A stretch of 64,000 nucleotides of DNA, from contig NIVC01001483.1 of NCBI GenBank assembly GCA_002269645.1, forward strand, positions 186,001 through 250,000, in the 5' to 3' direction. The position numbers were made by a program, and so were the translations under genes. Below the pieces are notes generated by a model. That model did no database searches. It was not told the DNA's origin and worked only from the letters and a program-made list of their open reading frames with translations. Of this stretch, positions 1 to 64,000 are shown one piece after another (position 1 is the stretch's first letter; each line of letters opens with the position of its first letter). The stretch comes from Macrostomum lignano. Taxonomy: Eukaryota.

Positions 1-263
1 GGGACTGCTTTGTAGATAGATAGGTAGATACAAAACAACAGGGGCTGGTTAGGACAGTTATATTGGGTGGACAGCCACTCTTAAATTCTCAAGTGTCAAT
101 CAAAAACCGTCTTTTACAGTAAATATGTAAAGTGCTTGATCAACATCAAATAATATGAGGAACTAAATTCAAGCTATAGTTAGAGATAAAATGTCATCAT
201 TATTTATACTTGTAACCAATTTCCCACCTCTTCTGCGCGTTTTGAAGACTCCCGGGCCGGAGA

Positions 264-772
264 AGGGTAGAATAGAGGGTAGAACCGAGGGTAGAACACA
301 GGGTAGAACACAGGGTAGAACACAGGGTAGAACACAGGGTAGAACAGAGGGTAGAACACAGGGTAGAACACAGGGTAGAACATAGGGTAGAACACATGGT
401 AGAATACAGGGTAGAACAGAGAGTAGAACAGAGGGTAGAACATCAGAACATAGGGTAGAACACAGGGTAGAACACAGGGTAGAACATCAGAACATAGGGT
501 AGAACACAGGGTAGAACACAGGGTAGAACAGAGGGTAGAACAGAGGGTAGAACAGAGGGTAGAACAGAGGGTGAAACAGAGGGTAGAACAGAAAATAGAA
601 CACAGGGTAGAGCAGAGGGTAGAACAGAGGGTAGAACAGAGGGTAGAACAGAGGGTGAAACAGAGGGTAGAACAGAAAATGGAACACAGGGTAGAGCAGA
701 GGGTAGAACAGAGGGTAGAACAGAGGGTGAAACAGAGGGTAGAACAGAAAATAGAACACAGGGTAGAATACA
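264..772. repeat. 12-bp minisatellite (AGGGTAGAACA[C/G])n
   Basis: Directly visible tandem array with occasional variant units. Confidence 0.95.
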
Positions 773-1499
773 CACGTTGAAAAGAGACTTAGAAGAGAAA
801 GCAATAGTTTGAAACCAGCCCAGCCAATTGCCAACGGAATTTGCCAACCACATGGGCTGACAGACAGACTTTCGGTTTGAAATTTTGACAGGCACCTCCC
901 CAATGCCAACAGGACTATCAGGGCTGAAGCGAAATGAAGTAACGAAAGCCGCATGCTGTTTCCCACGCTTCGGTCATGCCGGGAGACAGACTCTTCCCTT
1001 CCTGACATCCGGGCTGACAGTTGCCTGCCCGTCTGAGGCCAGACAGACCACCATAGGCAGTAATGCTCTTCAAGCAATTAGAAATTATACAAACCCGACA
1101 AAATAATTAGCGATGAAGAGAGAGAGAGCAGGGTTTTTTGCTTGCAGTTTCACACGCTCAGCTGTGCCAGAGTCAGGGGAGGGCGAATCCAAACTGGAGA
1201 GAGAGATGGACGAAGAAATTTGACTCTGTGCGCAGGCCCGATTCAGATAGGGGGGGGGGGGTTCCGTTTAAGTTCACAAAAGCAACTTCCTTCCTTCCTT
1301 CCCTCCTTAGCTGTTTGGGGTCTAAGGGACCTATATTTTTTAATTTTTAACGATTGCTAAATAGTGTCCGTATTTCTATAACCAATGGGCCGCCAGCGGC
1401 TGCGATAATTGTTTGAATAATTAATTAATTACGAGTATGTCAGCTCTCGTGCGCATATCTTGAATTCAACGATCCTCTTGAATTCTCTTTGGTCTTCTC

Positions 1500-1730
1500 T
1501 GTCACTCTCCGCCTGTCACTCTCAATATGTCACTCTCACTCTGTGACTCTCACTCTGTCACTCTCACTCTGTCACTCTCATTCTGTGACTCTCACTCTGT
1601 GACTCTCACTCTGTGACTCTCACTCTGTGACTCTCACTCTGTCACTCTCACTCTGTCACTCTCACTCTGTCACTCTCACTCTGTCACTCTCACTCTGTCA
1701 CTCTCAATCCCTGTCACTCTAATTTGTCAC
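1500..1730. repeat. 14-bp minisatellite (TCTCACTCTGT[C/G]AC)n
   Basis: Visible tandem array. Confidence 0.9.
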
Positions 1731-1945
1731 TCATTCTACTACCCTCCACCCCATTCCCTCCCAATGGCTGTAATTAACGAGATCATTTAAACCAGGCCAA
1801 GAGCAATAAAAGCCAATCTTTTGTATCCAGCGAGAGAGCCGCCTAGCAACCTAGCAACTGGGACTTCTCGGCGAATGCGCACGGGGGGGAGACAATTAAA
1901 GCGGCAGAGGCTGAAGCGGTCAGGACCCTGAGACGGATGACTCAC

Positions 1946-2019
1946 TCCAGGAAAAGCAGCAAGAAGAGTAACTCGGCGCCCCTGACTTCGAGTTTCCATC
2001 TCCCGCTCACAGGGTTAAA
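1946..2019 (-). CDS. putative internal exon of an unidentified gene (FNPVSGRWKLEVRGAELLFLLLFL)
   Basis: Consensus acceptor (tttgctctttgctacag) and donor (GTGAGT) bracket 74 nt with only one open frame. No homology recognised. Confidence 0.3.
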
Positions 2020-2302
2020 CTGTAGCAAAGAGCAAACGACAAGCAACCCCGGTTTTTCTGCAACAACAGCAAAGCAAAATAGAAAAATAAAAGAAAACCA
2101 TGAGCCTAGTCTGTCCATTATGAGACAGACTTCACGCTGCAGAGCAAAATCAAGGCTCTTAGCAATTCCAAGTTGGATTCGTGGAAAAGAAAAATTAGTT
2201 ACGCCGATGCAGTGTGCTATATGGCAGCTCTGGTGATTTAGTAGCGACTTTGCCACCAGTTCTGCCATGTGTGAGACAGGGAGCGTTGTGCAGCTTTATT
2301 GC

Positions 2303-3664
2303 TCAATCATGACTGCGATTGTGCGCGCTGAAGGGTCGCTAATGGGTTGAGGCTCGGGTTTGCAGGGATAAGGGACAGATAATAGAAGTGAATGGTAGAC
2401 AGTGGAGATGAGGGAGATACGGTAGACATGAAGGGAGATACGGTAGAGATAAAGGGAGATACGGTAGACATGAAGGGAGATATGGTAGACATGAAGGGAG
2501 ATACGGTAGACAGGAAGGGAGATACGGTAGACATGAAGGGAGATACGGTAGACATGAAGGGAGATACGGTAGACATGAAGGGAGATACGGTAGAGATGAA
2601 GGGAGATACAGTAGAGATGAAGGGAGATACGGTAGACATGAAGGGAGATCCGGTAGAGATGAAGGGAGATACAGTAGAGATGAAGGGAGATACGGTAGAC
2701 ATGAAGGGAGATACGGTAGACATGAAGGGAGATACGGTAGACATGACGGGAGATACGGTAGACATGAAGGGAGATACGGTAGACAGGAAGGGAGATACGG
2801 TAGACATGACGGGAGATACGGTAGACATGAAGGGAGATACGGTAGACATGAAGGGAGATCCGGTAGAGATGAAGGGAGATACAGTAGAGATGAAGGGAGA
2901 TACGGTAGACATGAAGGGAGATACGGTAGACATGAAGGGAGATACGGTAGACATGACGGGAGATACGGTAGACATGAAGGGAGATACGGTAGACAGGAAG
3001 GGAGATACGGTAGACATGACGGGAGATACGGTAGACATGAAGGGAGATACGGTAGACATGAAGGGAGATACGGTAGAGATGAAGAGAGATACGGTAGAGA
3101 TGAAGAGAGATACGGTAGAGATGAAGACCAGCAACCAACCTCATTGGCGGCTCCGTGAGTTGCAGCAGTCTGCTGCAGGTTGCGCAGCCCGTGAAACTCC
3201 AGGTGCTGTCGCAGGTCGCTGCCGCTCTCGGCCTTGAAGTCGCAGAACAGGCAGCTGCTGGCCGCATCGCAGAGAGCCGAGTTCTCCGGCGTGATTGACA
3301 GCTCAGATCCCGCAGTGGCTCTCAGGTGGCCGCGGAACACGGTCTCAAAATCCACCAACTGCTCAGACTGGTGTTCCAACTGGTGGTGCTCCATGAGGAA
3401 GTGGCACGAGTTGCTCACCTTTGAGCACAGGCGACAGCGGTAGAGAACGAACAGGCTGTTTGAGCTTGCTTTATCAGGGCAGGAGTCTGGAGCCTCGGCC
3501 GGAGGTGAACGAGATTCTTCATCGCCGCTGCCCCAGCTGGCGGTTGAGTCGTGCTTAGAAGCGTAGTGACCTTCGAGCAGGTCCAGATGATGGCTGACGA
3601 ACGGGCACAGGGGGCAGCTCAGCACCAGCACGTCCGAAGGGGATATTTGAGGAAAAATTCCCAT
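2303..3664 (-). CDS. C2H2 zinc-finger protein, model join(3140..3664, 2303..2338), about 186 aa
   Basis: Three C-x2-C-x12-H-x3/4-H motifs (CPLC..HYASKH, CRLC..HHQLEH, CLFC..HLEFH). Acceptor cctatag 2 nt before the ATG, donor GAG|GTTGGT at 3139, acceptor cattag at 2339-2340 giving RPFSAHNRSHD*, and AATAAA immediately after the stop (2295-2300). Additional upstream exons cannot be excluded. Confidence 0.65.
2392..3125. repeat. 21-bp minisatellite (GTAGACATGAAGGGAGATACG)n filling the zinc-finger gene intron
   Basis: Visible array between the donor at 3139 and the acceptor at 2340. Confidence 0.95.
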
Positions 3665-3974
3665 AACTATAGGCCTTGATGCGCGAAAGTCTTAACTGAT
3701 CGCAAATTCTATGCCGGGAAGTGAAGTAGTTGAAGGTTTTTGTGGAAGTCGAGAAGGACCTTGGCCAGGGGACGGGCGGATGGGAGGCGAGGGAGCCAAT
3801 GAGGTGAGCCCAGCTGATTGGGCCAGTGGTGTCCATGGGGTGGTGGCCCTTGCGCAGCAGTTTACTAATTGTCTGCTTGACAATTCTAGCAAAATAGAAG
3901 AGACAAACCGTTTTAGGAAAATCGCAATACCTATCAATCAAAAAGAGTGATAAAAAATCAAATGTGCTTCCATT

Positions 3975-4500
3975 CTACCCTGGAAACCCCACGGCCACGG
4001 AATCCACCCCCATTCTACTCTGAAAACTCCACGGAATCCGCCCCTCATTCTATCCTGGAAACCCTACAAAATCCGCCCCATTCTACTCTGAAGAACCCAC
4101 AAAATCCGCCCCATTCTACTCTGGAGACCCTACAAAATCCGCCCCCATTCTACCTGGAAACCCCACGGAATCCGCCCCCTTCCATTCTACCCTGGAAACC
4201 CCACGGAATCCGCCCCCTTCCATTCTACCCTGGAAACCCCGCGGAATCCGCCCCCTTCCATTCTACCCTGGAAACCCCACGGAATCCGCCCCCTTCCATT
4301 CTACCCTGGAAACCCCACGGATTCCGCCCCCTTCCATTCTACCCTGGAAACCCCACGGAATCCGCCCCCTTCCATTCTACCCTGGAAACCCCACGGATTC
4401 CGCCCCCTTCCATTCTACCCTGGAAACCCCACGGAATCCGCCCCCCTTCCATTCTACCCTGGAAATCCTACGGAATCCGCCCCCCCCCAACAAATTCTAC
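3975..4500. repeat. about 37-bp minisatellite (TTCCATTCTACCCTGGAAACCCCACGGAATCCGCCCC)n
   Basis: Visible tandem array. Confidence 0.9.
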
Positions 4501-4610
4501 CCTTGGAAACATGCCAATCATGAAAAAGAAGCATCATGTCAATTATAACAGATATAAAGTAATACCATAGACATGCAAGCGTAAAGTAGATCAAAGGAAG
4601 AGTTAGGGTT

Positions 4611-4915
4611 AATAATAATACTAATTGATTACACCTGCCCTAATGGTCAGATGTGCAACCGACAGCTCAGCCGCAGCAATTTCCCGCCGCATCTGAAGGC
4701 TGCGTACGGCTGTTCAGTCCAAGGAGTGGGGGGGGGGTCGCCACACGATCACCCGCAATTACCCCAGCTAATGCTGGCACCCATTTTACAGCTGGGTGAA
4801 CTGAAGCAATGCAGAGTTAAGTGTCGTGCTCAGGGAGCACAAATTGTTCCGAGTGAGCCGAGAATCGAACCCCCGACCTTTCAATCATAAGTCCGACGCT
4901 CTAACTACTAGGCTA
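4611..4915 (-). mobile_element. tRNA-derived CORE-type SINE, apparently full length
   Basis: On the minus strand: A-box-like TAGCCTAGTAG, B-box GGTTCGATTC, tRNA-Lys-like head, CORE-like block CACTTAACTCTGCATTGCTTCAGTTCACCCAGCTGTAAAATGGG (resembles the MIR core) and a (TAT)n tail. Second copy at 40867-41085. Confidence 0.8.
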
Positions 4916-4967
4916 CAAACTCTGGACTTTAATGTCAAAACATACAGAGTTAATTGAAACATCTTTT

Positions 4968-5009
4968 CATTTCTTTATTGCCTCCCCCAACGGGGGCGCA
5001 GATTGCTAG
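4968..5009 (+). mobile_element. Helitron-like 3' terminus (CCCCCAACGGGGG hairpin, 9 nt, CTAG|T)
   Basis: Canonical hairpin + CTAG + T arrangement. A related copy at 42468-42506 (-) shares sequence up to CTAG and diverges immediately after it. Confidence 0.55.
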
Positions 5010-5929
5010 TCCAATATACTAAAAATGGTTTGTCCGTATCTATGTGATTGATTTCAGAAAATTTTTATTGTTTAAAATCATCATTTCATTGAACTTTCCA
5101 GTCGCATAAATGCTGAACTCGTGTTCAATTTCCAATGAGACTTGAGTCAAGCGGTAAAGAATTTATTCCAGCTTTAAAAGCTATTTTTGGCCTGTGCTGC
5201 TCTGTCTGGGCCCCATTTTCAGGTTAGCCTCATTTCCAAACCTACACTAATGGAAAATGGGTGCGCAGGGTTGCCTCCATTTTGTTCCAAGGTCTGTTTA
5301 ACACCTGTCAGCTATAAGAAAGTCTTTGTCCAGCGGAAACTGGACAGGGAATTCGAAAATCAAAGGACAAAATTCGCAAATATAGCGATGTCCCTCTTAG
5401 TCATAATTTCAGACACAGATCGCACGCCACACCGCATTACGATGCGTCATGCGCCACCAAGACTTGGGTTTTTTTATAATTTGAAAATCTTAAAGCCAAT
5501 AAAAAGCGAACCCAGTCTGCAGACTGTGTAGCCCTACGTGGGTGGCTGGCCCCCAGGCAGTCTGTCTGTGCAAAAAAGACAAAAAAAGATCAAAATTTTG
5601 ATTTGAGGCGGGAGGGGGAGACGAGGTGCGAGCTGGTTAAACATTGCAAGTCATATTATTCTTAATTTCATAAGTCTTGGACAATTTTTAATGATTCCGC
5701 CGTGTGCGCCACAGGCGGAGAGGGCTGTAAGAGAAAAAGGGAGAGAGAGAGATCGTTATAGTACTCGCAATAATAATAATAAATGAAAGGTGTGAATTCT
5801 GCCGCGCTCCGCAGAGGGCCCTTTGCGGGGACCCACCGCACAGCAGGGGGGCATGCAGCTCTTTTAGGTTAATTATTTGTTGTAAGGCCAGAGACTTCCC
5901 GATGTGCAGCACTTGGATTGGATGCTTGG

Positions 5930-6975
5930 AGTCTGCCTGCTGTGCTTGGCGCCACCTCCTGCCTGCCGTGTTTGGCGCCACCTCCTGCCTGCCGTGTTTG
6001 GCGCCACCTCCTGCCTGCCGTGTTTGGCGCCACCTCCTGTCTGCTGTGCTTGGCGCCACCTCCTGCCTGCTGTGCTTGGCGCCACCTCCTGCCTGCCGTG
6101 TTTGGCGCCACCTCCTGCCTGCCGTGTTTGGCGCCACCTCCTGCCTGCCGTGTTTGGCGCCACCTCCTGTCTGCTGTGCTTGGCGCCACCTCCTGCCTGC
6201 TGTGCTTGGCGCCACCTCCTGCCTGCCGTGTTTGGCGCCACCTCCTGCCTGCCGTGTTTGGCGCCACCTCCTGCCTGCCGTGTTTGGCGCCACCTCCTGT
6301 CTGCTGTGCTTGGCGCCACCTCCTGCCTGCTGTGCTTGGCGCCACCTCCTGCCTGCCGTGTTTGGCGCCACCTACTGTCTGCCGTGTTTGGCGCCACCTA
6401 CTGTCTGCCGTGTTTGGCGCCACCTTCTGTCTGCTGTGTTTGGTGCCACCTCCTGCCTGACGTGTTTGGCGCCACCTCCTGCCTGCCGTATTTGGCGCCA
6501 CCTTCTGCCTGCCGTGTTTGGCGCCACCTCCTGCCTGCCGTGTTTGGCGCCACCCTCTGTCTGCCGTGTTTGGCGCCACCTTCTGCCTGCGTGTTTGGCG
6601 CTACCTTCTGTCTGTCGTGTTTGGCGCCACCTTCTGTCTGCCGTGTTTGGCGCCACCTCCTGCCTGCTGTGTTTGGCGCCACCTTCTGCTTGCTGTGTTT
6701 GGCGCCACCTCCTGCCTGCTGTGTTTGGCGCCACCTTCTGCTTGCCGTTTTTGGCGCCACCTCCTGCCTGCCGTGTTTGGCGCCACCTCCTGCCTGCTGT
6801 GTTTGGCGCCACCTTCTGCTTGCCGTGTTTGGCGCCACTTTCTGTGTGCTGTGTTTTGCGCCACCTTTTGCTTGCTGTGTTTGGCGCCACCTTCTGCCTG
6901 CCCGTGCTTGGCGCCACATTCTGCCTGTCATTTGAGTTTTATTCTTGGCGCCATCTGCAGATTCATACTTGGCGC
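5930..6975. repeat. 26-bp minisatellite (GTGTTTGGCGCCACCTCCTGCCTGCC)n
   Basis: Visible tandem array, degenerating to the right. Confidence 0.95.
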
Positions 6976-7379
6976 CATCTGCAGCATCATGCGGAAACAG
7001 CTTGATTTTACGACCGCCAGGCTCCGCAAGGATCGAACCAATGACCTCACTGACTGAGGTCTACATTAAAGAATTTACAATCAGAAAGGAAATTGAAACC
7101 ATGGAACGGACAAAACTAGCCAATATTGCTTTGGCCCGCGAATTATTCAACTTGAAATGGTTACAGTTGCTCTGCTTGCAGCACAGAGCAGACGGACAGA
7201 TGCTTGTTGCAGAATTTGGAAATGTAGCCAAAGTCAATGAAAGTCAATCTTGCAGGCCTCTGCCACTACAGAGCCATTGTACAAATCTATTAATCACATG
7301 GGGTAACCCGTGCGGGCTATTTATTGTATCAATTTTTTTCTGGGTTCCCATGATTTCAACTGCCGCTGTTTGTAATTGA
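6945..7379 (+). CDS. possible plus-strand coding exon, unknown product
   Basis: About 130 codons open through non-repetitive sequence, preceded by catctgcag acceptors. Shares an RTK[LF]ANIA[LM] motif with ORF 5187..5531, with a codon-structured pattern of differences. Confidence 0.3.
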   Translation: MAPSADSYLAPSAASCGNSLILRPPGSARIEPMTSLTEVYIKEFTIRKEIETMERTKLANIALARELFNLKWLQLLCLQHRADGQMLVAEFGNVAKVNESQSCRPLPLQSHCTNLLITWGNPCGLFIVSIFFWVPMISTAAVCN

Positions 7380-7514
7380 GGGCCATGAATAGTGGGGTGA
7401 CTGCTTAGTGTGTACACTGCGGCCTCGGCCTCGCTAATGCTCATCTTTAATTAACTCCAACCTCGTTTCGGTGGTAAGAAGAGTGAAGCTTGAAAACTGT
7501 AAACTAATTTAGAG

Positions 7515-8045
7515 GGAGAATCTCTCAGTTCAGGTGAGAATCTCACGGTAGACTCTCAGCTCAGGGGAAGAATCTCATGGTGGACTCTCAGCTCAGGACG
7601 AGAATCTCATGTTGGACTCTCAGCTCAGGGTGAAAATCTCACGGTGGACTCTCTCAGTTCAGGGTGAGAATCTCACGGTGGACTCTCAGCTCAGGGGAAG
7701 AATCTCATGGTGGACTCTCAGCTCAGGGGAAGAATCTCATGGTGGACTCTCAGCTCAGGGTGAAAATCTCATGGTGGACTCTCAGCTCAGGGCGAGAATC
7801 TCATGGTGGACTCTCAGCTCAGGGGAAGAATCTCATGGTGGACTCTCAGCTCAGGGTGAAAATCTCATGGTGGACTCTAAGCTCAGGGCGAGAATCTCAT
7901 GGTGGACTCTCTCAGTTCAGGGTGAGAATCTCACGGTGGACTCTCTCAGCTCAGGGCGAGAATCTCATGGTGGACTCTCTCAGTTCAGGGTGAGAATCTC
8001 ACGGCGGACTCTCAGTTCAAGTGAGAATCTCACGGTGGACTCTTA
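7515..8045. repeat. about 31-bp minisatellite (GAGAATCTCATGGTGGACTCTCAGCTCAGGG)n
   Basis: Visible tandem array. Confidence 0.9.
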
Positions 8046-8624
8046 AGAATTGAATAATTTTGGAGAATTGGGAATATATTCTCCATGATGCTAGGCATTG
8101 ATAATAAACCAAGACATAAGCGAGCATTTATTAGGAAAAGAAATTACACTCTCATTTAAAAAATCCCCACAGAAATTCTCTCCTAATTTTCCACAGCTGG
8201 TGTGAAGAGTCAAAGGCTGTCTCGCAGATAACAGCAAGAGACAGACAGGCAGGCAGGCGACGCTAGCGCTTCAAAATCTACATGTATGAGCTGTGCCCGC
8301 TAAAATACCATTTGAGCTGACAGACACACGTCAGTCATCAACTCGATAATGGTGGGGTGGGGGGAGCTGGGGACCCCTGGAGCTGCATGGGGCAGCGAGC
8401 TGGCACTCTGGCCGCTCCCACCTCCTCAGACTCAAGAGAGATTTATAGCCCCGTCGACTTTGGGCCACAACAGAAATCGAGTGCGGACTTCCTGCCCACC
8501 CCTCGTGTCCCCTTCATGCTGAGACATGGAGTTTTATAAATAGTGTTTGGAGCTCGTCTAGCGATAAATTCGAACTCAAGGGTTCGAAATCTGTATTCGA
8601 AATCTGTACTTTTGGCGTGTTGAT

Positions 8625-9000
8625 GAGATCTTCAGTTGCTGGGCCAGCCTCCCAGATCCTCAGTTGCTGGGCCAGCAGCCTCCCAGATCTTCAGTTGCTG
8701 GGCCAGCCTCCCACATCCTCAGTTGCTGGGCCAGGCCAGCCTCCCAGATCTTCAGTTGCTGGGCCAGCCTCCCACATCCTCAGTTGCTGGGCCAGGCCAG
8801 CCTCCCAGATCTTCAGTTGCTGGGCCAGCCTCCCACATCCTCAGTTGCTGGGCCAGCCTCCCACATCCTCAGTTGCTGGGCCAGGCCAGCCTCCCAGATC
8901 CTCAGTTGCTGGGCCAGGCCAGCCTCCCAGATCTTCAGTTGCTGGGCCAGCCTCCCAGATCCTCAGTTGCTGGGCCAGCCTCCCAGATTCTCAGTTTATG
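8625..9000 (-). repeat. 28-bp minisatellite family A (reverse orientation: CTCAGTTGCTGGGCCAGCCTCCCAGATC)
   Basis: Reverse complement of the arrays at 11125-12765 and 51645-52320. Confidence 0.95.
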
Positions 9001-9439
9001 GACCAGCTTCCACGAATGCCAGTCAAATCAAATTGGCCCGTTAGTGTCCAATCCAGACAGCTTTATCTAGACATCCTTGCCAGATTCCCATTCCGCTGGT
9101 TAAACGAACAGCCCGAATAAAAGCAGAGATTGAAGAGCGGCTCTGTTTGTGGAAATCTTTCCAACCTCTCTCGCTAGAAGGGGACACTTGGCGGGATTTG
9201 AGCGACATGGGCGAACTTCAGTTCCGATGGAATTTAGATTGGACATGGCCGAGACTTCTGTGATTGAAATTTCGGTGCTCAAGTTAAAACGATGATTGCA
9301 CAGGATGGTTGCTCTCAGGAAGTCATTGGCAGCACGGAGGGGGAGATAGGAAAGGTAGAAAGTGGGATGGGGAGAGGGGAGGCATGGGAGAGGAGATACA
9401 GGAAAAGTGAGAATGGGAAAGTAAGAAAGGGGAGAGAAA

Positions 9440-10292
9440 GATGGGGGGAAGAGGAGACAGGAGGAAGGGAGACAGGAGAGAGGAGACAGGGGAGAGAGGG
9501 AGACAGGGGAGAGAGGGAGACAAGGGAGAGAGGGAGACAGGGGAGAGAGGGAGACAGGGGAGAGAGGGAGACAGGGGAGAGAGGGAGACAGGGAGAGAGG
9601 GAGACAGGGGAGAGAGGGAGACAGGGGAGAGAGGGAGACAGGGAAGAGAGGGAGACAAGGGAGAGAGGGAGACAGGGGAGAGAGGGAGACAGGGGAGAGA
9701 GGGAGACAGGGGAGAGAGGGAGACAGGGGAGAGAGGGAGACAGGGGAGAGAGGGAGACAGGGGAGAGAGGGAGACAGGGAAGAGAGGGAGACAAGGGAGA
9801 GAGGGAGACAGGGGAGAGAGGGAGACAGGGGAGAGAGGGAGACAGGGGAGAGAGGGAGACAGGGGAGAGAGGGAGACAGGGGAGAGAGGGAGACAGGGGA
9901 GAGAGGGAGACAAGGTAGAGAGGGAGACAGGGGAGAGAGGGAGACAGGGGAGAGAGGGAGACAGGGGAGAGAGGGAGACAGGGGAGAGAGGGAGACAAGG
10001 TAGAGAGGGAGACGGGGAGAGAGGGAGACAGGGGAGAGAGGGAGACAGGGGAGAGAGGGAGACAAGGTAGAGAGGGAGACAGGGGAGAGAGGGAGACAGG
10101 GGAGAGAGGGAGACAAGGTAGAGAGGGAGACAGGGGAGAGAGGGAGACAGGGGAGAGAGGGAGACAGGGGAGAGAGGGAGACAAGGTAGAGAGGGAGACG
10201 GGGAGAGAGGGAGACAGGGGAGAGAGGGAGACAGGGGAGAGAGGGAGACAAGGTAGAGAGGGAGACAGGGGAGAGAGGGAGACAGGGGAGAG
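9440..10292. repeat. 17-bp purine-rich minisatellite (GGGAGACAGGGGAGAGA)n
   Basis: Visible tandem array. Confidence 0.95.
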
Positions 10293-11124
10293 AGTTCATT
10301 GTGCCTACAAAATTCGCAGCTCAGTGTATCTCTAAAACAGAGTTCGGCAGAATCCGAAGACAGCCCTCAGACGGTGGGCGGCAGCAATCTATCAATCAAG
10401 CAGGCAGGATCAGCCCCCCAGATCTCAAAGAGCCAGAGCAGACCCAGCCTCCCAATCGCTCCGAGGCCTGTCAAACTGCAGAACTCCAGCGGCTGCGCTC
10501 GGCACTGACTGGTGGAGGAAGAGATAGCGCGTATATAAGACTACTACATGTACACTTGGATTGGAAATTCCAGCAGGGCCCCCTTCATTTTAGCGCCGCG
10601 AGCTTGATTGATGAATGGCGCAAGAGGGACAGCAAAGTTAGTGCCAGAGTGAAACTGTAAATAATTAGATGCAGCCAGGCCTCTCCAGAATCAGTGCGGC
10701 ATTGGTAGAGCAGCTTCGCCTATTTTAACCTGAGTTGATCGACACTGTGCGATACTAGCCCAGTTGTTTAGTGATGTGCCAGCGGCCCAGGCTCGATTCC
10801 AAGTGCAGTCACCTTAATTTGGCGCTAAATTGGAATCTCGGCTTGGCTCTGCTCCCAAGGCGCAGTGAAGTGTACATGCCTAACAATAAATAAAGTTAGG
10901 GCCGCTGTACACTCCTGTGTGACTGTGTGCCTGCTCAGGGGAATCAGCGAAATGGGCAGTAATGCCTCTCGTTGGTTGTGTGACATTGTCGGTTTAAGTG
11001 CTATAGGGTGTGCACTCAGTCCACATGCCTCTAATAAAAATACCAAGGACTTCTGATTGACATCAACTGGACTGGAAAACACTGCGATACCAGTAAGAGG
11101 ATTTTCAAAACCCATCAACCAAAG

Positions 11125-12765
11125 GTCTGGGAGGCTGGCTCAGCAACTGAGGATCTGGGAGGCTGGTCCAGAAATTGAGGATCTGGGAGGCTGGCTCAGC
11201 AACTGAGGATCTGGGAGGCTGGTCCAGAAACTGGGGATCTGGGAGGCTGGCTCAGCAACTGAGGATCTGGGAGGCTGGCTCAGCAGCTGACACCATGAGA
11301 GGATGGCCCAGCAACTGGGGATCTGGGAGGCTGGCCCAGCAACTGGGGATCTGGGAGGCTGGCCCAGCAACTGAGGATCTGGGAGGCTGGCCCAGCAGCT
11401 GGGGATCTGGGAGGCTGGCCCAGCAACTGAGGATCTGGGAGGCTGGCCCAGCAACTGAGGATCTGGGAGGCTGGCCCAGCAACTGGGGATCTGGGAGGCT
11501 GGCCCAGCAACTGACGATCTGGGAGGCTAGTCCAGCAACTGACGATCTGGGAGGCTGGCCCAGCAACTGAGGATCTGGGAGGCTGGCCCAGCAACTGAGG
11601 ATCTGGGAAGCTGTGGCCCAGCAACTGAGGATCTAAGAGGCTGTGGCCCAGCAACTGAGGATCTAAGAGGCTGCCTCAGCAACTGAGGATCTGGGAGGCT
11701 GGCTCAGCAGCTGACACCATGAGAGGCTGGCCCAGCAACTGGGGATCTGGGAGGCTGGCCCAGCAACTGAGGATCTGGGAGGCTGGCCCAGCAACTGGGG
11801 ATCTGGGAGGCTGGCCCAGCAACTGAGGATCTGGGAGGCTGGTGACCCAGCAACTGAGGATCTGGGAGGCTGGCCCAGCAACTGGGGATCTGGGAGGCTG
11901 GCCCAGCAACTGACGATCTGGGAGGCTGGTCCAGCAACTGACGATCTGGGAGGCTGGCCCAGCAACTGAGGATCTGGGAGGCTGGCCCAGCAACTGAGGA
12001 TCTGGGAAGCTGTGGCCCAGCAACTGAGGATCTAAGAGGCTGTGGCCCAGCAACTGAGGATCTAAGAGGCTGCCTCAGCAACTGAGGATCTGGGAGGCTG
12101 GCTCAGCAGCTGACACCATGAGAGGCTGGCCCAGCAACTGGGGATCTGGGAGGCTGGCCCAGCAACTGAGGATCTGGGAGGCTGGCCCAGCAACTGGGGA
12201 TCTGGGAGGCTGGCCCAGCAACTGAGGATCTGGGAGGCTGGTGACCCAGCAACTGAGGATCTGGGAGGCTGGCCCAGCAACTGGGGATCTGGGAGGCTGG
12301 CCCAGCAACTGACGATCTGGGAGGCTGGTCCAGCAACTGACGATCTGGGAGGCTGGCCCAGCAACTGAGGATCTGGGAGGCTAGCCCAGCAACTGAGGAT
12401 CTGGGAAGCTGTGGCCCAGCAACTGAGGATCTGGGAGGCTGGCCCAGCAACTGAGGATCTAAGAGGCTGCCTCAGCAACTGAGGATCTGGGAGGCTGCCT
12501 CAGCAACTGAGGATCTGGGAGGCTGGCCCAGCAACTGAGGATCTGGGAGGCTGGCCCAGCAACTGGGGATCTGGGAGGCTGGCCCAGCAACTGACGATCT
12601 GGGAGGCTGGTCCAGCAACTGAGGATCTGGGAGGCTGCCTCAGCAACTGAGGATCTGGGAGGCTGCCTCAGCAACTGAGGATCTGGGAGGCTGGCCCAGA
12701 GACTGAAGATCTGGGAGGCTGGCCCAGAGACTGAGGATCTGGGAGGCTGGCCCAGCAACTGAGGC
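11125..12765 (+). repeat. 28-bp minisatellite family A (GGATCTGGGAGGCTGGCCCAGCAACTGA)n with a 399-bp higher-order duplication
   Basis: Visible array. The variant pattern recurs at a 399-nt offset (ORFs ending 11663/12062 and 11676/12075). Confidence 0.95.
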
Positions 12766-13204
12766 GTGCTGTTGGCACAGAAGTCAACGTGAGCTCGTCA
12801 GTTATTGAAATTCTTAGTGCAGTTAATTACTACATAAAGTCATGGGTGGCCAAAGCCCCCCTAAGGCTATCATCCACTTCGCTCAACGCCGCCCCCCGCT
12901 GTGAGAAGTGGCCACAGCAAGAAGCCAGTGAATAAGAGTATGTGAGCTCCGCATTAATAAGCCTTGACAACAAAGCTCATTAGCTCCTTGACTCGAGAAA
13001 GTTAGCAGACAAAAAGCATCAGAGAAAACTCGGACAGATGAAATCCAGCAGTGCCACTAATGAGACATGCCCGTGACAGGTAAGGACGACGATGCAGCGA
13101 GGTTAAGGTCACACAGACGCAGGAAAGGACTGAGGCGTTGTAATTGTGTATACGCGAATGTGATTCTCGTAAAGAGTGAAACTAATAAAAAGATTTTTTG
13201 AAAA

Positions 13205-13962
13205 AAAGACAGTGAGACAGAGAGAGAGAGGGAGACAGTGAGACAGAGGCTGAGAGGGAGACAGTGAGACAGAGGCAGAGAGGGAGACAGTGAGACAGAG
13301 GGTGAGAGGGGAGACAGTGAGACAGTGAGTGAGAGGGGAGACAGTGAGACAGAGGGTGAGAGGGAGACAGTGAGACAGAGAGTGAGAGGGAGACAGTGAG
13401 ACAGAGAGTGAGAGGGAGACAGTGAGACAGAGAGTGAGAGGGGAGACAGTGAGACAAGAGGGTGAGAAGGGAGACAGTGAGACAGAGGGTGAGAGGGAGA
13501 CAGTGAGACAGAGAGTGAGAGGGAGACAGTGAGACAGAGGGTGAGAGGGGAGACAGTGAGACAGAGAGTGAGAGGGGAGACAGTGAGACAGAGAGTGAGA
13601 GGGAGACAGTGAGACAGAGGGTGAGAGGGGAGACAGTGAGACAGAGAGTGAGAGGGAGACAGTGAGACAGAGAGTGAGAGGGAGACAGTGAGACAGAGGG
13701 TGAGAGGGAGACAGTGAGACAGAGAGTGAGAGGGGAGACAGTGAGACAGAGAGTGAGAGGGAGACAGTGAGACAGAGAGTGAGAGGGAGACAGTGAGACA
13801 GAGAGTGAGAGGGAGACAGTGAGACAGAGGGTGAGAGGTAGACAGTGAGACAGAGGGTGAGAGGTAGACAGTGAGACAGAGAGTGAGAGGGAGACAGTGA
13901 GACAGAGGGTGAGAGGGAGACAGTGAGACAGAGGGTGAGAGGGGAGACAGTGAGACAGAGGA
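13205..13962. repeat. about 26-bp minisatellite (GACAGTGAGACAGAGAGTGAGAGGGA)n
   Basis: Visible tandem array. Confidence 0.95.
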
Positions 13963-14203
13963 CGAGAAAGCCGTTTTAATAATAGTTTTATCAAGAGCGG
14001 CAATCTCATATATTCTTTAAATTTAAGGTTCAAATAAAAAATGCCTTAGAAACACAGTTTTATTCAGTCTGTAAGTCATAGGTTATCAACTAATTAGCAG
14101 GTGACCGACAGGTGACCAAATTGCAAAGTGAATTATTATATTAGTTCCAATTGAATGGGACAAACAAACAAGCAGTGTTCAGAGCTACAGTTGGACAAAC
14201 TAA

Positions 14204-14743
14204 TCAAGGATAGTACTTCTGCCGGTAGAGCCGATAGTCCCATGGTGAATGGCGCCTCACGTGATAGGGCTCGTAAGGATCATCCGGGTACCAACGCGGC
14301 CGGCAGATGTCCTTGCTGAGCAGATTCTTAACCAAATAATTCTCATTAGTAGAGCAGAACACGTGCTGTTGCAGTCTATTCACGTAGGCCTCCGGCTTCC
14401 TGTGCACTTTGGTGTTCCTGCCAGGCAGGGCGTGGATCACGGCACCATTGTTCATCACTTTGAACCGTTTCACAGCGGCTGGGACAGCCAGATCGGAGTT
14501 GCCCTCCTCGTCAAGGTAGTACTTTCTGTGCTGACGCGGCCACCTCAGCGGGTTCTCCATGACCGTGTCGGTTTTGAAGATGGGCGGTGAAGGGTGCAGC
14601 TTGGTGCGCCAGCGGGTGTGGAAGCGCAGAAGCTCGTCGGCGCGTCTGATAGCCTGGAGGGGTCGGGGTGGCTTCACTCTTGACTGCTGGACAGCCTCAT
14701 GATGGCGGCTGCTATTGGATTGAGCTAACTTGGGGGGGGGAGT
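14204..14743 (-). CDS. MRPL35: mitochondrial ribosomal protein bL35m (main or terminal exon; start codon not located)
   Basis: AVKRF...RLQQHVFCSTNENYLVKNLLSKDICRPRWYPDDPYEPYH aligns with the animal MRPL35 C-terminus (AVIDRF...RLREFVFC...RRNWYVDDPYQKYH). Phase-0 acceptor cctgtctcag at 14744-14745, and AATAAA about 140 nt downstream. Confidence 0.8.
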   Translation of the reverse strand, partial: TPPPKLAQSNSSRHHEAVQQSRVKPPRPLQAIRRADELLRFHTRWRTKLHPSPPIFKTDTVMENPLRWPRQHRKYYLDEEGNSDLAVPAAVKRFKVMNNGAVIHALPGRNTKVHRKPEAYVNRLQQHVFCSTNENYLVKNLLSKDICRPRWYPDDPYEPYHVRRHSPWDYRLYRQKYYP

Positions 14744-14759
14744 CTGAGACAGGTGCAAA

Positions 14760-15665
14760 AGGAGAGTGAGAGACTGAGATGGAGAATGGGGAGGGGAGTT
14801 GGAGGGAGAGTGAGAAGAAGAGTGTGAGAGGGAGGAGGGAGTATGGGAGAGGGAAAGTCGGAGAAGAGTGAGAGGGAGTGTGAGAGAGGGAGAGTCGGAG
14901 AGGGTGTGAGAAGGAGAGTGGGAGAGGAGAGTGTGAGAGAGGGAGACTGGGAGAGGGAGAGTTTGGGAGAGGGAGTGTGGGAGAGGGAGAGTATGGGAGA
15001 GAGTCGGAGAGGGAGAGTGGGAGAGGGAGAGTGCGAGAGGGAGAGTGTGAGAGGGAGAGTGAGAGAGGGAGAGTCGGAGAGGGTGTGAGAAGGAGAGTGG
15101 GAGAGGAGAGAGTGTGAGAGAGGGAGACTGGGAGAGGGAGAGTGTGGGAGAGGGAGTGTGGGAGAGGGAGAGTGCGAGAGGGAGAGTGGGAGAGGAGAGA
15201 GTGTGAGAGAGGGAGACTGGGAGAGGGAGAGTGTGGGAGAGGGAGTGTGGGAGAGGGAGAGTGCGAGAGGGAGAGTGGGAGAGGAGAGAGTGTGAGAGAG
15301 GGAGAGTGGGAGAGGGAGAGTGTCGGAGGGAGTCGGAGAGGGAGATTGGGAGAGGGTGTGAGAGGGAGAGTGGGGGAGGAGGGAGTGTGAGAGAGGGAGA
15401 GTGGGAGAGGGAGAGTGTGGGAGAGGGAGTGTGGGAGAGGGAGAGTGCGAGAGGGAGAGTGGGAGAGGAGAGAGTGTGAGAGAGGGAGACTGGGAGAGGG
15501 AGAGTGTGGGAGAGGGAGTGTGGGAGAGGGAGAGTGCGAGAGGGTGTGAGAGGGAGAGTGGGGGAGGAGGGAGTGTGAGAGAGGGAGAGTGGGAGAGGGT
15601 GTGAGAGGGAGAGTGGGGGAGGAGGGAGTGTGAGAGAGGGAGAGTGGGAGAGGGAGAGTCTGGGA
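14760..15665. repeat. purine-rich degenerate GA/GT minisatellite
   Basis: Visible low-complexity array directly upstream of the MRPL35 acceptor. Confidence 0.9.
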
Positions 15666-16378
15666 GACAGGATGAGGCAGTGGGACAGCGACAGCAGAGC
15701 TGACAGGAAGTGAAGAGGTGCAGCCTAACAAAGCCGCTAGCACAGCAATTCCAAAAAAAGAATCAAAACAAAGCCTGAATGAAACTGAATTTAAAAAAGC
15801 AGATTGAAAACCAAATCGAAATTCGCATATTAATATAATCCTCAAGAAGATAAAGAGAATTAAACGGATGCGGTGAAAGCCACATTAATTCAACCAGCAG
15901 CACCCCATGCCCAACAGTTCTCTCCCAACTCTCTCTCTATCCTCAAATTAGTGCGTCATTCAAGCTGCCTGTCACCCAATCTGAAGCCACGCGCCCTCAG
16001 ACAGACAGACAGGCAGGCAGGCAGCTCTCTGACGGGATGCAGCCGGGTGGACACTGGGAATAGCTACTGCCAATCTTCCCCACTCCCCTCTCCCGTTCTA
16101 TAGCATCGGGGCCACACACCTTGCTGACACCCCCGCCCCACTCGGCAGCTCTATAAGCCTCTTGATTCCTTCAAACAGGGCTCTCCGAGGAGTTACAGAC
16201 AGACAGACAGGTGTCTGTCACATGGACGGGGGCCTATATAGGAATGAATGAATGAATAAGGGATATGTGAACTGCGGGGTTACTGGGATACAGGTAGAGG
16301 GCGACGACACAAATTGCGACTTAAACTGCAAGATGGCGGGGGTTGCGCCCAGAGACCTTCTTTAATTGAATAATGCTT

Positions 16379-16788
16379 TAGTCAGTCAGTCAGTCAGTCA
16401 GTCAGTCAGTCAGTCAGTCAGTCAGTCAGTCAATCAGTCAGTCAGTCAGTCACTCAGTCAGTCAGTCAGTCACTCAGTCAGTCAGTCAGTCAGTCAGTCA
16501 GTCAGTCAGTCAGTCAGTCAGTCAGTCAGTCAGTCAGTCAGTCAGTCAGTCAGTCAGTCAGTCAGTCAGTCAGTCAGTCAGTCAGTCAGTCAGTCAGTCA
16601 GTCAGTCAGTCAGTCAGTCAGTCAGTCAGTCAGTCAGTCAGTCAGTCAGTCAGTCAGTCAGTCAGTCAGTCAGTCAGTCAGTCAGTCAGTCAGTCAGTCA
16701 GTCAGTCAGTCAGTCAGTCAGTCAGTCAGTCAGTCAGTCAGTCAGTCAGTCAGTCAGTCAGTCAGTCAGTCAGTCAGTCAGTCAGTCA
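16379..16788. repeat. (CAGT)n microsatellite, about 100 units
   Basis: Near-perfect tetranucleotide run. Confidence 0.98.
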
Positions 16789-17009
16789 GAAAAAGCCACC
16801 GCCCGTTGAGACTACTTAAAAAACAAAATTAGTAGTAGTTTTTTAAGAAACAGACGACCTATTTTTGACATTATAAACGGAAACAGCTAAAAGATATAAA
16901 TAAGAAAACTAAACAAGCGATTATTACTCGTAATTTGCAGATTATTTACAGCAATATATTTCCTAAGATTTCACTTTACTGAACTTCTGCAGATTACAGG
17001 CAATGATTC

Positions 17010-17495
17010 TCGGAAAATGGGAATTTGGATTCTAAGAATGGGGATTGTTTTGGGATTCTTAGAATGGGGATTGTTTTGGGATTCTTAGAATGGGGATTGT
17101 TTTGGGATTCTTAGAATGGGGATTGTTTTGGGATTCTTAGAATGGGGATTGTTTTGGGATTCTTAGAATGGGGATTGTTGAGATTCTTAGAATGGGGATT
17201 GTTGAGATTCTTAGAATGGGGATTGTTTTGGGATTCTTAGAATGGGGATTGTTTTGGGATTCTTAGAACGGGGATTGTTTTGGGATTCTTAGAATGGGGA
17301 TTGTTGGGATTCTAAGAATGGGGATTGTTGGAAATCTTGGAATGGGGAGTGTTGAGATTCTTAGAATGGGGATTTTTGGGATTCTAAGAATGTGGATTAT
17401 TGGCATTCTAAGAATGGGGATTATTGGGATTCTAAGAATGGGGATTGTTGGGATTCTAAGAATGGGGATTAGGATTCTTAGAATGCGGATTGGTA
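17010..17495 (+). repeat. about 24-26-bp minisatellite family B (GGGATTCTWAGAATGGGGATTGTT)n
   Basis: Visible array. Same family as 18330-19060 and, inverted, 19665-20330. Confidence 0.9.
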
Positions 17496-17637
17496 TTTAA
17501 AAACAAAATTGGGGGATGTTAATTGCAGTGAGCAAATGTACTTCAAACATGCAAATAGAACAATTTAAAAATGCACAGGAAAGATCCGCACAGCTACATA
17601 TACAATTATTGACAGAGCTGTCAGTCATATTTAGATT

Positions 17638-18171
17638 TTAAGGAAACAGATGCCGCCTCTTATTGGGCAACAAAGACTGGCCGTCCCGTCGACTCAGCAA
17701 CCGTTCAGCCTCTCGAATATGCCTCGGCTGCAGCGGGCCCACATCGCCAAGTCGCTGGCGAACATTCAGAGCCTCTTCAACAATTTCACCAACGTAGACT
17801 TTGGCTATGCCAGCCACGGCTATGACGACATTCTGGGACACCTGGCTGACACCCGAGGCCTGCGTGATGAGCCGCTTAACCGAGGCCTTCGCGAAGGCTG
17901 CCCGCCTGTACTTCTCAAACCGGTTGAGCTGCTCCTCTGAGAAGTGCGAGATCAGCGCTTGAAGCCGCTTGCGCTCCTCCGCCTTGGCCTCGTCATCTTC
18001 GACTCCCAGCGGCTCCGGCAGGTCCGTCTCCGCGTCCGGCTCGACGTCCGGCTCCGTGTCCGGCTCTGCGTCTGGAGCCAGATCGGCGCCAGAACCGGAC
18101 GGCTCTTCGTCAATGGCGCCAGCGTCTGCGGAAGCGGCGGCGGCCGCTGCTGATCCGGCTAAGTCTGACAT
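17638..18171 (-). CDS. TAF11: TFIID subunit 11 (TAFII28 histone-fold), intronless, 177 aa
   Basis: Acidic N-terminus then [64 protein letters not shown], the TAF11 signature. Confidence 0.95.
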
Positions 18172-18329
18172 TTTGCTGCAAACTCAGCGATAGTGGGGAG
18201 GGGGGAGCGTTGACTGTAAAATTGAAAACAGATACATGAATTAAAACTAACTTTTTTTTACTTTTATGCTTCAGTTAGAAGATTTTTAAATACTTAATGC
18301 AAAGCTAATATTCTAACAAAGATTCGGGG

Positions 18330-19060
18330 ATTCAGAATCAGCTTTGGGGAATTAATTTGGGATTCTGAGGATGGAGACTGGGATTCTAAAAATAAGTATC
18401 GGGATTCTAAGAAAGGGGATTGGGATTCTTAGAAGTGGGATTAAGATCTTAGAATTGGGATTCGGAATCTAAGAATGGGAATTGGGATTCTTAGAAGTGG
18501 GATTAAGATCTTAGAATTGGGATTGGGAATCTAAGAATGGGAATTGGGATTCTAAGAATGGGGATTGAGATTTCAAGAATGGGGGGTCAGGATTCTAAGA
18601 TTATGGATTGTTGGGATTCTAATAACGGGGATTGTTGGCATTCTTAGAATGGAGATTTTTGCGATTCTAAGAATGGAGATTGTTGGGATTCTAAGAATGG
18701 GGATTGTTGGGATTCTAAGAATGGGGATTGTTGGGATTCTAAGAATGGAGATTTTTGCGATTATAAGAATGGGGATTGTTTGGATTCTAAGAATGGGGAT
18801 TGTTTGGATTTTAAGAATGGGAATTGTTTGGATTCTTAGAATGGGGATTGTTTGGATTTTAAGAATGGGAATTGTTTGGATTCTAAGAATGGGGATTGTT
18901 GGGATTCTAAGAATGGGGATTGAGATTTTGAGAATGGAGATTGGGATTCTGATAATGGGGATTGGGATTCTGAGAATGGAGATTGGGATTCTGAGAATGG
19001 GGATTGGTATTCTAAGAATTGGGATCGGCATTCTAAGAATGGGTATTGAGACTCTTACTA
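18330..19060 (+). repeat. minisatellite family B array
   Basis: GGGATTCTAAGAATGG units. Confidence 0.9.
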
Positions 19061-19664
19061 ATGGTAATTGGGGAAGCAAAAGGCAAACATAATGCTTAGT
19101 AACTATATGAAAAATAAGATGCATATTTCATGAAAAACACAGAATACGATGGCTTTAAGCTGAAAAATAGAAGGCAGCAAGAAGTTGTTGTGTAAGTCAG
19201 AATCCAGATATAAAAACATTCAGTCAGAAAAAATACATCTAATTGGCCAAGTTTGGAAGGCAAATTGTTTGAAAAAGGCATTCCTGATCACATAGCACTG
19301 CGCGATAAAAAGCGCGATAAAAATAAAAAAAATCGCCGAAACTTTAATTGGAAACTACACGAAGGGAATGAGGCTGAGTTTGTGAAGAGTAAAACGGCGC
19401 ACGCCAAAAATAACTAAAAAGAGAGCGTGTACACTGCTGGTACTACTAACGAAACTATAATCTATTCATTCATTTAGAGGAAACAAATTTTGGCAAAAAT
19501 ACGAATTGAGAACAGCTGTTGAGCATCAGGGTTGGGAAGAATCGAAATAAAAAGTCATAATCATAATTTCACTTAAAGCTAGGAATCTCAATTCTTAAGA
19601 AGCTTAATACTCATGCTAGGATAAATATAGTTCTTTACGTATAAAGCATATTTTTCATTCTAGG

Positions 19665-20330
19665 AATCCACAATGATCCTCATTCTAGGAATCCCAATCC
19701 CTCATTCTACGAGTAGGATTCCCAATCCATCATTCTAGGAATCCAAATCTCTCATTCTAGGAATCCCAATCCCGAATTCTAGGAATCCCGAATTCTCGTT
19801 CTAGGAATCCAAATCCCTCATTCTAGGAATCCAAATCCCTCATTCTAGGAATCTAAATCCCTCATTCTAGGAATCCAAATCCCTCATTCTAGGAATCCCA
19901 ATCCCTCATTCTAGGAATCCCGAATTCTCGTTCTAGGAATCCAAATCCCTCATTCTAGGAATCCAAATCCCTCATTCTAGGAATCCATATCCCTCATTCT
20001 AGGAACCCCAATCCTCAATCTAGGAATCACAATCTTCATTCTAGGAACCCCAAGCCTCATTCTAGGAATCCACAATGATCCTCAATCTAGGAATCCCAAT
20101 ACTGATTCCAGGAACACCAATCCTCATTCTAGGAACCCCAATCCTCATTCTAGGAACCCCAATACTGATTCTAGGAATCCCAAGCCTCATTGTAGAAATC
20201 ACAATCTTCATTCTAGGAATCCACCATGATCTTCATTTTAGGAATCCCAAGCCTCATTCTAGGAATCCCAATCCTCATTTTAGGAATCCCAAGCCTCTTT
20301 TCTAGGAATTCCTAATCTAGGAATTAAAGG
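19665..20330 (-). repeat. minisatellite family B array, inverted (ATCCCTCATTCTAGGAATCCC)n
   Basis: Reverse complement GGGATTCCTAGAATGAGGGAT matches family B. Confidence 0.85.
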
Positions 20331-20506
20331 TTTTCAGAGTCAAGAAACAAGTAACAACATAGATTTGTGCACAGCAAAATCTAAATTTAAATTTAAAGAA
20401 CAAATGTCTGAAAATAATCTATAAAAATAATTAACTGATGCTCTTGTGAACTTTGCTGAAAAATTAATTAATAAAAAAGATCAGAGGTTCAGGCAAGCTG
20501 CATCCA

Positions 20507-21289
20507 TCAGCCCCAGCGCCTCAGACAGAACTTGGCACCGAACCACAGGACCGAACCGGCGGCAGCGCAGAAGGCGGTGTTCAGTGCGACGCTGCTCACA
20601 AAAATGGTTCGAGTTCGCTGTTGAAACTCGGCCGCATCGTTGACCCTGGGAAACGGCACCCCGGGCACAGGCACGCCCAGGAACTGGCACAGCGGCTCCC
20701 AGCCTTCGGCCACTCGAAACACCAACAGACGCTCCTTTGGAATGCTTCGAATAACGTCCTCAACGTGACGATCAAATATCCTGATAAGCTCTTCGTCAGT
20801 AGCGTCGAGGTCAAGTCGCAGTCGCTGATCGAACAGCACCTCCTTCAGCTTGACAATGTAGTACAGTCCAATCAGGTGAAGCAGTGGGGTCAGCACCATC
20901 TGGATCACCTTGGCTAGTCGCAGAACTGTGCCTCTCATGCTAGTTGCCCATCGTTTAGGATCGCGCACGCTCAGCACAAACCTCGCATCCGGATAGATCC
21001 TGGCCAAGTCTTTGTAGAACAGGCAAGCTGGAAAATCTGCGGTAGCTTGGAAACCGCAGAATATTTTGTCAGCCAATTCTCTGGTCAAGCCGTTAGTTGA
21101 GGCCTGGTACCACAGCTTCAGATGCGAACGATTCTCGTGTAGAATATAGTCCATATGGTAGCACCTGCCACCCAGCAGGATCTCGAATGCTTTCATCTGC
21201 GAATTGGTGCCAGTGCGCATCAGGCCTACACTGATCACCTGAAGATTGCTACGATCCGTGTCCTCAAACTGACGCCTAGTTGACGTCAT
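20507..21289 (-). CDS. Sulfotransfer_4/SmSULT-like sulfotransferase, copy 1 (260 aa, C-terminal TM)
   Basis: PAPS-binding loop VISVGLMRTGTNS, CYHM, TADFP, RDPKRW, RLLVFRVAEGWEPLCQFLGVPVP..FPRVND, and a hydrophobic tail. Confidence 0.9.
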   Translation of the reverse strand: MTSTRRQFEDTDRSNLQVISVGLMRTGTNSQMKAFEILLGGRCYHMDYILHENRSHLKLWYQASTNGLTRELADKIFCGFQATADFPACLFYKDLARIYPDARFVLSVRDPKRWATSMRGTVLRLAKVIQMVLTPLLHLIGLYYIVKLKEVLFDQRLRLDLDATDEELIRIFDRHVEDVIRSIPKERLLVFRVAEGWEPLCQFLGVPVPGVPFPRVNDAAEFQQRTRTIFVSSVALNTAFCAAAGSVLWFGAKFCLRRWG

Positions 21290-22597
21290 GCTCAGTCAGT
21301 TTGACTGGATGAGAAATCTGAAAGACAGGTTAAAACAGGTCTGTGATAACACTAGTAGATATTGTTCCTGTTTGGACTATAGCTTGTGTTGTTTTTGTTT
21401 TAATTTTCTGACTTCAAATCGAGTTCTAAGGAGTTGAGAACGGCAGAGTGCTCTCCAGAAATGATGCATTAATTAAAAGTCAAAATGTGAATATCCACAT
21501 AAAGAACAAAACAAGCTATACACATATACAATATTTGAGGTATTTTGTCAACTAGATGAACTTTAAACTTTGCTCAAAGGAGTCGGGTTTGAAGAATTGC
21601 CTCAAGAAGATCACAAAGGCGGTCATGGGTGCAAGAGCTGGACTCTGGGGGGAGAAAAGTATGGAGACACTCACAGAGTTTGAAATGAAATTTTACAGAA
21701 GAATGCCCACGGCCATGTCGGCATCTTATAAAATCTTACAACCTTGATAATACAATCGAATGCTCATTCTGTTGAGTTAAAAGCCCCGAATTCGAGCCAA
21801 CTACTCGTAGTTCCGATCGCTAGAGTTTGAACAGTAGTAGTAGTATATTAAGCTTTACACTAGACGTTTGTGCACTATGAAAATCAAAATCAAAATCAAA
21901 ATCAATTTAAAATAGTCTCGGAATATTCATAAGTTTATTTATCACAAATACAAGCTTCGTAAAAAAGGTTTATATAAATATATACGCTACTAATTCTATT
22001 GAGTGATTATTTATTTAGTACTAAAATTGATCTCAAAATTTAATAAAAAATCCAAATATACAAAATCCACTATACTAAAAATTATAAATCTAAATCACAA
22101 CCCATTGTCCTAGAATGCTTTAATCAAGATAAATTTGTGATATAAAAAAATCGATTTATCACAAAAGACCATTAAAACGTTCTACAGTGAAAGCAACAAG
22201 GTGTAAAACTTGGATTCAGCAATATTGAAAAGTCTCAATCTTTGCGAGTAACGCAACTCAGCTACGCCGCGACAGACTTGCGTTGAGGAATGAAGTGGGG
22301 GGAGCGGTGTGCGAGGGTTGGACGGATTACGAGAGCTACCCCAATCAGTTTTCTCGTAGATTTTATTTCAGAATAGTCCAAAGAGAAATCGCACTGGCGC
22401 ATAGAGTGGCGACTTTTCAATGTTGCTGAGTCTATTATTTAGAAGGCACCTTGTGATTGTCTAAAACTAAATAAAAAGTTGTAACGTCATATAATTCGAT
22501 GTCTAATATTGAGAAGACATAAAAGTGGTAACTCGCAGATTTCTTCCTGCTTTCCGTTTGATTTTATACTTGGCAGCCTGGAATTGAAACCTACAAG

Positions 22598-23359
22598 TCA
22601 AGAAGACCACAGCTGAAGACAGCGCTTAACACTGAACCAGACCGCAGCGCCAACAGCAGTACAGAAGGCCACATTCAGAACTGATCCGAAAAGTATAAAT
22701 GAACCAATTTTACGTTGAAATTCTTTGGTATCATTCACGCACGGGAATGGCACGTCCGGCACCGGTACATTCAAGAATTTGCACAACGGTTCCCAGCCGT
22801 CTGTGACTCTGAACACTAACAGGCGCTCCTTAGGAATAGTCCGAATCACGGCTTCAGTGTGCCGATCAAAAGCGACAGCAAGTTCCTGGTCAGACATGCC
22901 TTGATTCATTCCCATTCTAGGGAACATTGCAGTTTGCAATTTGTCCATGTAATTGAAGCCAATTAGCCAGGCTATTGGGGGCAGGATGTGTTTGCCAGCC
23001 GATTGGGCCTTGTAAACTGTAGCCCGGACACTCTGCACCCAGCCTTCGGGCTCGCGCAGGCTAAGAATAAATTTGGCTTCATGATAAATCTGCATCAACT
23101 CCGAATAGAAGTGAGCAGCTGGAAAGTCTGTGCAAGCTCGAAATTCGCTTAACATTTCGTCTGCGATTTCTTTTGTGAGACCTTCTGTAGCGGCTTTGAG
23201 CCACAGTTTCAAATGATGTCGCTTCTCCTCTATGATCACTTCCATATGGTAGCAGCGGCCGCCAAGCAGAATCTCTAGCGCCTTCATCTGCGAATTGGTG
23301 CCAGTTCGCATCAGGCCAGCGCCAATCACTATGGGGCCTGTTGAAGATTTCGATGCCAT
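22598..23359 (-). CDS. Sulfotransfer_4/SmSULT-like sulfotransferase, copy 2 (likely start MASKSS; in-frame ATG also at 23395)
   Basis: Same motifs (VIGAGLMRTGTNS, CTDFP, GWEPLCKFL) and N-terminal length matches the paralogs. Confidence 0.9.
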   Translation of the reverse strand: MASKSSTGPIVIGAGLMRTGTNSQMKALEILLGGRCYHMEVIIEEKRHHLKLWLKAATEGLTKEIADEMLSEFRACTDFPAAHFYSELMQIYHEAKFILSLREPEGWVQSVRATVYKAQSAGKHILPPIAWLIGFNYMDKLQTAMFPRMGMNQGMSDQELAVAFDRHTEAVIRTIPKERLLVFRVTDGWEPLCKFLNVPVPDVPFPCVNDTKEFQRKIGSFILFGSVLNVAFCTAVGAAVWFSVKRCLQLWSS

Positions 23360-23434
23360 GCAAAATAGCGTTGAATGCTTTGAGTTGTTAAACATGCTCT
23401 AGTCCCGTTAGCCAAGGCCAAGGCTAGCACAAAT

Positions 23435-25325
23435 TAGTGCTGGGGTCCTCAGTGTAGGATGAGGGTCATTGGTGCTGGGTCCTCAGTGTAGGATGTGGGT
23501 CATGGGTGCTGGGTCCTCAGTGTAGGATGTGGGTCATTGGTGTTGGTGTCCTCAGTGTAGGATGTGGGTCATTAGTGTTGGGTCCTCAGTGTAGGATGTG
23601 GGTCATTGGTGTTGGGTCCTCAGTGTAGGATTTGGGTCATTGGTGTTGGGGTCCTCAGTGTAGGATGTGGGTCATTGGTGTTGGGTCCTCAGTGTAGGAT
23701 GTGGGTCATTGGTGTTGGTGTCCTCAGTGTAGGATGTGGGTCATTGGTGCTGGGTCCTCAGTGTAGGATGTGGGTCATTGGTGTTGGTGTCCTCAGTGTA
23801 GGATGTGGGTCATTGGTGCTGGGTCCTCAGTGTAGGATGTGGGTCATTGGTGCTGGGTCCTCAGTGTAGGATGTGGGTCATTGGTGATTGGTGTTGGGTC
23901 CTCAGTGTAGGATGAGGGTCATTGGTGTTGGGGTCCTCAGTGTAGGATGTAGGTCATTAGTGTTGGGTCCTCAGTGTAGGATGTAGGTCATTAGTGTTGG
24001 GTCCTCAGTGTAGGATGAGGGTCATTGATGTTGGGGTCCTCAGTGTAGGATGAGGCTAATTGGTGTTGGGGTCCTCAGTGTAGGATGAGGCTAATTGGTG
24101 CTGGGGTCCTCAGTGTAGGATGAGGCTAATTGGTGTTGGGGTCCTCAGTGTAGGATGAGGCTAATTGGTGCTGGGGTCCTCAGTGTAGGATGAGGCTAAT
24201 TGGTGTTGGGGTCCTCAGTGTAGGATGAGGCTAATTGGTGTTGGGGTCCTCAGTGTAGGATGAGGCTAATTGGTGTTGGGGTCCTCAGTGTAGGATGTGG
24301 GTCATTGGTGTTGGGGTCCTCAGTGTAGGATGAGGCTAATTGGTGTTGGGGTCCTCAGTGTAGGATGAGGCTAATTGGTGTTGGGGTCCTCAGTGTAGGA
24401 TGAGGCTAATTGGTGTTGGGGTCCTCAGTGTAGGATGAGGGTCATTGGTGTTGGGGTCCTCAGTGTAGGATGAGGCTAATTGGTGTTGGGGTCCTCAGTG
24501 TAGGATGAGGCTAATTGGTGTTGGGGTCCTCAGTGTAGGATGAGGCTAATTGGTGTTGGGGTCCTCAGTGTAGGATGAGGCTAATTGGTGCTGGGGTCCT
24601 CAGTGTAGGATGAGGCTAATTGGTGTTGGGGTCCTCAGTGTAGGATGAGGCTAATTGGTGTTGGGGTCCTCAGTGTAGGATGAGGCTAATTGGTGTTGGG
24701 GTCCTCAGTGTAGGATGTGGGTCATTGGTGTTGGGTCCTCAGTGTAGGATGAGGCTAATTGGTGTTGGGGTCCTCAGTGTAGGATGAGGCTAATTGGTGT
24801 TGGGGTCCTCAGTGTAGGATGAGGCTAATTGGTGTTGGGGTCCTCAGTGTAGGATGAGGCTAATTGGTGTTGGGGTCCTCAGTGTAGGATGAGGCTAATT
24901 GGTGTTGGGGTCCTCAGTGTAGGATGAGGCTAATTGGTGTTGGGGTCCTCAGTGTAGGATGAGGCTAATTGGTGTTGGGGTCCTCAGTGTAGGATGAGGC
25001 TAATTGGTGTTGGGGTCCTCAGTGTAGGATGAGGCTAATTGGTGTTGGGGTCCTCAGTGTAGGATGAGGCTAATTGGTGTTGGGGTCCTCAGTGTAGGAT
25101 GAGGCTAATTGGTGTTGGGGTCCTCAGTGTAGGATGAGGCTAATTGGTGTTGGGGTCCTCAGTGTAGGATGAGGCTAATTGGTGTTGGGGTCCTCAGTGT
25201 AGGATGAGGCTAATTAGTGCTGGGGTCCTCAGTGTAGGATGAGGCTAATTGGTGTTGGGGTCCTCAGTGTAGGATGAGGCTAATTGGTGTTGGGGTCCTC
25301 AGTGTAGGATGTGGGTCATTAGTGT
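23435..25325. repeat. about 35-36-bp minisatellite (GGTCCTCAGTGTAGGATGAGGCTAATTGGTGTTGG)n
   Basis: Visible array with a gradient of variant units. Confidence 0.95.
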
Positions 25326-26298
25326 AGACTGTGGGCGCCTGCAAATTTCTTAACTACCCTAAAAGAAACAAAATTTAACAAGTTTAAAAAAGACTGCAAA
25401 TAAATATAATAAATAGTTTAATATATTGAACAGAGTGTCTATCTGTGTTAAAAGGTACGCTAAAAAACTCTCTGAATTAGATGGCATCATTAAAACAAAG
25501 TTGCTAAAATCAGTGAACCATGCATAAAAATAAGCTCACTCCATCAAACGAATTAAAAACAATTTGCTAAATAAATAAATATATAGAAGTTTGTGCGAGT
25601 CTAAAATAGAATCAATGATGAAGAACAGACTACAGACGAAAGAGTCTAAAAATCTTGTTAAACTTTAGCACAAAGACTAATCAAGCAAGGAATAGCAATT
25701 CTCTGTTGTCAGGACTAAAAAATCATGAATTCCACCTCTCTACAAAATTCCAAAATTATATAAAAACTTGGCATATGTAGCAGATAATTTATTTGATTCA
25801 TTAAATAGCCAATTAATTTGCAAACTCTAATTCATGGTCTGAGTCCAAATCGACAAAAAAAATTGTCAGATCGGCGTACTATAAACGTAGAGTCGAGACA
25901 CCCAAATCTAGGTAACTTTCTTTGAGCTTTAATGGAATATCAGACTAGCTTTGATAATTCTGTTATTTTGTTAAATCACCTTGACAATGAAACTGTGACC
26001 TGGAGTCATTTCATAGCACAATCTTTCTAACTTGTTTGTGCGATTGTCATCAAATGTAATCAACCAAACGCATATGAATCCTCTTATGTACATATTCAAT
26101 AACTCCACGACTCAAACTCTTCTCTTCTAGTATCACATAGTTTTTATCCGACTGTACCGGATTTCTACGTATCAAAATCAAAGTCTATCCAGATGGCGAA
26201 ACAACCTCGGACCCAGCGCAGGTTGGTTTCAAATCAAATCTTCTACAAGTCCTGAAGTTAAGGACGGAAACTTTAAGATAAATCGAAAGCCGCTTAAC

Positions 26299-27067
26299 TT
26301 AAAAATACTTTCTCAGGCAGTATTTGGCCCCAAACCAAGCAGCAGAGCCGACAGCGGCATAAAAGCCGGCATTGAGTACAACGCCAGCAACTCGAACAAT
26401 CTGAGTCCTGCGTCGGAACTGGTTCGTGTCGTTCACATTCGGAAACGGCACATCCGGCACGGGCAAGCCTAAGAACTTGCACAATGGCTCCCAACCGTCA
26501 GACACTTGGAATACCAACAGTCTGTCCTTAGGAATTGTCTGCTTGACAGCTTCAACGTGTCGTTCGTACGCAGCGATCATCTCTTGGTCGGACATGTCAA
26601 ACCGGAAGCCCAGACGCTGCTCAAGGATCAAGTCAATGACAGGTACAGAGGAAGACATGCCTAGGAGCCAATCTACTGGTTTCGGAATCTTCAGCTGTAC
26701 ACTTCTCAGCTCGGCAATGGTGCTGCGAACGCTTAAAACCCAACGTTTTGGATCTCGAATGCTGAGTACAAACTTTGCGTTGGGATAAATCTTCATCAAT
26801 TCTGGATAGAAGTGAGCAGCTGGAAAGTCTGTCGAAGCTCGAAAATCGCCCAGAATCTTTTCAGCAAGCTCTTTAGTTAAGCCTCCCTTGGCGGCCTGGT
26901 ACCAAAGCTTCAGATCATTTCTTCGCTCTTTCGCAATCACCTCCATATGGTAGCAGCGGCCGCCAAGCAGAATCTCCAGCGCCTTCATCTGCGAATTGGT
27001 GCCAGTTCGCATTAGGCCGGCGCCAATCACTACGGGGCCTATCTATTTTAACATCTCTGTTACACAT
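26299..27067 (-). pseudogene. Sulfotransferase copy 3, frameshifted near the N-terminus by a 4-bp ATAG duplication
   Basis: ATG TGT AAC AGA GAT GTT AAA ATAG ATAG GCC...; deleting one ATAG gives MCNRDVKIGPVVIGAGLMRTGT in frame with the otherwise intact 243-codon ORF. Confidence 0.7.
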
Positions 27068-27727
27068 TGTTACAGTCAGCTAAGAATGACAAAATAGATT
27101 CATAAAACCAATGAGTCGAGCCATGCCACGCTTTCTTATTTTTAAGAACTGGATGGACATGTAATAATTAGGCTAAAAATTAACATAGAACCTTAATCTC
27201 CTTAACTAAAAGCTTTATGAATACCAATAGAGCTATGAGAAAGGCAAAGCATATCAAAAGATGAACACTGGGCCTGCCTCCTATCAAAAGCAATAACACA
27301 TTTTTTTGCTAGAAAACGTCAAACCCTTACCTATCACTGTAATATATTTTGGTCGGTAACTGGTCGGTAATATTATATTATATTATATATAATGGTCAGT
27401 TACCGACACACTTATTGGGCTTTAACTTAGTGAAAAAAAGAGAAAGAAAACACCTAATGTGACAAAGTTATGTAAGGCAAATTTATTGAAATGGTAATAA
27501 AACTCGCAACAGGTCAGCTGTGCAAAAAATTTTCGCTGGTTAAAAAAATTTCGTTACATAATCTAAAATTGTTGTGAAATTTGTTAAAATTAAACAAAAT
27601 GAAAAGCGTTCAAATAAAACTACAAGAAAACTTTTTAAGAGAGTTCTTTTCAACCGTAAGTTTCGAAATCTATACTTTTGGCAATGTAAAATCACATTTA
27701 TTGAGAGTTGATAAACTAGCTTAAGAA

Positions 27728-29515
27728 GCCTTCTATTGTATAGGTCAAGCAAACCTACGCAGACAGCACTTCAGACCGAACCAGCAGCCTTCTATTGTAT
27801 AGGTCAAGCAAACCTACGCAGACAGCACTTCAGACCGAACCAGCAGCCTTCTATTGTATAGGTCAGGCAAACCTACGCAGACAGCACTTCAGACCGAACC
27901 AGCAGCCTTCTATTGTATAGGTCAGGCAAACCTACGCAGACAGCACTTCAGACCGAACCAGCAGCCTTCTATTGTATAGGTCAGGCAAACCTACGCAGAC
28001 AGCACTTCAGACCGAACCAGCAGCCTTCTATTGTATAGGTCAGGCAAACCTACGCAGACAGCACTTCAGACCGAACCAGCAGCCTTCTATTGTATAGGTC
28101 AGGCAAACCTACGCAGACAGCACTTCAGACCGAACCAGCAGCCTTCTATTGTATAGGTCAAGCAAACCTACGCAGACAGCACTTCAGACCGAACCAGCAG
28201 CCTTCTATTGTATAGGTCAGGCAAACCTACGCAGACAGCACTTCAGACCGAACCAGCAGCCTTCTATTGTATAGGTCAAGCAAACCTACGCAGACAGCAC
28301 TTCAGACCGAACCAGCAGCCTTCTATTGTATAGGTCAGGCAAACCTACGCAGACAGCACTTCAGACCGAACCAGCAGCCTTCTATTGTATAGGTCAAGCA
28401 AACCTACGCAGACAGCACTTCAGACCGAACCAGCAGCCTTCTATTGTATAGGTCAGGCAAACCTACGCAGACAGCACTTCAGACCGAACCAGCAGCCTTC
28501 TATTGTATAGGTCAGGCAAACCTACGCAGACAGCACTTCAGACCGAACCAGCAGCCTTCTATTGTATAGGTCAAGCAAACCTACGCAGACAGCACTTCAG
28601 ACCGAACCAGCAGCCTTCATATTGTATAGGTCAAGCAAACCTACGCAGACAGCACTTCAGACCGAACCAGCAGCCTTCTATTGTATAGGTCAAGCAAACC
28701 TACGCAGACAGCACTTCAGACCGAACCAGCAGCCTTCTATTGTATAGGTCAGGCAAACCTACGCAGACAGCACTTCAGACCGAACCAGCAGCCTTCTATT
28801 GTATAGGTCAGGCAAACCTACGCAGACAGCACTTCAGACCGAACCAGCAGCCTTCTATTGTATAGGTCAAGCAAACCTACGCAGACAGCACTTCAGACCG
28901 AACCAGCAGCCTTCTATTGTATAGGTCAAGCAAACCTACGCAGACAGCACTTCAGACCGAACCAGCAGCCTTCTATTGTATAGGTCAGGCAAACCTACGC
29001 AGACAGCACTTCAGACCGAACCAGCAGCCTTCTATTGTATAGGTCAAGCAAACCTACGCAGACAGCACTTCAGACCGAACCAGCAGCCTTCTATTGTATA
29101 GGTCAAGCAAACCTACGCAGACAGCACTTCAGACCGAACCAGCAGCCTTCTATTGTATAGGTCAGGCAAACCTACGCAGACAGCACTTCAGACCGAACCA
29201 GCAGCCTTCTATTGTATAGGTCAGGCAAACCTACGCAGACAGCACTTCAGACCGAACCAGCAGCCTTCTATTGTATAGGTCAAGCAAACCTACGCAGACA
29301 GCACTTCAGACCGAACCAGCAGCCTTCTATTGTATAGGTCAAGCAAACCTACGCAGACAGCACTTCAGACCGAACCAGCAGCCTTCTATTGTATAGGTCA
29401 GGCAAACCTACGCAGACAGCACTTCAGACCGAACCAGCAGCCTTCTATTGTATAGGTCAAGCAAACCTACGCAGACAGCACTTCAGACCGAACCAGCAGC
29501 CTTCTATTGTATAGG
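27728..29515. repeat. 59-bp minisatellite (about 30 units) derived from the 3' end of sulfotransferase copy 4
   Basis: The reverse complement of the unit reads TGG TTC GGT CTG AAG TGC TGT CTG CGT AGG TTT GCC TGA + CCTATACAATAGAAGGCT. Confidence 0.95.
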
Positions 29516-30292
29516 TCAGGCAAACCTACGGAGACAGCACTTCAGACCAAACCAGACAGCAAGGCCCACAGCCGAGCAAAAGCCGAAATTAGCGAGAGCG
29601 CCAATTGTGTAAAAGCCAATGATTATCTTCTGGAATTCAGCAGTATCATTCACATTTGGAAACGGTACATCGGGTACCGGCAGCTCCAGGAAGTTGCACA
29701 ATGGTTCCCAACCGTCCGAAACTCGAAACACTAACAGTCGCTCTTTGGGAATAGTTCGAATCACCGCCTCGGTGTGACGGTTAAACGCTTCAATCAATTC
29801 TTTGTCTGTCATGTCCACTCGAATACCCAATCGCGAGTCGAAGATGTTGTGATGCAAAGGCAGAAAGTAGGTCAGATTGAAAAGCCACAACGATGGGGCC
29901 AGCATACAACCCATAGCCTTCATACCCTTAAAGATGGTACTGCGAACGCTCTCAACCCATCGTTGGGAATCGCGAACGCTTAGCACAAACTTGGCATTGG
30001 GATAAATCTTGAGTAGCTCAGGATAGAAATGCGCTACAGGAAAGTCTGTTGTAGCAACAAAACCGTCAAAGATTTGGTCAGCCAGCTGTTTTGTTAAACC
30101 CTCTTTGGCAGCCTGATTCCACAGCTTCAAGTGGTGTCGCTTCTGTGTCATGATTACGGACATATGGTAGCACCGGCCGCCAAGCAGAATCTCTAGCGCC
30201 TTCATCTGCGAGTTGGTGCCAGTTCGCATCAGGCCAACACCAAACACCAATGGACCCGTAGTAGACTGTTGCAACTTGCTATCAAGAGACAT
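29516..30292 (-). CDS. Sulfotransfer_4/SmSULT-like sulfotransferase, copy 4 (258 aa)
   Basis: Family motifs intact, and near-identical to copy 5. Confidence 0.9.
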   Translation of the reverse strand: MSLDSKLQQSTTGPLVFGVGLMRTGTNSQMKALEILLGGRCYHMSVIMTQKRHHLKLWNQAAKEGLTKQLADQIFDGFVATTDFPVAHFYPELLKIYPNAKFVLSVRDSQRWVESVRSTIFKGMKAMGCMLAPSLWLFNLTYFLPLHHNIFDSRLGIRVDMTDKELIEAFNRHTEAVIRTIPKERLLVFRVSDGWEPLCNFLELPVPDVPFPNVNDTAEFQKIIIGFYTIGALANFGFCSAVGLAVWFGLKCCLRRFA

Positions 30293-30522
30293 TGCGCTTG
30301 CTTGTTGATGTCAGACAATAATAAAAAATGAAAACAGAAATTTGAGCGCAAAATTTACAGCGCTTAAGCTCTCGACAATTGCGTGACAGTGGGGGAGGGG
30401 GGTCGCAACTTCTTACACCGAGATTCGATTAGATAATAGCAACGTGTTGTTTCTATTTTATTTATTGCTTCTAAATATTTTTATAAAACTAACTTAAACT
30501 AACCAAAAACGTTTACCTAAAT

Positions 30523-31402
30523 CAGGGGTCGACAACCTTTTCAGAGCAAGGGCCAAAAGCCAAATTTTTCAAGGGCTCAGAGGGGCCAATAACATAAAGA
30601 AGTGAAAAACCACAGGTGCATCCACAGACTACCTAAGTGCCATTTAACTACTTTAACTTACTAATTGTTTATTTACTTAAGTAGTCTGTGGTTGTGTCAT
30701 GTCAGACTGAACAAACAATTTTTATTCTATTGATGATGATCAAAACCTTAATCTCATCCCAACCATTTCGCCAGGGGTCAGCGAAATGGGCGGCAACGCC
30801 TCCTCGCTGTTTCCGGACGCACGGAGCCCCTGCCCCTGCAGCTAAGTCAATTAAATCAACTCAACCATTGAGATCCCCCACCCCAAAACCTGTCCTATTC
30901 CTTCTGTTCTCAATCCAACTCCAATAAACACCCCCTTCTGGAAACATTCTGACTTGCAGTCATCTTTCCCCCACAGAAGGACAACACAAGATAGGTATGA
31001 GAAAGGTGAGATAGAAGGGGAAGAAATAGGTGGCCGTATACATGCGCAACCATCCTGATTTACACCAGCCGTGCGACTTACTTATGAAAGAAACCTAAAC
31101 AACAACTGACGTGATTTCTGTTAAACGGCAGGAGTAACTATGACTGTATTTGTGAAGGCTAAATGCTTCTCCATCTAGTTAATACTACATGTACGTGTGT
31201 ATTTCTTCGGATGGGCATTTTTGCGACTTACCTTGGCTGGGCCCCTCGTCAGCTGGTTAGGTGCTGCGCATGTACATGTATGAGGTGGACTGAAGTTTAG
31301 GGGGGTGGATACAACGCTAGATCACCGAGGACCTGGGGGGGGGGAGGATTGGAAGGCTTCGGGGCCGGATTTGGCCCTGGGACCGGAGGTTGCCGACCCC
31401 TG
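30523..31402. mobile_element. non-autonomous hAT (Charlie-like) element, 880 bp
   Basis: TIRs CAGGGGTCGACAACC / GGTTGCCGACCCCTG and a perfect 8-bp TSD ACCTAAAT (30515-30522, 31403-31410). Confidence 0.85.
31036..31282. mobile_element. diverged copy of the CATACATGCGCAAC-TIR MITE, nested in the hAT element
   Basis: Ends TATACATGCGCAAC / TGCGCATGTACATGTATG, internal similarity to 56185-56482, and TSD-like AGGTGGCC/AGGTGGAC. Confidence 0.65.
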
Positions 31403-32152
31403 ACCTAAATATAGGCCACAGAATTAAACTTTTTTACTTTCAAACGAAATTGCTTGAGCATATTAGTTGAGATATTAAGCCCTCGTAACTAACCAAGGCC
31501 AACTGTGCTTAATTCGCTAACACATGGAAAAACAAAACTTTAATAATGCAAAATGAGTGCTAGCTTAAAAAATAAGTAATGAAATAACAAAGATTAAAGA
31601 TACACGTTTTATTAGTTTTCATCAGTAATTACTTCCAGTAAACCATTAAGTAAATGAGTAAATAGTGACATATCTAGTGATACAGAAATGCGCTAATTAC
31701 TTGTATATTGTGGTTTCTTTGAAATTCTAAAATAAATTGTAATAAACACTATAAAGATTTTTCCACTTAAGACTAAAGTATTCTTGGTTTATGAGAATCT
31801 CGAAGGATAGTTTATGGGAGAACGAAAGGATGTTTAATAGGCGATTCTAAGATAAGAGGAAAAGGGTTCTCATACGTGCAAAAATATTGTATATAAAAAC
31901 GTTTAATGTAACAAAGTTATGCAATGCGAATTTATTTCAATTGTGATCACGAAAAGTTCATTGATTCAGATTTTTTTTGAGAAAAGCTGTGAAATTTGTT
32001 AAAAATAAAACTTATTGTAATTTAAACAACAAATTCTGCTCTAAAAACTCTCAGATAAAGCGTATCCATTAGGAACTTTTTTAACCACAAAGTCTTGTAG
32101 CATTATAAAATCGTGTTAACTGATAGTTAATTAACTAATACAGTATAGCTTA

Positions 32153-33781
32153 AGAAGCCTTCATATTGCATAGGTCAGGCAAACCTACGCAGACAGCACT
32201 TCAGACCGAACCAGCAGCCTTCATATTGTATAGGTCAGGCAAACCTACGCAGACAGCACTTCAGACCGAACCAGCAGCCTTCATATTGTATAGGTCAGGC
32301 AAACCTACGGAGACAGCACTTCAGACCGAACCAGCAGCCTTCATATTGTATAGGTCAGGCAAACCTACGGAGACAGCACTTCAGACCGAACCAGCAGCCT
32401 TCATATTGCTTAGGTCAAGCAAACCTACGCAGACAGCACTTCAGACCAAACCAGCAGCCTTCTATTGTATAGGTCAAGCAAACCTACGCAGACAGCACTT
32501 CAGACCGAACCAGCAGCCTTCTATTGTATAGGTCAGGCAAACCTACGCAGACAGCACTTCAGACCGAACCAGCAGCCTTCATATTGTATAGGTCAGGCAA
32601 ACCTACGCAGACAGCACTTCAGACCGAACCAGCAGCCTTCATATTGTATAGGTCAGGCAAACCTACGCAGACAGCACTTCAGACCCAACCAGCAGCCTTC
32701 ATATTGTATAGGTCAGGCAAACCTACGGAGACAGCACTTCAGACCGAACCAGCAGCCTTCATATTGTATAGGTCAGGCAAACCTACGGAGACAGCACTTC
32801 AGACCGAACCAGCAGCCTTCATATTGCTTAGGTCAAGCAAACCTACGCAGACAGCATTTCAGACCAAACCAGCAGCCTTCTATTGTATAGGTCAAGCAAA
32901 CCTACGCAGACAGCACTTCAGACCGAACCAGCAGCCTTCTATTGTATAGGTCAGGCAAACCTACGCAGACAGCACTTCAGACCGAACCAGCAGCCTTCAT
33001 ATTGTATAGGTCAGGCAAACCTACGCAGACAGCACTTCAGACCGAACCAGCAGCCTTCATATTGTATAGGTCAGGCAAACCTACGCAGACAGCACTTCAG
33101 ACCCAACCAGCAGCCTTCATATTGTATAGGTCAGGCAAACCTACGGAGACAGCACTTCAGACCGAACCAGCAGCCTTCATATTGTATAGGTCAGGCAAAC
33201 CTACGGAGACAGCACTTCAGACCGAACCAGCAGCCTTCATATTGCTTAGGTCAAGCAAACCTACGCAGACAGCACTTCAGACCGAACCAGCAGCCTTCTA
33301 TTGTATAGGTCAGGCAAACCTACGCAGACAGCACTTCAGACCGAACCAGCAGCCTTCTATTGTATAGGTCAGGCAAACCTACGCAGACAGCACTTCAGAC
33401 CGAACCAGCAGCCTTCTATTGTATAGGTCAAGCAAACCTACGCAGACAGCACTTCAGACCGAACCAGCAGCCTTCTATTGTATAGGTCAGGCAAACCTAC
33501 GCAGACAGCACTTCAGACCGAACCAGCAGCCTTCTATTGTATAGGTCAAGCAAACCTACGCAGACAGCACTTCAGACCGAACCAGCAGCCTTCTATTGTA
33601 TAGGTCAGGCAAACCTACGCAGACAGCACTTTACACCGAACCAGCAGCCTTCTATTGTATAGGTCAAGCAAACCTACGCAGACAGCACTTCACACCGAAC
33701 CAGCAGCCTTCTATTGTATAGGTCAAGCAAACCTACGCAGACAGCACTTAACACCGAACCAGCAGCCTTCTATTGTATAGG
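32153..33781. repeat. 59/60-bp minisatellite derived from the 3' end of sulfotransferase copy 5, with a 418-bp higher-order repeat
   Basis: Same unit as 27728-29515. The variant pattern recurs at a 418-nt offset (ORFs 32465/32883 and 32524/32942). Confidence 0.95.
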
Positions 33782-34558
33782 TCAAGCAAACCTACGGAGA
33801 CAGCACTTCAGACCAAACCAGACAGCAAGGCCCACAGCCGAGCAGAAGCCGAAATTAGCAAGAGCACTAATTGTGTAAAAGCCAATGGCTTTCTTCTGGA
33901 ATTCAGCAGTATCATTCACATTTGGAAACGGTACATCGGGTACCGGCAGCTCCAGGAAGTTGCACAATGGTTCCCAACCATCCGAAACTCGAAACACTAA
34001 CAGTCGCTCTTTGGGAATAGTTCGAATCACCGCCTCGGTGTGACGGTTAAACGCTTCAATCAATTCTTTGTCTGTCATGTCCACTCGAATACCCAATCGC
34101 GAGTCGAAGATGTTGTGATGCAACGGCAGAAAGTAGGTCAGATTGAGAAGCCACAACGATGGGGCCAGCATACAACCCATAGCCTTCATACCCTTAAAGA
34201 TGGTACTGCGAACGCTCTCAACCCATCGTTGGGGATCGCGAACGCTCAGCACGAACTTGGCATTGGGATAAATCTTGAGTAGCTCAGGATAGAAAGCCGC
34301 TACAGGAAAGTCTGTTGTAGCAACAAAACCGTCAAAGATTTGGTCAGCCAGCTGTTTTGTTAAACCCTCTTTGGCAGCCTGATTCCACAGCTTCAAGTGG
34401 TGTCGCTTCTGTTTCATGATTACGAACATATGGTAGCACCGGCCGCCAAGCAGAATCTCTAGCGCCTTCATCTGCGAGTTGGTGCCAGTTCGCATCAGGC
34501 CAACACCAAACACCAATGGACCCGTAGTGGACTGTTGCAACTTGCTATCAAGAGACAT
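33782..34558 (-). CDS. Sulfotransfer_4/SmSULT-like sulfotransferase, copy 5 (258 aa, start MSLDSK)
   Basis: Family motifs intact. Start chosen by identity with copy 4. Confidence 0.9.
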   Translation of the reverse strand: MSLDSKLQQSTTGPLVFGVGLMRTGTNSQMKALEILLGGRCYHMFVIMKQKRHHLKLWNQAAKEGLTKQLADQIFDGFVATTDFPVAAFYPELLKIYPNAKFVLSVRDPQRWVESVRSTIFKGMKAMGCMLAPSLWLLNLTYFLPLHHNIFDSRLGIRVDMTDKELIEAFNRHTEAVIRTIPKERLLVFRVSDGWEPLCNFLELPVPDVPFPNVNDTAEFQKKAIGFYTISALANFGFCSAVGLAVWFGLKCCLRRFA

Positions 34559-35634
34559 TGCGCTTGCTTGCGATTCAGTTGATGTTAAACAATAAAAAAC
34601 GATAGCATGAATTAGTGCGCAAAGGTTACGCTTAGCTCTGCGGCACTGTGGTGGTCGCAACTCAGCCACGGATACTAGAATAACTAGACTAGATTAGCCA
34701 CTCAGCAAATTTGCGTGTAAGCTACTTTCAGTTCAGTAGTAAGTTAAACTGAAGCATTTTAATGTAATTTCTAAAAGACAAGGTTTATTTATTGGCTCTT
34801 ACACCCCCAAGCTTAAACCCTCAAACTCCACACGGAACCTCTACCCCCGCCCCACCGCCCAATTTTTATTACCCTACTCGGTTGTTCCAATCTAAATCAG
34901 CCATGTACATTTCAGTGGCTAATGTACATTATGGCTGAACCAATTAGCAAGCTGTTTACGCCTGCAAGCTTTGGCTTCTAAACTTATCGAAGTCATTTCA
35001 GCTGCCATTATTTTTATAAAATAACGTACGTATTCTTTATTGCTACTGAACTGAAAGTAGAAAGCTGTTTTACCAAGTATATATGACTGAGTGGCCCATT
35101 TAGTTATTCTAGTATCTGTGCTCACACCCAAAAAATTAATTTTCAACTTTTGGAGATAAAAACGTTCAAGTACGAATGCACTCGTACCAGACTTTTCAAA
35201 ATCCATTTTTACTTTTATGAAGATTCTAAGATATACAGCTACATTTGAGCTGGGTGACGAACTTGCTTAAACCCTCGTAACTAACCAAGGCCAACTGTGC
35301 TTAACTTAATTCGCTAACACATGGAGGAACAAAACTTCAATGCAAAATGAGTGCTAGCTTGAAAAAAAATTAGCAAAGAAATAACAAACAGACTAAAGAT
35401 ACACGTTCTATTAGTTTCCATTAGTAACTAGAAATAAAATGGACACGCTGTACTTTTTTTGCAAATTGTAAACTAAAATAATAACAGTATAGAATGGTAT
35501 AATACCGTGACTAGGTATAGCAATGGAAATGAATAAATATTAACATATCTAGTGATAAAGAAATGCGCTAATTATATTGTGGTTTCTTTAAAATAGATTG
35601 TAACTATTCAGATTTTTACCGCGTAAAGTATTAT

Positions 35635-37990
35635 TGGTTATTGGGATATTCCTGAAGGATGGTTTATGGGATATTCCTGAAGGATGGTTTATGGGAGAAT
35701 CCTGAAGGATGGTTTATGGGAGATTTTTGAAGGATGATTTATGGGAGAATCCTGAAGGATGGTTTATGGGAGAATCCTGAAGGATGGTTTATGGGAGATT
35801 TTTGAAGGATGATTTATGGGAGAATCCTGAAGGATGGTTTATGGGAGATTTTTGAAGGATGATTTATGGGAGAATCCTGAAGGATGGTTTATGGGAGATT
35901 TTTGAAGGATGGTTTATGGGAGAATCCTGAAGGATGGTTTATGGGAGATTTTTGAAGGATGGTTTATGGGAGAATCCTGAAGGATGGTTTATGGGAGTTT
36001 TTTGAAGGATGGTTTATGGGAGATTTTTGAAGGATGGTTTATGGGAGAATCCTAAAGGATGGTTTATGGGATATTCCTGAAGGATGGTTTATGGGAGATT
36101 TTTGAAGGATGATTTATGGGAGAATCCTGAAGGATGGTTTATGGGAGATTTTTTAAGGATGGTTTATGGGAGAATCCTGAAGGATGGTTTATGGGAGATT
36201 TTTGAAGGATGATTTATGGGAGAATCCTGAAGGATGGTTTATGGGAGATTTTTGAAGGATGATTTATGGGAGAATCCTGAAGGATGGTTTATGGGAGATT
36301 TTTGAAGGATGGTTTATGGGAGAATCCTGAAGGATGGTTTATGGGAGTTTTTTGAAGGATGGTTTATGGGAGATTTTTTAAGGATGGTTTATGGGAGAAT
36401 CCTGAAGGATGGTTTATGGGAGATTTTTGAAGGATGGTTTATGGGAGATTTTTGAAGGATGGTTTATGGGAGATTTTTGAAGGATGGTTTATGGGAGAAT
36501 CCTGAAGGATGATTTATGGGAGAATCCTAAAGGATGGTTTATGGGAGATTTTTGAAGGATGGTTTATGGGAGATTTTTGAAGGATGATTTATGGGAGAAT
36601 CCTGAAGGATGGTTTATGGGAGATTTTTGAAGGATGATTTATGGGAGAATCCTGAAGGATGGTTTATGGGAGATTTTTGAAGGATGGTTTATGGGAGAAT
36701 CCTGAAGGATGGTTTATGGGAGATTTTTGAAGGATGGTTTATGGGATATTCCTGAAGGATGGTTTATGGGAGATTTTTGAAGGATGGTTTATGGGAGATT
36801 TTTGAAGGATGGTTTATGGGAGAATCCTGAAGGATGGTTTATGGGAGATTTTTGAAGGATGGTTTATGGGAGATTTTTGAAGGATGGTTTATGGGAGAAT
36901 CCTGAAGGATGATTTATGGGAGAATCCTAAAGGATGGTTTATGGGAGATTTTTGAAGGATGGTTTATGGGATATTCCTGAAGGATGGTTTATGGGAGAAT
37001 CCTGAAGGATGGTTTATGGGAGATTTTTGAAGGATGATTTATGGGAGAATCCTGAAGGATGATTTATGGGAGAATCCTAAAGGATGGTTTATGGGAGATT
37101 TTTGAAGGATGGTTTATGGGAGATTTTTGAAGGATGGTTTATGGGAGAATCCTAAAGGATGGTTTATGGGAGATTTTTGAAGGATGGTTTATGGGAGAAT
37201 CCTGAAGGATGGTTTATGGGAGATTTTTGAAGGATGGTTTATGGGAGATTTTTGAAGGATGATTTATGGGAGAATCCTGAAGGATGGTTTATGGGAGAAT
37301 CCTGAAGGATGGTTTATGGGAGATTTTTGAAGGATGGTTTATGGGAGAATCCTGAAGGATGGTTTATGGGAGATTTTTGAAGGATGGTTTATGGGAGATT
37401 TTTGAAGGATGATTTATGGGAGAATCCTAAAGGATGGTTTATGGGAGAATCCTGAAGGATGGTTTATGGGAGAATCCTGAAGGATGGTTTATGGGAGATT
37501 TTTGAAGGATGATTTATGGGAGAATCCTGAAGGATGATTTATGGGAGAATCCTAAAGGATGGTTTATGGGAGATTTTTGAAGGATGGTTTATGGGAGATT
37601 TTTGAAGGATGATTTATGGGAGAATCCTGAAGGATGGTTTATGGGAGATTTTTGAAGGATGATTTATGGGAGAATCCTGAAGGATGGTTTATGGGAGATT
37701 TTTGAAGGATGGTTTATGGGAGAATCCTGAAGGATGGTTTATGGGAGTTTTTTGAAGGATGGTTTATGGGATATTCCTGAAGGATGGTTTATGGGAGATT
37801 TTTGAAGGATGATTTATGGGAGAATCCTGAAGGATGGTTTATGGGAGATTTTTGAAGGATGGTTTATGGGATATTCCTGAAGGATGGTTTATGGGAGATT
37901 TTTGAAGGATGGTTTATGGGAGAATCCTAAAGGATGGTTTATGGGAGAATCCTGAAGGATGGTTTATGGGAGAATCATGAAGGATGACTT
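35635..37990. repeat. 25-bp minisatellite (GAAGGATGGTTTATGGGAGAATCCT / ...GAGATTTTT)n, about 2.35 kb
   Basis: Visible array of two alternating unit variants. Confidence 0.95.
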
Positions 37991-38077
37991 ATAGTAGATT
38001 CTTAAGCCGACAAAACCAACAAGAGGAGGCAATGCACTTAAGTCGTGAACTTATTGATAAAAAATATTTTGCAAATG

Positions 38078-38857
38078 TCAAACAAACCGGCGCAGAGCGA
38101 ACTTCAACCCAAACCAGACAATCGCCCCAGCAACCGAGCAGACAGCCAAATTAGTAGTGACACTGGCCATATCGATGAAGTGAGCAAAGAACACAAACTC
38201 ATTAGTGTCTTTAATATGCGGAAACGGTCGATCGGGCACAGGTACACCCAGGTAGCTGCACAGAGGCTCCCAACCATCGGTGACTCGATAGATCAACAGT
38301 CGATCTTTAGGAATCGTTCTTTGTACAGCTTCAGCATGCCGTTCAAAAGCAGCGGTCATCTCCGCTTCAGTCATGTCAAAATTGAACACGAATCTAGATT
38401 GAAATATAGCATCGTGTAACAGTTGGAAGTAGCTGAGATCCCACAGCCACCGAGTCAGAGGTAACATCCGGCCCACAGCTCGATAGACACGACCAATAGT
38501 CAGTTTCATGCTATTCGACCAACGCTTGGGATCGCGAAGGCTTAAAATGAACTTCGCCTCGGGATAAATCTGCGCCAACTCGGCGTAAAACATTGCCGTA
38601 GGAAAATCTGCTGCCGCAACAAAACCGTCAAATATTTGATCGGCTAGTTCTTTAGTCAGGCCCTGAGTAGCGGCTCTGTGCCACAGTTTGAAATGATCCC
38701 GCCTCTCAGACATTATCACCTGCATGTGATAGCAACGACCGTTTAGAAGTCTCTCCAAGGCTTTCATCTGCGAATTGGTGCCAGTTCGCATCAGACCTGT
38801 GCATATCACTTTTGGCCCACCCTGCGACTGCTCACTTTGAGTATCCGGTTCTGTCAT
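38078..38857 (-). CDS. Sulfotransfer_4/SmSULT-like sulfotransferase, copy 6 (259 aa)
   Basis: VICTGLMRTGTNS, CYHM, AADFP, RDPKRW, GWEPLCSYL, and a TM tail. Confidence 0.9.
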   Translation of the reverse strand: MTEPDTQSEQSQGGPKVICTGLMRTGTNSQMKALERLLNGRCYHMQVIMSERRDHFKLWHRAATQGLTKELADQIFDGFVAAADFPTAMFYAELAQIYPEAKFILSLRDPKRWSNSMKLTIGRVYRAVGRMLPLTRWLWDLSYFQLLHDAIFQSRFVFNFDMTEAEMTAAFERHAEAVQRTIPKDRLLIYRVTDGWEPLCSYLGVPVPDRPFPHIKDTNEFVFFAHFIDMASVTTNLAVCSVAGAIVWFGLKFALRRFV

Positions 38858-38989
38858 GAGTAGTTTCGATTTTTTTTGCTGGTCTGCTTTTGATTTGCTG
38901 AAATAGAGATTTATATATTGTTTAGGGAATTTTGTGAAGAAACAAAAAAGACCATCCTTTATGAATAAAAATAAATGGTAATTAGACTC

Positions 38990-39330
38990 TTGTAAGGAAT
39001 TAGATGAGACTGTTAGGGGGAATAAGAGACTCTTGATGGCGAATTAGAGGACACTTCTGAGGGGAATTAGAGGAGACTTTTGAGGAAAATTAGATGAGAA
39101 TCTTGAGGGGAATTAGATGACAATCTTTAGGGGAATTAGATGAGACTCTTGAGGGAAATTAGAAGACACTATTGATGGGAATTAGAGGAGACTCTTGAGA
39201 GGAATTAGAGGGCACTATTTAGGGGAATTAGAGAAGACTCTTAAGGAGAATTAAAAAGAGGCTTACAAGGGGAATTAGGAAACTTTCAAGGAGAATTAGA
39301 GGAAGCTCTTAAATGGAATTAGTGACTCTA
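38990..39330. repeat. degenerate about 24-bp repeat (GGGAATTAGAGGAGACTCTTGA)
   Basis: Recurring GGAATTAGA core. Confidence 0.75.
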
Positions 39331-39555
39331 GAGAGAAATTATAAATGTCCATTGATGAAAATCAGAGGATTGACATAGTGAAAATACTAAAATGTTTACA
39401 ATAATAAATCTCATATGGTATCGACGTGATAAAGGCTGTTGAAAAATTATTTATTCAAATAAATAATCAGTTAAGATTTAAAAACTCCTATCAATAACTA
39501 TAAAAATGAATAATTATTCCATTGAGTTAATTGCACAAAAATTCAATTGAGATTG

Positions 39556-40350
39556 CTAGCTCTGAGCACAGGTAGAGGACCGCAGCAAGTATTTAACACC
39601 AACCCAGACACCTCCAAAGACAGCTGAACAAACTGCTAAATTAAGCAGAGGCCCGACAATCTTGAGCCCGACAATTGTTTCTAAGAATCGTTTCGTATCG
39701 TTCAGATGAGGAAACGGTTCGTTCGAAGGCACGGGCAGCTCCAGGAACTTACACAACGGTTCCCAACCGTCTGACACTCGAAATACCAACAGTCTCTCCT
39801 TCGGTATGGTTCGAATCACTGTGTCATTGTGACGGTTAAACGCGTCGATCATTTCCGCATCAGACATGTCAAAATTGAAGCCCAAACGAGAGCCCAGCAC
39901 AGCGTCACTCAGAGGCAAGTAGTGAGACAGTCCCAGAAGCCATCGCACTGGCGGTAGCATGTACTCAACTGTCAGTTTAGACTGCAGAATGGTAGCCCGG
40001 ACACTTCTCACCCAATCGGTTGGATCGCGAATGCTCAGTACAAACTTGGCGTCAGGATAAATCTGCATCAATTCCTTGTAGAAGTGAGCAGCTGGAAAGT
40101 CTGTACAAGCCAGAAAGTCGTCAAATATTTCCTCAGCCAATTCTTTGCTCAAGCCTTGGATAGCAGCTCGATGCCACAGCTGCAGATGTGACAGCTTCTC
40201 TTCCATCACAATGTCCATATGATAGCAGCGGCCGCCAAGCAGCATCTCCAGCGCCTTCATCTGCGAATTGGTGCCAGTTCGCATCAGGCCAGCGCCAATC
40301 ACACGAAGACCAGCTGAAGATTTGTTTTTCCTACTAGCAGCAGAAGACAT
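39556..40350 (-). CDS. Sulfotransfer_4/SmSULT-like sulfotransferase, copy 7 (264 aa)
   Basis: RVIGAGLMRTGTNS, CTDFP, RDPTDW, GWEPLCKFL, and a TM tail. Confidence 0.9.
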   Translation of the reverse strand: MSSAASRKNKSSAGLRVIGAGLMRTGTNSQMKALEMLLGGRCYHMDIVMEEKLSHLQLWHRAAIQGLSKELAEEIFDDFLACTDFPAAHFYKELMQIYPDAKFVLSIRDPTDWVRSVRATILQSKLTVEYMLPPVRWLLGLSHYLPLSDAVLGSRLGFNFDMSDAEMIDAFNRHNDTVIRTIPKERLLVFRVSDGWEPLCKFLELPVPSNEPFPHLNDTKRFLETIVGLKIVGPLLNLAVCSAVFGGVWVGVKYLLRSSTCAQS

Positions 40351-40866
40351 CAGTTTTGCCTGATTTAATGTTCTTTTTCAGAAACTGTAATTTGAGATTT
40401 TTTGTCGCTATTGATGTTAAAATTTCACGTGAAGTTGGTGAATTTCGAATCGTGTTAGATGGGATCGCTCACTAAATTTCTCAGTACATAAATTATGCTT
40501 CAATTTCAAGACCCCTTTTCTGGATGGGGTATTACTTCAGAATTGAAACTTAACAAAGTTATTGCTAATAACCTATAAAGAGTCTTGCAGAAGGCATAAT
40601 GTGGCAGAAATATTAGATATAATTGCTCTCAAATGAATATTTAATTCTGTTTTCTCTGTTATTCTGGAAAAAGTACGATATGGCTGCAACTACAAAAGTT
40701 TCATCAACTAACTACTAACGAGTTTGTGTACTACATGGATTGTAATAATTAAATGTTACTCATTAACTTGTATATCATCAATAAATGCCTGTACAATGAC
40801 TTGAACTGAGTATGGATAAACTATAATAAAAATTTCTATTTATTGGATAGATAGAAATTGACCCAC

Positions 40867-41085
40867 TTGGAACAATTTATGTCCTTGAGTAAGACACTTA
40901 ACTCTGCATTGCTTCAGTTCACTCAGCTGTAAAATGGGTGCAAAACTGGGCGCCCCCCCCCCCAGTCCTTGGACTGAACAGCCGTACGCAGCCTTCAGAT
41001 GCGCCGCGCAATAGCTGCGGCTGAGCTGTCGGTTGCAAACTTGCCCATCAAGGCAGGTGTAATCTGTTATTATTATAATTATAAT
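40867..41085 (+). mobile_element. 5'-truncated copy of the CORE-type SINE
   Basis: Matches the reverse complement of 4611-4850 (CORE block, GGACTGAACAGCCGTACGCAGCCTTCAGATGCG, GGCAGGTGTAATC, TAT tail) but lacks the tRNA head. Confidence 0.85.
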
Positions 41086-42050
41086 TATTTTTTTTATCTA
41101 TTAGATTCTAAAAATAGTAATAATAGCATCTAAAATCAGATTTCATCACTGAATGTCTACTTCACGTGGACAGTGACCCTTAATTGGTTTTGAAGTTGTT
41201 ATAGAAAAATTGGACAAGTGGACAAAAATTATCTTATCTATCACTAATTCAATCAATCAAAATAAAGGAAAATAAGAGCAAGTCAAATAAAAGAGAAAAC
41301 AGAAAAGTGATGCATATTTTTTATTTTTAGATGCAAATAAACTACACCTAATTCTATAACATATATATATATATATATATATTATCCAATGGGTAATTAT
41401 ACAATTATTACACAGGTAAAGACAGTCACGTGTTAGTAAATTCATAGCTCCTCTAGTTTTGTTTTTAAGATAGAATAAGGAGAAACAGCAAAACACTTAG
41501 TCAAGATAATAATATAGATATAGCCTAAACTAAGGTCGATTTTTTACACAAGAAATACTTTTGCCCCAAAATAAAAACTCTACTAATAGTAATGGTATCG
41601 CGTGTTACTATTCAAATTAAATTAATTCCTGTTACACGTAGATCGGGGGGGGATTTCACAGCAGCCACTTGTCGACTGGCTCTCATGGACCAGCTGGGAA
41701 CCAACAATCGAAATCCAGCGTTTGTTTTATTTTGAGTCGCCCCAGAGTAGTTTCGGAGTCGTTGCAGGTAACATAGGTAAACTAGGAAAGAAGCGACTCT
41801 AGACGACTCTGGGGACCGTAGGGTCGGTATCGAAGGTGTGCCAGAGTCTATAACAACTCTATTTAGAGTACAATTGGATTTAGTAGAAAGTTGAGCGCCA
41901 ACCCAGACTTAAGCATCTGGGTTATTTATTATTTTTTTAAAATCTGAGACTACCTTTGCAGCTAAAACCAACAAAACACGCATGCTAAAGTCCACCTTAA
42001 AATATTGTTTTTAGTATCGTATTTTCAGTTTTAAAACTCTTTTTTTAAGT

Positions 42051-45000
42051 TCAGTGCCGACCAGAAGCGGCTGCAGACTGGCTGCTTCCGGTTTTGGTGC
42101 TATTTTTAGCAGCAAATTCGGCCATTCTCCGCTCCAGTTCCGGCCGGAAGTGCCGGATGAGGCCCTGGGCTGGCCAAGCGGCTCCGTCGCCGAGGGCGCA
42201 GATTGTGTGGCCTTCAATCTGCTTGGACACCTCCCACAGCAGGTCGATCTCCTCCGGGCGGGCGTCCCCGGTGACAAAGCGATTGGTTAATCGCATCATC
42301 CAGCCGGTGCCCTCCCGGCAGGGTGTGCATTGGCCGCAGCTCTCGTGCTTGTAGAAGTCCATCAGGCGGGCGATGCATTTCACAACATCAGCCTGCTTGT
42401 TCATCACGATTAGGGCGGCTGTGCCTGCGGGGGGGGGGCAGTTCACGTTGGTTAGGATTAGGGATAACTAGCAATCTACGCCCCCCGTTGGGGAGCCAAA
42501 GAAATGCAATACACGTTTTTTTAATAAGCTACATGTATCCTTGAAATCTTAAAAAATCTCCTGTCAAACCTTGTAAGCCTTGAATGTCAGTAATTCCCCC
42601 CACAAGCTTTAACATATCAACTCCCCCCCCCCTGACATCTCAGCAATGCCCCCAATAAGCCTTGAAAATCTAAAAATATCTGTCAACCTTCTAACCCTAA
42701 TCCAAACCTAACCCTAACCCTAACCCTAGCCTAACCCTAACCCTAACCCTAACCCTAACCCTAACCCTAACCCTAACCCTAACCTAACCCTAAAGCATTG
42801 AAATTTCAGTAATTCTCTCTAAGAGTCATTATAGCACTACTACAGCATAGTACTACTACATACTACTACACTAATCATCATAGTACTAATGAGTACATAG
42901 TACTACATAGTACTACTACACAATGATGATTAGTGACGATTCTTAGGGTGGATTAGTGACGATTCTTAGGGTGGATTAGTGACGATTCTTAGGGTGGATT
43001 AGTGACGATTCTTATGGTGGATTAGTGACGATTCTTAGGGTGGATTAGTGACGATTCTTAGGGTGGATTAGTGACGATTCTTATGGTGGATTAGTGACGA
43101 TTCTTATGGTGGATTAGTGACGATTCTTATGGTGGATTAGTGACGATTCTTAGGGTGGATTAGTGACGATTCTTATGGTGGATTAGTGACGATTCTTAGG
43201 GTGGATTAGTGACGATTCTTATGGTGGATTAGTGACGATTCTTATGGTGGATTAGTGACGATTCTTATAAGGGGTGGATTAGTGACGATTCTTATGGTGG
43301 ATTAGTGACGATTCTTATGGTGGATTAGTGACGATTCTTATAAAAGGCGGATTAACAACAATCCCGAGAGGTGGATTAACGACAATCCTGAGAAGCGGAT
43401 TACGACAATCCTGAGGCGGATTAACGACAATCCTGAGGCGGATTAACGACAATCCTGAGGCGGATTAACGACAATCCTGAGAGGCGCCTCAAAGACGCAC
43501 CAATGCACTGAGAACTCACCCAGAGCAGTCTGAGCCTGAACCAGCGAGTCGAAGTCCATCAGCACAGTGTCGCACACATTCTTAGGAATCAGCGGAGTGG
43601 AGCTGCCGCCCGGGATCACGGCCAGCAGGTTGTCCCAGCCGCCAATGACGCCACCGGCGTGCCGCTCGATCAGCTCCTTCATGGTGATGGACATCTCCTC
43701 CTCTACTGTGCAGGGATTGTTGACGTGCCCGGAGATGTTGAACAGTTTCGTGCCGCGGTTGCGGTCCCGGCCGAAGCTGGCGAACCAGGCGCCCCCGCGT
43801 CGGCAGACGGTCGGCGCCGCGGCGATGGTCTCGACGTTGTTCACCGTGGTGGGACAGCCGAACACGCCGACATCGGCTGGAAACGGCGGCTTCAGACGCG
43901 GCTTGCCGGCTTTGCCTTCCAGAGATTCAATCAGCGAAGTCTCCTCGCCGCAGATGTAGGCGCCGGCGCCGCGGTGCACGTAGATGTCGTAGTCATAGCC
44001 GCTGCCGCAGGCGTTCTTGCCGAGGAAGCCGGCGTCGTAGGCTTCGTTGATGGCGGCCTGGGGAAAAGGTTGAGACGGAAGGGTTGATCACTCTATCAAT
44101 TCGTCAATTGATCACTCTATCAATTCGTCTATTAATAAATCTATCAATTCATCTATTTATCAATCTATCAATTCATCTATTGATCAATCTATCAATCAAT
44201 TCGTCTATAAATCAATCTATCAATTCGTCTATTGATCACTCCATCAATTCGTCTATTGATCACTCTATCAATTCATCTATTGATCAATCTATCAATCAAT
44301 TCGTCTATAAATCAATTCATCAATTCGTCTATTGATCACTCCATCAATTCGTCTATTGATCACTCTATCAATTCATCTATTGATCAATCTATCAATCAAT
44401 TCGTCTATAAATCAATTCATCAATTCGTCTATTGATCACTCCATCAATTCGTCAATTGATCACTCTATCAATTCGTCTATAAATCAATCTATCAATTCGT
44501 CTATTGATCACTCTATCAATTCGTCTATTGATCAATCTATCAATCGATTCGTCTATAAATCAATCTATCAATTTGTCTATTGATAAATCTATCAATTCGT
44601 CTATTGATCAATCTATCAATTCTTTAGTCGACTGATCAATCTATCAATTCTTTAGTCGACTGATCAATCTATCAATTCTTTAGTCGACTGATCAATCTAT
44701 CAATTCTTTAGTCGACTGATCAATCTATCAATTCTTTAGTCGACTGATCAATCTATCAATTCTTTAGTCGACTGATCAATCTATCAATTCTTTAGTCGAC
44801 TGATCAATTCATCAATTCTTTAGTCGATTGATCAATCTATCAATTCTCTAGTCGATTGATCAATCTAGACTATCAATTCATCCATTCATCAATCTAACAA
44901 TTCATCTAATGATCAATCTATCAATTCTCTAGTTGATTGATCAATCTATCAATTTATCTATTGATCACTACTAATACAACGGAATCTGTTCCAATCAATT

Positions 45001-45547
45001 AATTTACTAATATTCTCACCTGCAGAGTGCAGGCCTCCCTATAGAACTCGCCCCGAATGTAGATATAAGCCGCCCTGGCTCCCATAGCAACGCCGGAAAC
45101 GAGGCAGCCCTCAACCAGAGTGTGCGGATCGTGCCGCATGATCTCCCGGTCTTTGCAGGTGCCAGGCTCTCCTTCATCAGCATTGACAACCAGATACCTG
45201 GGCCGGCCATCGTCCGGCTTGTGCATAAACGACCATTTCAAACCGGTTGGAAAGCCGGCTCCGCCCCGGCCGCGCATGCCGCTAACCTTCATCTCGTTAG
45301 TAATCCAGTCCCGGCCCTTCAGCACAATCTCTTTAGTCTTGTACCAGTGCCCGCGAGACATGGCCGCCTTCAGGCGCCAGTCGTGCCGACCGTACAGATT
45401 AGTGAAGATTCGATCCTCGTCTTTCAGCGGACCGAACACCGTCTTCTCTTGCTTTGGTGGCGGAGGCGGTGCTGCCGCGCCTGCCGACAGCTGACGGAGA
45501 GGCAGGCGCATCAACGAAGATGAAGACGCTTGGAAGCTGCGAAGCAT
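42051..45547 (-). CDS. NDUFV1: NADH:ubiquinone oxidoreductase 51-kDa subunit, join(45020..45547, 43520..44057, 42051..42424), 479 aa
   Basis: [41 protein letters not shown], and 4Fe-4S ligands [21 protein letters not shown] introns have matching phases (0, 1), and the N-terminus resembles a mitochondrial presequence. Confidence 0.97.
42468..42506 (-). mobile_element. Helitron-like 3' terminus in NDUFV1 intron 2
   Basis: Minus strand CCCCAACGGGGGG..GATTGCTAG|T, homologous to 4968-5009. Confidence 0.55.
42700..42795. repeat. interstitial telomeric repeat (CCCTAA)n
   Basis: About 14 units, partly degenerate, inside NDUFV1 intron 2. Confidence 0.9.
42945..43490. repeat. 23-bp (GTGACGATTCTTA[G/T]GGTGGATTA)n then about 21-bp (GGATTAACGACAATCCTGAGG)n minisatellites
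   Basis: Visible arrays in NDUFV1 intron 2. Confidence 0.9.
44085..44965. repeat. AT-rich minisatellite (ATCAATCTATCAATTCGTCTATTG)n
   Basis: Fills NDUFV1 intron 1. Confidence 0.9.
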
Positions 45548-45619
45548 GTTCTTGCTGTTGACTAAAGCACAATTTAACAATTAATTTCTTTTAAATATAG
45601 GCGATAACTCGCATAAATG

Positions 45620-47995
45620 AAGACATTGTCAGGGTGGCGATTCTTCATGGCATTGTCAGGGTGGCGATTCTTAATGGCATAGTCAGAGGCGATTCTTAAT
45701 GGCATTGTCAGAAGCGATTCTTAATGGCATTGTCAGGGTGGCGATTCTTCATGGCATTGTCAGGGTGGCGATTCTTAATGGCATTGTCAGGGTGGCGATT
45801 CTTAATGACATTGTCAGGGTGGCGATTCTTAATGGCATTGTCAGAGGCGATTCTTAATGGCATTGTCAGGGGGGGGCGATTCTCAATGGCATTGTCAGGG
45901 TGGCGATTCTTAATGGCATTGTCAGGGGGGCGATTCTTAATGGCATTGTCAGAGGCGATTCTTAATGGCATTGTCAGGGGGGGGGGCGATTCTCAATGGC
46001 ATTGTCAGGGTGGCGATTCTCAATGGCATTGTCAGGGGGGCGATTCTTAATGGCATTGTCAGGGTGGCGATTCTCAATGGCATTGTCAGGGGGGGGGCGA
46101 TTCTCAATGGCATTGTCAGGGTGGCGATTCTCAATGGCATTGTCAGGATGGCGATTCTTAATGGCATTGTCAGGGGCGATTCTCAATGGCATTGTCAGGG
46201 GACGATTCTTAATGGCATTGTCAGGGTGGCGATTCTTAATGGCAGTGTCAGGGGGGCGATTCTCAATGGCATTGTCAGGGTGGCGATTCTTAATGGCATT
46301 GTCAGGGTGGCGATTCTTAATGGCATTGTCAGGGGGGCGATTCTTAATGGCATTGTCAGGGTGGCGATTCTTAATGGCATTGTCAGGGGGGGCGATTCTC
46401 AATGGCATTGTCAGTGTGGCGATTCTCAATGGCATTGTCAGGCTGGCGATTCTTAATGGCATTGTCAGGGGGGCAATTCTTAATGGCATTGTCAGGGTGG
46501 CGATTCTCAATGGCATTGTCAGGATGGCGATTCTCAATGGCATTGTCAGGATGGCGATTCTCAATGGCATTGTCAGGATGGCGATTCTCAATGGCATTGT
46601 CAGGATGGCGATTCTCAATGGCATTGTCAGGGGGGGGGGGCGATTCTCAATGGCATTGTCAGGGGGGGGGCGATTCTTAATGGCATTGTCAGGGGGGGGG
46701 GGCGATTCTCAATGGCATTGTCAGGGTGGCGATTCTCAATGGCATTGTCAGGGGGGCGATTCTTAATGGCATTGTCAGGGGGGTGGGGCGATTCTTAATG
46801 GCATTGTCAGGGTGGGGATTTTCAATGACATTGTCAGGGTGCCGATTCTCAATGGCATTGTCAGGGGGGGGGGGGGGCGATTCTCAATGGCATTGTCAGG
46901 GTGGCGATTCTTAATGGCATTGTCAGGGGGGCGATTCTTAATGGCATTGTCAGGGGGGTGGGGCGATTCTTAATGGCATTGTCAGGGTGGGGATTTTCAA
47001 TGACATTGTCAGGGTGCCGATTCTCAATGGCATTGTCAGGGGGGGGGGCGATTCTCAATGGCATTGTCAGGGGGGCGATTCTTAATGGCATTGTCAGGGG
47101 GGGGGGCGATTCTTAATGGCATTGTCAGGGGGGGGGCGATTCTCAATGGCATTGTCAGGGTGGCGATTCTTAATGGCATTGTCAGGGGGGGGGGCGATTC
47201 TCAATGGCATTGTCAGGATGGCGATTCTCAATGGCATTGTCAGGATGGCGATTCTCAATGGCATTGTCAGGATGGCGATTCTCAATGGCATTGTCAGGGG
47301 GGGGCGATTCTCAATGGCATTGTCAGGATGGCGATTCTCAATGGCATTGTCAGGATGGCGATTCTCAATGGCATTGTCAGGGGGGGGGGCGATTCTCAAT
47401 GGCATTGTCAGGATGGCGATTCTCAATGGCATTGTCAGGGGGGGCGATTCTCAATGGCATTGTCAGGGGGGGGGCGATTCTCAATGGCATTGTCAGGATG
47501 GCGATTCTCAATGGCATTGTCAGGGGGGGGCGATTCTCAATGGCATTGTCAGGGGGGGGGGCGATTCTTAATGGCATTGTCAGGGTGGCGATTCTTAATG
47601 GCATTGTCAGGGTGGCGATTCTTAATGGCATTGTCAGGGTGGCGATTCTTAATGGCATTGTCAGGGGGGGGGGCGATTCTTAATGGCATTGTCAGGGTGG
47701 GGATTTTCAATGACATTGTCAGGGTGCCGATTCTCAATGGCATTGTCAGGGGGCGATTCTCAATGGCATTGTCAGGGTGGCGATTCTTAATGGCATTGTC
47801 AGGGTGGGGATTTTCAATGACATTGTCAGGGTGCCGATTCTCAATGGCATTGTCAGGGGGCGATTCTCAATGGCATTGTCAGGGTGGCGATTCTTAATGG
47901 CATTGTCAGGGTGGCGATTCTTAATGGCATTGTCAGGGGCGATTCTCAATGGCATTGTCAGGGGGCGATTCTTTATGGCATTGTCAGGGGCGATT
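45620..47995. repeat. about 27-bp minisatellite (GGCGATTCTYAATGGCATTGTCAGG[G]n)
   Basis: Visible array with variable poly-G, beginning about 70 nt upstream of the NDUFV1 ATG. Confidence 0.95.
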
Positions 47996-49229
47996 CCTAA
48001 ATATAGAGCTATTTAGAGACTGTTTTGGGGGCGATTTCACAAGCCGAGGTGTAAACAAATCTTCAATTAAAAAACAAAAGAAACACGGGAATTTGAAACA
48101 CAGATTAATAATGAAGGCTAAACTATAAAAGGTCAATAAGGTTGTAAATCATATCTTATCGCTTTTTTAGCATGAATACACAGCCAAAGGAGTGAATTTA
48201 CAGATTATATCATATCGTACAGAATTACAGGAATACAGTGAAATTTCCTACTAAAATATAAGCTAATATTAATTATTTTGATTTGAATTTAAACACGCCA
48301 TAAAACGCCGGAGATATGGTATGCACTAAGCAAAGTAGATATTTAAAGGTTCTCAAGAAGGTTTTCAAGAAGCTTCTAATGCTACTACGATATACCCCTA
48401 GCAACCTGAAAGTTGATTGAAAGACATTGCACTTTCGTTTTATGGATACTTAAAAAGTAGAAATTCTGTAATATTTTACTTATAAAATAAAAAATAATCC
48501 TAATTTATTCGTTACACTACTTATAGTAGAAATATAAGAAAAATATTGGGTAATTAATAATAAAAACAATGCAAATACTTGATACTATCTACTAGTAGTA
48601 AAACTATTAGTTCAATGTTATTATATTTTTTACAATTTTTCAGCTGTAGACTTTTGCCTACATACCATACCTCCAGCGTTACTTCTTGACAAATCAGAAT
48701 TAAAAATCGACAATAAAAATGGTAAATATAGTGAGTTATGACATTAAAGTCCAAGCAATTCAATCATATCGTAACAGCCTCATTTACGCATGTATATATT
48801 GGTAAGAAATATATCAATAAATATGTTTGTATATAATATAATAAAACATGGTCAATAATAAAACTATGTAATTAATATTACATACAACGCAATCGGTCCA
48901 AGTGGAATGGAAGAGCTTAATTAAAAAAAGGAATTGAAGCATTTTGGATTTGGTAAAAATTCGATGTAAAAAGGACAGAGCTTTTTTTATAATAACAAAC
49001 TTGGTCGCGAATGAAACAACAGAAAAAACACGGTTTTACTGAATGAAACAGACAAATACTACTTGAAGTAGTGCTTTTTAGAGCCGCGTTGGAAAACACC
49101 GTTTCCAATGGTTTGTTAAAACGAAAACAAATTTAAAAAACCAGTAAACTTAAAAACACAAAAAATGTTCCTGGAAGACACGTAAACACTGTAAAGGCTC
49201 ATTCGCCTAAATATAACATCATAGTTGCC

Positions 49230-52200
49230 TCAGATCACTAAATAGTTGAGCATCTTCTGCGGATCCAAAGCCTCGTAGATGTAAAGTGGATCTCGATGAC
49301 CGTTGCGTGATTTAACTGTAGCGCTGGCCCTGGCCAATTCGTCTTTGAATCTGGAAAAAAAATCGGAGTAATATTGTTTTCATCTACTGTAAGTAGAAAT
49401 ATAAGTAAAAAGCAACTATAAAAATTCCAGACAGAAAATTTTACTTTTAACATTGTTTTCATCTACTGTAAGTAGAAATATAAGTAAAAAGCAGCTATAA
49501 AAATTCCAGACAGAAAATTTTACTTTTAACATTGTTTTCATCTACTGTAAGTAGAAATATAAGTAAAAAGAGGCGAAACTCTTACTCTTGCAGGATTTGC
49601 ATCGAGGCCTGATCGTGGCTATATTGTAGCTCGTATTCGCCAAGCGGCTGTTCGCCTTTCTGTCGCTGGCAAAGACGGAACGATAGCACGGTGTCGATGA
49701 ACTCGCGACGGCAGGGTAGCGATTGCAGACTGGCCTCAAGAGGCTGCTCTTCCTTTAGGTGGTAAAGCAGCATTGGAGTATTGAAGTATATGTTAGTTTA
49801 GTGGTAGTTCAGGAGTGATTGTAAGGGTAGTTCAGGGGTGATTGTAAAGGTAGTTCAGGGTGATTGTAAGGGTAGTTCAGGGGTGATTGTAAGGGTAGTT
49901 CAGGAGTGATCGTGGGGGTAGTTCAGGGGTGATTGTAAGGGTAGTTCAGGGGTGATTGTAAGGGTAGTTCAGGGGTGATTGTAAGGGTAGTTCAGGAGTG
50001 ATCGTGGGGGTAGTTCAGGGGTGATTGTAAGGGTAGTTCAGGAGTGATCGTGGGGGTAGTTCAGGGGTGATTGTAAAGGTAGTTCAGGGTGATTGTAAGG
50101 GTAGTTCAGGGGTGATTGTAAGGGTAGTTCAGGAGTGATCGTGGGGGTAGTTCAGGGGTGATTGTAAAGGTAGTTCAGGGGTGATTGTAAGGGTAGTTCA
50201 GGGGTGATTGTAAGGGTAGTTCAGGGATGATTGTAAGTGTAGTTCAGGGGTGACTGTAAAGGTAGTTCAGGGTGATTGTAAGGGTAGTTCAGGAGTGATC
50301 GTGGGGGTAGTTCAGGGGTGATTGTAAGGGTAGTTCAGGAGTGATTGTAAGAATAGTTCAGGCGGATTTTGAGAGTAGTTCAGGAGTGATTGTAAGGGTA
50401 GTTCAGGAGTGATTGTAAGGGAAGTTCAGGGTTACAGCAATACAGCAAGGGTAGTTCAGGGGTGATTGTATGGGTAGTTCAGGAGTGATTGTAAGGGTAG
50501 TTCAGGGATGATTGTAAGGGTAGTTCAGGGGTGATTGTAAGGGTAGTTCAGGGATGATTGTAAGGGTAGTTCAGGGGTGATTGTAAGGGTAGTTCAGGGA
50601 TGATTGTAAGGGTAGTTCAGGAGTGATTGTAAGGGAAGCTCAGGGTTACAGCAATACAGCAAGGGTAGTTCAGGGGTGATTGTATGGGTAGTTCAGGAGT
50701 GATTGTAAGGGTAGTTCAGGGGTGATTGTATGGGTAGTTCAGGAGTGATTGTAAGGGTAGTTCAGGGATGATTGTAAGGGTAGTTCAGGGGTGATTGTAA
50801 GGGTAGTTCAGGGATGATTGTAAGGGTAGTTCAGGGGTGATTGTAAGGGTAGTTCAGGGATGATTGTAAGGGTAGTTCAGGAGTGATTGTAAGGGAAGCT
50901 CAGGGTTACAGCAATACAGCAAGGGTAGTTCAGGGGTGATTGTATGGGTAGTTCAGGAGTGATTGTAAGGGTAGTTCAGGGGTGATTGTATGGGTAGTTC
51001 AGGAGTGATTGTAAGGGTAGTTCAGGAGTGATTGTATGGGTAGTTCAGGCGGATTTTAAGAGTAGTTCAGGGGCTATTATCTAGGACATTAGGTAAGGAC
51101 AATTACTATATTATAGAGTTACAAATTCAGTGATTAGATTAATTGAAGATAGTTTCAACCCGACTGTGATAGCAGATGATGAATGTATTGGGGAATTTCT
51201 AAAAACTCTCTAAGCATACTATAGCACATGTACAAACGCAAACCTGCGGATCCTGAGGCAGGCAGCCGTGCAGAGCCAGAGGATAGTTAGGCGGGAAGCC
51301 GTACTCATCGAACTGGGGCTGCCAGGCAGCAGAGCCGTGCACACAGATCATGTACATCAGATTAGTGAGCAGCGGGATCAGCTCGTCAACGTGCTGAATG
51401 CCGGATTTGCCAGGCAAGCCTTTCAATCCGAGGCCGCCCTTCTCCAACGGGTTGGTCATCTCCGCCCACCAGCCCTGCAGCTCGATGTCCTCCATCAGCT
51501 TGCGCTTCATCGCCTCCATGGGATTGGCGTAGTACAGACGGGCCGCCTTGTCGCAGTGGCCAGCGATGGCCTTGTAGATCAGCATGGCGTCCTCACTGCG
51601 GGAAGGGGAGTTCCGTGATGAGACTGATGATCTTGGGGGGAGGGGGGGCTGCCAAGCAACTGAATATTTGGGAGGCTGGCTTAGCAACTGAGGATCTGGG
51701 AGGCTGGCCCAGCAACTGAATATTTGGGAGGCTGGCCCAGCAACTGAGGATCTGAGAGGCTGGCCCAGCAACTGAGGATCTGAGAGGCTGGCCCAGCAAC
51801 TGGATATTTGGGAGGCTGGCCCAGCAACTGCGGATCTGGGAGGCTGGCAAAGCAACTGAATATTTGGGAGGCTGGCCAAGCAACTGCGGATCTGGGAGGC
51901 TGGCCCAGCAACTGAGGATCTGGGAGGCTGGCAAAGCAACTGAATATTTGGGAGGCTGGCCCAGCAACTGAATATTTGGGAGGCTGGCTCAGCAACTGAA
52001 TATTTGGGAGGCTGGCCCAGCAACTGCGGATCTGGGAGACTGGCCCAGCAACTGAAGATCTGGGAGGCTGGCCCAGCAACTGAGGATCTGGGAGGCTGGC
52101 CCAGCAACTGAGGATCTGGGAGGCTGGCCCAGCAACTGAGGATCTGGGAGACTGGCCCAGCAACTGAGGATCTGAGAGGCTGGCCCAGCAACTGAGGATC

Positions 52201-55200
52201 TGAGAGGCTGGCCCAGCAACTGGATATTTGGGAGGCTGGCCCAGCAACTGCGGATCTGGTAGGCTGGTCCAGCAACTGAATATTTGGGAGGCTGGCCCAG
52301 CAACTGAGGATCTGGGAGGCGGGAACAACTATCAGTTACGATATTACAGGTTTGTCAACAAAAGTTATATGTTATAGCTAAAAAGTGAGCCTTGCACTCA
52401 CCGATAAGGGTAACCGGGCAGCACATTTGAGTCGTACACGCCGCGGTTCTCCAGCTCTCTGTAGATGTTAATCTGCTGATCAAATCGCCAGGCTTTAAAA
52501 GCCTTCTTCAACAGCTGCCGGATGCCCTTCCTAGACAGCTGAATGTTCTGAGCAATCCAGCCGCTATCGCTGAAGAACCACTCCTTCAGCTTGGCATTGA
52601 CAGCCAGCAGGTGACGGAAGTGCGGAGCTAGCATCTGGTAGAGCGGATGCGACTGCGACAGATTCTTGCGCATAGTAACGTAGATACCCTCAAGGATGAG
52701 GTGATGCAGCAGGCGGTTAGCAACCAGGTGATAGCAGGCATCCGTGAGGTTAAACCATAGCTTAGCCTGCAGCCAGGCGTGAGGACTATCGCTAGGCATG
52801 ATCGGCGCGCCCTCCTCCATGCGCTGGTTGAGCTGAATTGCCAGGGGAACCAGCTGCAATCGTTCGGTCCAGAAGAACAGAGCAATTGGAGAGCAGAACT
52901 GCCTGCCATTCTTGCACTCGACTCCCTCCATGATGCTGTAGTCAACTATAAACAGGCGCCTGGCGTCCAGGATGTGCTGCAGAGTCCAGCCTTCCAAATA
53001 GGGCTTCAACCATTCAACGGCTACGCCGAAATTATCCGGGATAGATTTGCAGACTTTGATTACGAACGGATTGCAGCCTTTGAGGCGTTGGGCACCGAAC
53101 ACGAGGTCGTGCTCAGGGCCGCTAGGATTGGCTGGCCAGCGCTGCACAGACAGCGGCTCCGTGATGCTGTGCGCCCGGTAGTAAGTGGTCAGATCGTCAA
53201 AGCTGGTGAAGTGATCCACGCTGGCATAGTCCACGTCCAGGCCTTTGTTGTAGATGATCTCGTCCTTGGTCTTCTCGATGTTCCAGCGGGTGTCCTAGGA
53301 GAGATTTTGGGCGATTCTGTCAGGGTAAGATTCTGGGCGATTCTCTCAGGGTGAGATCTAGGGCGATTCTCTCACGGTGAGATCTAGGGCGATTCTCTCA
53401 GGGTGAGATCTAGGGCGATTCTCTCACGGTGAGATCTAGGGCGATTCTCTCACGGTGAGATCTAGGGCGATTCTCTCACGGTGAGATCTAGGGCGATTCT
53501 CTCAGGGTGAGATCTAGGGCGATTCTCTCACGGTGAGATCTAGGGCGATTCTCTCACGGTGAGATCTAGGGCGATTCTCTCACGGTGAGATCCAGGGCGA
53601 TTCTCTCACGGTGAGATCCAGGGCGATTCTCTCACGGTGAGATCTAGGGCGATTCTCTCACGGTGAGATTCAGGGCGATTCTTTCAGGGTGAGATTATGG
53701 GCGATTCTCTCAGGGTGAGATCCAGGGCGATTCTCTCACGGTGAGATCCAGGGCGATTCTCTCAGGGTGAGATTAGTATGGGCGATTCTCTCAGTGACAG
53801 GGTCCAGGGCGATCCAGGGCGATTCTCTCAGTGACAGGGTCCAGGGCGATCCAGGGCGATTCTCTCAGGCTGAGATTATGGCAATTCTCTCAGGGTGAGA
53901 TTAGTATGGGCGATTCTCTCAGGGTGAGACAATGAGCGATTCACCTAAAATGAGATTAATGCGATTTCTCAAGGTGAGATCATAGGCGATTTTTAAAGAC
54001 ATTCTATTCTCTGGGGTAGAAAATGAGCAGTTTCTCAGGAAAGTATAATTGCAATACGGGAATCTTACAAACTGAGAATATAAATAGGCATTTACACTAA
54101 ATTAAACTGTTACCAACCTGGGAGAAAATTTCTTCGGCTGGCAAAGCCTGCAATTCCAGCGGCAGTCCGTTGGCCCGCTGATAGAACAGGAGATTGTTTC
54201 TGCGCTCGGATATCTCAGCGATGCGCTCGTCCGGCATGGGGTCGGCGGAAGGCAGCGACACCTGCGAGTGGTGCAGTGCATGCGTGCGTTTGAAATAATC
54301 AAGGGAGCTTTGAGCTTGAAGGGCGACTCTGAAGGGAGCTTTGAAGGGCGATTCTGAATGGAGATTCTGAAGGGAGCTCTGAAGGGCGATTCTGAAGGGA
54401 GCTCTGAAGGGCGATTCTGAAAGGAGCTTTGAAAGGCAATTCTGAAGGACGATTCTGAAAGGAGCTCTGAAGGGCGATTCTGAAGGACGATTCTGAAAGG
54501 AGCTCTGAAGGGCGATTCTGAAGGGAGCTTTGAAAGGCAATTCTGAAGGACGATTCTGAAGGGAGCTCTGAAGGGCGATTCTGAAAGGAGCTTTGAAGGG
54601 CAATTCTGAAGGGAGCTCTGAAGGGCGATTCTGAAAGGAGCTTTGAAAGGCAATTCTGAAGGACGATTCTGAAAGGAGCTCTGAAGGGCGATTCTGAAGG
54701 GAGCTTTGAAAGGCAATTCTGAAGGACGATTCTGAAGGGAGCTCTGAAGGGCGATTCTGAAAGGAGCTTTGAAGGGCAATTCTGAAGGGAGCTCTGAAGG
54801 GCGATTCTGAAGGACGATTCTGAAGGGAGCTCTGAATGGTAATTCTAAAGCCGATAAAACGACATGAAACCTGACAGTTGGAAATGCTTGCTGACTTACC
54901 TGACAGTCAAATGAATAATAGTGCCTATCGGGATGAATCCATCTGTGCACAGGAAAGTACGAATAGAGCCACTTTCCGCCCAGGCCTTTGCGCCTGTCCC
55001 TAATAATAACCTTCTCGCAAAACCAATCATAATTAACATGTTCTACTCCAGGTTCCACTGAACGCCAGAATTCAATTTTTTGCACCTTGCCAAAACCCTT
55101 CTTGCACCAGCTGGCCAGCGGTATGGTGAATTTGTCCCTAATACTGCCGTCCTCCTCTTGGAAGAAAGCGTTGCTCAGAGTGAAAGCTGGGGAGGCGTTA

Positions 55201-55310
55201 CCATCTCGGTCATACAGGTGCAGCGTGATGGTGGGGCCCTGTTCGGCCACTTTGTAGTCGCCAGTCACTGAGCAGATTTCGAAAGCAATTTTTGACGATT
55301 TGGCACCCAT
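49230..55310 (-). CDS. PLAT + lipoxygenase-fold protein, join(54900..55310, 54118..54261, 52402..53294, 51244..51595, 49586..49752, 49230..49350), 695 aa; iron ligands degenerate
   Basis: PLAT motifs (DWFCEKVII, YFPVHRWI) and LOX motifs (FGAQRLKGCNP, LVPLAIQL, WLQAKLWF, HPLYQMLAPHF, YPYREDA, PPNYP, LGEY, YEALDP..NYLVI*). All five introns are GT-AG with consistent phases 0,0,2,0,2. Confidence 0.9.
49373..49570. repeat. about 81-bp tandem duplication (about 2.4 copies) in LOX intron 5
   Basis: AACATTGTTTTCATCTACTGTAAGTAGAAATATAAGTAAAAAG... repeated. Confidence 0.85.
49800..51070. repeat. 23-bp minisatellite (GGGTAGTTCAGGGGTGATTGTAA)n in LOX intron 4
   Basis: Visible array. Confidence 0.95.
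51645..52320 (+). repeat. 28-bp minisatellite family A in LOX intron 3
   Basis: Same unit as 11125-12765 plus a GAATATTTGG variant. Confidence 0.95.
53305..53990. repeat. 26-bp minisatellite (GGGCGATTCTCTCACGGTGAGATCTA)n in LOX intron 2
   Basis: Visible array. Confidence 0.9.
54315..54845. repeat. minisatellite (GAAGGGCGATTCTGAAGGGAGCTCT)n in LOX intron 1
   Basis: Visible array. Confidence 0.9.
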
Positions 55311-56184
55311 GTTCTGATCTTAAAAAAGCATGAATATTTGTGTTTTGTTATCTAGCATCATGCATGTATTAACATGCTTTTTTCTTTGAAGTCAAGATTA
55401 AGCATTAGATTTTCTAGAACTCTTTGAAAACATTAGCAACTATTACTGGTCTCATTGTCTCATGTAATAAAAATTAAAAATAAAAAGTATGTTTACGTTT
55501 ATATGGTTACAGATGTTGCTATAAATATATAGGGCACATTAAAAACTGATAACTTATTTTGACAAAACTTAATAACAAATTTTAGATCTTTAACTCTGTT
55601 TTAAGACAAGTCACAAATGTGAGTAGCATATTCAATAACAATTAAGTTGCATGGATAATGTAATTGCAAAAGTATGTCATGCAGATCAGAATCCCATCTA
55701 GTTGCCACTTGCAATTATGCTTAATATTTTAAATTACAAAACACATAATTTTTTTTGATTATTCTAAATATGACGTAAGTTTTTTGTCATTTATTAATTA
55801 ATAAGTGATAATAAAAAATAGTAAATTAAATTGTTTTATTTAAAATGCAACTTAAAATTATCACTTATGAGTAAATAGACTTTGCATATTTTTCAAGATA
55901 GAAATATGGCATGCTTTAAAACTAATTAAAAGTGATGTAATCACAAGTGTAAGACTAAGAGCATAGGATAGACAGCTATGCATTTATACCCAGAGCTAAC
56001 TAAGATGTGTATGATATATAAGGCTGGCATAGTGAAATTAAACATCTTGGTTGACAACAAAATACCAAACCATTTTTTCTTCAATCAAACTACCAAGTAG
56101 AAATCTCTTGACAATTTTTTTCTACATAGGAATAAAGCAAAACATGCATATAAAACTATTATATAAATATATTTGATACTACAA

Positions 56185-56482
56185 CATACATGCGCAACCT
56201 CCAAAATTCGGTCGGCCATGCGACTTAGTTTTAACAAAAATGCGACGTAGTTTTTGGCCAAAAATGCGACTTACATGTAATAAAAACCCTAAAGCAAAAT
56301 TAACGCAACTTTGGGTAAACGGAAGGAGTAACTATGACTGTCTTATTAGGTAAAAATGCCTCGTCAGCTACTTAGTAATACTACTTTGGTATTTTTCGGG
56401 TGGGCATTTTTGCGACTTCCTTGATTGGCTGCCAAATCGGTCGGCCGGATTGGCCGACTCGGCCGACTGTTGCGCATGTATG
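56185..56482. mobile_element. hAT-type MITE, 298 bp
   Basis: Perfect 14-bp TIR CATACATGCGCAAC / GTTGCGCATGTATG and a perfect 8-bp TSD TACTACAA. Confidence 0.9.
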
Positions 56483-57712
56483 TACTACAACTTAGTGATA
56501 TAGAGCACCTCCTGGTTTATGTACTTGTATTTCTATGGTTTGCAAAATATCAGTTCTTTCTTAGAAATTTGCTAATTTTTAATTCTGCTAATTTATTTGT
56601 TTAGCCATTGTGTTTTCTAAAAATATTCTATATGTAAAATTTGTTTAAAAATTTTCTGAATTTAATATAAACAAAACATCTAAAAGGCAAAAGAGAGCAA
56701 CCATTTACAAACTCAATTTATTATTTTTATGTTCAATATTTTAGTTCTTCCATTTTGAAAAGTATTTAGTCTAAATCACTTTGATAGTTTCCAACCAGGC
56801 TTATTCATTTCTCTAAGGACTAGAAACCTCAAATTAGGATTATTGAAATCCACTGAAAGTGGGAATCATCTTAATGCAGTAACTTACCTTAGAGCAATAA
56901 AAATGCTCAGAAGATGTGGCCCTCTGATCCTACGAATGCCTAGGACTAGGGATATTAATTCCCCAGAAAATTTGCACCCCAGGGACCTAGGGATTTGGTC
57001 CCTAGTAAAGAATAGATATAGATATAAAAATATAGTTACCTAAAGTTCAAAACCAAAATAAAGCTAAAATAAGCTAATAAAGCATTATTTCAACATTAAG
57101 CAATAGACTAATGTGAATTTTGTTTAAAAACTTTTCAAAACAAATAATTTTACTTCCATTATTTTTTAGGTCCCCAAATGACCCTGGCCTAAACCCTAAA
57201 GGTCAAAATCAAAAACTTTTTCAGTTTCCCTAGGGAAAATGGTAATGGTACCAACTAAACTATAAAAATGGATACAGATATAGAAAGGATTTGCATACTA
57301 AAATGCAGATATGGATTACTATTTTGCAGAATCAATGTGGATATAAATATATTAATGCAAAAAACTGCAGTTCTGGATGAAATACATATTTTGTTAATTG
57401 AGTTTTTACTAATAAAATTTATCAATATTATGATAAGATCTATTAAATTTATACCCAAGTTCATTTAAAATTGTAAAGATACCATTTTTTTTGCATGTTG
57501 TCTAATGAAATAAAGGCTAAGTTTTCTCATGGCACTACTTACTTAATTTAGTATCATGCAAATACAATCAGATTTTTTAAATTGCTTTGCTGCCCTACTT
57601 CTTGGCAGTCTCTGATTGGTAGATATAGCAAATTGTGATAACAAGGGGATAATGAGCTACAACTTGGTAATGACAAGCAATGACTTATCATCATTAGCTT
57701 GTTGACACTGCT

Positions 57713-58012
57713 CATACATGCGCAACCTCCAAAATTCGGTCAGCCATGCGACTTAGTTTTAACAAAAATGCGATGTAGTTTTTGGCCAAAAATGCAACTT
57801 ACATATAATAAAAACCCCTAAAGCTAAATTAACGCAACTTTGGGTAAACGGCGGGAATAACTATGACTGTCTTATTAGGTCAAAATGTCTCGTCAGCTAC
57901 TTAGTAATACTACTTTGGTATTTTTTCGGGTGGGCATTTTTGCGACTTCCTTGATTGGCTGCCAAATCGGTCGGCCGGATCGGCCGACTTGGCCGACTGT
58001 TGCGCATGTATG
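57713..58012. mobile_element. hAT-type MITE, 300 bp (same family)
   Basis: Same TIR, a perfect 8-bp TSD ACACTGCT, and high identity to 56185-56482. Confidence 0.9.
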
Positions 58013-59844
58013 ACACTGCTGATTTGTTTCTTTCTAACAAGAAACAATTTTCCATCATTATTCACAATAATTTCGAATGAGAACAAATTTATCTAAAAAT
58101 AAACAGAAACAAAAATATAACAAAATACTTAATCAATGTTTTGACAAAACTAAATCTGAAGATTTTCAACATTTGCAATTTATATCCACATTGATTCTAC
58201 AAAATAGAAATCCACCTCCATATCAGCATGCATTTTCATAGTTTAGTTGGTACCTAGGGAGGATTTTTCAGGGTTAATATCCCTATCTAAGACTGAGAAT
58301 ATTCCCTAGAAGAGTAAATTAGAAATATAGGAATTAGGATAGAAGATAATGCCATAAGACCATTCAGGCTAGTAGATAAATACATATTATTATACCTTTT
58401 TACTTTCAATTTTAAAATATCTACACTCAATATTGACATTTTTACATTCAATTTTGACTGTTTATGGTATTGCTTGTTAAAATGTTCAACCTATTTTGAT
58501 AAACTCAAATGCAATAATGACACTTTTTAAACCAAAAATGATAAACTCCAACTTTTATTAACAATTTGCTAGTAGATTGGAGTAATTTACATTCAATTTT
58601 GATATTAGCCCTAATGGGAAAAGTGAAATTTTCCCAGACATGCATCCAGCGTGTTTTTTAAATTTCAAGTTGGCGCAGCGGCTGTGGCCAGGTTGCAGCG
58701 CAACGTGGCACAGTCGTGCGGCATGGTGCGGTGGCACAGCGCAGCAGAGCATGGGAGGTATTGCGTGCGCAGCGCGGTGGTGCGACGTGGCGCAGTGCAG
58801 GAGGTTGCGCGCACGGTGCGGCACAGCAGTGCAATGTGGCGCAGCATGGAGCAGCATAATGCAATGCAACAAGAAAATATCTATGCAGCGTGACGTAGAG
58901 CAACTTTTAGGGCTAAATTTTTGGCCTTGGCGCACTTTAAAGCTAAAGACTGTTGCTTCTTGGCATGCATCTGAGCAGTTTGTGCAAAAAATCCAATAGA
59001 GGATATTAGGATACAAAACAGTGACTTTGCCTTACCATCTATAGAATAAAATTGCTTATGTGCATGCATTTCGATAGACAGCATCATAAAATTACACATT
59101 ATATTATTAGCACACATTGAAACATTATTTTGAAGTCATATTATTTTCTGTATAGTAGCAGGTCTACAATTCTAAATACAAAGTTAGCAACAATAAGAGG
59201 CAATTTATTATTGACTATAAGAATGATAACAACTTTTTTTACCTGGCTGATGCCTTAGGGATCACAAAAACCATAGCATGTCTTTATTAGCAATCAATAT
59301 TAATATAAAGCTATCAAAAATGTCAAACATTCACATGAGTTAATTAAGATTAAAACATGTTAGAATTCATAGAGAACTCAATTGATCCTAGTATTATTCT
59401 GGCTAAGAGCAATAGTTCAGATTATGTATTAGTGTATACTAGGTTTAATGATGGAAAAATTATGAGACCTTGTTTGTATACCAAGTATATACACTAATGT
59501 AAAAAAAATTGTCATTGACACAATGTTTTTGCTGTGTTATATACACTAGGATATATCTTGATCTATGCTAAAAATAGTAAATACCTTATATCCTAGCATA
59601 CATGTTGCCTTCCAAACTATAGCCTGGGAGTGCCAAGTGATACCAGTGATTAGCAAACACTCTTCAAAGCAATGAATTCTTGCTAGATCAGTCAGGGTAC
59701 ATATGCCTAGCTAGAATTAAGATCTAAGCTATAATTGTCACTGTTAAATTATTATATTAATTATAATAATATATTAATTATATTATTATATTATATTAGT
59801 ATCATTATATAATACTAATTATTATTATATAGCCTTTAGACATC

Positions 59845-60059
59845 AAGTGGTTCTTAACCTATAGGTTGTGACCCTTAATACTAATGGTCAATGGGGTTAC
59901 ATGGCCATTTTCTAGGGGTTACAGCACAGAAATATAAGTATCCCATACATAATAATATATTATATAGATTTTAAGAGGTTGCAAACATTAAAAAAATGAT
60001 GCAAGTGAATAAATTGGATCTGCCTAACAAAACTAAATCAAAAAGGTTAAGAACCACTG
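59845..60059. mobile_element. probable hAT/Charlie-like MITE
   Basis: TIR (A)AGTGGTTCTTAACCT / AGGTTAAGAACCACTG. TSD not clean. Confidence 0.55.
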
Positions 60060-60473
60060 CCTTAGGCCTAGTCTATAAAAATTTATGTATATCTACAAGT
60101 TTTGTTCTATAGATAAGGGGACAAAGGCCCTATTTTGTACCACTGTCAAAATTGAATACACACTCAAAATTACTAGCAACTTGTTAATTAAGGTTGGAGT
60201 TTGTCATTTTTGGTTGAAAATTGTTAATGTTACATCTGAGTTTGTCAAAATAGGTTGAACATTTTAACAAGCAATACTGGACTGTCAAAATTAAAATATA
60301 TCACAATTATTATTAAAATAAATCACAAATAAATCAATATTAAGTGCAGATTTTTCAAAATAGAAAATAAAAAAATATAATGGATAAATTATAAATACAT
60401 ATATTACCAGAAGACAAGTTACATATATTCATGCACTACCATGGCATAAACATGTATAATATCTATAAAACTG

Positions 60474-63345
60474 CTGGGTTTTTTTTTTCGCCAGAGATAA
60501 GGTGCGAAATCGCACCTTGTGCCAAATTTCAAGGTGCGATTTTAAGGCTCAGAGTGCAATTTCTCTTGAGTCTTGTTTAGAATGTGAGGGTTTCACGAGA
60601 GATATTCAGACAGACATTCGAAACGATCGTCTGTAACTTTAAACAAAATTGACCCGCTTCAACCATCTTTTTGGCAAATACTTACGCAAGTGTTGGGCGT
60701 CAAATAAGCTTTAATTTATTAACTGAAGTAAAAATCCTTCTGACATACATTGATTTAAAAATTGCTTAGCAACACTAGCTCTGATTAGAAATCGCTTTAC
60801 TGTTGACTAAAATTGTTTTGATCGTGGCAGCCTAAAAGCAGATGCTGGATTTGGAAATGCTTCGATTTACTCTATACGCATGTCTCAGCTTTAAAATGAC
60901 ACCTCAGGCATCGCAAAAGACAGCTTTGATGCTGAGATATTCGACACTAAACATGCATTGCTTTGCGCAATCTCACATTCAGAGATTTCACTGATTTTTT
61001 GTCGATATTTGTGCAGCTGCCGTGTCCTTGTTTTTCAACAGAATCTTGTCAAATTCTAGTCATGTCCAGTTTAAACCTGGACTTCTCTTAAACTGTCTTA
61101 AGTATTTGATTTTTAATGATTCCTGCCTTTATATTGCATAGATTGTACCTGAGTCAGTGAGTCTGTGAGTGTACATTTGTACATATGGCAACCAATCATG
61201 ACTTTTTCACCGCTTTGCGGTTCAAATAAATATACGAGTGTACAAGAAACATGTTCCAACTGTTATTGAGAGAAATTGACGTCGCGTTTATTAACAGTCA
61301 GTGGCAATTAATATGAAGCAAATAGTTTATTGTTATGTTTTTACTTTTTTTGCGTGGCAATTCTGCTATCCAAATCGGAATGAGGTAAGCGGTGGGAATA
61401 AAATAAAAAGGAAGAATTTTTTCTACTGTTGTTGCAACCCAATAGCTATATGTACTTCAAACTTTTTAGATTGAACAGGCGATTTCTAATGTACTGCTAA
61501 GCTTTCCAATCCCTATGGACTACAGTAGCAGTTCTTAACTTTTTTTCTGTCTTGACTTCTAGACTCGGAATTCGGAACAACCTAAGGAGCCGCATGAAAA
61601 TATTTAATTGGATAAAGATATTTTCTAAAAACAGCTCAAGTCGTGACACATCTTCTTCTCACCTCAGTCCATCAACTGCTGCTCCTTCTGAGACCAAAGC
61701 GATCGTGAAAGTAAAACAGATCAGTTTAGATCCCATGGCCATGAATACAACCATTTCAATTGTGAACCTGCTTCGCTTACAAGTACGAGCACTAGCCTTC
61801 CATTTGATGCCATTAGCTCACTTAACTCTGAAATAGTTCAAGGACGGTTCCAAATGTTGAGATCTGACGTAGAAGCAGTCCAATTTGTGGAAATTTATCA
61901 ACTGGACTCCATGAATCACTCCAATGAAAGGCGGCGAATAGCTGTAGAATGCGTAAACAAGTTTAAGTGAGTCACAAAAACCCCATTTACTGTAACTACA
62001 TACACTTGTACGTTAGCAAGGCTCCATGCGATGGTTAATAAATGGAGAAGTAGACAAGCATCTGAACAAATATTGAATAAAAATCAGTGAAGTTTCCGAA
62101 TGTGAGTTTGAGCAAAGCAATGTTTAGTGTCGAATATCTCAGCATCAAAGCTGTCTTTTGCAATGCCTGAGGTGTCATTTTAAAGCTGAGACATGCGTAT
62201 AGACATGACTAGAATTTGACAAGATTCTGATGAAAAACAAGGACATGGCAACTGCACAAATATCGACAAAAAATCAGTGAAATTTCTGAATGTGAGATTG
62301 CGCAAAGCAATGCATGTTTAGTGTCGAATATCTCAGCATCAAAGCTGTCTTTTGCGACCCCTAAGGTGTCATTTTAAAGCTGAGACATGCGTATAGAGTA
62401 AATCGAAGCATTTTTAAATCCAGTATCTGCTTTTAGGCTGCTACGATCAAAACAATTTTAGTCAACAGTAAAGCGATTTCTAATCAGAGCTAGTGTTGCT
62501 AAGCAATTTTTAAATCAATGTATGTCAGAAGGATTTTTACTTCAGTTAATAAATTAAAGCTTATTTAATGCCCAACACTTGCGTAAGTATTTGCCAAAAA
62601 GATGGTTGAAGCGGGTCAATTTTGTTTGAAGTTACAGACAATCATTTTGAATGTCTGTCTGAATGGGTCTCCCTAAAACACGCCCTGCACCGCCCTGCAG
62701 CGCTACACATTAAAACAAATTGGACTATAACTAAAGACACTTCAGAATGCGTTTTCTGTTAAGCTTCAAGTTTTTATTAAATTTAGTTTTTTTTACTTTG
62801 AAATATAAAATTCGGTGAACAATAAGTGATATTAATAATAATATTAATAAAATAATAATATTATAATTTAATAATGAAAATGAGAATATAAAAAATAATA
62901 TTTAAAAAAAAAATAAAGATATTTATTCCATTACTATTTTAACTTTTCCTTGCAATCAAATACTGCATTGACAAAAAATGTTATAATGTGTAGCAGTTCG
63001 GGGCCCGGTGCGGGGCGTGTTTTAGGGAGCCTTTGTCTGAATATCTCTCGTGAAACCCTCACATTGCTCACATTTCAGACAACTGGGAATGTATATTTTA
63101 ATATCTTACATAAGGCTATAGCTATAGGCTATATCGCCTATATGACTTAATAGGATTTAAAGAGTTATTTTGTTTCATATTTTAAAATTTAAGGCAGTGC
63201 ATAAAAAATAGCTTAAGCATGGTTAAGCCTTTAAAGAAAAATGGTTATAAGACCGCACCTAAACCGCACCTACTTTTTTAATTTCAGGGTGCGATTTTAA
63301 AATTTAGGGTGCATACGCACACTCTGCGCACAAAAAAAAACCCTG
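60474..63345. mobile_element. about 2.9-kb non-autonomous DNA element with long internal inverted arms (about 60580-61066 vs 62202-62664 plus 63034-63065)
   Basis: The arms are clear reverse complements. Outer ends CTGGGTTTTTTT / AAAAAAAACCCTG, flanked by TATAAAAC / TATAAAAG (imperfect 8-bp TSD). Confidence 0.6.
62665..63033. mobile_element. MITE with 9-bp TSD (Mutator-like) inserted in the right arm
   Basis: TIR-like GGTCTCCCTAAAACACGCCC / GGGCGTGTTTTAGGGAGCC. Duplicated target TGTCTGAAT (62656-62664, 63034-63042) is single-copy in the left arm. Confidence 0.7.
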
Positions 63346-64000
63346 TATAAAAGTACATAAAAAAATATAAAAGCAACCCCTAGGGCTAGGACATAGGACA
63401 TTACATCATTAAGCTTTATTATAAATATAACTTTCTATGAATAACAGACTGCAAACATTACATAATTTGATTTTTCACATTTATAAAATTGTGAAGCATC
63501 AATCAACTCACTCATAGGCCTAGGCATGCTTTTTGTCTTGGGCGTTGCCCATTGGGCCAAGGCATGAAATGTTTTGTATCTGTCTGTAATAGGCCACCTG
63601 TATTAACAATCAAGAAGAATTAAACTATCTAGTAACCTAGTGTCAATTTCAGTTGTTTTACTTATTATTGAAGAACATGTATATTTGATGGTACATATAT
63701 TGTTTATAGCAATTATAATAATCTAGAATCTAGATATTGATATACACGTTACATCCATGTCCAATAGGCCTATGATAATATCACATAAATGGAATCAGAA
63801 ATAAAAATGTTGAGTATGTCTTAATATGTGACAAATTATAGTAAGTAGTAAGTAAGTAAGTAAGTAGTAAGTAGTAGTAAATTTGGCTCAGGCTTAAGGA
63901 GCCTGTTTTGCCAGTATAATCCGATGTCTTTAGTATTTGTTCAAAAGGTTAAATTTTTACACGAGTTACGATACGAGTTACGATATTTGTAAAAGTAAGG

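Follow-up and report, generated by a model that had tools for sequence, protein, structure and literature searches.

Probable tail-anchored PF17784 sulfotransferases form a Macrostomum-specific tandem array in a free-living flatworm

The genome of the free-living flatworm Macrostomum lignano (assembly GCA_002269645.1, contig NIVC01001483.1) contains a run of seven related reading frames, which raises the question of what they encode, where in the cell the products might act, and why there are so many of them. The ORFs (g1–g7), all on the minus strand, span positions 20507–40350 of the window, i.e. the complete 64-kb stretch of DNA that was analyzed; tblastn across it revealed no additional copies or fragments. 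The blocks GLMRTGTNSQMKA, CYHM, DFP and GWEPLC are invariant in 7/7 copies, and the same-strand paralogs with common motifs described in the original prediction are therefore real. These genes are already present in databases as M. lignano hypothetical proteins, and our literature search found no paper mentioning Macrostomum sulfotransferases. A scan for bacterial promoters and terminators, irrelevant for a eukaryote, found nothing. The reading that we favor, and hold to be probable, is that the array is a Macrostomum-specific expansion of single-exon, tail-anchored, PAPS-dependent small-molecule sulfotransferases with diversified pockets.

Comparison with a profile HMM placed all seven proteins in PF17784 (Sulfotransfer_4), with full-length matches covering model positions 1–215 or 2–215 (E 8e-61 to 8e-64; 206–216 bits, the gathering threshold being 22.8 bits). 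Since each ORF spans the entire model uninterrupted, one exon encodes the whole domain in every copy, as expected of genes that had been called intronless. This holds for g1 (20507..21289, 260 aa), g2 (22598..23395, 265 aa), g6 (38078..38857, 259 aa) and g7 (39556..40350, 264 aa), as well as for g3–g5, described below. A phmmer search against solved structures retrieved Cpz8 (4e-37), SgdX2 (8e-34) and the SULT-ORs (about 1e-33). When the AF2 model of g4 (258 residues, pLDDT 92.7) was submitted to Foldseek, the top 19 matches were all SULT-OR, Cpz8 or SgdX2 (E 1e-16 to 2e-14; SULT-ORs at ~1e-16 with TM 0.70–0.73, Cpz8 with TMt 0.86–0.88), and the next family, TPST, first appeared at 1e-4. The three approaches agree with the proposed PF17784/SmSULT-OR family assignment and show, at the level of profile and structural model, that the seven proteins belong to PF17784 and have a predicted SULT-OR-like fold.

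Orthology with SULT-OR is not supported. Identity is about 30%, the M. lignano clade lies apart from the schistosome clade in a neighbor-joining (NJ) tree, and the deep nodes lack resolution. The residues that contact oxamniquine in SmSULT-OR, and would be expected in an orthologue, are not retained as a set: the equivalents across the seven copies are D/E/E/S/F/Q/D for F39, L/A/D/L/L/R/R for D144 and K/Q/I/H/H/H/S for T157.

The cofactor and catalytic sites present a different picture. Equivalents of SmSULT-OR R17, T20, C35, H37, D91, R115, W120, S123, G206 and P225 are invariant in the seven copies, so that the predicted conservation of R17, C35 and D91 is correct. R17 and T20 fall within the loop GLMRTGT (minus strand 21188–21226 in g1), R115, W120 and S123 within SxRD..W..S, and D91 is the Asp of the DFP motif; each is unchanged in 7/7 copies, and all cofactor and catalytic residues are among the 80 invariant alignment columns. 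R115 and S123 presumably form the 3′-phosphate site, judging from the general SULT motif. In SmSULT-OR, C35R and W120R are reported to be damaging (PMC6834289), and D91 is hydrogen-bonded to the acceptor hydroxyl (PMC4618941). The catalytic domain, some 215 N-terminal residues, would thus be predicted to bind PAPS via the GLMRTGT loop and SxRD...W..S, with the DFP aspartate contacting the acceptor hydroxyl. An older report of a cestode without sulfate activation, as cited in PMC11812014, calls for caution in assuming a PAPS supply in M. lignano.

The PAPS loop itself had been regarded as unusual, a view ruled out by a survey of 144 homologues: GLMRTGT was found in 29/104 and is normal for non-schistosome flatworms. 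Its carriers include Paragonimus, Fasciola, Opisthorchis, Echinostoma, Hymenolepis, Mesocestoides and several fungi.

Where such enzymes might act is suggested by their C-termini. Every copy ends in an uncharged run of 22–28 residues followed by 8–12 residues with a net charge of +2/+3, and the hydrophobic helix with a basic tail that had been proposed for all copies is borne out by hydropathy, its transmembrane character being a prediction from hydropathy and moment calculations rather than from a trained predictor (GRAVY 1.4–1.9, mean hydrophobicity 0.5–0.7, hydrophobic moment 0.07–0.28). The predicted transmembrane domains (TMDs) are located, on the minus strand, at 20534–20608 in g1 (basic tail KFCLRRWG), 22628–22708 in g2, 29543–29626 in g4, 33809–33889 in g5, 38105–38170 in g6 and 39595–39660 in g7. 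By hydropathy, one predicted transmembrane segment lies no more than about 30 residues from the C-terminus. Hydrophilic N-termini are the rule, and g2–g7 lack an N-terminal hydrophobic segment, no KD19 window outside the tail exceeding 1.4 in these six copies (hydropathy only); g1 has an internal hydrophobic stretch (residues 128–146, KD 1.84) within its variable region. The combination of a +2/+3 tail and a moderately hydrophobic TMD falls between the ER and mitochondrial tail-anchor classes defined in PMC5450235.

An alternative is that the enzymes are soluble, the C-terminal helix folding back as a lid or floor of the pocket (cf. α11 and α12 of SmSULT-OR) or mediating oligomerization. L236 and L256 in the C-terminal helices of SmSULT-OR line its pocket (PMC7454593), so the hydrophobic segment may in part pack against the domain; Foldseek aligns 237–248 columns of the 258-residue model to SULT-ORs, which implies that the helix corresponds to the lid at least where it begins, and the hydrophobic run includes, besides an invariant Asn, numerous Gly, Ala and Ser residues. 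However, the M. lignano tail is about 14 residues longer than that of schistosomes, and its uncharged run of 22–28 residues compares with 4–5 in three of the four paralogues from schistosomes that were tested (16 in the remaining one). A high mean hydrophobicity and a low moment set it apart from the amphipathic tails of schistosomes (11/32 residues charged), and AF2 gives a single continuous, straight 41-residue helix (217–257 in the g4 model) instead of a helix-turn-helix. Other flatworm homologues, moreover, carry an amphipathic lid segment plus a terminal hydrophobic segment. We therefore regard soluble enzymes as unlikely and prefer tail anchoring, in which one long helix would directly follow the catalytic domain, its last 22–28 residues and the tail serving as the anchor. 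This would keep the enzyme on the cytosolic side of an organelle membrane or at a lipid surface, with the acceptor pocket adjacent to the bilayer, an arrangement that would suit lipophilic acceptors.

The original prediction combined this architecture with a lineage-specific, membrane-anchored expansion, and the two parts fared differently. The seven copies form one clade in 200/200 bootstraps (NJ, Kimura-corrected p-distances), which supports a Macrostomum-specific tandem expansion at the level of the sequences compared. The tail extends beyond this lineage: trematode, cestode and fungal homologues have it, as do 106/139 top relatives, but not Schistosoma. Judged by this distribution, the soluble schistosome enzymes, having no tail, are the outliers among relatives. 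Some bacterial or metagenomic matches are 42–46% identical, slightly higher than other flatworms; horizontal transfer from bacteria found no support, with loop and tail shared with flatworms and the NJ tree unresolved on this point. Assembly duplicates were also ruled out, as dS is saturated in all pairs but g4/g5 and g4 has its own upstream sequence.

Amino-acid identity between the copies is 48–62%, the g4/g5 pair alone being recent (97%). dN/dS ranges from 0.11 to 0.32 with saturated dS among paralogues (0.05 for g4/g5), values that show purifying selection on the array, as far as pairwise sequence comparison can. As had been predicted, the middle, acceptor-binding region is divergent: the most variable internal segment, at residues ~114–160 of g4, has a majority fraction of ~0.5 vs 0.8–0.96 in the flanks. 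Equivalents of ten pocket residues documented in SmSULT-OR (F39, I42, F43, P134, E141, D144, L147, Y154, T157 and E158) are hypervariable, with 4.2 residue types vs 2.23 elsewhere (Mann-Whitney p=5e-6), the alignment at 134–158 having a gap and being less certain than at 39–43. Within the aligned domain, 3/5 differences between g4 and g5 fall on pocket sites, at the equivalents of F39, F43 and L147 (hypergeometric p=8e-4). The paralogues thus hold the cofactor machinery constant and vary at positions that are pocket-lining in SmSULT-OR.

Relaxed constraint, not selection for new specificities, could explain the pocket hypervariability, dS being saturated among six of the seven sequences, and the g4/g5 enrichment comes from three of five substitutions.

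The number of copies appears to be in flux, with g4 a putative young duplicate and g3 probably being lost. g4 (29516..30292, minus strand, 258 aa), a recent duplicate of g5 (33782..34558, minus strand, 258 aa; the mechanical ORF extends to 34669), occurs on this contig only and is missing from 2/3 M. lignano contigs, while the g5 protein is 100% identical on all three. The regions upstream of g4 and g5 are unrelated, so g4 is not a haplotype mis-join. A 59-bp satellite (31 copies; 27727..29560, minus strand) abuts g4, its unit consisting of the gene's final 13 codons (WFGLKCCLRRFA and stop) together with roughly 20 nt of 3′ flank; a 60-bp satellite of the same origin (28 copies; 32156..33826, minus strand) abuts g5 and belongs to the g4/g5 duplication unit.

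g3 (26299..27030, minus strand) is a 243-codon ORF without ATG. Its first codon is GTG, an in-frame TAG lies four codons further upstream, and the gene is therefore not intact as written; from about 27041 its original 5′ end has given way to other sequence. In its alleles on two sister contigs the codon for the invariant Arg of YERH is a TGA, and lesions are present on 3/3 contigs. From these sequences, g3 is probably a pseudogene or a null allele. The M. lignano spliced leader ends in ATG (PMC8629364), and a junction at TAG|ATAGGCCCC would put g3 in frame. Rescue by trans-splicing is nevertheless unlikely: the acceptor is TAG, the preferred one being [T/C]TNCAG, and L003 shares the 5′ structure yet has a nonsense codon.

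On contig NIVC01001518.1, the g2 allele has lost 1 bp (frameshift) immediately ahead of the tail. Together with g4 on 1/3 contigs and the g3 lesions on 3/3, this fits the birth-and-death evolution that had been suggested, and makes the locus a small but clear case of genes being born and lost between the haplotypes or homeologues of a hidden polyploid. The same lesions and absences, in an assembly that is repeat-rich and long-read based, could also mean that the array is largely redundant, decaying DNA of a hidden polyploid with no current function, its copy-number differences being assembly artefacts. We consider this very improbable: 6/7 ORFs are intact despite saturated dS, dN/dS stays at 0.11–0.32, the 80 invariant columns hold all cofactor and catalytic residues, and the unrelated upstream sequences of g4 and g5 speak against a haplotype mis-join.

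The functional expansion that we prefer would most likely supply a set of different substrate specificities, serving detoxification or the sulfation of lipids or signal molecules. The substrates originally proposed (lipophilic hormones, xenobiotics, prey or algal toxins) are pure speculation. It is also conceivable, though we give it little credence, that the sulfotransferase fold was kept while xenobiotic conjugation is not the main role, the proteins being lipid-droplet or organelle regulators (LdrG/LdrH-like) or “activating” biosynthetic sulfotransferases whose sulfate is a leaving group or donor (SgdX2, Cpz8). LdrG and LdrH, both PF17784 proteins, were recovered as lipid-droplet regulators, PDB 8y9p is entitled “bacterial activating sulfotransferase SgdX2”, Cpz8 works in caprazamycin biosynthesis, and the physiological role of SmSULT-OR is itself unknown (PMC6834289). 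Yet an expansion to seven copies whose pockets have diversified fits varied-substrate enzymes better than one step of a pathway or a structural function, and there are no biosynthetic genes among the neighbors of the array (TAFII28, mitochondrial L35, NDUFV1 and a lipoxygenase).

A more far-reaching reading, which we advance tentatively and think rather doubtful as a whole, joins these strands. Tail-anchored PF17784 proteins would be the ancestral and dominant eukaryotic form, acting as interfacial sulfotransferases, from which soluble schistosome SULT-OR was derived by loss of the anchor; the M. lignano array would be a diversified panel with positive selection on the pocket after duplication (g4 vs g5). 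The pocket lid would continue into the membrane helix, and sterols, oxylipins or lipid-soluble toxins would be taken from the membrane or lipid droplet. If true, this would define a membrane-bound class of small-molecule sulfotransferases apart from cytosolic SULTs and Golgi type-II enzymes.

M. lignano is a transgenic-tractable flatworm for which RNAi and in situ tools exist. Six apparently functional paralogues with the same cofactor sites and different pockets offer a natural series for studying enzyme role and acceptor specificity. Most close relatives possess the membrane-type tail, which the schistosome enzymes do without; the survey thus bears on enzyme location in Fasciola, Paragonimus, Opisthorchis and cestodes, and hence on whether sulfation-activated prodrugs could work there.

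Among known systems, Schistosoma SULT-OR (SmSULT-OR, Smp_089320; PDB 4MUA, 4MUB, 5TIV, 5TIZ) belongs to the same family, has the same fold and is a flatworm PAPS-dependent small-molecule sulfotransferase, the activity of the M. lignano proteins being predicted from sequence. R17, C35, H37, D91, R115, W120 and S123 are identical in both. The schistosome enzyme differs in its loop (GLPRTGT vs GLMRTGT), in a 14-residue insertion after helix 3, and in its short, charged, amphipathic C-terminus and solubility, in contrast to the uncharged helix and basic tail of M. lignano, whose seven-gene array has pocket residues unlike those of SULT-OR.

Closest in architecture are the tail-bearing PF17784 proteins of Paragonimus, Fasciola, Opisthorchis, Hymenolepis, Mesocestoides and fungi (37–42% identity), with a full domain, a hydrophobic helix at the extreme C-terminus and, in flatworms and some fungi, GLMRTGT; in those of parasitic flatworms, some 22 residues forming a charged, amphipathic segment precede the helix, and M. 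lignano lacks most of this segment. The best solved-structure sequence matches are Streptomyces Cpz8 (PDB 9KF1, 9KF2) and SgdX2 (PDB 8Y9P), with 38–40% identity and TMt 0.86–0.88. Both depend on PAPS, and Cpz8 has been solved with PAP, but they are bacterial proteins of about 200–256 residues without a hydrophobic tail, from antibiotic or secondary-metabolite pathways. LdrG and LdrH of Aspergillus oryzae, likened here by description, are, like the array, eukaryotic PF17784 paralogues that arose by duplication, and experiments showed that they localize to lipid droplets through helices (bioRxiv 10.1101/2022.11.24.517872); their surface binding is ascribed to amphipathic helices, whereas the M. 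lignano proteins have a terminal predicted transmembrane helix.

The array is best read from its sequence as six functional genes and one decaying gene, whose products would be PAPS-dependent small-molecule sulfotransferases that are anchored by their C-terminus and have diverged in their acceptor pockets. In the 19-42 kb region the ORF listing contains seven reading frames on the minus strand, each 243-265 codons long, at 20507-21289 (g1), 22598-23395 (g2), 26299-27030 (g3), 29516-30292 (g4), 33782-34558 (g5; the mechanical ORF extends to a GTG at 34669), 38078-38857 (g6) and 39556-40350 (g7), and tblastn detected no eighth copy or fragment within the whole window. The genes are deposited under 'hypothetical protein BOX15_Mlig...', and we found no publication on them in the literature. 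Alignment of their products contains 80 invariant columns, including GLMRTGTNSQMKA, CYHM, DFP and GWEPLC, which bears out the seven same-strand paralogs with shared motifs described in the original prediction.

The neighbours of the array are TAFII28 and mitochondrial L35 at one end and NDUFV1 and lipoxygenase genes at the other. NDUFV1 (complex I 51 kDa; minus strand, 43443-43979, 44084-44969 and 44999-45580) contains an intron, so intronlessness is a property of the array genes and not of the genome; the intron between two of its exons is almost wholly a 24-28-bp satellite. The lipoxygenase gene (PLAT and lipoxygenase domains; minus strand, 52398-53234 and 54102-55310) is located upstream of the array at a distance of approx. 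12 kb. Lipoxygenase products include hydroxy and hydroperoxy fatty acids, and it is conceivable that these serve as acceptors of the sulfotransferases, but the proximity of the genes may be coincidental. Three of the seven start codons, those of g1 (21289), g6 (38857) and g7 (40350), are preceded at 30-50 nt by [T/C]TNCAG, the motif that M. lignano prefers as its spliced-leader acceptor (PMC8629364), which hints at SL trans-splicing of these genes.

Satellites make up most of the intergenic spacers (0.7-3.5 kb), and the window is extremely rich in them, with dozens of arrays at 1-20000 and 42000-55000, their units being 12-89 bp long; the 28-bp unit of 11126-12764 reappears inverted at 8626-9011 and 51643-52320. 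Strand asymmetry is also strong (GC skew up to 0.79, peaking at 36-38 kb). The satellites following g4 (27727-29560) and g5 (32156-33826) consist of 59/60-bp units derived from the gene's own 3′ end, namely its 13 final codons (WFGLKCCLRRFA) with the stop codon and approx. 20 nt of flank, and thus place 28-31 in-frame pseudo-C-termini behind each gene.

All seven proteins match PF17784 (Sulfotransfer_4) end to end (206-216 bits; threshold 22.8). The closest solved structures by sequence are the Streptomyces enzymes Cpz8 (4e-37) and SgdX2 (8e-34), followed by the SULT-ORs of S. haematobium, S. japonicum and S. mansoni (approx. 1e-33). With a confident AlphaFold2 model of g4 (pLDDT 92.7, pTM 0.86), the best 19 Foldseek matches in the PDB were all Cpz8, SgdX2 or SULT-ORs (E 1e-16 to 2e-14), and the next family, tyrosylprotein sulfotransferase, reached only 1e-4. 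Profile, sequence and structure agree with the predicted SULT-OR-type family, which is large, since an exhaustive HMM search yielded 13,186 cluster representatives at E<=1e-3.

Residues 2-229 of SmSULT-OR, the oxamniquine-activating enzyme of Schistosoma mansoni, were taken from a PDB alignment, their register was checked by the F39Y mutant, and they were aligned to g1-g7. The equivalents of R17, T20, C35, H37, D91, R115, W120, S123, G206 and P225 are invariant, as had been proposed for R17, C35 and D91. The importance of several core residues is backed by the literature: C35R and E142del abolish activation and W120R makes folding impossible (PMC6834289), while the accepting hydroxyl is hydrogen-bonded by D91 and oxamniquine is bound by D144 and T157 (PMC4618941). 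F39, I42, F43, L147, L236 and L256 make up the hydrophobic pocket, and P134, E141, Y154 and E158 form its opening (PMC7454593). Among six non-redundant paralogues, ten documented, alignable acceptor-side positions carried a mean of 4.2 different residues, compared with 2.23 for the remaining 198 columns (Mann-Whitney p=5e-6), and core positions one residue each; the divergence noticed earlier in the middle region is thus located on the pocket. Only g1 has a second strongly hydrophobic stretch (residues 128-146, window approx. 20852-20908; VIQMVLTPLLHLIGLYYIV, KD 1.84), which lies within this variable, pocket-forming region.

With the exception of g4/g5, the copies show 48-62% pairwise identity and saturated dS (1.1 to >3), and dN/dS is 0.11-0.32, which indicates old, selectively maintained genes and rules out assembly duplicates. 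The recent exception, g4/g5, is 97% identical (dS 0.05), the codon differences being 8 synonymous and 8 non-synonymous. Three of the five replacements within the aligned domain fall at pocket positions (equivalents of F39, F43 and L147; hypergeometric p=8e-4), which suggests, albeit from small numbers, that the two copies diverged in function once duplicated.

Besides contig NIVC01001483.1, which contains the window (approx. 186001-250000), assembly GCA_002269645.1 has the locus in two other versions (approx. 94-95% DNA identity), on contigs NIVC01002094.1 (L001) and NIVC01001518.1 (L003), as expected for a hidden polyploid, which M. lignano is according to PMC10468722. Both carry g5, the satellite, g3, g2 and g1, with g6 in L001, the sole one reaching so far; g4 is absent from both. 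The gene-3′-end satellite occurs on all three contigs (3872-6689 in L001) in differing copy numbers. Homology of g4 to g5 covers the coding region and approx. 80 bp upstream, and the next 1.8 kb are largely unrelated, which rules out a mis-joined haplotype and identifies g4 as a putative structural duplicate specific to the window's contig. Gene g3 (26299-27041 in the window, 7945-8721 in L001, 5061-5789 in L003) appears to be decaying. The window and L003 cease to be homologous to the ATG-containing 5′ end of L001 (MSNMLRAGAPQEQAASGPV...) 11 nt upstream of the GTG, which is preceded at four codons by an in-frame TAG. In L001 and L003, the invariant Arg of YERH is changed to a nonsense codon (CGA>TGA), so no allele is free of lesions. 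The two lesions are independent and their pattern is recombinant-like, L003 having both. In addition, g2 of L003 has a 1-bp deletion immediately before the tail, which may be a sequencing error. The restriction of g4 to one contig, the g3 lesions and, with this reservation, the g2 deletion are in line with the birth-and-death evolution originally proposed.

The hydrophobic helix and basic tail predicted for every copy were confirmed: each protein has a stretch of 22-28 residues without charge (GRAVY 1.4-1.9), followed by 8-12 residues of net charge +2 or +3, and the N-termini are hydrophilic. Hydropathy and moment calculations predicted a transmembrane-type helix in all seven, the high mean Eisenberg hydrophobicity (0.5-0.7) and low hydrophobic moment (0.07-0.28) being the pattern of a transmembrane, not an amphipathic, helix; in the g4 model residues 217-257 form a single uninterrupted helix. 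The segment might instead serve only as a pocket lid, like alpha11 and alpha12 of SmSULT-OR, and this is probably true of the first helix turns. However, the tails of four schistosome paralogues (32-34 residues) have moments of 0.26-0.43, and three of them contain 11 charged residues and uncharged runs of 5 at most (the fourth, from S. mattheei, has 7 and a run of 16). The long uncharged, low-moment tails of M. lignano thus favour a predicted tail anchor over a lid alone. Such an anchor, with a moderately hydrophobic TMD and a +2/+3 tail, is intermediate between the ER and mitochondrial classes by the rules of PMC5450235. In g1-g5 a cysteine lies right behind the predicted TMD (KFC, KRC, KYC, KCC), a possible palmitoylation site. 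The Aspergillus oryzae PF17784 proteins LdrG and LdrH, located on lipid droplets via helices, are an experimental precedent within the family for association with a lipid surface.

In a neighbour-joining tree with 32 homologues, the seven copies formed one clade in 200/200 bootstraps, which supports the predicted lineage-specific expansion; relationships among the flatworm, fungal and bacterial groups were not resolved. Neither the supposedly unusual PAPS loop nor the predicted membrane anchor turned out to be specific to this lineage. Of 104 homologues whose loop could be recognised, 29 have GLMRTGT, including those of Paragonimus, Fasciola, Echinostoma, Opisthorchis, Hymenolepis, Mesocestoides and several fungi, whereas Schistosoma has GLP or GLS and bacterial homologues mostly have G in place of M. 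In the word-indexed search, 56 of the 67 homologues with at least 240 residues had a TM-like tail, as did 106 of the 139 that could be scored among the best 150 proteins of the exhaustive search, the ranking of which is biased by the tail-containing query profile. Both features are thus traits of non-schistosome eukaryotic members, and what appears to be Macrostomum-specific, within a family already known and widespread, is the seven-fold expansion and the shorter linker between domain and helix.

Follow-up and report, generated by a model that had tools for sequence, protein, structure and literature searches.

The window analysed here is a 64,000-nucleotide stretch of contig NIVC01001483.1 of the Macrostomum lignano assembly Mlig_3_7 (GCA_002269645.1). 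It carries, on its minus strand, two closely related members of a seven-paralogue gene family, g4 (29516–30292) and its sister g5 (33782–34558). The open reading frame of g4 is intronless and encodes a 258-aa Sulfotransfer_4 protein whose C-terminal tail is hydrophobic; residues 16–220 match PF17784 with E=2.6e-63 and a score of 214 bits against a gathering cut-off of 22.8 (g3, g5 and g6 give similar scores), and residues 223–258 are hydrophobic, with Kyte-Doolittle values of 1.6–1.7. Judged by its domain, the host gene belongs to Sulfotransfer_4 and not to the cytosolic SULT family, and the name "SULT copy 4" under which g4 was initially described is a loose one. The two genes share 97.55% nucleotide identity, and the single gene found on each of the two homeologous contigs discussed below is orthologous to g5. 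A C-terminal W-F-G-x-K motif is common to g1, g3, g4, g5 and g6.

The last 13 codons of g4 (V W F G L K C C L R R F A) form, together with the TGA stop and the next 18 nt on the 3' side, a native 60-nt segment at 29498–29557. On the minus strand it reads GTC TGG TTT GGT CTG AAG TGC TGT CTC CGT AGG TTT GCC TGA followed by CCTATACAATAGAAGGCT (42 + 18 = 60 nt). The corresponding segment at the end of g5 (33764–33823, minus strand) has GCT TGA where g4 has GCC TGA. Immediately behind the g4 segment lies array A4 (27727–29497, minus strand), which consists of 30 repeated units arranged head-to-tail, 29 of them 59 bp long and one, at 28612–28671, of 60 bp. Units were counted by cutting the minus strand at GAAGGCT, the native gene end coming first and the repeats after it. 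TRF reports the region as a single array at 27727–29560, native copy end included, with a period of 59, 31.1 copies, 98% matches and a score of 3531. The unique flank (TCTTAAGCTAG...) restarts at 27726, just past the array. A4 has the organisation by which minisatellites are defined, a tandem head-to-tail array with a unit within 10–100 bp. A 21-mer taken from the unit occurs 43 times in the window, where chance would give 0 matches, and within the window the unit is confined to the arrays behind g4 and g5.

A sequence-only reading of this stretch had described the unit as the reverse complement of the end of g4 (codons, stop and 18 nt of UTR), present in about 30 copies between the g4 stop and an AATAAA; the native segment and the unit count bear this out. 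Compared with the native copy, every A4 unit lacks the T of GTC, has TTC in place of TTT and CTG in place of CTC, while the final ghost codon is GCC in 15 units and GCT in the other 15. The unit had also been derived as 60 bp minus a single 1-nt deletion. The missing T of GTC is indeed absent from 140/140 repeated units in four arrays, but there are two separate 1-nt indels and not one: the distinction between 59-bp and 60-bp unit types comes from an independent ATAG/ATATG dimorphism.

Array A5, behind g5, occupies 32156–33763 on the minus strand (32156–33826 with the native end) and has 27 repeated units, 12 of 59 bp and 15 of 60 bp. Its distal part (32156–33291, minus strand) is organised as a 7-unit, 418-bp higher-order repeat which, together with interspersed unit variants, is a mark of block duplication in minisatellites and indicates that units were sometimes amplified several at once. 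The plus strand of A5 contains open frames of 141 aa; these were rejected as a gene, the 60-bp unit being merely stop-free in two antisense frames. Between g5 and g4 the spacer holds a MITE-like element (30522–31403) with 17-nt terminal inverted repeats, which lies outside the array. Identity between g4 and g5 is 97% over a block of CDS plus array that starts 12 bp before the ATG and ends 10 bp past the array, and only about 70% outside it; the distal flank of g5 (31830–32155, minus strand) is about 70% alignable to that of g4 (27400–27726). Judging from the alignment, A4 and A5 are homogenised jointly with the CDS between the two genes.

The same array and junction recur on two further contigs of Mlig_3_7 that are homeologous to this one, NIVC01001518.1 (locus L002, 32 units) and NIVC01002094.1 (locus L003, 51 units), so that one assembly offers four paralogous or homeologous arrays of 27, 30, 32 and 51 units. 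The junction GAAGGCT|GCTGG is common to 4/4 arrays, and amplification of all four from one founding junction is supported. Since the array stands behind g5 and at two homeologous loci as well, it was not born from g4, as the sequence-only reading had it, and predates its present carriers. In unique DNA the window, L002 and L003 differ by 1–3%, which matches the published divergence of 1.9–2.4% among the S, L1 and L2 subgenomes (PMC10733133). Because two homeologous contigs carry the same array and junction, the array can be taken as real, of variable length, and as having arisen before the subgenomes split. Only 5 mismatches separate L002 from L003 over about 2.4 kb around the gene (~0.2%), and their arrays are 19 units apart; by this comparison the arrays change length quickly, as an unstable minisatellite does.

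The homeologous loci have a composite structure. Upstream of the gene, L002 and L003 resemble g5 (97.3%), and so does their CDS (0 amino acid and 5 synonymous differences); their distal flank is that of g4 (97.7%). This combination of g5 upstream and coding sequence with g4 distal flank fits a deletion between arrays, and the loss of one gene copy at both loci is most likely due to non-allelic recombination between the two arrays. The point of an A5 x A4 crossover was sought through unit variants in the L002 and L003 arrays and was not located, as the arrays have turned over too much.

The position of the array relative to the transcript was considered next to the poly(A) signals. The first canonical AATAAA after the g4 stop lies at 27697–27702 on the minus strand, where it had been placed previously, at +1814 from the stop and about 25 nt past A4; it is kept in L002 and L003 and is not kept behind g5, where the matching position reads AGTTAA. 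A second AATAAA (27482–27487, minus strand) aligns with the first AATAAA behind g5 (31931–31936) in a conserved flank block. In both g4 and g5 there is no canonical AATAAA or ATTAAA from the stop to the end of the array. It is plausible that the array lies inside the 3' UTR, the one ground for this placement being that the canonical AATAAA is absent inside the units. The units do contain a different hexamer: AATAGA occurs 8 nt past the stop and again in every 59-type unit. AATAGA is a weak variant poly(A) signal in vertebrates. It is therefore possible, with a probability that is minor but should be taken seriously, that the array is intergenic and that g4 and g5 mRNAs are cleaved near the stop or in the first units, for example after AATAGA, in which case mature transcripts would carry no or few ghost units. 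The replacement of the AATAAA just past A4 by AGTTAA behind g5 would agree with such early cleavage, as would the report that M. lignano genes are often cut from longer transcriptional units (PMC5730564). The lack of canonical signals between stop and array end in both genes argues against it, as does the retention of the AATAAA some 25 nt past the array at g4, L002 and L003. Exact-protein look-ups with the 258-aa g4 and g5 products returned no match and no transcript contigs.

The suggestion that the array exchanges sequence with the CDS end gains indirect support from a comparison of unit variants with the coding ends. CTC is limited to the two native copies in the window and 6 A5 units, and CCG to the native copies at L002 and L003 plus 4 and 7 units, respectively, of the array behind each. 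A third variant, ATATG, is native only in L002 and L003 and is found among the units of 4/4 arrays; it does not discriminate. Since lineage-specific variants are shared in this way, native copies and their own arrays would seem to exchange sequence. In the ghost-coding part of the units, 5/7 variable sites fall on ghost third codon positions (binomial p ~0.045, our own calculation), an excess that is not predicted by pure neutrality. In a rather improbable reading, in which M. lignano readily makes minisatellites out of unique sequence (see below), arrays holding a gene end would stay in genetic contact with the live copy, the ghost C-termini would form a pool of donors and acceptors for the tail-anchor codons, array and CDS together would cause the gene to evolve in concert and to change in copy number, and the third-position excess would represent variants that have passed through the selected native copy.

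Minisatellite formation from coding sequence is seen a second time, independently, in the same gene cluster. Inside the g7 orthologue on L002 there is an array of 70 bp x 6, with which the protein is truncated to 122 aa; it is bounded by TGACGAC/TGACGCC, a clearer direct repeat than GCT, and it is missing from L003 and from the window. Tandem arrays make up about 40% of the window; tandem plus simple repeats are reported to make up 15% of the M. lignano genome (PMC5730564). Several of the other arrays in the window belong to dispersed families. An unusually active process in M. lignano that turns any unique sequence, coding sequence included, into minisatellites is conceivable, and we regard it as rather improbable. 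A literature search on minisatellites in Macrostomum found nothing related.

No sign of a function of the array was seen in its sense frames, in RNA folding or in the Rfam scan. Translation of the sense strand meets stops in all three frames, and readthrough into an extended C-terminus was dropped on that account. Folding of three units against shuffled controls gave z = 0.11, with no structure signal, and an Rfam scan of 27000–35000 gave 0 matches, so a structured-RNA element was likewise dropped. A metagenome scan for the unit junction also gave 0 matches. With stops in three frames, no RNA structure, and behaviour like that of the many other arrays of the window, the array is most likely neutral or mildly deleterious, a by-product of minisatellites being born at a very high rate in this genome, and not a functional device. 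Its retention in 4/4 copies, with the AATAAA kept beyond 3/4 of them, would be compatible with some selective maintenance. Selection might keep the array as a functional 3' UTR element that tunes expression of these sulfotransferases, for instance as a multimer of binding sites or as a decay signal dependent on length, and its persistence in four gene copies across subgenome divergence and the homogenisation of CDS and array as one block between g4 and g5 could be read that way. We nevertheless consider this unlikely, given a copy number ranging from 27 to 51 among near-identical loci, an unrelated neighbouring 35-bp array that is equally variable (54, 31.7 and 5.3 copies), and the absence of both an RNA structure signal and an Rfam family.

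The direction of the process is given by the paralogues. The g4 sequence by itself indicates no direction, native copy and units being nearly identical, and a pre-existing minisatellite could in principle have been captured as the C-terminus of the gene, making the coding end repeat-derived. Comparison within the family contradicts this and renders it very improbable: the array is missing behind g1, g2, g3 and g6, although these genes end in homologous codons. In g6 these read GTC TGG TTT GG. ... AAG ... CTG ... TGA (VWFGLKFALRRFV), and the C-termini of g1 and g3 are WFGAK..LR. These array-less paralogues with homologous C-terminal codons show that the coding end gave rise to the array. How the junction formed is less clear. 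It had been placed on a GCT microhomology, and GCT is indeed present both as the Ala codon directly before the g4 segment (29558–29560, minus strand) and as the final 3 nt of that segment, where the 18-nt UTR stretch ends; seeding by this candidate microhomology has weak support, since it is just 3 nt long and by our own estimate would be expected by chance at about 5% of random junctions. Nor do the units have a precise junction with a single microhomology copy: they read GCT|G-CTGG, and because all 140 lack the T at the junction, their formation requires either a further step or an imprecise event. A 3-nt microhomology with loss of 1 nt is one of several readings of the junction, and slippage is plausible. 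That a long-read assembler inflated or invented the array is very nearly negligible as an explanation, even though the genome is neopolyploid and very repetitive and its PacBio-based assembly is a draft with 36% of its length in chimeric scaffolds (PMC10733133), given four independent arrays on three contigs with one junction and structured internal variants (the 7-unit higher-order repeat, alternating GCC/GCT) unlike random sequencing error; exact unit counts could be off.

Our preferred reading, to which we assign a probability of roughly 0.75, is that the array is a locally born minisatellite (VNTR) of M. lignano with the following history. A tandem duplication of about 60 nt would have taken in the 13 last codons, the stop and the first 18–19 nt of 3' flank of the gene ancestral to g4 and g5, probably by template slippage at the short GCT repeat with the loss of one junction base. 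Unequal exchange or slippage would then have grown the array to tens of copies. This expansion is placed before the divergence of the three subgenomes because the junction is shared. Afterwards the arrays would have undergone rapid length change and traded sequence with the functional gene end; between g4 and g5 they would have been homogenised jointly with the coding sequence, and they most likely provided the substrate for the non-allelic recombination by which two homeologs lost a gene copy. The array, with the stop codon on one side and the first canonical poly(A) signal on the other, probably enters the transcript, either in a long 3' UTR or within a multi-gene precursor.

This is neither a new kind of element nor a demonstrated function. 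Its value lies in a minisatellite whose source sequence is still present and working, so that birth, polarity and turnover can be read directly; the three homeologous copies in one assembly show the speed of turnover (19 units against a flank difference of ~0.2%), and the arrays probably mediate the gain or loss of a gene copy. The g4 and g5 arrays, together with the gene-killing case in g7, point to M. lignano as a natural system for the study of de novo minisatellite formation.

In the account of Haber and Louis from 1998, minisatellites reportedly arise when slippage occurs between short direct repeats on either side of a segment, with unequal exchange coming afterwards. The arrays described here share with classical minisatellites or VNTRs a unit of tens of bp, tandem arrangement, variant repeats, higher-order blocks and fast length change; they differ in that the unit spans a stop codon, so that each copy is a frame-shifted "ghost" C-terminus with its stop, and in that the first copy is still a working gene end. 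Human SLC6A3/DAT1 has a 40-bp VNTR whose location in the 3' UTR is experimentally established. There, too, a variable-number repeat sits between stop codon and poly(A) signal, which in M. lignano is indicated by motif evidence, but the DAT1 units are not known to derive from a coding end. Mucins, yeast FLO genes and PRDM9 zinc-finger arrays are coding minisatellites that are translated in frame. Tandem amplification of coding sequence and unequal exchange are common to them and to the M. lignano arrays, whereas the 59-bp units shift the frame, have stops in all three frames, and follow the stop codon of the gene. Transposon-derived minisatellites are the subject of two reviews (PMC6947457, PMC3389668). 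Arrays with units of similar size are common in repeat-rich genomes; the M. lignano unit comes from an adjacent unique gene end and not from a mobile element. The microhomology-mediated tandem duplications (MTDs) of fission yeast (bioRxiv 10.1101/2020.03.03.972455 / PMC8639346) are likewise short unique segments bounded by a short direct repeat, which are duplicated head-to-tail in genes and expand or collapse, and the 70-bp case on L002, bounded by TGACGAC/TGACGCC, resembles them. The array behind g4 and g5 is not a transient subclonal variant, and differs from these MTDs in its 3-nt microhomology and lost junction base, and in having reached 27–51 copies and persisted across subgenome divergence.

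The window carries seven consecutive intronless Sulfotransfer_4 paralogues, all on the minus strand (g1, 20507-21289; g2, 22598-23395; g3, 26299-27030; g4, 29516-30292; g5, 33782-34558; g6, 38078-38857; g7, 39556-40350), positioned downstream of an NDUFV1-like gene on a contig, NIVC01001483.1, of 280,862 bp. The g4 ORF encodes a protein of 258 aa that matches Pfam Sulfotransfer_4 (PF17784; E = 2.6e-63, residues 16-220), with a hydrophobic final stretch of ~36 residues resembling a C-terminal membrane anchor. The gene ends GTC TGG TTT GGT CTG AAG TGC TGT CTC CGT AGG TTT GCC TGA, followed by CCTATACAATAGAAGGCT; these 60 nt (29498-29557) form the native template of the 59-bp array at 27727-29560 (31.1 copies, 98% matches, 0 indels by TRF). 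Cutting the minus strand at GAAGGCT delimits 30 repeated units past the ORF end, from 29497 down to 27727 (array A4), 29 of them 59 bp long and one 60 bp (28612-28671), before unique sequence, TCTTAAGCTAGTTTATCAACTCTCAATAAATG..., restarts at 27726. Every unit differs from the template by the missing T of GTC, TTC for TTT and CTG for CTC, and carries either GCC or GCT. The trinucleotide GCT flanks the template on both sides, before it (29558-29560) and as its last bases. One 21-mer of the unit has 43 matches in the window, where chance would give 0. TRF and unit splitting thus agree with the sequence-only reading's description of template, units and GCT borders.

The same reading placed the origin of the unit in the gene's own last codons and stop, and the paralogues bear this out. 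The g6 gene, which has no such array, ends GTC TGG TTT GGG TTG AAG TTC GCT CTG CGC CGG TTT GTT TGA; g1 and g3, also without one, have C-termini of the form WFGAK..CLR... Since these array-less paralogues keep homologous last codons, the gene's end came first and the repeat units are derived from it.

Birth of the array in g4 itself, as first proposed, does not hold, because arrays with an identical junction also lie behind g5 and at two homeologous loci. Behind g5, array A5 (32156-33763) counts 12 units of 59 bp and 15 of 60 bp, 27 repeated units in all; a seven-unit higher-order repeat of 418 bp (5 x 60 + 2 x 59), present in ~2.7 copies, takes up its distal two thirds. Members of the g5 protein cluster on two further Mlig_3_7 contigs led to L002 (NIVC01001518.1) and L003 (NIVC01002094.1), both colinear with the window locus, each with one g4/g5-type gene and an array immediately behind it: 10772-12725 on L002 (TRF span including the native copy; 32 repeated units, 10836-12725) and 10772-13847 on L003 (likewise; 51 repeated units, 10836-13847). 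The junction GAAGGCT/GCTGG is common to all four arrays, and the T of GTC is found in 0 of 140 repeated units, which together indicate a single origin. Unique DNA diverges by ~1-3% among the three loci, which fits the S, L1 and L2 subgenomes of Mlig_3_7, differing by 1.9-2.4% in SNPs (PMC10733133). With its junction shared across homeologs at subgenome level, the array predates the separation of the subgenomes and is no artefact of assembly, the exact unit counts being provisional pending raw reads.

A single 1-nt deletion had been invoked to explain the 59-bp length. The T of GTC is indeed lost, but two distinct single-base indels lie behind the 59/60 lengths. The T is confined to native copies, where its loss would frameshift the last 13 codons, and whether the UTR portion reads ATAG or ATATG decides between the 59-bp and 60-bp unit types. 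The native copy of L002 and L003 has the longer form, ...CTG CGT AGA TTT GCT TGA CCGATACAATATGAATGCT, with a template of 61 nt; the array may thus have started from a 60-bp unit, with the 59-bp form arising later and spreading. Among several possible decompositions, the simplest reading of the junction is a GCT microhomology with one T lost, a 3-nt microhomology being near chance expectation (~5% by our estimate).

Over ~2.4 kb around the gene, 5 mismatches separate L002 from L003, and the CDS is identical; the two arrays are 19 units apart and also differ in internal order. CTC (Leu) is seen in both native copies of the window, those of g4 and g5, as well as in six units of A5, and is absent from L002 and L003. 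CCG is carried by the native copies of L002 and L003, together with 4 and 7 units of their own arrays, and does not occur in the arrays of the window. ATATG is not discriminating: as a native state it is limited to L002 and L003, yet units of every array include it as a variant. All coding variants shared by native copies and arrays are synonymous. Some native states are thus confined to the array of their own lineage, which would be best explained by sequence still passing between the array and the working end of the gene. The CTC and CCG states thus lend indirect support to the C-terminal gene conversion suggested earlier; of the two unit variants singled out for comparison with the CDS end, CTC/CTG proved lineage-specific, but GCC/GCT is polymorphic in all arrays, its native state differing between g4 and g5. 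Across the four arrays, third codon positions of the ghost-coding part (the coding portion repeated in the units) hold 5 of 7 variable sites and 7 of 9 changes, most of the changes being synonymous. This excess (binomial p ~0.045 by sites, in a small sample) could reflect chance, or variants entering the array from a selected native copy.

Over the CDS, g4 and g5 share 97.55% identity; of the base differences, 8 are synonymous and 11 non-synonymous, changing 8 aa. High identity begins 12 bp before the ATG and ends 10 bp past the array; the flanks outside are still alignable, at only ~70%. The contrast points to an old duplication, with homogenisation since then acting on CDS and array as a single block. 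The L002/L003 gene is the orthologue of g5, from which it differs by 5 synonymous changes and 0 aa, and differs from g4 at 22 sites (8 aa). Its upstream region matches that of g5 (97.3%) and its distal flank that of g4 (97.7%). The simplest account would be deletion of g4 and the spacer on L002 and L003 by unequal recombination, between arrays or within the last ~60 nt of CDS. Alternatively, the g4/g5 duplication would be private to the window's lineage, which demands 15-30% divergence of the spacer flanks against ~2% for the gene.

Base changes private to g4 number 17 (8 amino-acid changes) against one private to g5, so that g4 is the fast-evolving or relaxed copy; the g5 protein is identical to its orthologue on both homeologs. 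At 31775-31830 and 31475-31725, the g5-g4 spacer contains a remnant of the 25-bp repeat and a stretch with 85% similarity to 35267-35594, distal to the array of g6, which shows that the old duplicated block took in the upstream array and spacer. The spacer also contains an 882-bp element (30522-31403) with 17-nt terminal inverted repeats (TCAGGGGTCGACAACCT / AGGTTGCCGACCCCTGA) and CCTAAA on either side, which looks like a MITE-type DNA transposon insertion.

Neither AATAAA nor ATTAAA occurs from the stop codon to the array end behind g4 or g5. The first AATAAA after the g4 stop lies at +1814 (27697-27702), ~25 nt past the array, and is conserved in L002 and L003. Behind g5 it is replaced by AGTTAA, and the first AATAAA there (31931-31936) aligns with the second of g4 (27482-27487) within a conserved block. 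Each 59-type unit contains AATAGA, a weak variant poly(A) signal in vertebrates. From these signal positions, transcription probably runs through the array, which would then form a long UTR or part of a multi-gene precursor such as those described for M. lignano (PMC5730564). There is no sign, at the level of sequence, that it has a function: the sense strand of every unit has stops in all three frames, the RNA fold of three units was no better than shuffled controls (z = 0.11), an Rfam search of the array region gave no match, and unrelated neighbouring arrays are equally variable among the three loci, as in the 35-bp array upstream of g2 (54, 31.7 and 5.3 copies in the window, L002 and L003). 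Plus-strand open frames of 121-141 aa at 32166-33367, in the 60-bp units of A5, are most likely not a gene; 60 being divisible by 3, two antisense frames that are free of stops in one unit stay open from unit to unit.

A second minisatellite has arisen from coding sequence on L002, where a 70-bp piece of the g7-orthologue CDS is repeated 6.1 times (4948-5374, 98% matches). The native segment is bordered by TGACGAC and TGACGCC. The array adds 350 nt, and the resulting frameshift cuts the protein to 122 aa; g7 in the window and its L003 orthologue, both without the array, are intact at 264 aa. Being young and confined to one copy, this array shows that unique CDS still gives rise to minisatellites at short direct repeats in this genome. 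It backs the microhomology-seeded duplication put forward in the sequence-only reading as a mechanism.

The Mlig_3_7 assembly is PacBio-based, and 15% of the M. lignano genome consists of simple and tandem repeats (PMC5730564). Tandem arrays make up 25.8 kb of the 64-kb window (40%), 24 of them at least 400 bp long by TRF. A 28-bp unit, GGGAGGCTGGCCCAGCAACTGAGGATCT, recurs at 8626-9011 (in opposite orientation), 11126-12764 and 51643-52320, and a GGATTCTTAGAATGGGGATTG-type unit at 17027-17491, 18402-19048 and 19655-20317, which suggests dispersed minisatellite families, possibly transposon-borne. Other arrays of the locus, at 35635-38000, 23432-25325 and 44084-44969 and their L002 and L003 equivalents, likewise differ widely among the three homeologs. 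The 25-bp repeat behind g6 covers 2.4 kb in the window and 1.2 kb on each of L002 and L003; copy numbers across the three loci are 34, 12.8 and 78 for the 24-bp array of the NDUFV1-like gene, and those of the 35-bp array upstream of g2 are given above. An interstitial telomere-like (CTAACC)n tract of ~17 copies lies at 42691-42793, between exon-like ORFs of the NDUFV1-like gene region.

A literature search found no paper on minisatellites in Macrostomum; the locus speaks for M. lignano as a system well suited to work on minisatellite birth. The array is a minisatellite (VNTR), a short tandem duplication that later expanded. Its mechanism resembles the classical slippage model and also microhomology-mediated tandem duplication, from whose strict junction it departs by the one base missing. 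What is unusual is that the unit consists of a gene's last codons and stop, and that the first copy is still in use.

What the first reader, a model, noticed from the sequence alone, without database searches (positions are those of the whole stretch)
49230..55310. Intact lipoxygenase-fold gene that appears to have lost its catalytic iron site (candidate pseudo-lipoxygenase)
Seen: a complete 695-aa, 6-exon ORF with no stops or frameshifts and conserved LOX scaffold motifs. Established: LOX iron is bound by (human 5-LOX numbering) H367, H372, H550, N554 and the C-terminal Ile, in motifs HQxxxHLLxxH and QHAAVN/GHAAAN. Here the first motif reads HLVANRLLHHL: Q363->L, H367->R (codon CGC at 52713-52715) and a one-residue deletion before H372. 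The second reads CVHGSAAW (51322-51339): the His is shifted by one, so H550->G, and N554->W. Only H372 and the terminal Ile remain. Inference: multiple independent ligand losses in an otherwise preserved gene point to a non-catalytic lipid-binding, scaffold or sensor protein rather than a decaying pseudogene.
Basis: partly seen in the sequence, partly recalled or inferred. Interest (0 to 1): 0.8.

Follow-up and report, generated by a model that had tools for sequence, protein, structure and literature searches.

The report
Flatworm lipoxygenase without its iron site
This intact, strongly conserved Macrostomum lignano gene encodes a lipoxygenase-shaped protein in which three of the five iron-binding positions have been replaced, and the same changes occur in every flatworm relative found (flukes, tapeworms, schistosomes), so the flatworm "5-lipoxygenases" in databases are most likely non-catalytic proteins.

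Summary
On the minus strand at 49230-55310 lies a 6-exon GT-AG gene of 695 aa. It is identical to Macrostomum lignano BOX15_Mlig014613g1, with PLAT and lipoxygenase domains and a confident LOX fold (TM about 0.85 to 5-LOX). Against a profile of 78 canonical LOXs, the first iron His is Arg379 (or Asn378, depending on where a one-residue deletion falls). The second His is kept (His383). The third is Gly570, the Asn is Trp574, and the C-terminal Ile is kept.

This is not a quirk of one gene. A 77%-identical M. lignano paralog and all trematode and cestode orthologs (44-50% identity, full length) carry Arg / His / Gly / Arg-or-Trp at these positions; a truncated monogenean ortholog shows the Arg and His. 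No canonical LOX from any flatworm turned up. dN/dS is 0.10 between the paralogs and 0.065 between two Schistosoma species. The two former metal-binding helices are the most conserved parts of the family.

My best reading is an ancient, selected, iron-free pseudo-lipoxygenase. It is probably N-myristoylated (MGxxx[ST]K is invariant), with Arg379 occupying the metal's place. What it binds or does is untested. I found no paper describing this. It bears on where schistosome HETEs come from.

The parts
49230..55310 (-). Whole gene, ATG to TGA: 6 exons, 695-aa PLAT + lipoxygenase-fold protein (M. lignano BOX15_Mlig014613g1)
54900..55310 (-). Exon 1 (aa 1-137): start codon, MGAKSSK N-myristoylation-type motif, most of the PLAT beta-sandwich
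54118..54261 (-). Exon 2 (aa 138-185): linker between PLAT and the catalytic-type domain
52402..53294 (-). Exon 3 (aa 186-483): core of the LOX domain, including the long helix 356-396 that carries the first ligand motif
52698..52730 (-). HLVANRLLHHL (aa 374-384). It replaces the canonical H-Q-x-x-T-H-L-G-F-T-H. It holds His374, Arg379 (CGC 52715-52713, at the first ligand position), a one-residue deletion, and His383 (CAC 52703-52701, the retained second ligand).
51244..51595 (-). Exon 4 (aa 483-600): carries the second ligand motif
51322..51345 (-). CVHGSAAW (aa 567-574). Gly570 (GGC 51336-51334) replaces the third ligand His. Trp574 (TGG 51324-51322) replaces the ligand Asn. His569 is one position early and not conserved.
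49586..49752 (-). Exon 5 (aa 601-656)
49230..49350 (-). Exon 6 (aa 656-695 plus stop): C-terminal ...LNYLVI. Ile695 is codon 49235-49233 (the retained C-terminal ligand residue); TGA is at 49232-49230.
54312..54850 (.). Minisatellite (25/63/88-bp units) filling intron 1
53301..53991 (.). Minisatellite (26-bp unit, about 27 copies) filling intron 2
51643..52320 (.). Minisatellite (28-bp unit, 24 copies) filling intron 3; the same unit recurs at 8.6-9.0 kb and 11.1-12.7 kb of the window
49803..51073 (.). Minisatellite (23-bp unit, about 55 copies) filling intron 4

Best explanation
The gene encodes a conserved, iron-free, non-catalytic descendant of a lipoxygenase, that is, a pseudo-lipoxygenase. 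It arose before Macrostomorpha and the parasitic Neodermata diverged, and it is the only LOX homolog seen in flatworms.

Shown here:
- The full two-domain LOX architecture and fold are kept.
- The first and third ligand His and the ligand Asn are replaced by Arg379, Gly570 and Trp574 (Arg in parasites).
- A residue is deleted from the ligand helix.
- Second-sphere residues are also changed: the Gln after His374 in all flatworms, and the Gln before F/YDEY in the parasites. The Gly/Ala stereo-control ('Coffa') position is now Leu, flanked by new invariant Lys422 and Trp424.
- The family is under strong purifying selection, strongest on the two former metal helices.

Inferred:
- No catalytic Fe or Mn can be held, because only His383 and the C-terminal carboxylate remain conserved.
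- The one-residue deletion removes the pi-helical bulge that lets ligands sit at i and i+5. In a regular alpha-helix, Arg379 (i-4 from His383) would then point at the old metal position.
- The Arg379 guanidinium would stand in for the cation and pair with the still-conserved C-terminal Ile/Val carboxylate. His-to-Gly at 570 would make room for it.
- The protein would be tethered to the cytosolic face of membranes by N-myristoylation (MGxxx[S/T]K is invariant in 18 of 18 flatworm sequences) and by its PLAT domain.
- It would act by binding through the remodelled channel and new PLAT surfaces, not by oxygenating lipids. The ligand is most likely a lipid or oxylipin, less likely a protein partner.
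For: - Gene model and identity.
- Domains and fold: Pfam LOX 1.9e-41 plus PLAT; PDB 8R-LOX 3.6e-54; AlphaFold2 pLDDT 83.7 and pTM 0.86, with pLDDT 93-95 over residues 371-390 and 86-93 over 561-580; Foldseek TM 0.81-0.88 to 5-LOX, 11R-LOX, 8R-LOX and 15-LOX-2.
- Ligand states: the 30-sequence alignment and a profile of 78 canonical LOXs. Among 211 LOX homologs, every flatworm sequence that covers all four positions reads R/H/G/(R or W), and the three partial ones show R and H. About 150 others have the canonical His/His/His/Asn set.
- Clade-discriminating invariant changes: H->R379, H->G570, A->S571, L->K422. Channel remodelling to KLKEW.
- Selection: dN/dS 0.10 (dS 1.38) against the paralog, and 0.065 (dS 0.69) for S. 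mekongi vs S. intercalatum.
- The most conserved 15-residue windows in the family start at residues 359-361, 568-579, 399 and 95.
- Flatworm clade recovered in 200/200 NJ bootstraps, with species-tree topology.
- N-terminal MGxxx[ST]K in all flatworm sequences.
- C-terminal Ile/Val in all 17 full-length flatworm sequences.
- No flatworm protein with canonical ligands among the hits.
Against: - No metal content, activity or lipid binding was measured.
- I could not read the coordinates of the model, so the Arg379-to-C-terminus contact is untested. The last five residues have only about 70 pLDDT.
- The position of the helix deletion is ambiguous. In the alternative register the first ligand aligns with residue 378 (Asn here, His in the paralog, Gly in parasites), which weakens the 'Arg replaces iron' geometry.
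- Bulky Leu421 and Trp424 near the old pentadiene site could mean the fatty-acid channel is partly filled. That argues against lipid binding in the ancestral mode.
- Adult S. mansoni extracts were reported to have inhibitor-sensitive LOX activity producing a 15-HETE-like product (review PMC8718004, section 4.3). This would need another source.
- Absence of a canonical flatworm LOX rests on a word-prefiltered protein search, not on genome searches.
Confidence: 0.62

Rival explanations
1. It is still a working dioxygenase, or another lipid-modifying enzyme, using a non-canonical centre. An example would be a minimal site built from His383, the C-terminal carboxylate and a nearby His/Asn (His374, His382, His569 or Asn378), or metal-free chemistry.
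For: - The former active-site helices are the most conserved parts of the family.
- His374, His383 and the C-terminal Ile/Val are invariant.
- The window protein happens to have extra His at 382 and 569, and the paralog has one at 378.
- LOX-type activity and HETE production are reported for schistosomes, and no other LOX homolog was seen in flatworms.
Against: - His382, His569 and residue 378 are not conserved even between the two M. lignano paralogs, and are Thr/Asn, Ala/Thr/Ser and Gly in parasites.
- His374 and His383 are nine residues apart on one continuous helix, too far to chelate one ion (inference from helix geometry).
- Some second-sphere Gln positions and the Gly/Ala position by the oxygen channel are also replaced.
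- Mn-LOXs use the same ligand set (established knowledge), so a metal swap does not rescue the site.
Confidence: 0.1
2. It is non-catalytic but not a lipid binder. The old channel is vestigial and plugged, and the protein works as a membrane-anchored scaffold or regulator through protein contacts on flatworm-specific surfaces.
For: - PLAT segments 61-80 and 101-120 are highly conserved within flatworms (0.83 and 0.88) but not among canonical relatives (0.32 and 0.36).
- Bulky Leu421/Trp424, charged Lys422 and Arg379 (plus Arg574 in parasites) line what used to be the hydrophobic pentadiene pocket.
- The myristoylation-type N-terminus is conserved.
Against: A pure scaffold does not obviously need the buried former metal helices to be its most conserved elements. 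No partner is known, and nothing here tests binding of any kind.
Confidence: 0.25
3. It is a pseudogene or an annotation or assembly artefact that merely looks intact.
For: The key catalytic residues are missing. The introns are packed with minisatellites that carry long spurious ORFs.
Against: - 695 codons without a stop, and all splice sites canonical.
- dN/dS 0.10 and 0.065.
- Full-length orthologs with the same substitutions in more than 15 species, following the species tree.
Confidence: 0.02

Closest known systems
Spiralian 'allene oxide synthase-lipoxygenase-like / 5-LOX-like' lipoxygenases (nemertean Lineus, bivalves, gastropods, annelids)
   Same: They are the closest canonical relatives, at 35-37% identity over the full length. 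They share the PLAT + LOX architecture, an N-terminal Met-Gly start, WxxAK, the HL..E helix signature, the F/YDEYG/AF motif and a C-terminal Ile.
   Different: They keep H-Q-x-x-T-H-L-G-F-T-H, H-A-x-x-N and PNSISI. The flatworm family has H-[ML]-x-x-x-R-L-(deletion)-L-x-H, G-S-x-x-[RW] and PNYPGI / LNYLVI.
Coral 8R-lipoxygenase (Plexaura homomalla; PDB 2FNQ, 3FG1, 4QWT) and 11R-LOX (3VF1)
   Same: Best sequence matches among solved structures (3.6e-54 and 2.3e-51). Fold match TM 0.81-0.86.
   Different: These are iron enzymes with the full ligand set. At their Gly stereo-control position the window protein has Leu421, with Lys422 and Trp424 alongside.
Human 5-lipoxygenase (PDB 3O8Y)
   Same: Fold match TM 0.84-0.88. 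Database names for the flatworm orthologs ('arachidonate 5-lipoxygenase') derive from this similarity.
   Different: Only about 22% identity. The equivalents of H367, H550 and N554 are Arg, Gly and Trp/Arg. The name implies an activity that the sequence does not support.
ALOXE3 (epidermal LOX with little dioxygenase activity)
   Same: A LOX-family member whose normal role is not dioxygenation (my own knowledge, not tested here).
   Different: ALOXE3 keeps the iron and is a hydroperoxide isomerase. The flatworm protein has lost the metal ligands themselves.
Other ligand-deficient LOX homologs seen here
   Same: Chelicerate (tick, mite, scorpion), amphioxus and several unnamed sequences also lack one or more ligands.
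   Different: They show different substitutions (Ser/Trp/Asn/Lys at the first ligand), fall in separate clades (chelicerate clade in 193/200 bootstraps), and do not share the Arg/Gly/Arg-Trp pattern or the deletion.

Membership tests
Lipoxygenase superfamily (Pfam PF00305 + PLAT PF01477) | Significant sequence match to the LOX domain model | tested here: met
   142.8 bits against a cutoff of 23.6, E 1.9e-41, residues 248-674; 603 bits against a profile of 78 canonical LOXs
Lipoxygenase superfamily (Pfam PF00305 + PLAT PF01477) | N-terminal PLAT/LH2 beta-sandwich | tested here: met
   PF01477 at 34.6 bits against a cutoff of 23, residues 15-131; beta strands over residues 8-134 in the model
Lipoxygenase superfamily (Pfam PF00305 + PLAT PF01477) | Two-domain LOX fold | tested here: met
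   AlphaFold2 pTM 0.86; Foldseek TM 0.81-0.88 to 5-LOX, 8R-LOX, 11R-LOX and 15-LOX-2
Catalytically competent lipoxygenase (non-heme Fe/Mn dioxygenase) | First ligand His (5-LOX H367 / soybean LOX-1 H499) | tested here: not met
   Arg379 (or Asn378 in the alternative gap placement); Arg in 18/18 flatworm sequences
Catalytically competent lipoxygenase (non-heme Fe/Mn dioxygenase) | Second ligand His (H372 / H504), spaced five residues from the first | tested here: inconclusive
   His383 is present and invariant, but one residue is deleted from the H-x4-H-x4-H helix, so the spacing to the first His is changed
Catalytically competent lipoxygenase (non-heme Fe/Mn dioxygenase) | Third ligand His (H550 / H690) | tested here: not met
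   Gly570 in the ungapped profile alignment, and Gly in 17/17 flatworm sequences. The neighbouring His569 is unique to this copy. Pairwise phmmer can align His569 only with two indels.
Catalytically competent lipoxygenase (non-heme Fe/Mn dioxygenase) | Fourth ligand Asn/His/Ser (N554 / N694) | tested here: not met
   Trp574 here and in the paralog; Arg in all Neodermata
Catalytically competent lipoxygenase (non-heme Fe/Mn dioxygenase) | C-terminal Ile/Val whose carboxylate binds the metal | tested here: inconclusive
   The terminal Ile695 is present, and Ile/Val is found in all 17 full-length flatworm sequences. Whether the tail inserts into the core could not be checked; tail pLDDT is about 70.
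Catalytically competent lipoxygenase (non-heme Fe/Mn dioxygenase) | Bound Fe/Mn and oxygenation of 1,4-pentadiene fatty acids | not testable with these tools
   Needs recombinant protein, ICP-MS and activity assays
Pseudoenzyme (conserved inactive homolog of an enzyme) | Clear homology to an enzyme family combined with loss of residues essential for catalysis | tested here: met
Pseudoenzyme (conserved inactive homolog of an enzyme) | Maintained by purifying selection across species | tested here: met
   dN/dS 0.10 and 0.065; orthologs across Macrostomorpha, Trematoda, Cestoda and Monogenea
Pseudoenzyme (conserved inactive homolog of an enzyme) | Demonstrated lack of the ancestral activity | not testable with these tools
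   Biochemical assay required
N-myristoylated proteins | Met-Gly start with small/uncharged residue 3 and Ser/Thr at position 6 | tested here: met
   MGAKSSK. Gly2, Ser/Thr6 and Lys7 are present in 18/18 flatworm sequences; the cestodes have Glu at position 3, which is less favourable. The pattern rule comes from my own knowledge, and the modification itself was not tested.
Unitary or processed pseudogene | Stops, frameshifts, or dN/dS near 1 | tested here: not met

The most novel reading that the evidence does not exclude
Flatworms as a group have no functional lipoxygenase at all. Their single LOX lineage was converted several hundred million years ago into an iron-free protein in which an arginine side chain replaces the metal ion as partner of the C-terminal carboxylate. 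This freed a membrane-tethered LOX fold for a new binding or signalling role. If so, the HETEs and leukotriene-like lipids attributed to schistosomes and other flukes must be made by a different enzyme class, by host enzymes, or non-enzymatically, and the 'arachidonate 5-lipoxygenase' annotations in helminth genomes are wrong.
Probability: 0.4. Interest if true: 0.78.

Novelty: new variant of a known kind. Interest (0 to 1): 0.62.

Why it matters
Lipoxygenases are treated as obligate iron (or manganese) enzymes. I found no paper describing a conserved ligand-less family in seven full-text searches.

In this case the whole flatworm LOX lineage has the site dismantled in one fixed way yet remains under tight constraint. 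That includes the agents of schistosomiasis, echinococcosis, and liver and lung fluke disease. Three things follow:
- It gives a clean natural experiment on what a LOX fold can do without metal, and on whether an Arg can replace a structural or catalytic cation.
- It undercuts the functional annotation used in helminth genomics and in drug-target lists.
- It sharpens an old question. Schistosome extracts and secretions contain 15-HETE, 12-HETE, 5-HETE and leukotrienes thought to modulate host immunity (PMC8718004), but the only LOX-like gene seems unable to make them.

M. lignano is free-living and amenable to RNAi and transgenesis, so it is a practical place to find the function.

Tried and rejected
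- I looked for the AlphaFold model's coordinates to measure the Arg379-to-C-terminus distance and the cavity volume. They are not exposed in the sandbox, so the 'Arg replaces iron' geometry stays an inference.
- A 211-sequence MAFFT alignment shifted the second motif by one column, so its raw pattern table reads 'A/S' where the ligand His should be. I resolved this with residue counting and a canonical-profile HMM alignment.
- I tried to identify the organism behind a possibly intermediate LOX-like gene (Logan SRR23372228) through its neighbouring ribosomal protein S3a. The hits were uninformative, about 80% identity to many animals. Its own best named matches are annelid LOXs at 40-44%. Its grouping with flatworms (172/200 bootstraps, then 145/200 once annelids were added) may be long-branch attraction, so I do not rely on it.
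- A Biopython bootstrap timed out and was redone with a numpy distance routine.
- My first spliced-mapping script failed on the 13-exon Schistosoma genes. It was fixed by allowing shorter seeds and GC donors.
- One literature query was badly built and returned only generic parasite papers. The planarian 'lipoxygenase' hits were not opened; I assumed, without checking, that they concern LOXHD/PLAT-repeat genes.
- Pseudogene and artefact readings were considered and rejected.
Full report
**What is there.**
The region 49230-55310 holds a minus-strand gene of six exons: 55310-54900, 54261-54118, 53294-52402, 51595-51244, 49752-49586 and 49350-49230. All five introns are GT..AG. The CDS is 2088 nt and encodes 695 aa with no internal stop. 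The translation is 100% identical over its full length to the NCBI protein 'hypothetical protein BOX15_Mlig014613g1 [Macrostomum lignano]', so the window comes from this free-living flatworm. Pfam finds a PLAT domain (residues 15-131) and a Lipoxygenase domain (residues 248-674, 1.9e-41). The best solved relatives are coral 8R-LOX (3.6e-54), 11R-LOX, 15-LOX-2 and 5-LOX. An AlphaFold2 model built on a 30-sequence alignment is confident (mean pLDDT 83.7, pTM 0.86). It superposes on 5-LOX, 11R-LOX and 8R-LOX with TM 0.81-0.88.

**The iron site.**
Established knowledge, from soybean LOX-1 and human 5-LOX structures and mutagenesis, is that the metal is held by five groups. These are the second and third His of an H-x4-H-x4-H helix, a His and an Asn (sometimes His or Ser) in an H-x3-N helix, and the C-terminal Ile carboxylate. 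I tested each position in three ways:

- A 30-sequence alignment with flatworm and canonical relatives.
- A 211-sequence set from an exhaustive search of 1.8 billion representatives.
- A profile HMM built from 78 canonical LOXs.

For the second motif, the window protein and its canonical relatives have the same length between flanking anchors, and the profile aligns them without gaps. The consensus 'cSvqHAavNfpqYdeygf' lies over 'ICVHGSAAWQPQFDEYGF'. Pairwise phmmer against 8R-LOX can place His569 under the ligand His, but only with two compensating indels. That His is Gln in the paralog and Ala/Thr/Ser in all other family members.

In the first motif, the canonical H-Q-S-L-T-H-L-G-F-T-H becomes H-L-V-A-N-R-L-L-H-H, one residue shorter. 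Most alignments put Arg379 at the first ligand position and the gap after it. HMMER's alignment of the paralog puts the gap before it, which would place residue 378 there instead (Asn here, His in the paralog, Gly in parasites). Either way the window protein has no His at that ligand position. His383 (the second ligand) and Ile695 are retained. The coordinates given for the Arg codon (CGC, 52713-52715) are right. The range 51322-51339 covers only HGSAAW of CVHGSAAW.

**It is a family trait, not a lesion.**
The protein search returned three groups of flatworm relatives:

- A second M. lignano gene at 77% identity.
- Full-length orthologs at 43-45% BLASTP identity (47-49% over the alignment) from trematodes (Schistosoma, Heterobilharzia, Trichobilharzia, Fasciolopsis, Paragonimus, Dicrocoelium, Calicophoron, Opisthorchis) and cestodes (Echinococcus, Hymenolepis, Hydatigera, Mesocestoides, Spirometra).
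- Partial sequences from Dibothriocephalus and from the monogenean Cichlidogyrus.

Many of these are named 'arachidonate 5-lipoxygenase'. Every one carries Arg at 379, the one-residue deletion and His383, and every one long enough to cover the second motif carries Gly570. Position 574 is Arg in Neodermata and Trp in Macrostomum. The tail PNSISI becomes PNYPGI or LNYLVI but still ends in Ile or Val.

The columns that cleanly separate flatworm from canonical sequences include H->R379, H->G570, A->S571 and L->K422. Some second-sphere positions have also changed: the Gln after the first helix His is gone in all flatworms, and the Gln before F/YDEY is lost in the parasites but kept in M. lignano. 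The Gly/Ala stereo-control position is Leu, within an invariant K-L-K-E-W stretch. No flatworm protein with canonical ligands appeared among the hits, although canonical LOXs from molluscs, annelids, echinoderms, arthropods and bacteria did.

**Selection.**
I reconstructed the paralog's CDS from its contig (L001, NIVC01000149.1). Nei-Gojobori gives dN 0.140 and dS 1.38, so dN/dS is 0.10. dS is near saturation, which makes this ratio approximate. For a less saturated pair I spliced the 13-exon S. mekongi and S. intercalatum orthologs. These give dN 0.045, dS 0.69 and dN/dS 0.065.

Neighbour-joining trees recover the flatworm clade in 200/200 bootstraps. Macrostomum is sister to Neodermata, and cestodes and trematodes are each monophyletic, which is the pattern expected for vertical inheritance of one ortholog. 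Within the family, nearly all of the most conserved 15-residue windows start at residues 359-361 and 568-579, that is, on the two former metal-binding helices. PLAT segments 61-80 and 101-120 are conserved in flatworms but not in canonical relatives. A decaying pseudogene is excluded.

**How it most likely works.**
Shown: the fold is kept, the ligands are lost, selection is strong and is focused on the old active site, and an N-terminal MGxxx[S/T]K is invariant in all 18 flatworm sequences. The nearest canonical LOXs also start with Met-Gly, often followed by Cys.

Inferred: the protein binds no catalytic metal, because only His383 and the terminal carboxylate are conserved. The invariant His374 lies nine residues from His383 on one continuous helix, too far to share an ion with it.

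In canonical LOXs the two helix ligands sit five residues apart on a pi-helical bulge (my own knowledge). Deleting one residue would give a regular alpha-helix in which Arg379, four residues before His383, faces the old metal position. An Arg side chain is long enough to put its guanidinium roughly where the iron sat. There it could neutralise the C-terminal carboxylate, whose residue type is still conserved. Gly570 would make room for it.

With a myristate and a PLAT domain, the protein would sit on the cytosolic face of membranes and act by binding. A lipid or oxylipin in the remodelled channel is my first guess. A protein partner on the new PLAT surfaces is the main alternative, and the bulky Leu421 and Trp424 near the old pentadiene pocket favour that alternative.

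I put about 0.85 on 'selected, non-oxygenating, iron-free'. I put about 0.5 on the Arg-for-metal detail, and less on any specific ligand.

**Rivals.**
- A non-canonical active centre remains possible, at about 0.1. The strongest point in its favour is the published inhibitor-sensitive LOX activity and HETE/leukotriene output of schistosomes (PMC8718004, section 4.3). But the extra His residues in this copy are not conserved, and Mn-LOXs use the same ligands.
- A pure scaffold role is plausible, at about 0.25.
- Pseudogene or artefact is rejected.

**Comparison with what is known.**
By sequence and fold this is a member of the LOX superfamily. It fails three of the five ligand tests that define a catalytically competent LOX, so I do not file it as a lipoxygenase enzyme. 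It fits the definition of a pseudoenzyme, except that inactivity has not been measured.

Full-text searches combining lipoxygenase with platyhelminth, flatworm, schistosome, Macrostomum, pseudoenzyme, WormBase ParaSite, and phrases such as 'inactive lipoxygenase' found nothing describing this. The gene models themselves are already in databases, so the novelty lies in the reading and not in the sequence. I rate it a new variant of a known kind.

Ligand-deficient LOX homologs with different substitutions also exist in chelicerates, amphioxus and some unnamed animals. LOX pseudoenzymes may therefore have arisen several times.

**Limits.**
- No expression data were available.
- Model coordinates could not be inspected.
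- Planarians, polyclads and catenulids were not sampled by name.
- Absence of a canonical LOX in flatworms rests on protein databases, not on genome searches.

Noticed in passing
window 49351-54899 (the five introns of the gene): Four of the five introns are almost entirely filled by a different minisatellite each: 25/63/88-bp, 26-bp, 28-bp and 23-bp units, with 20-55 copies. Intron 5 holds 2.6 copies of a 79-bp unit. The arrays lack stop codons in several frames and create long spurious ORFs that run into exons.
   Followed up: partly
window 8626-8984, 11129-12740 and 51670-52313: The 28-bp unit GGGAGGCTGGCCCAGCAACTGAGGATCT of LOX intron 3 also forms arrays about 40 kb away in the window. There are 69 matches with up to 3 mismatches against 0 expected, so it is a dispersed minisatellite family.
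   Followed up: partly
window introns after aa 137 and 185, versus L001 (paralog, NIVC01000149.1) introns after aa ~103 and ~224: The two M. lignano paralogs (77% identical) share the three 3' introns (aa 482, 600, 655) but have different 5' introns. The paralog's last intron is about 24 kb. Only the aa-655 phase-2 intron is clearly shared with Schistosoma, which has 12 introns. This indicates rapid intron turnover.
   Followed up: partly
L002 9863-11389 (Logan SRR23372228, unidentified animal with ~34-nt introns): This LOX-like gene has the first ligand His replaced by Arg without the deletion (ILNFCLWRFGITH). The third His is kept, Ser sits at the Asn position, and the C-terminus is Ile. It groups with the flatworm clade in 145-172 of 200 NJ bootstraps, but its best named matches are annelid LOXs at 40-44%. 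It is either an intermediate state or long-branch attraction.
   Followed up: partly
proteins P0044, P0084, P0109 (tick, scorpion, mite), P0088 (amphioxus), P0104, P0115: These are independent LOX homologs lacking one or more iron ligands (Ser/Trp/Asn/Lys at the first position, and other changes). The chelicerate ones form their own clade (193/200 bootstraps). Ligand loss in animal LOX homologs may be recurrent.
   Followed up: partly
alignment A1, N-termini: The closest canonical invertebrate LOXs also begin with Met-Gly, often followed by Cys (MGNCCG, MGCCFG, MGNSCTS). This suggests N-myristoylated, possibly palmitoylated lipoxygenases in spiralians, hemichordates, echinoderms and arthropods.
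   Followed up: no
window 20507-40350, minus strand: There is a tandem cluster of seven single-exon genes of about 245-295 aa, with Sulfotransfer_4 domains (PF17784, about 1e-61 in the two copies scanned) and hydrophobic C-termini.
   Followed up: partly
window 42051-45580 (minus), 17638-18171 (minus), 14204-14758 (minus): Neighbouring genes are exons of the complex I 51-kDa subunit (NDUFV1: Complex1_51K, SLBB, NADH_4Fe-4S), a TAF11-like protein (TAFII28 domain) and a ribosomal L35p-domain protein, probably the mitochondrial one.
   Followed up: partly
Neodermatan orthologs, after window-protein residue ~600: Trematode and cestode orthologs carry an insertion of about 25 residues, rich in Ser, that is absent from Macrostomum and from canonical LOXs.
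   Followed up: no
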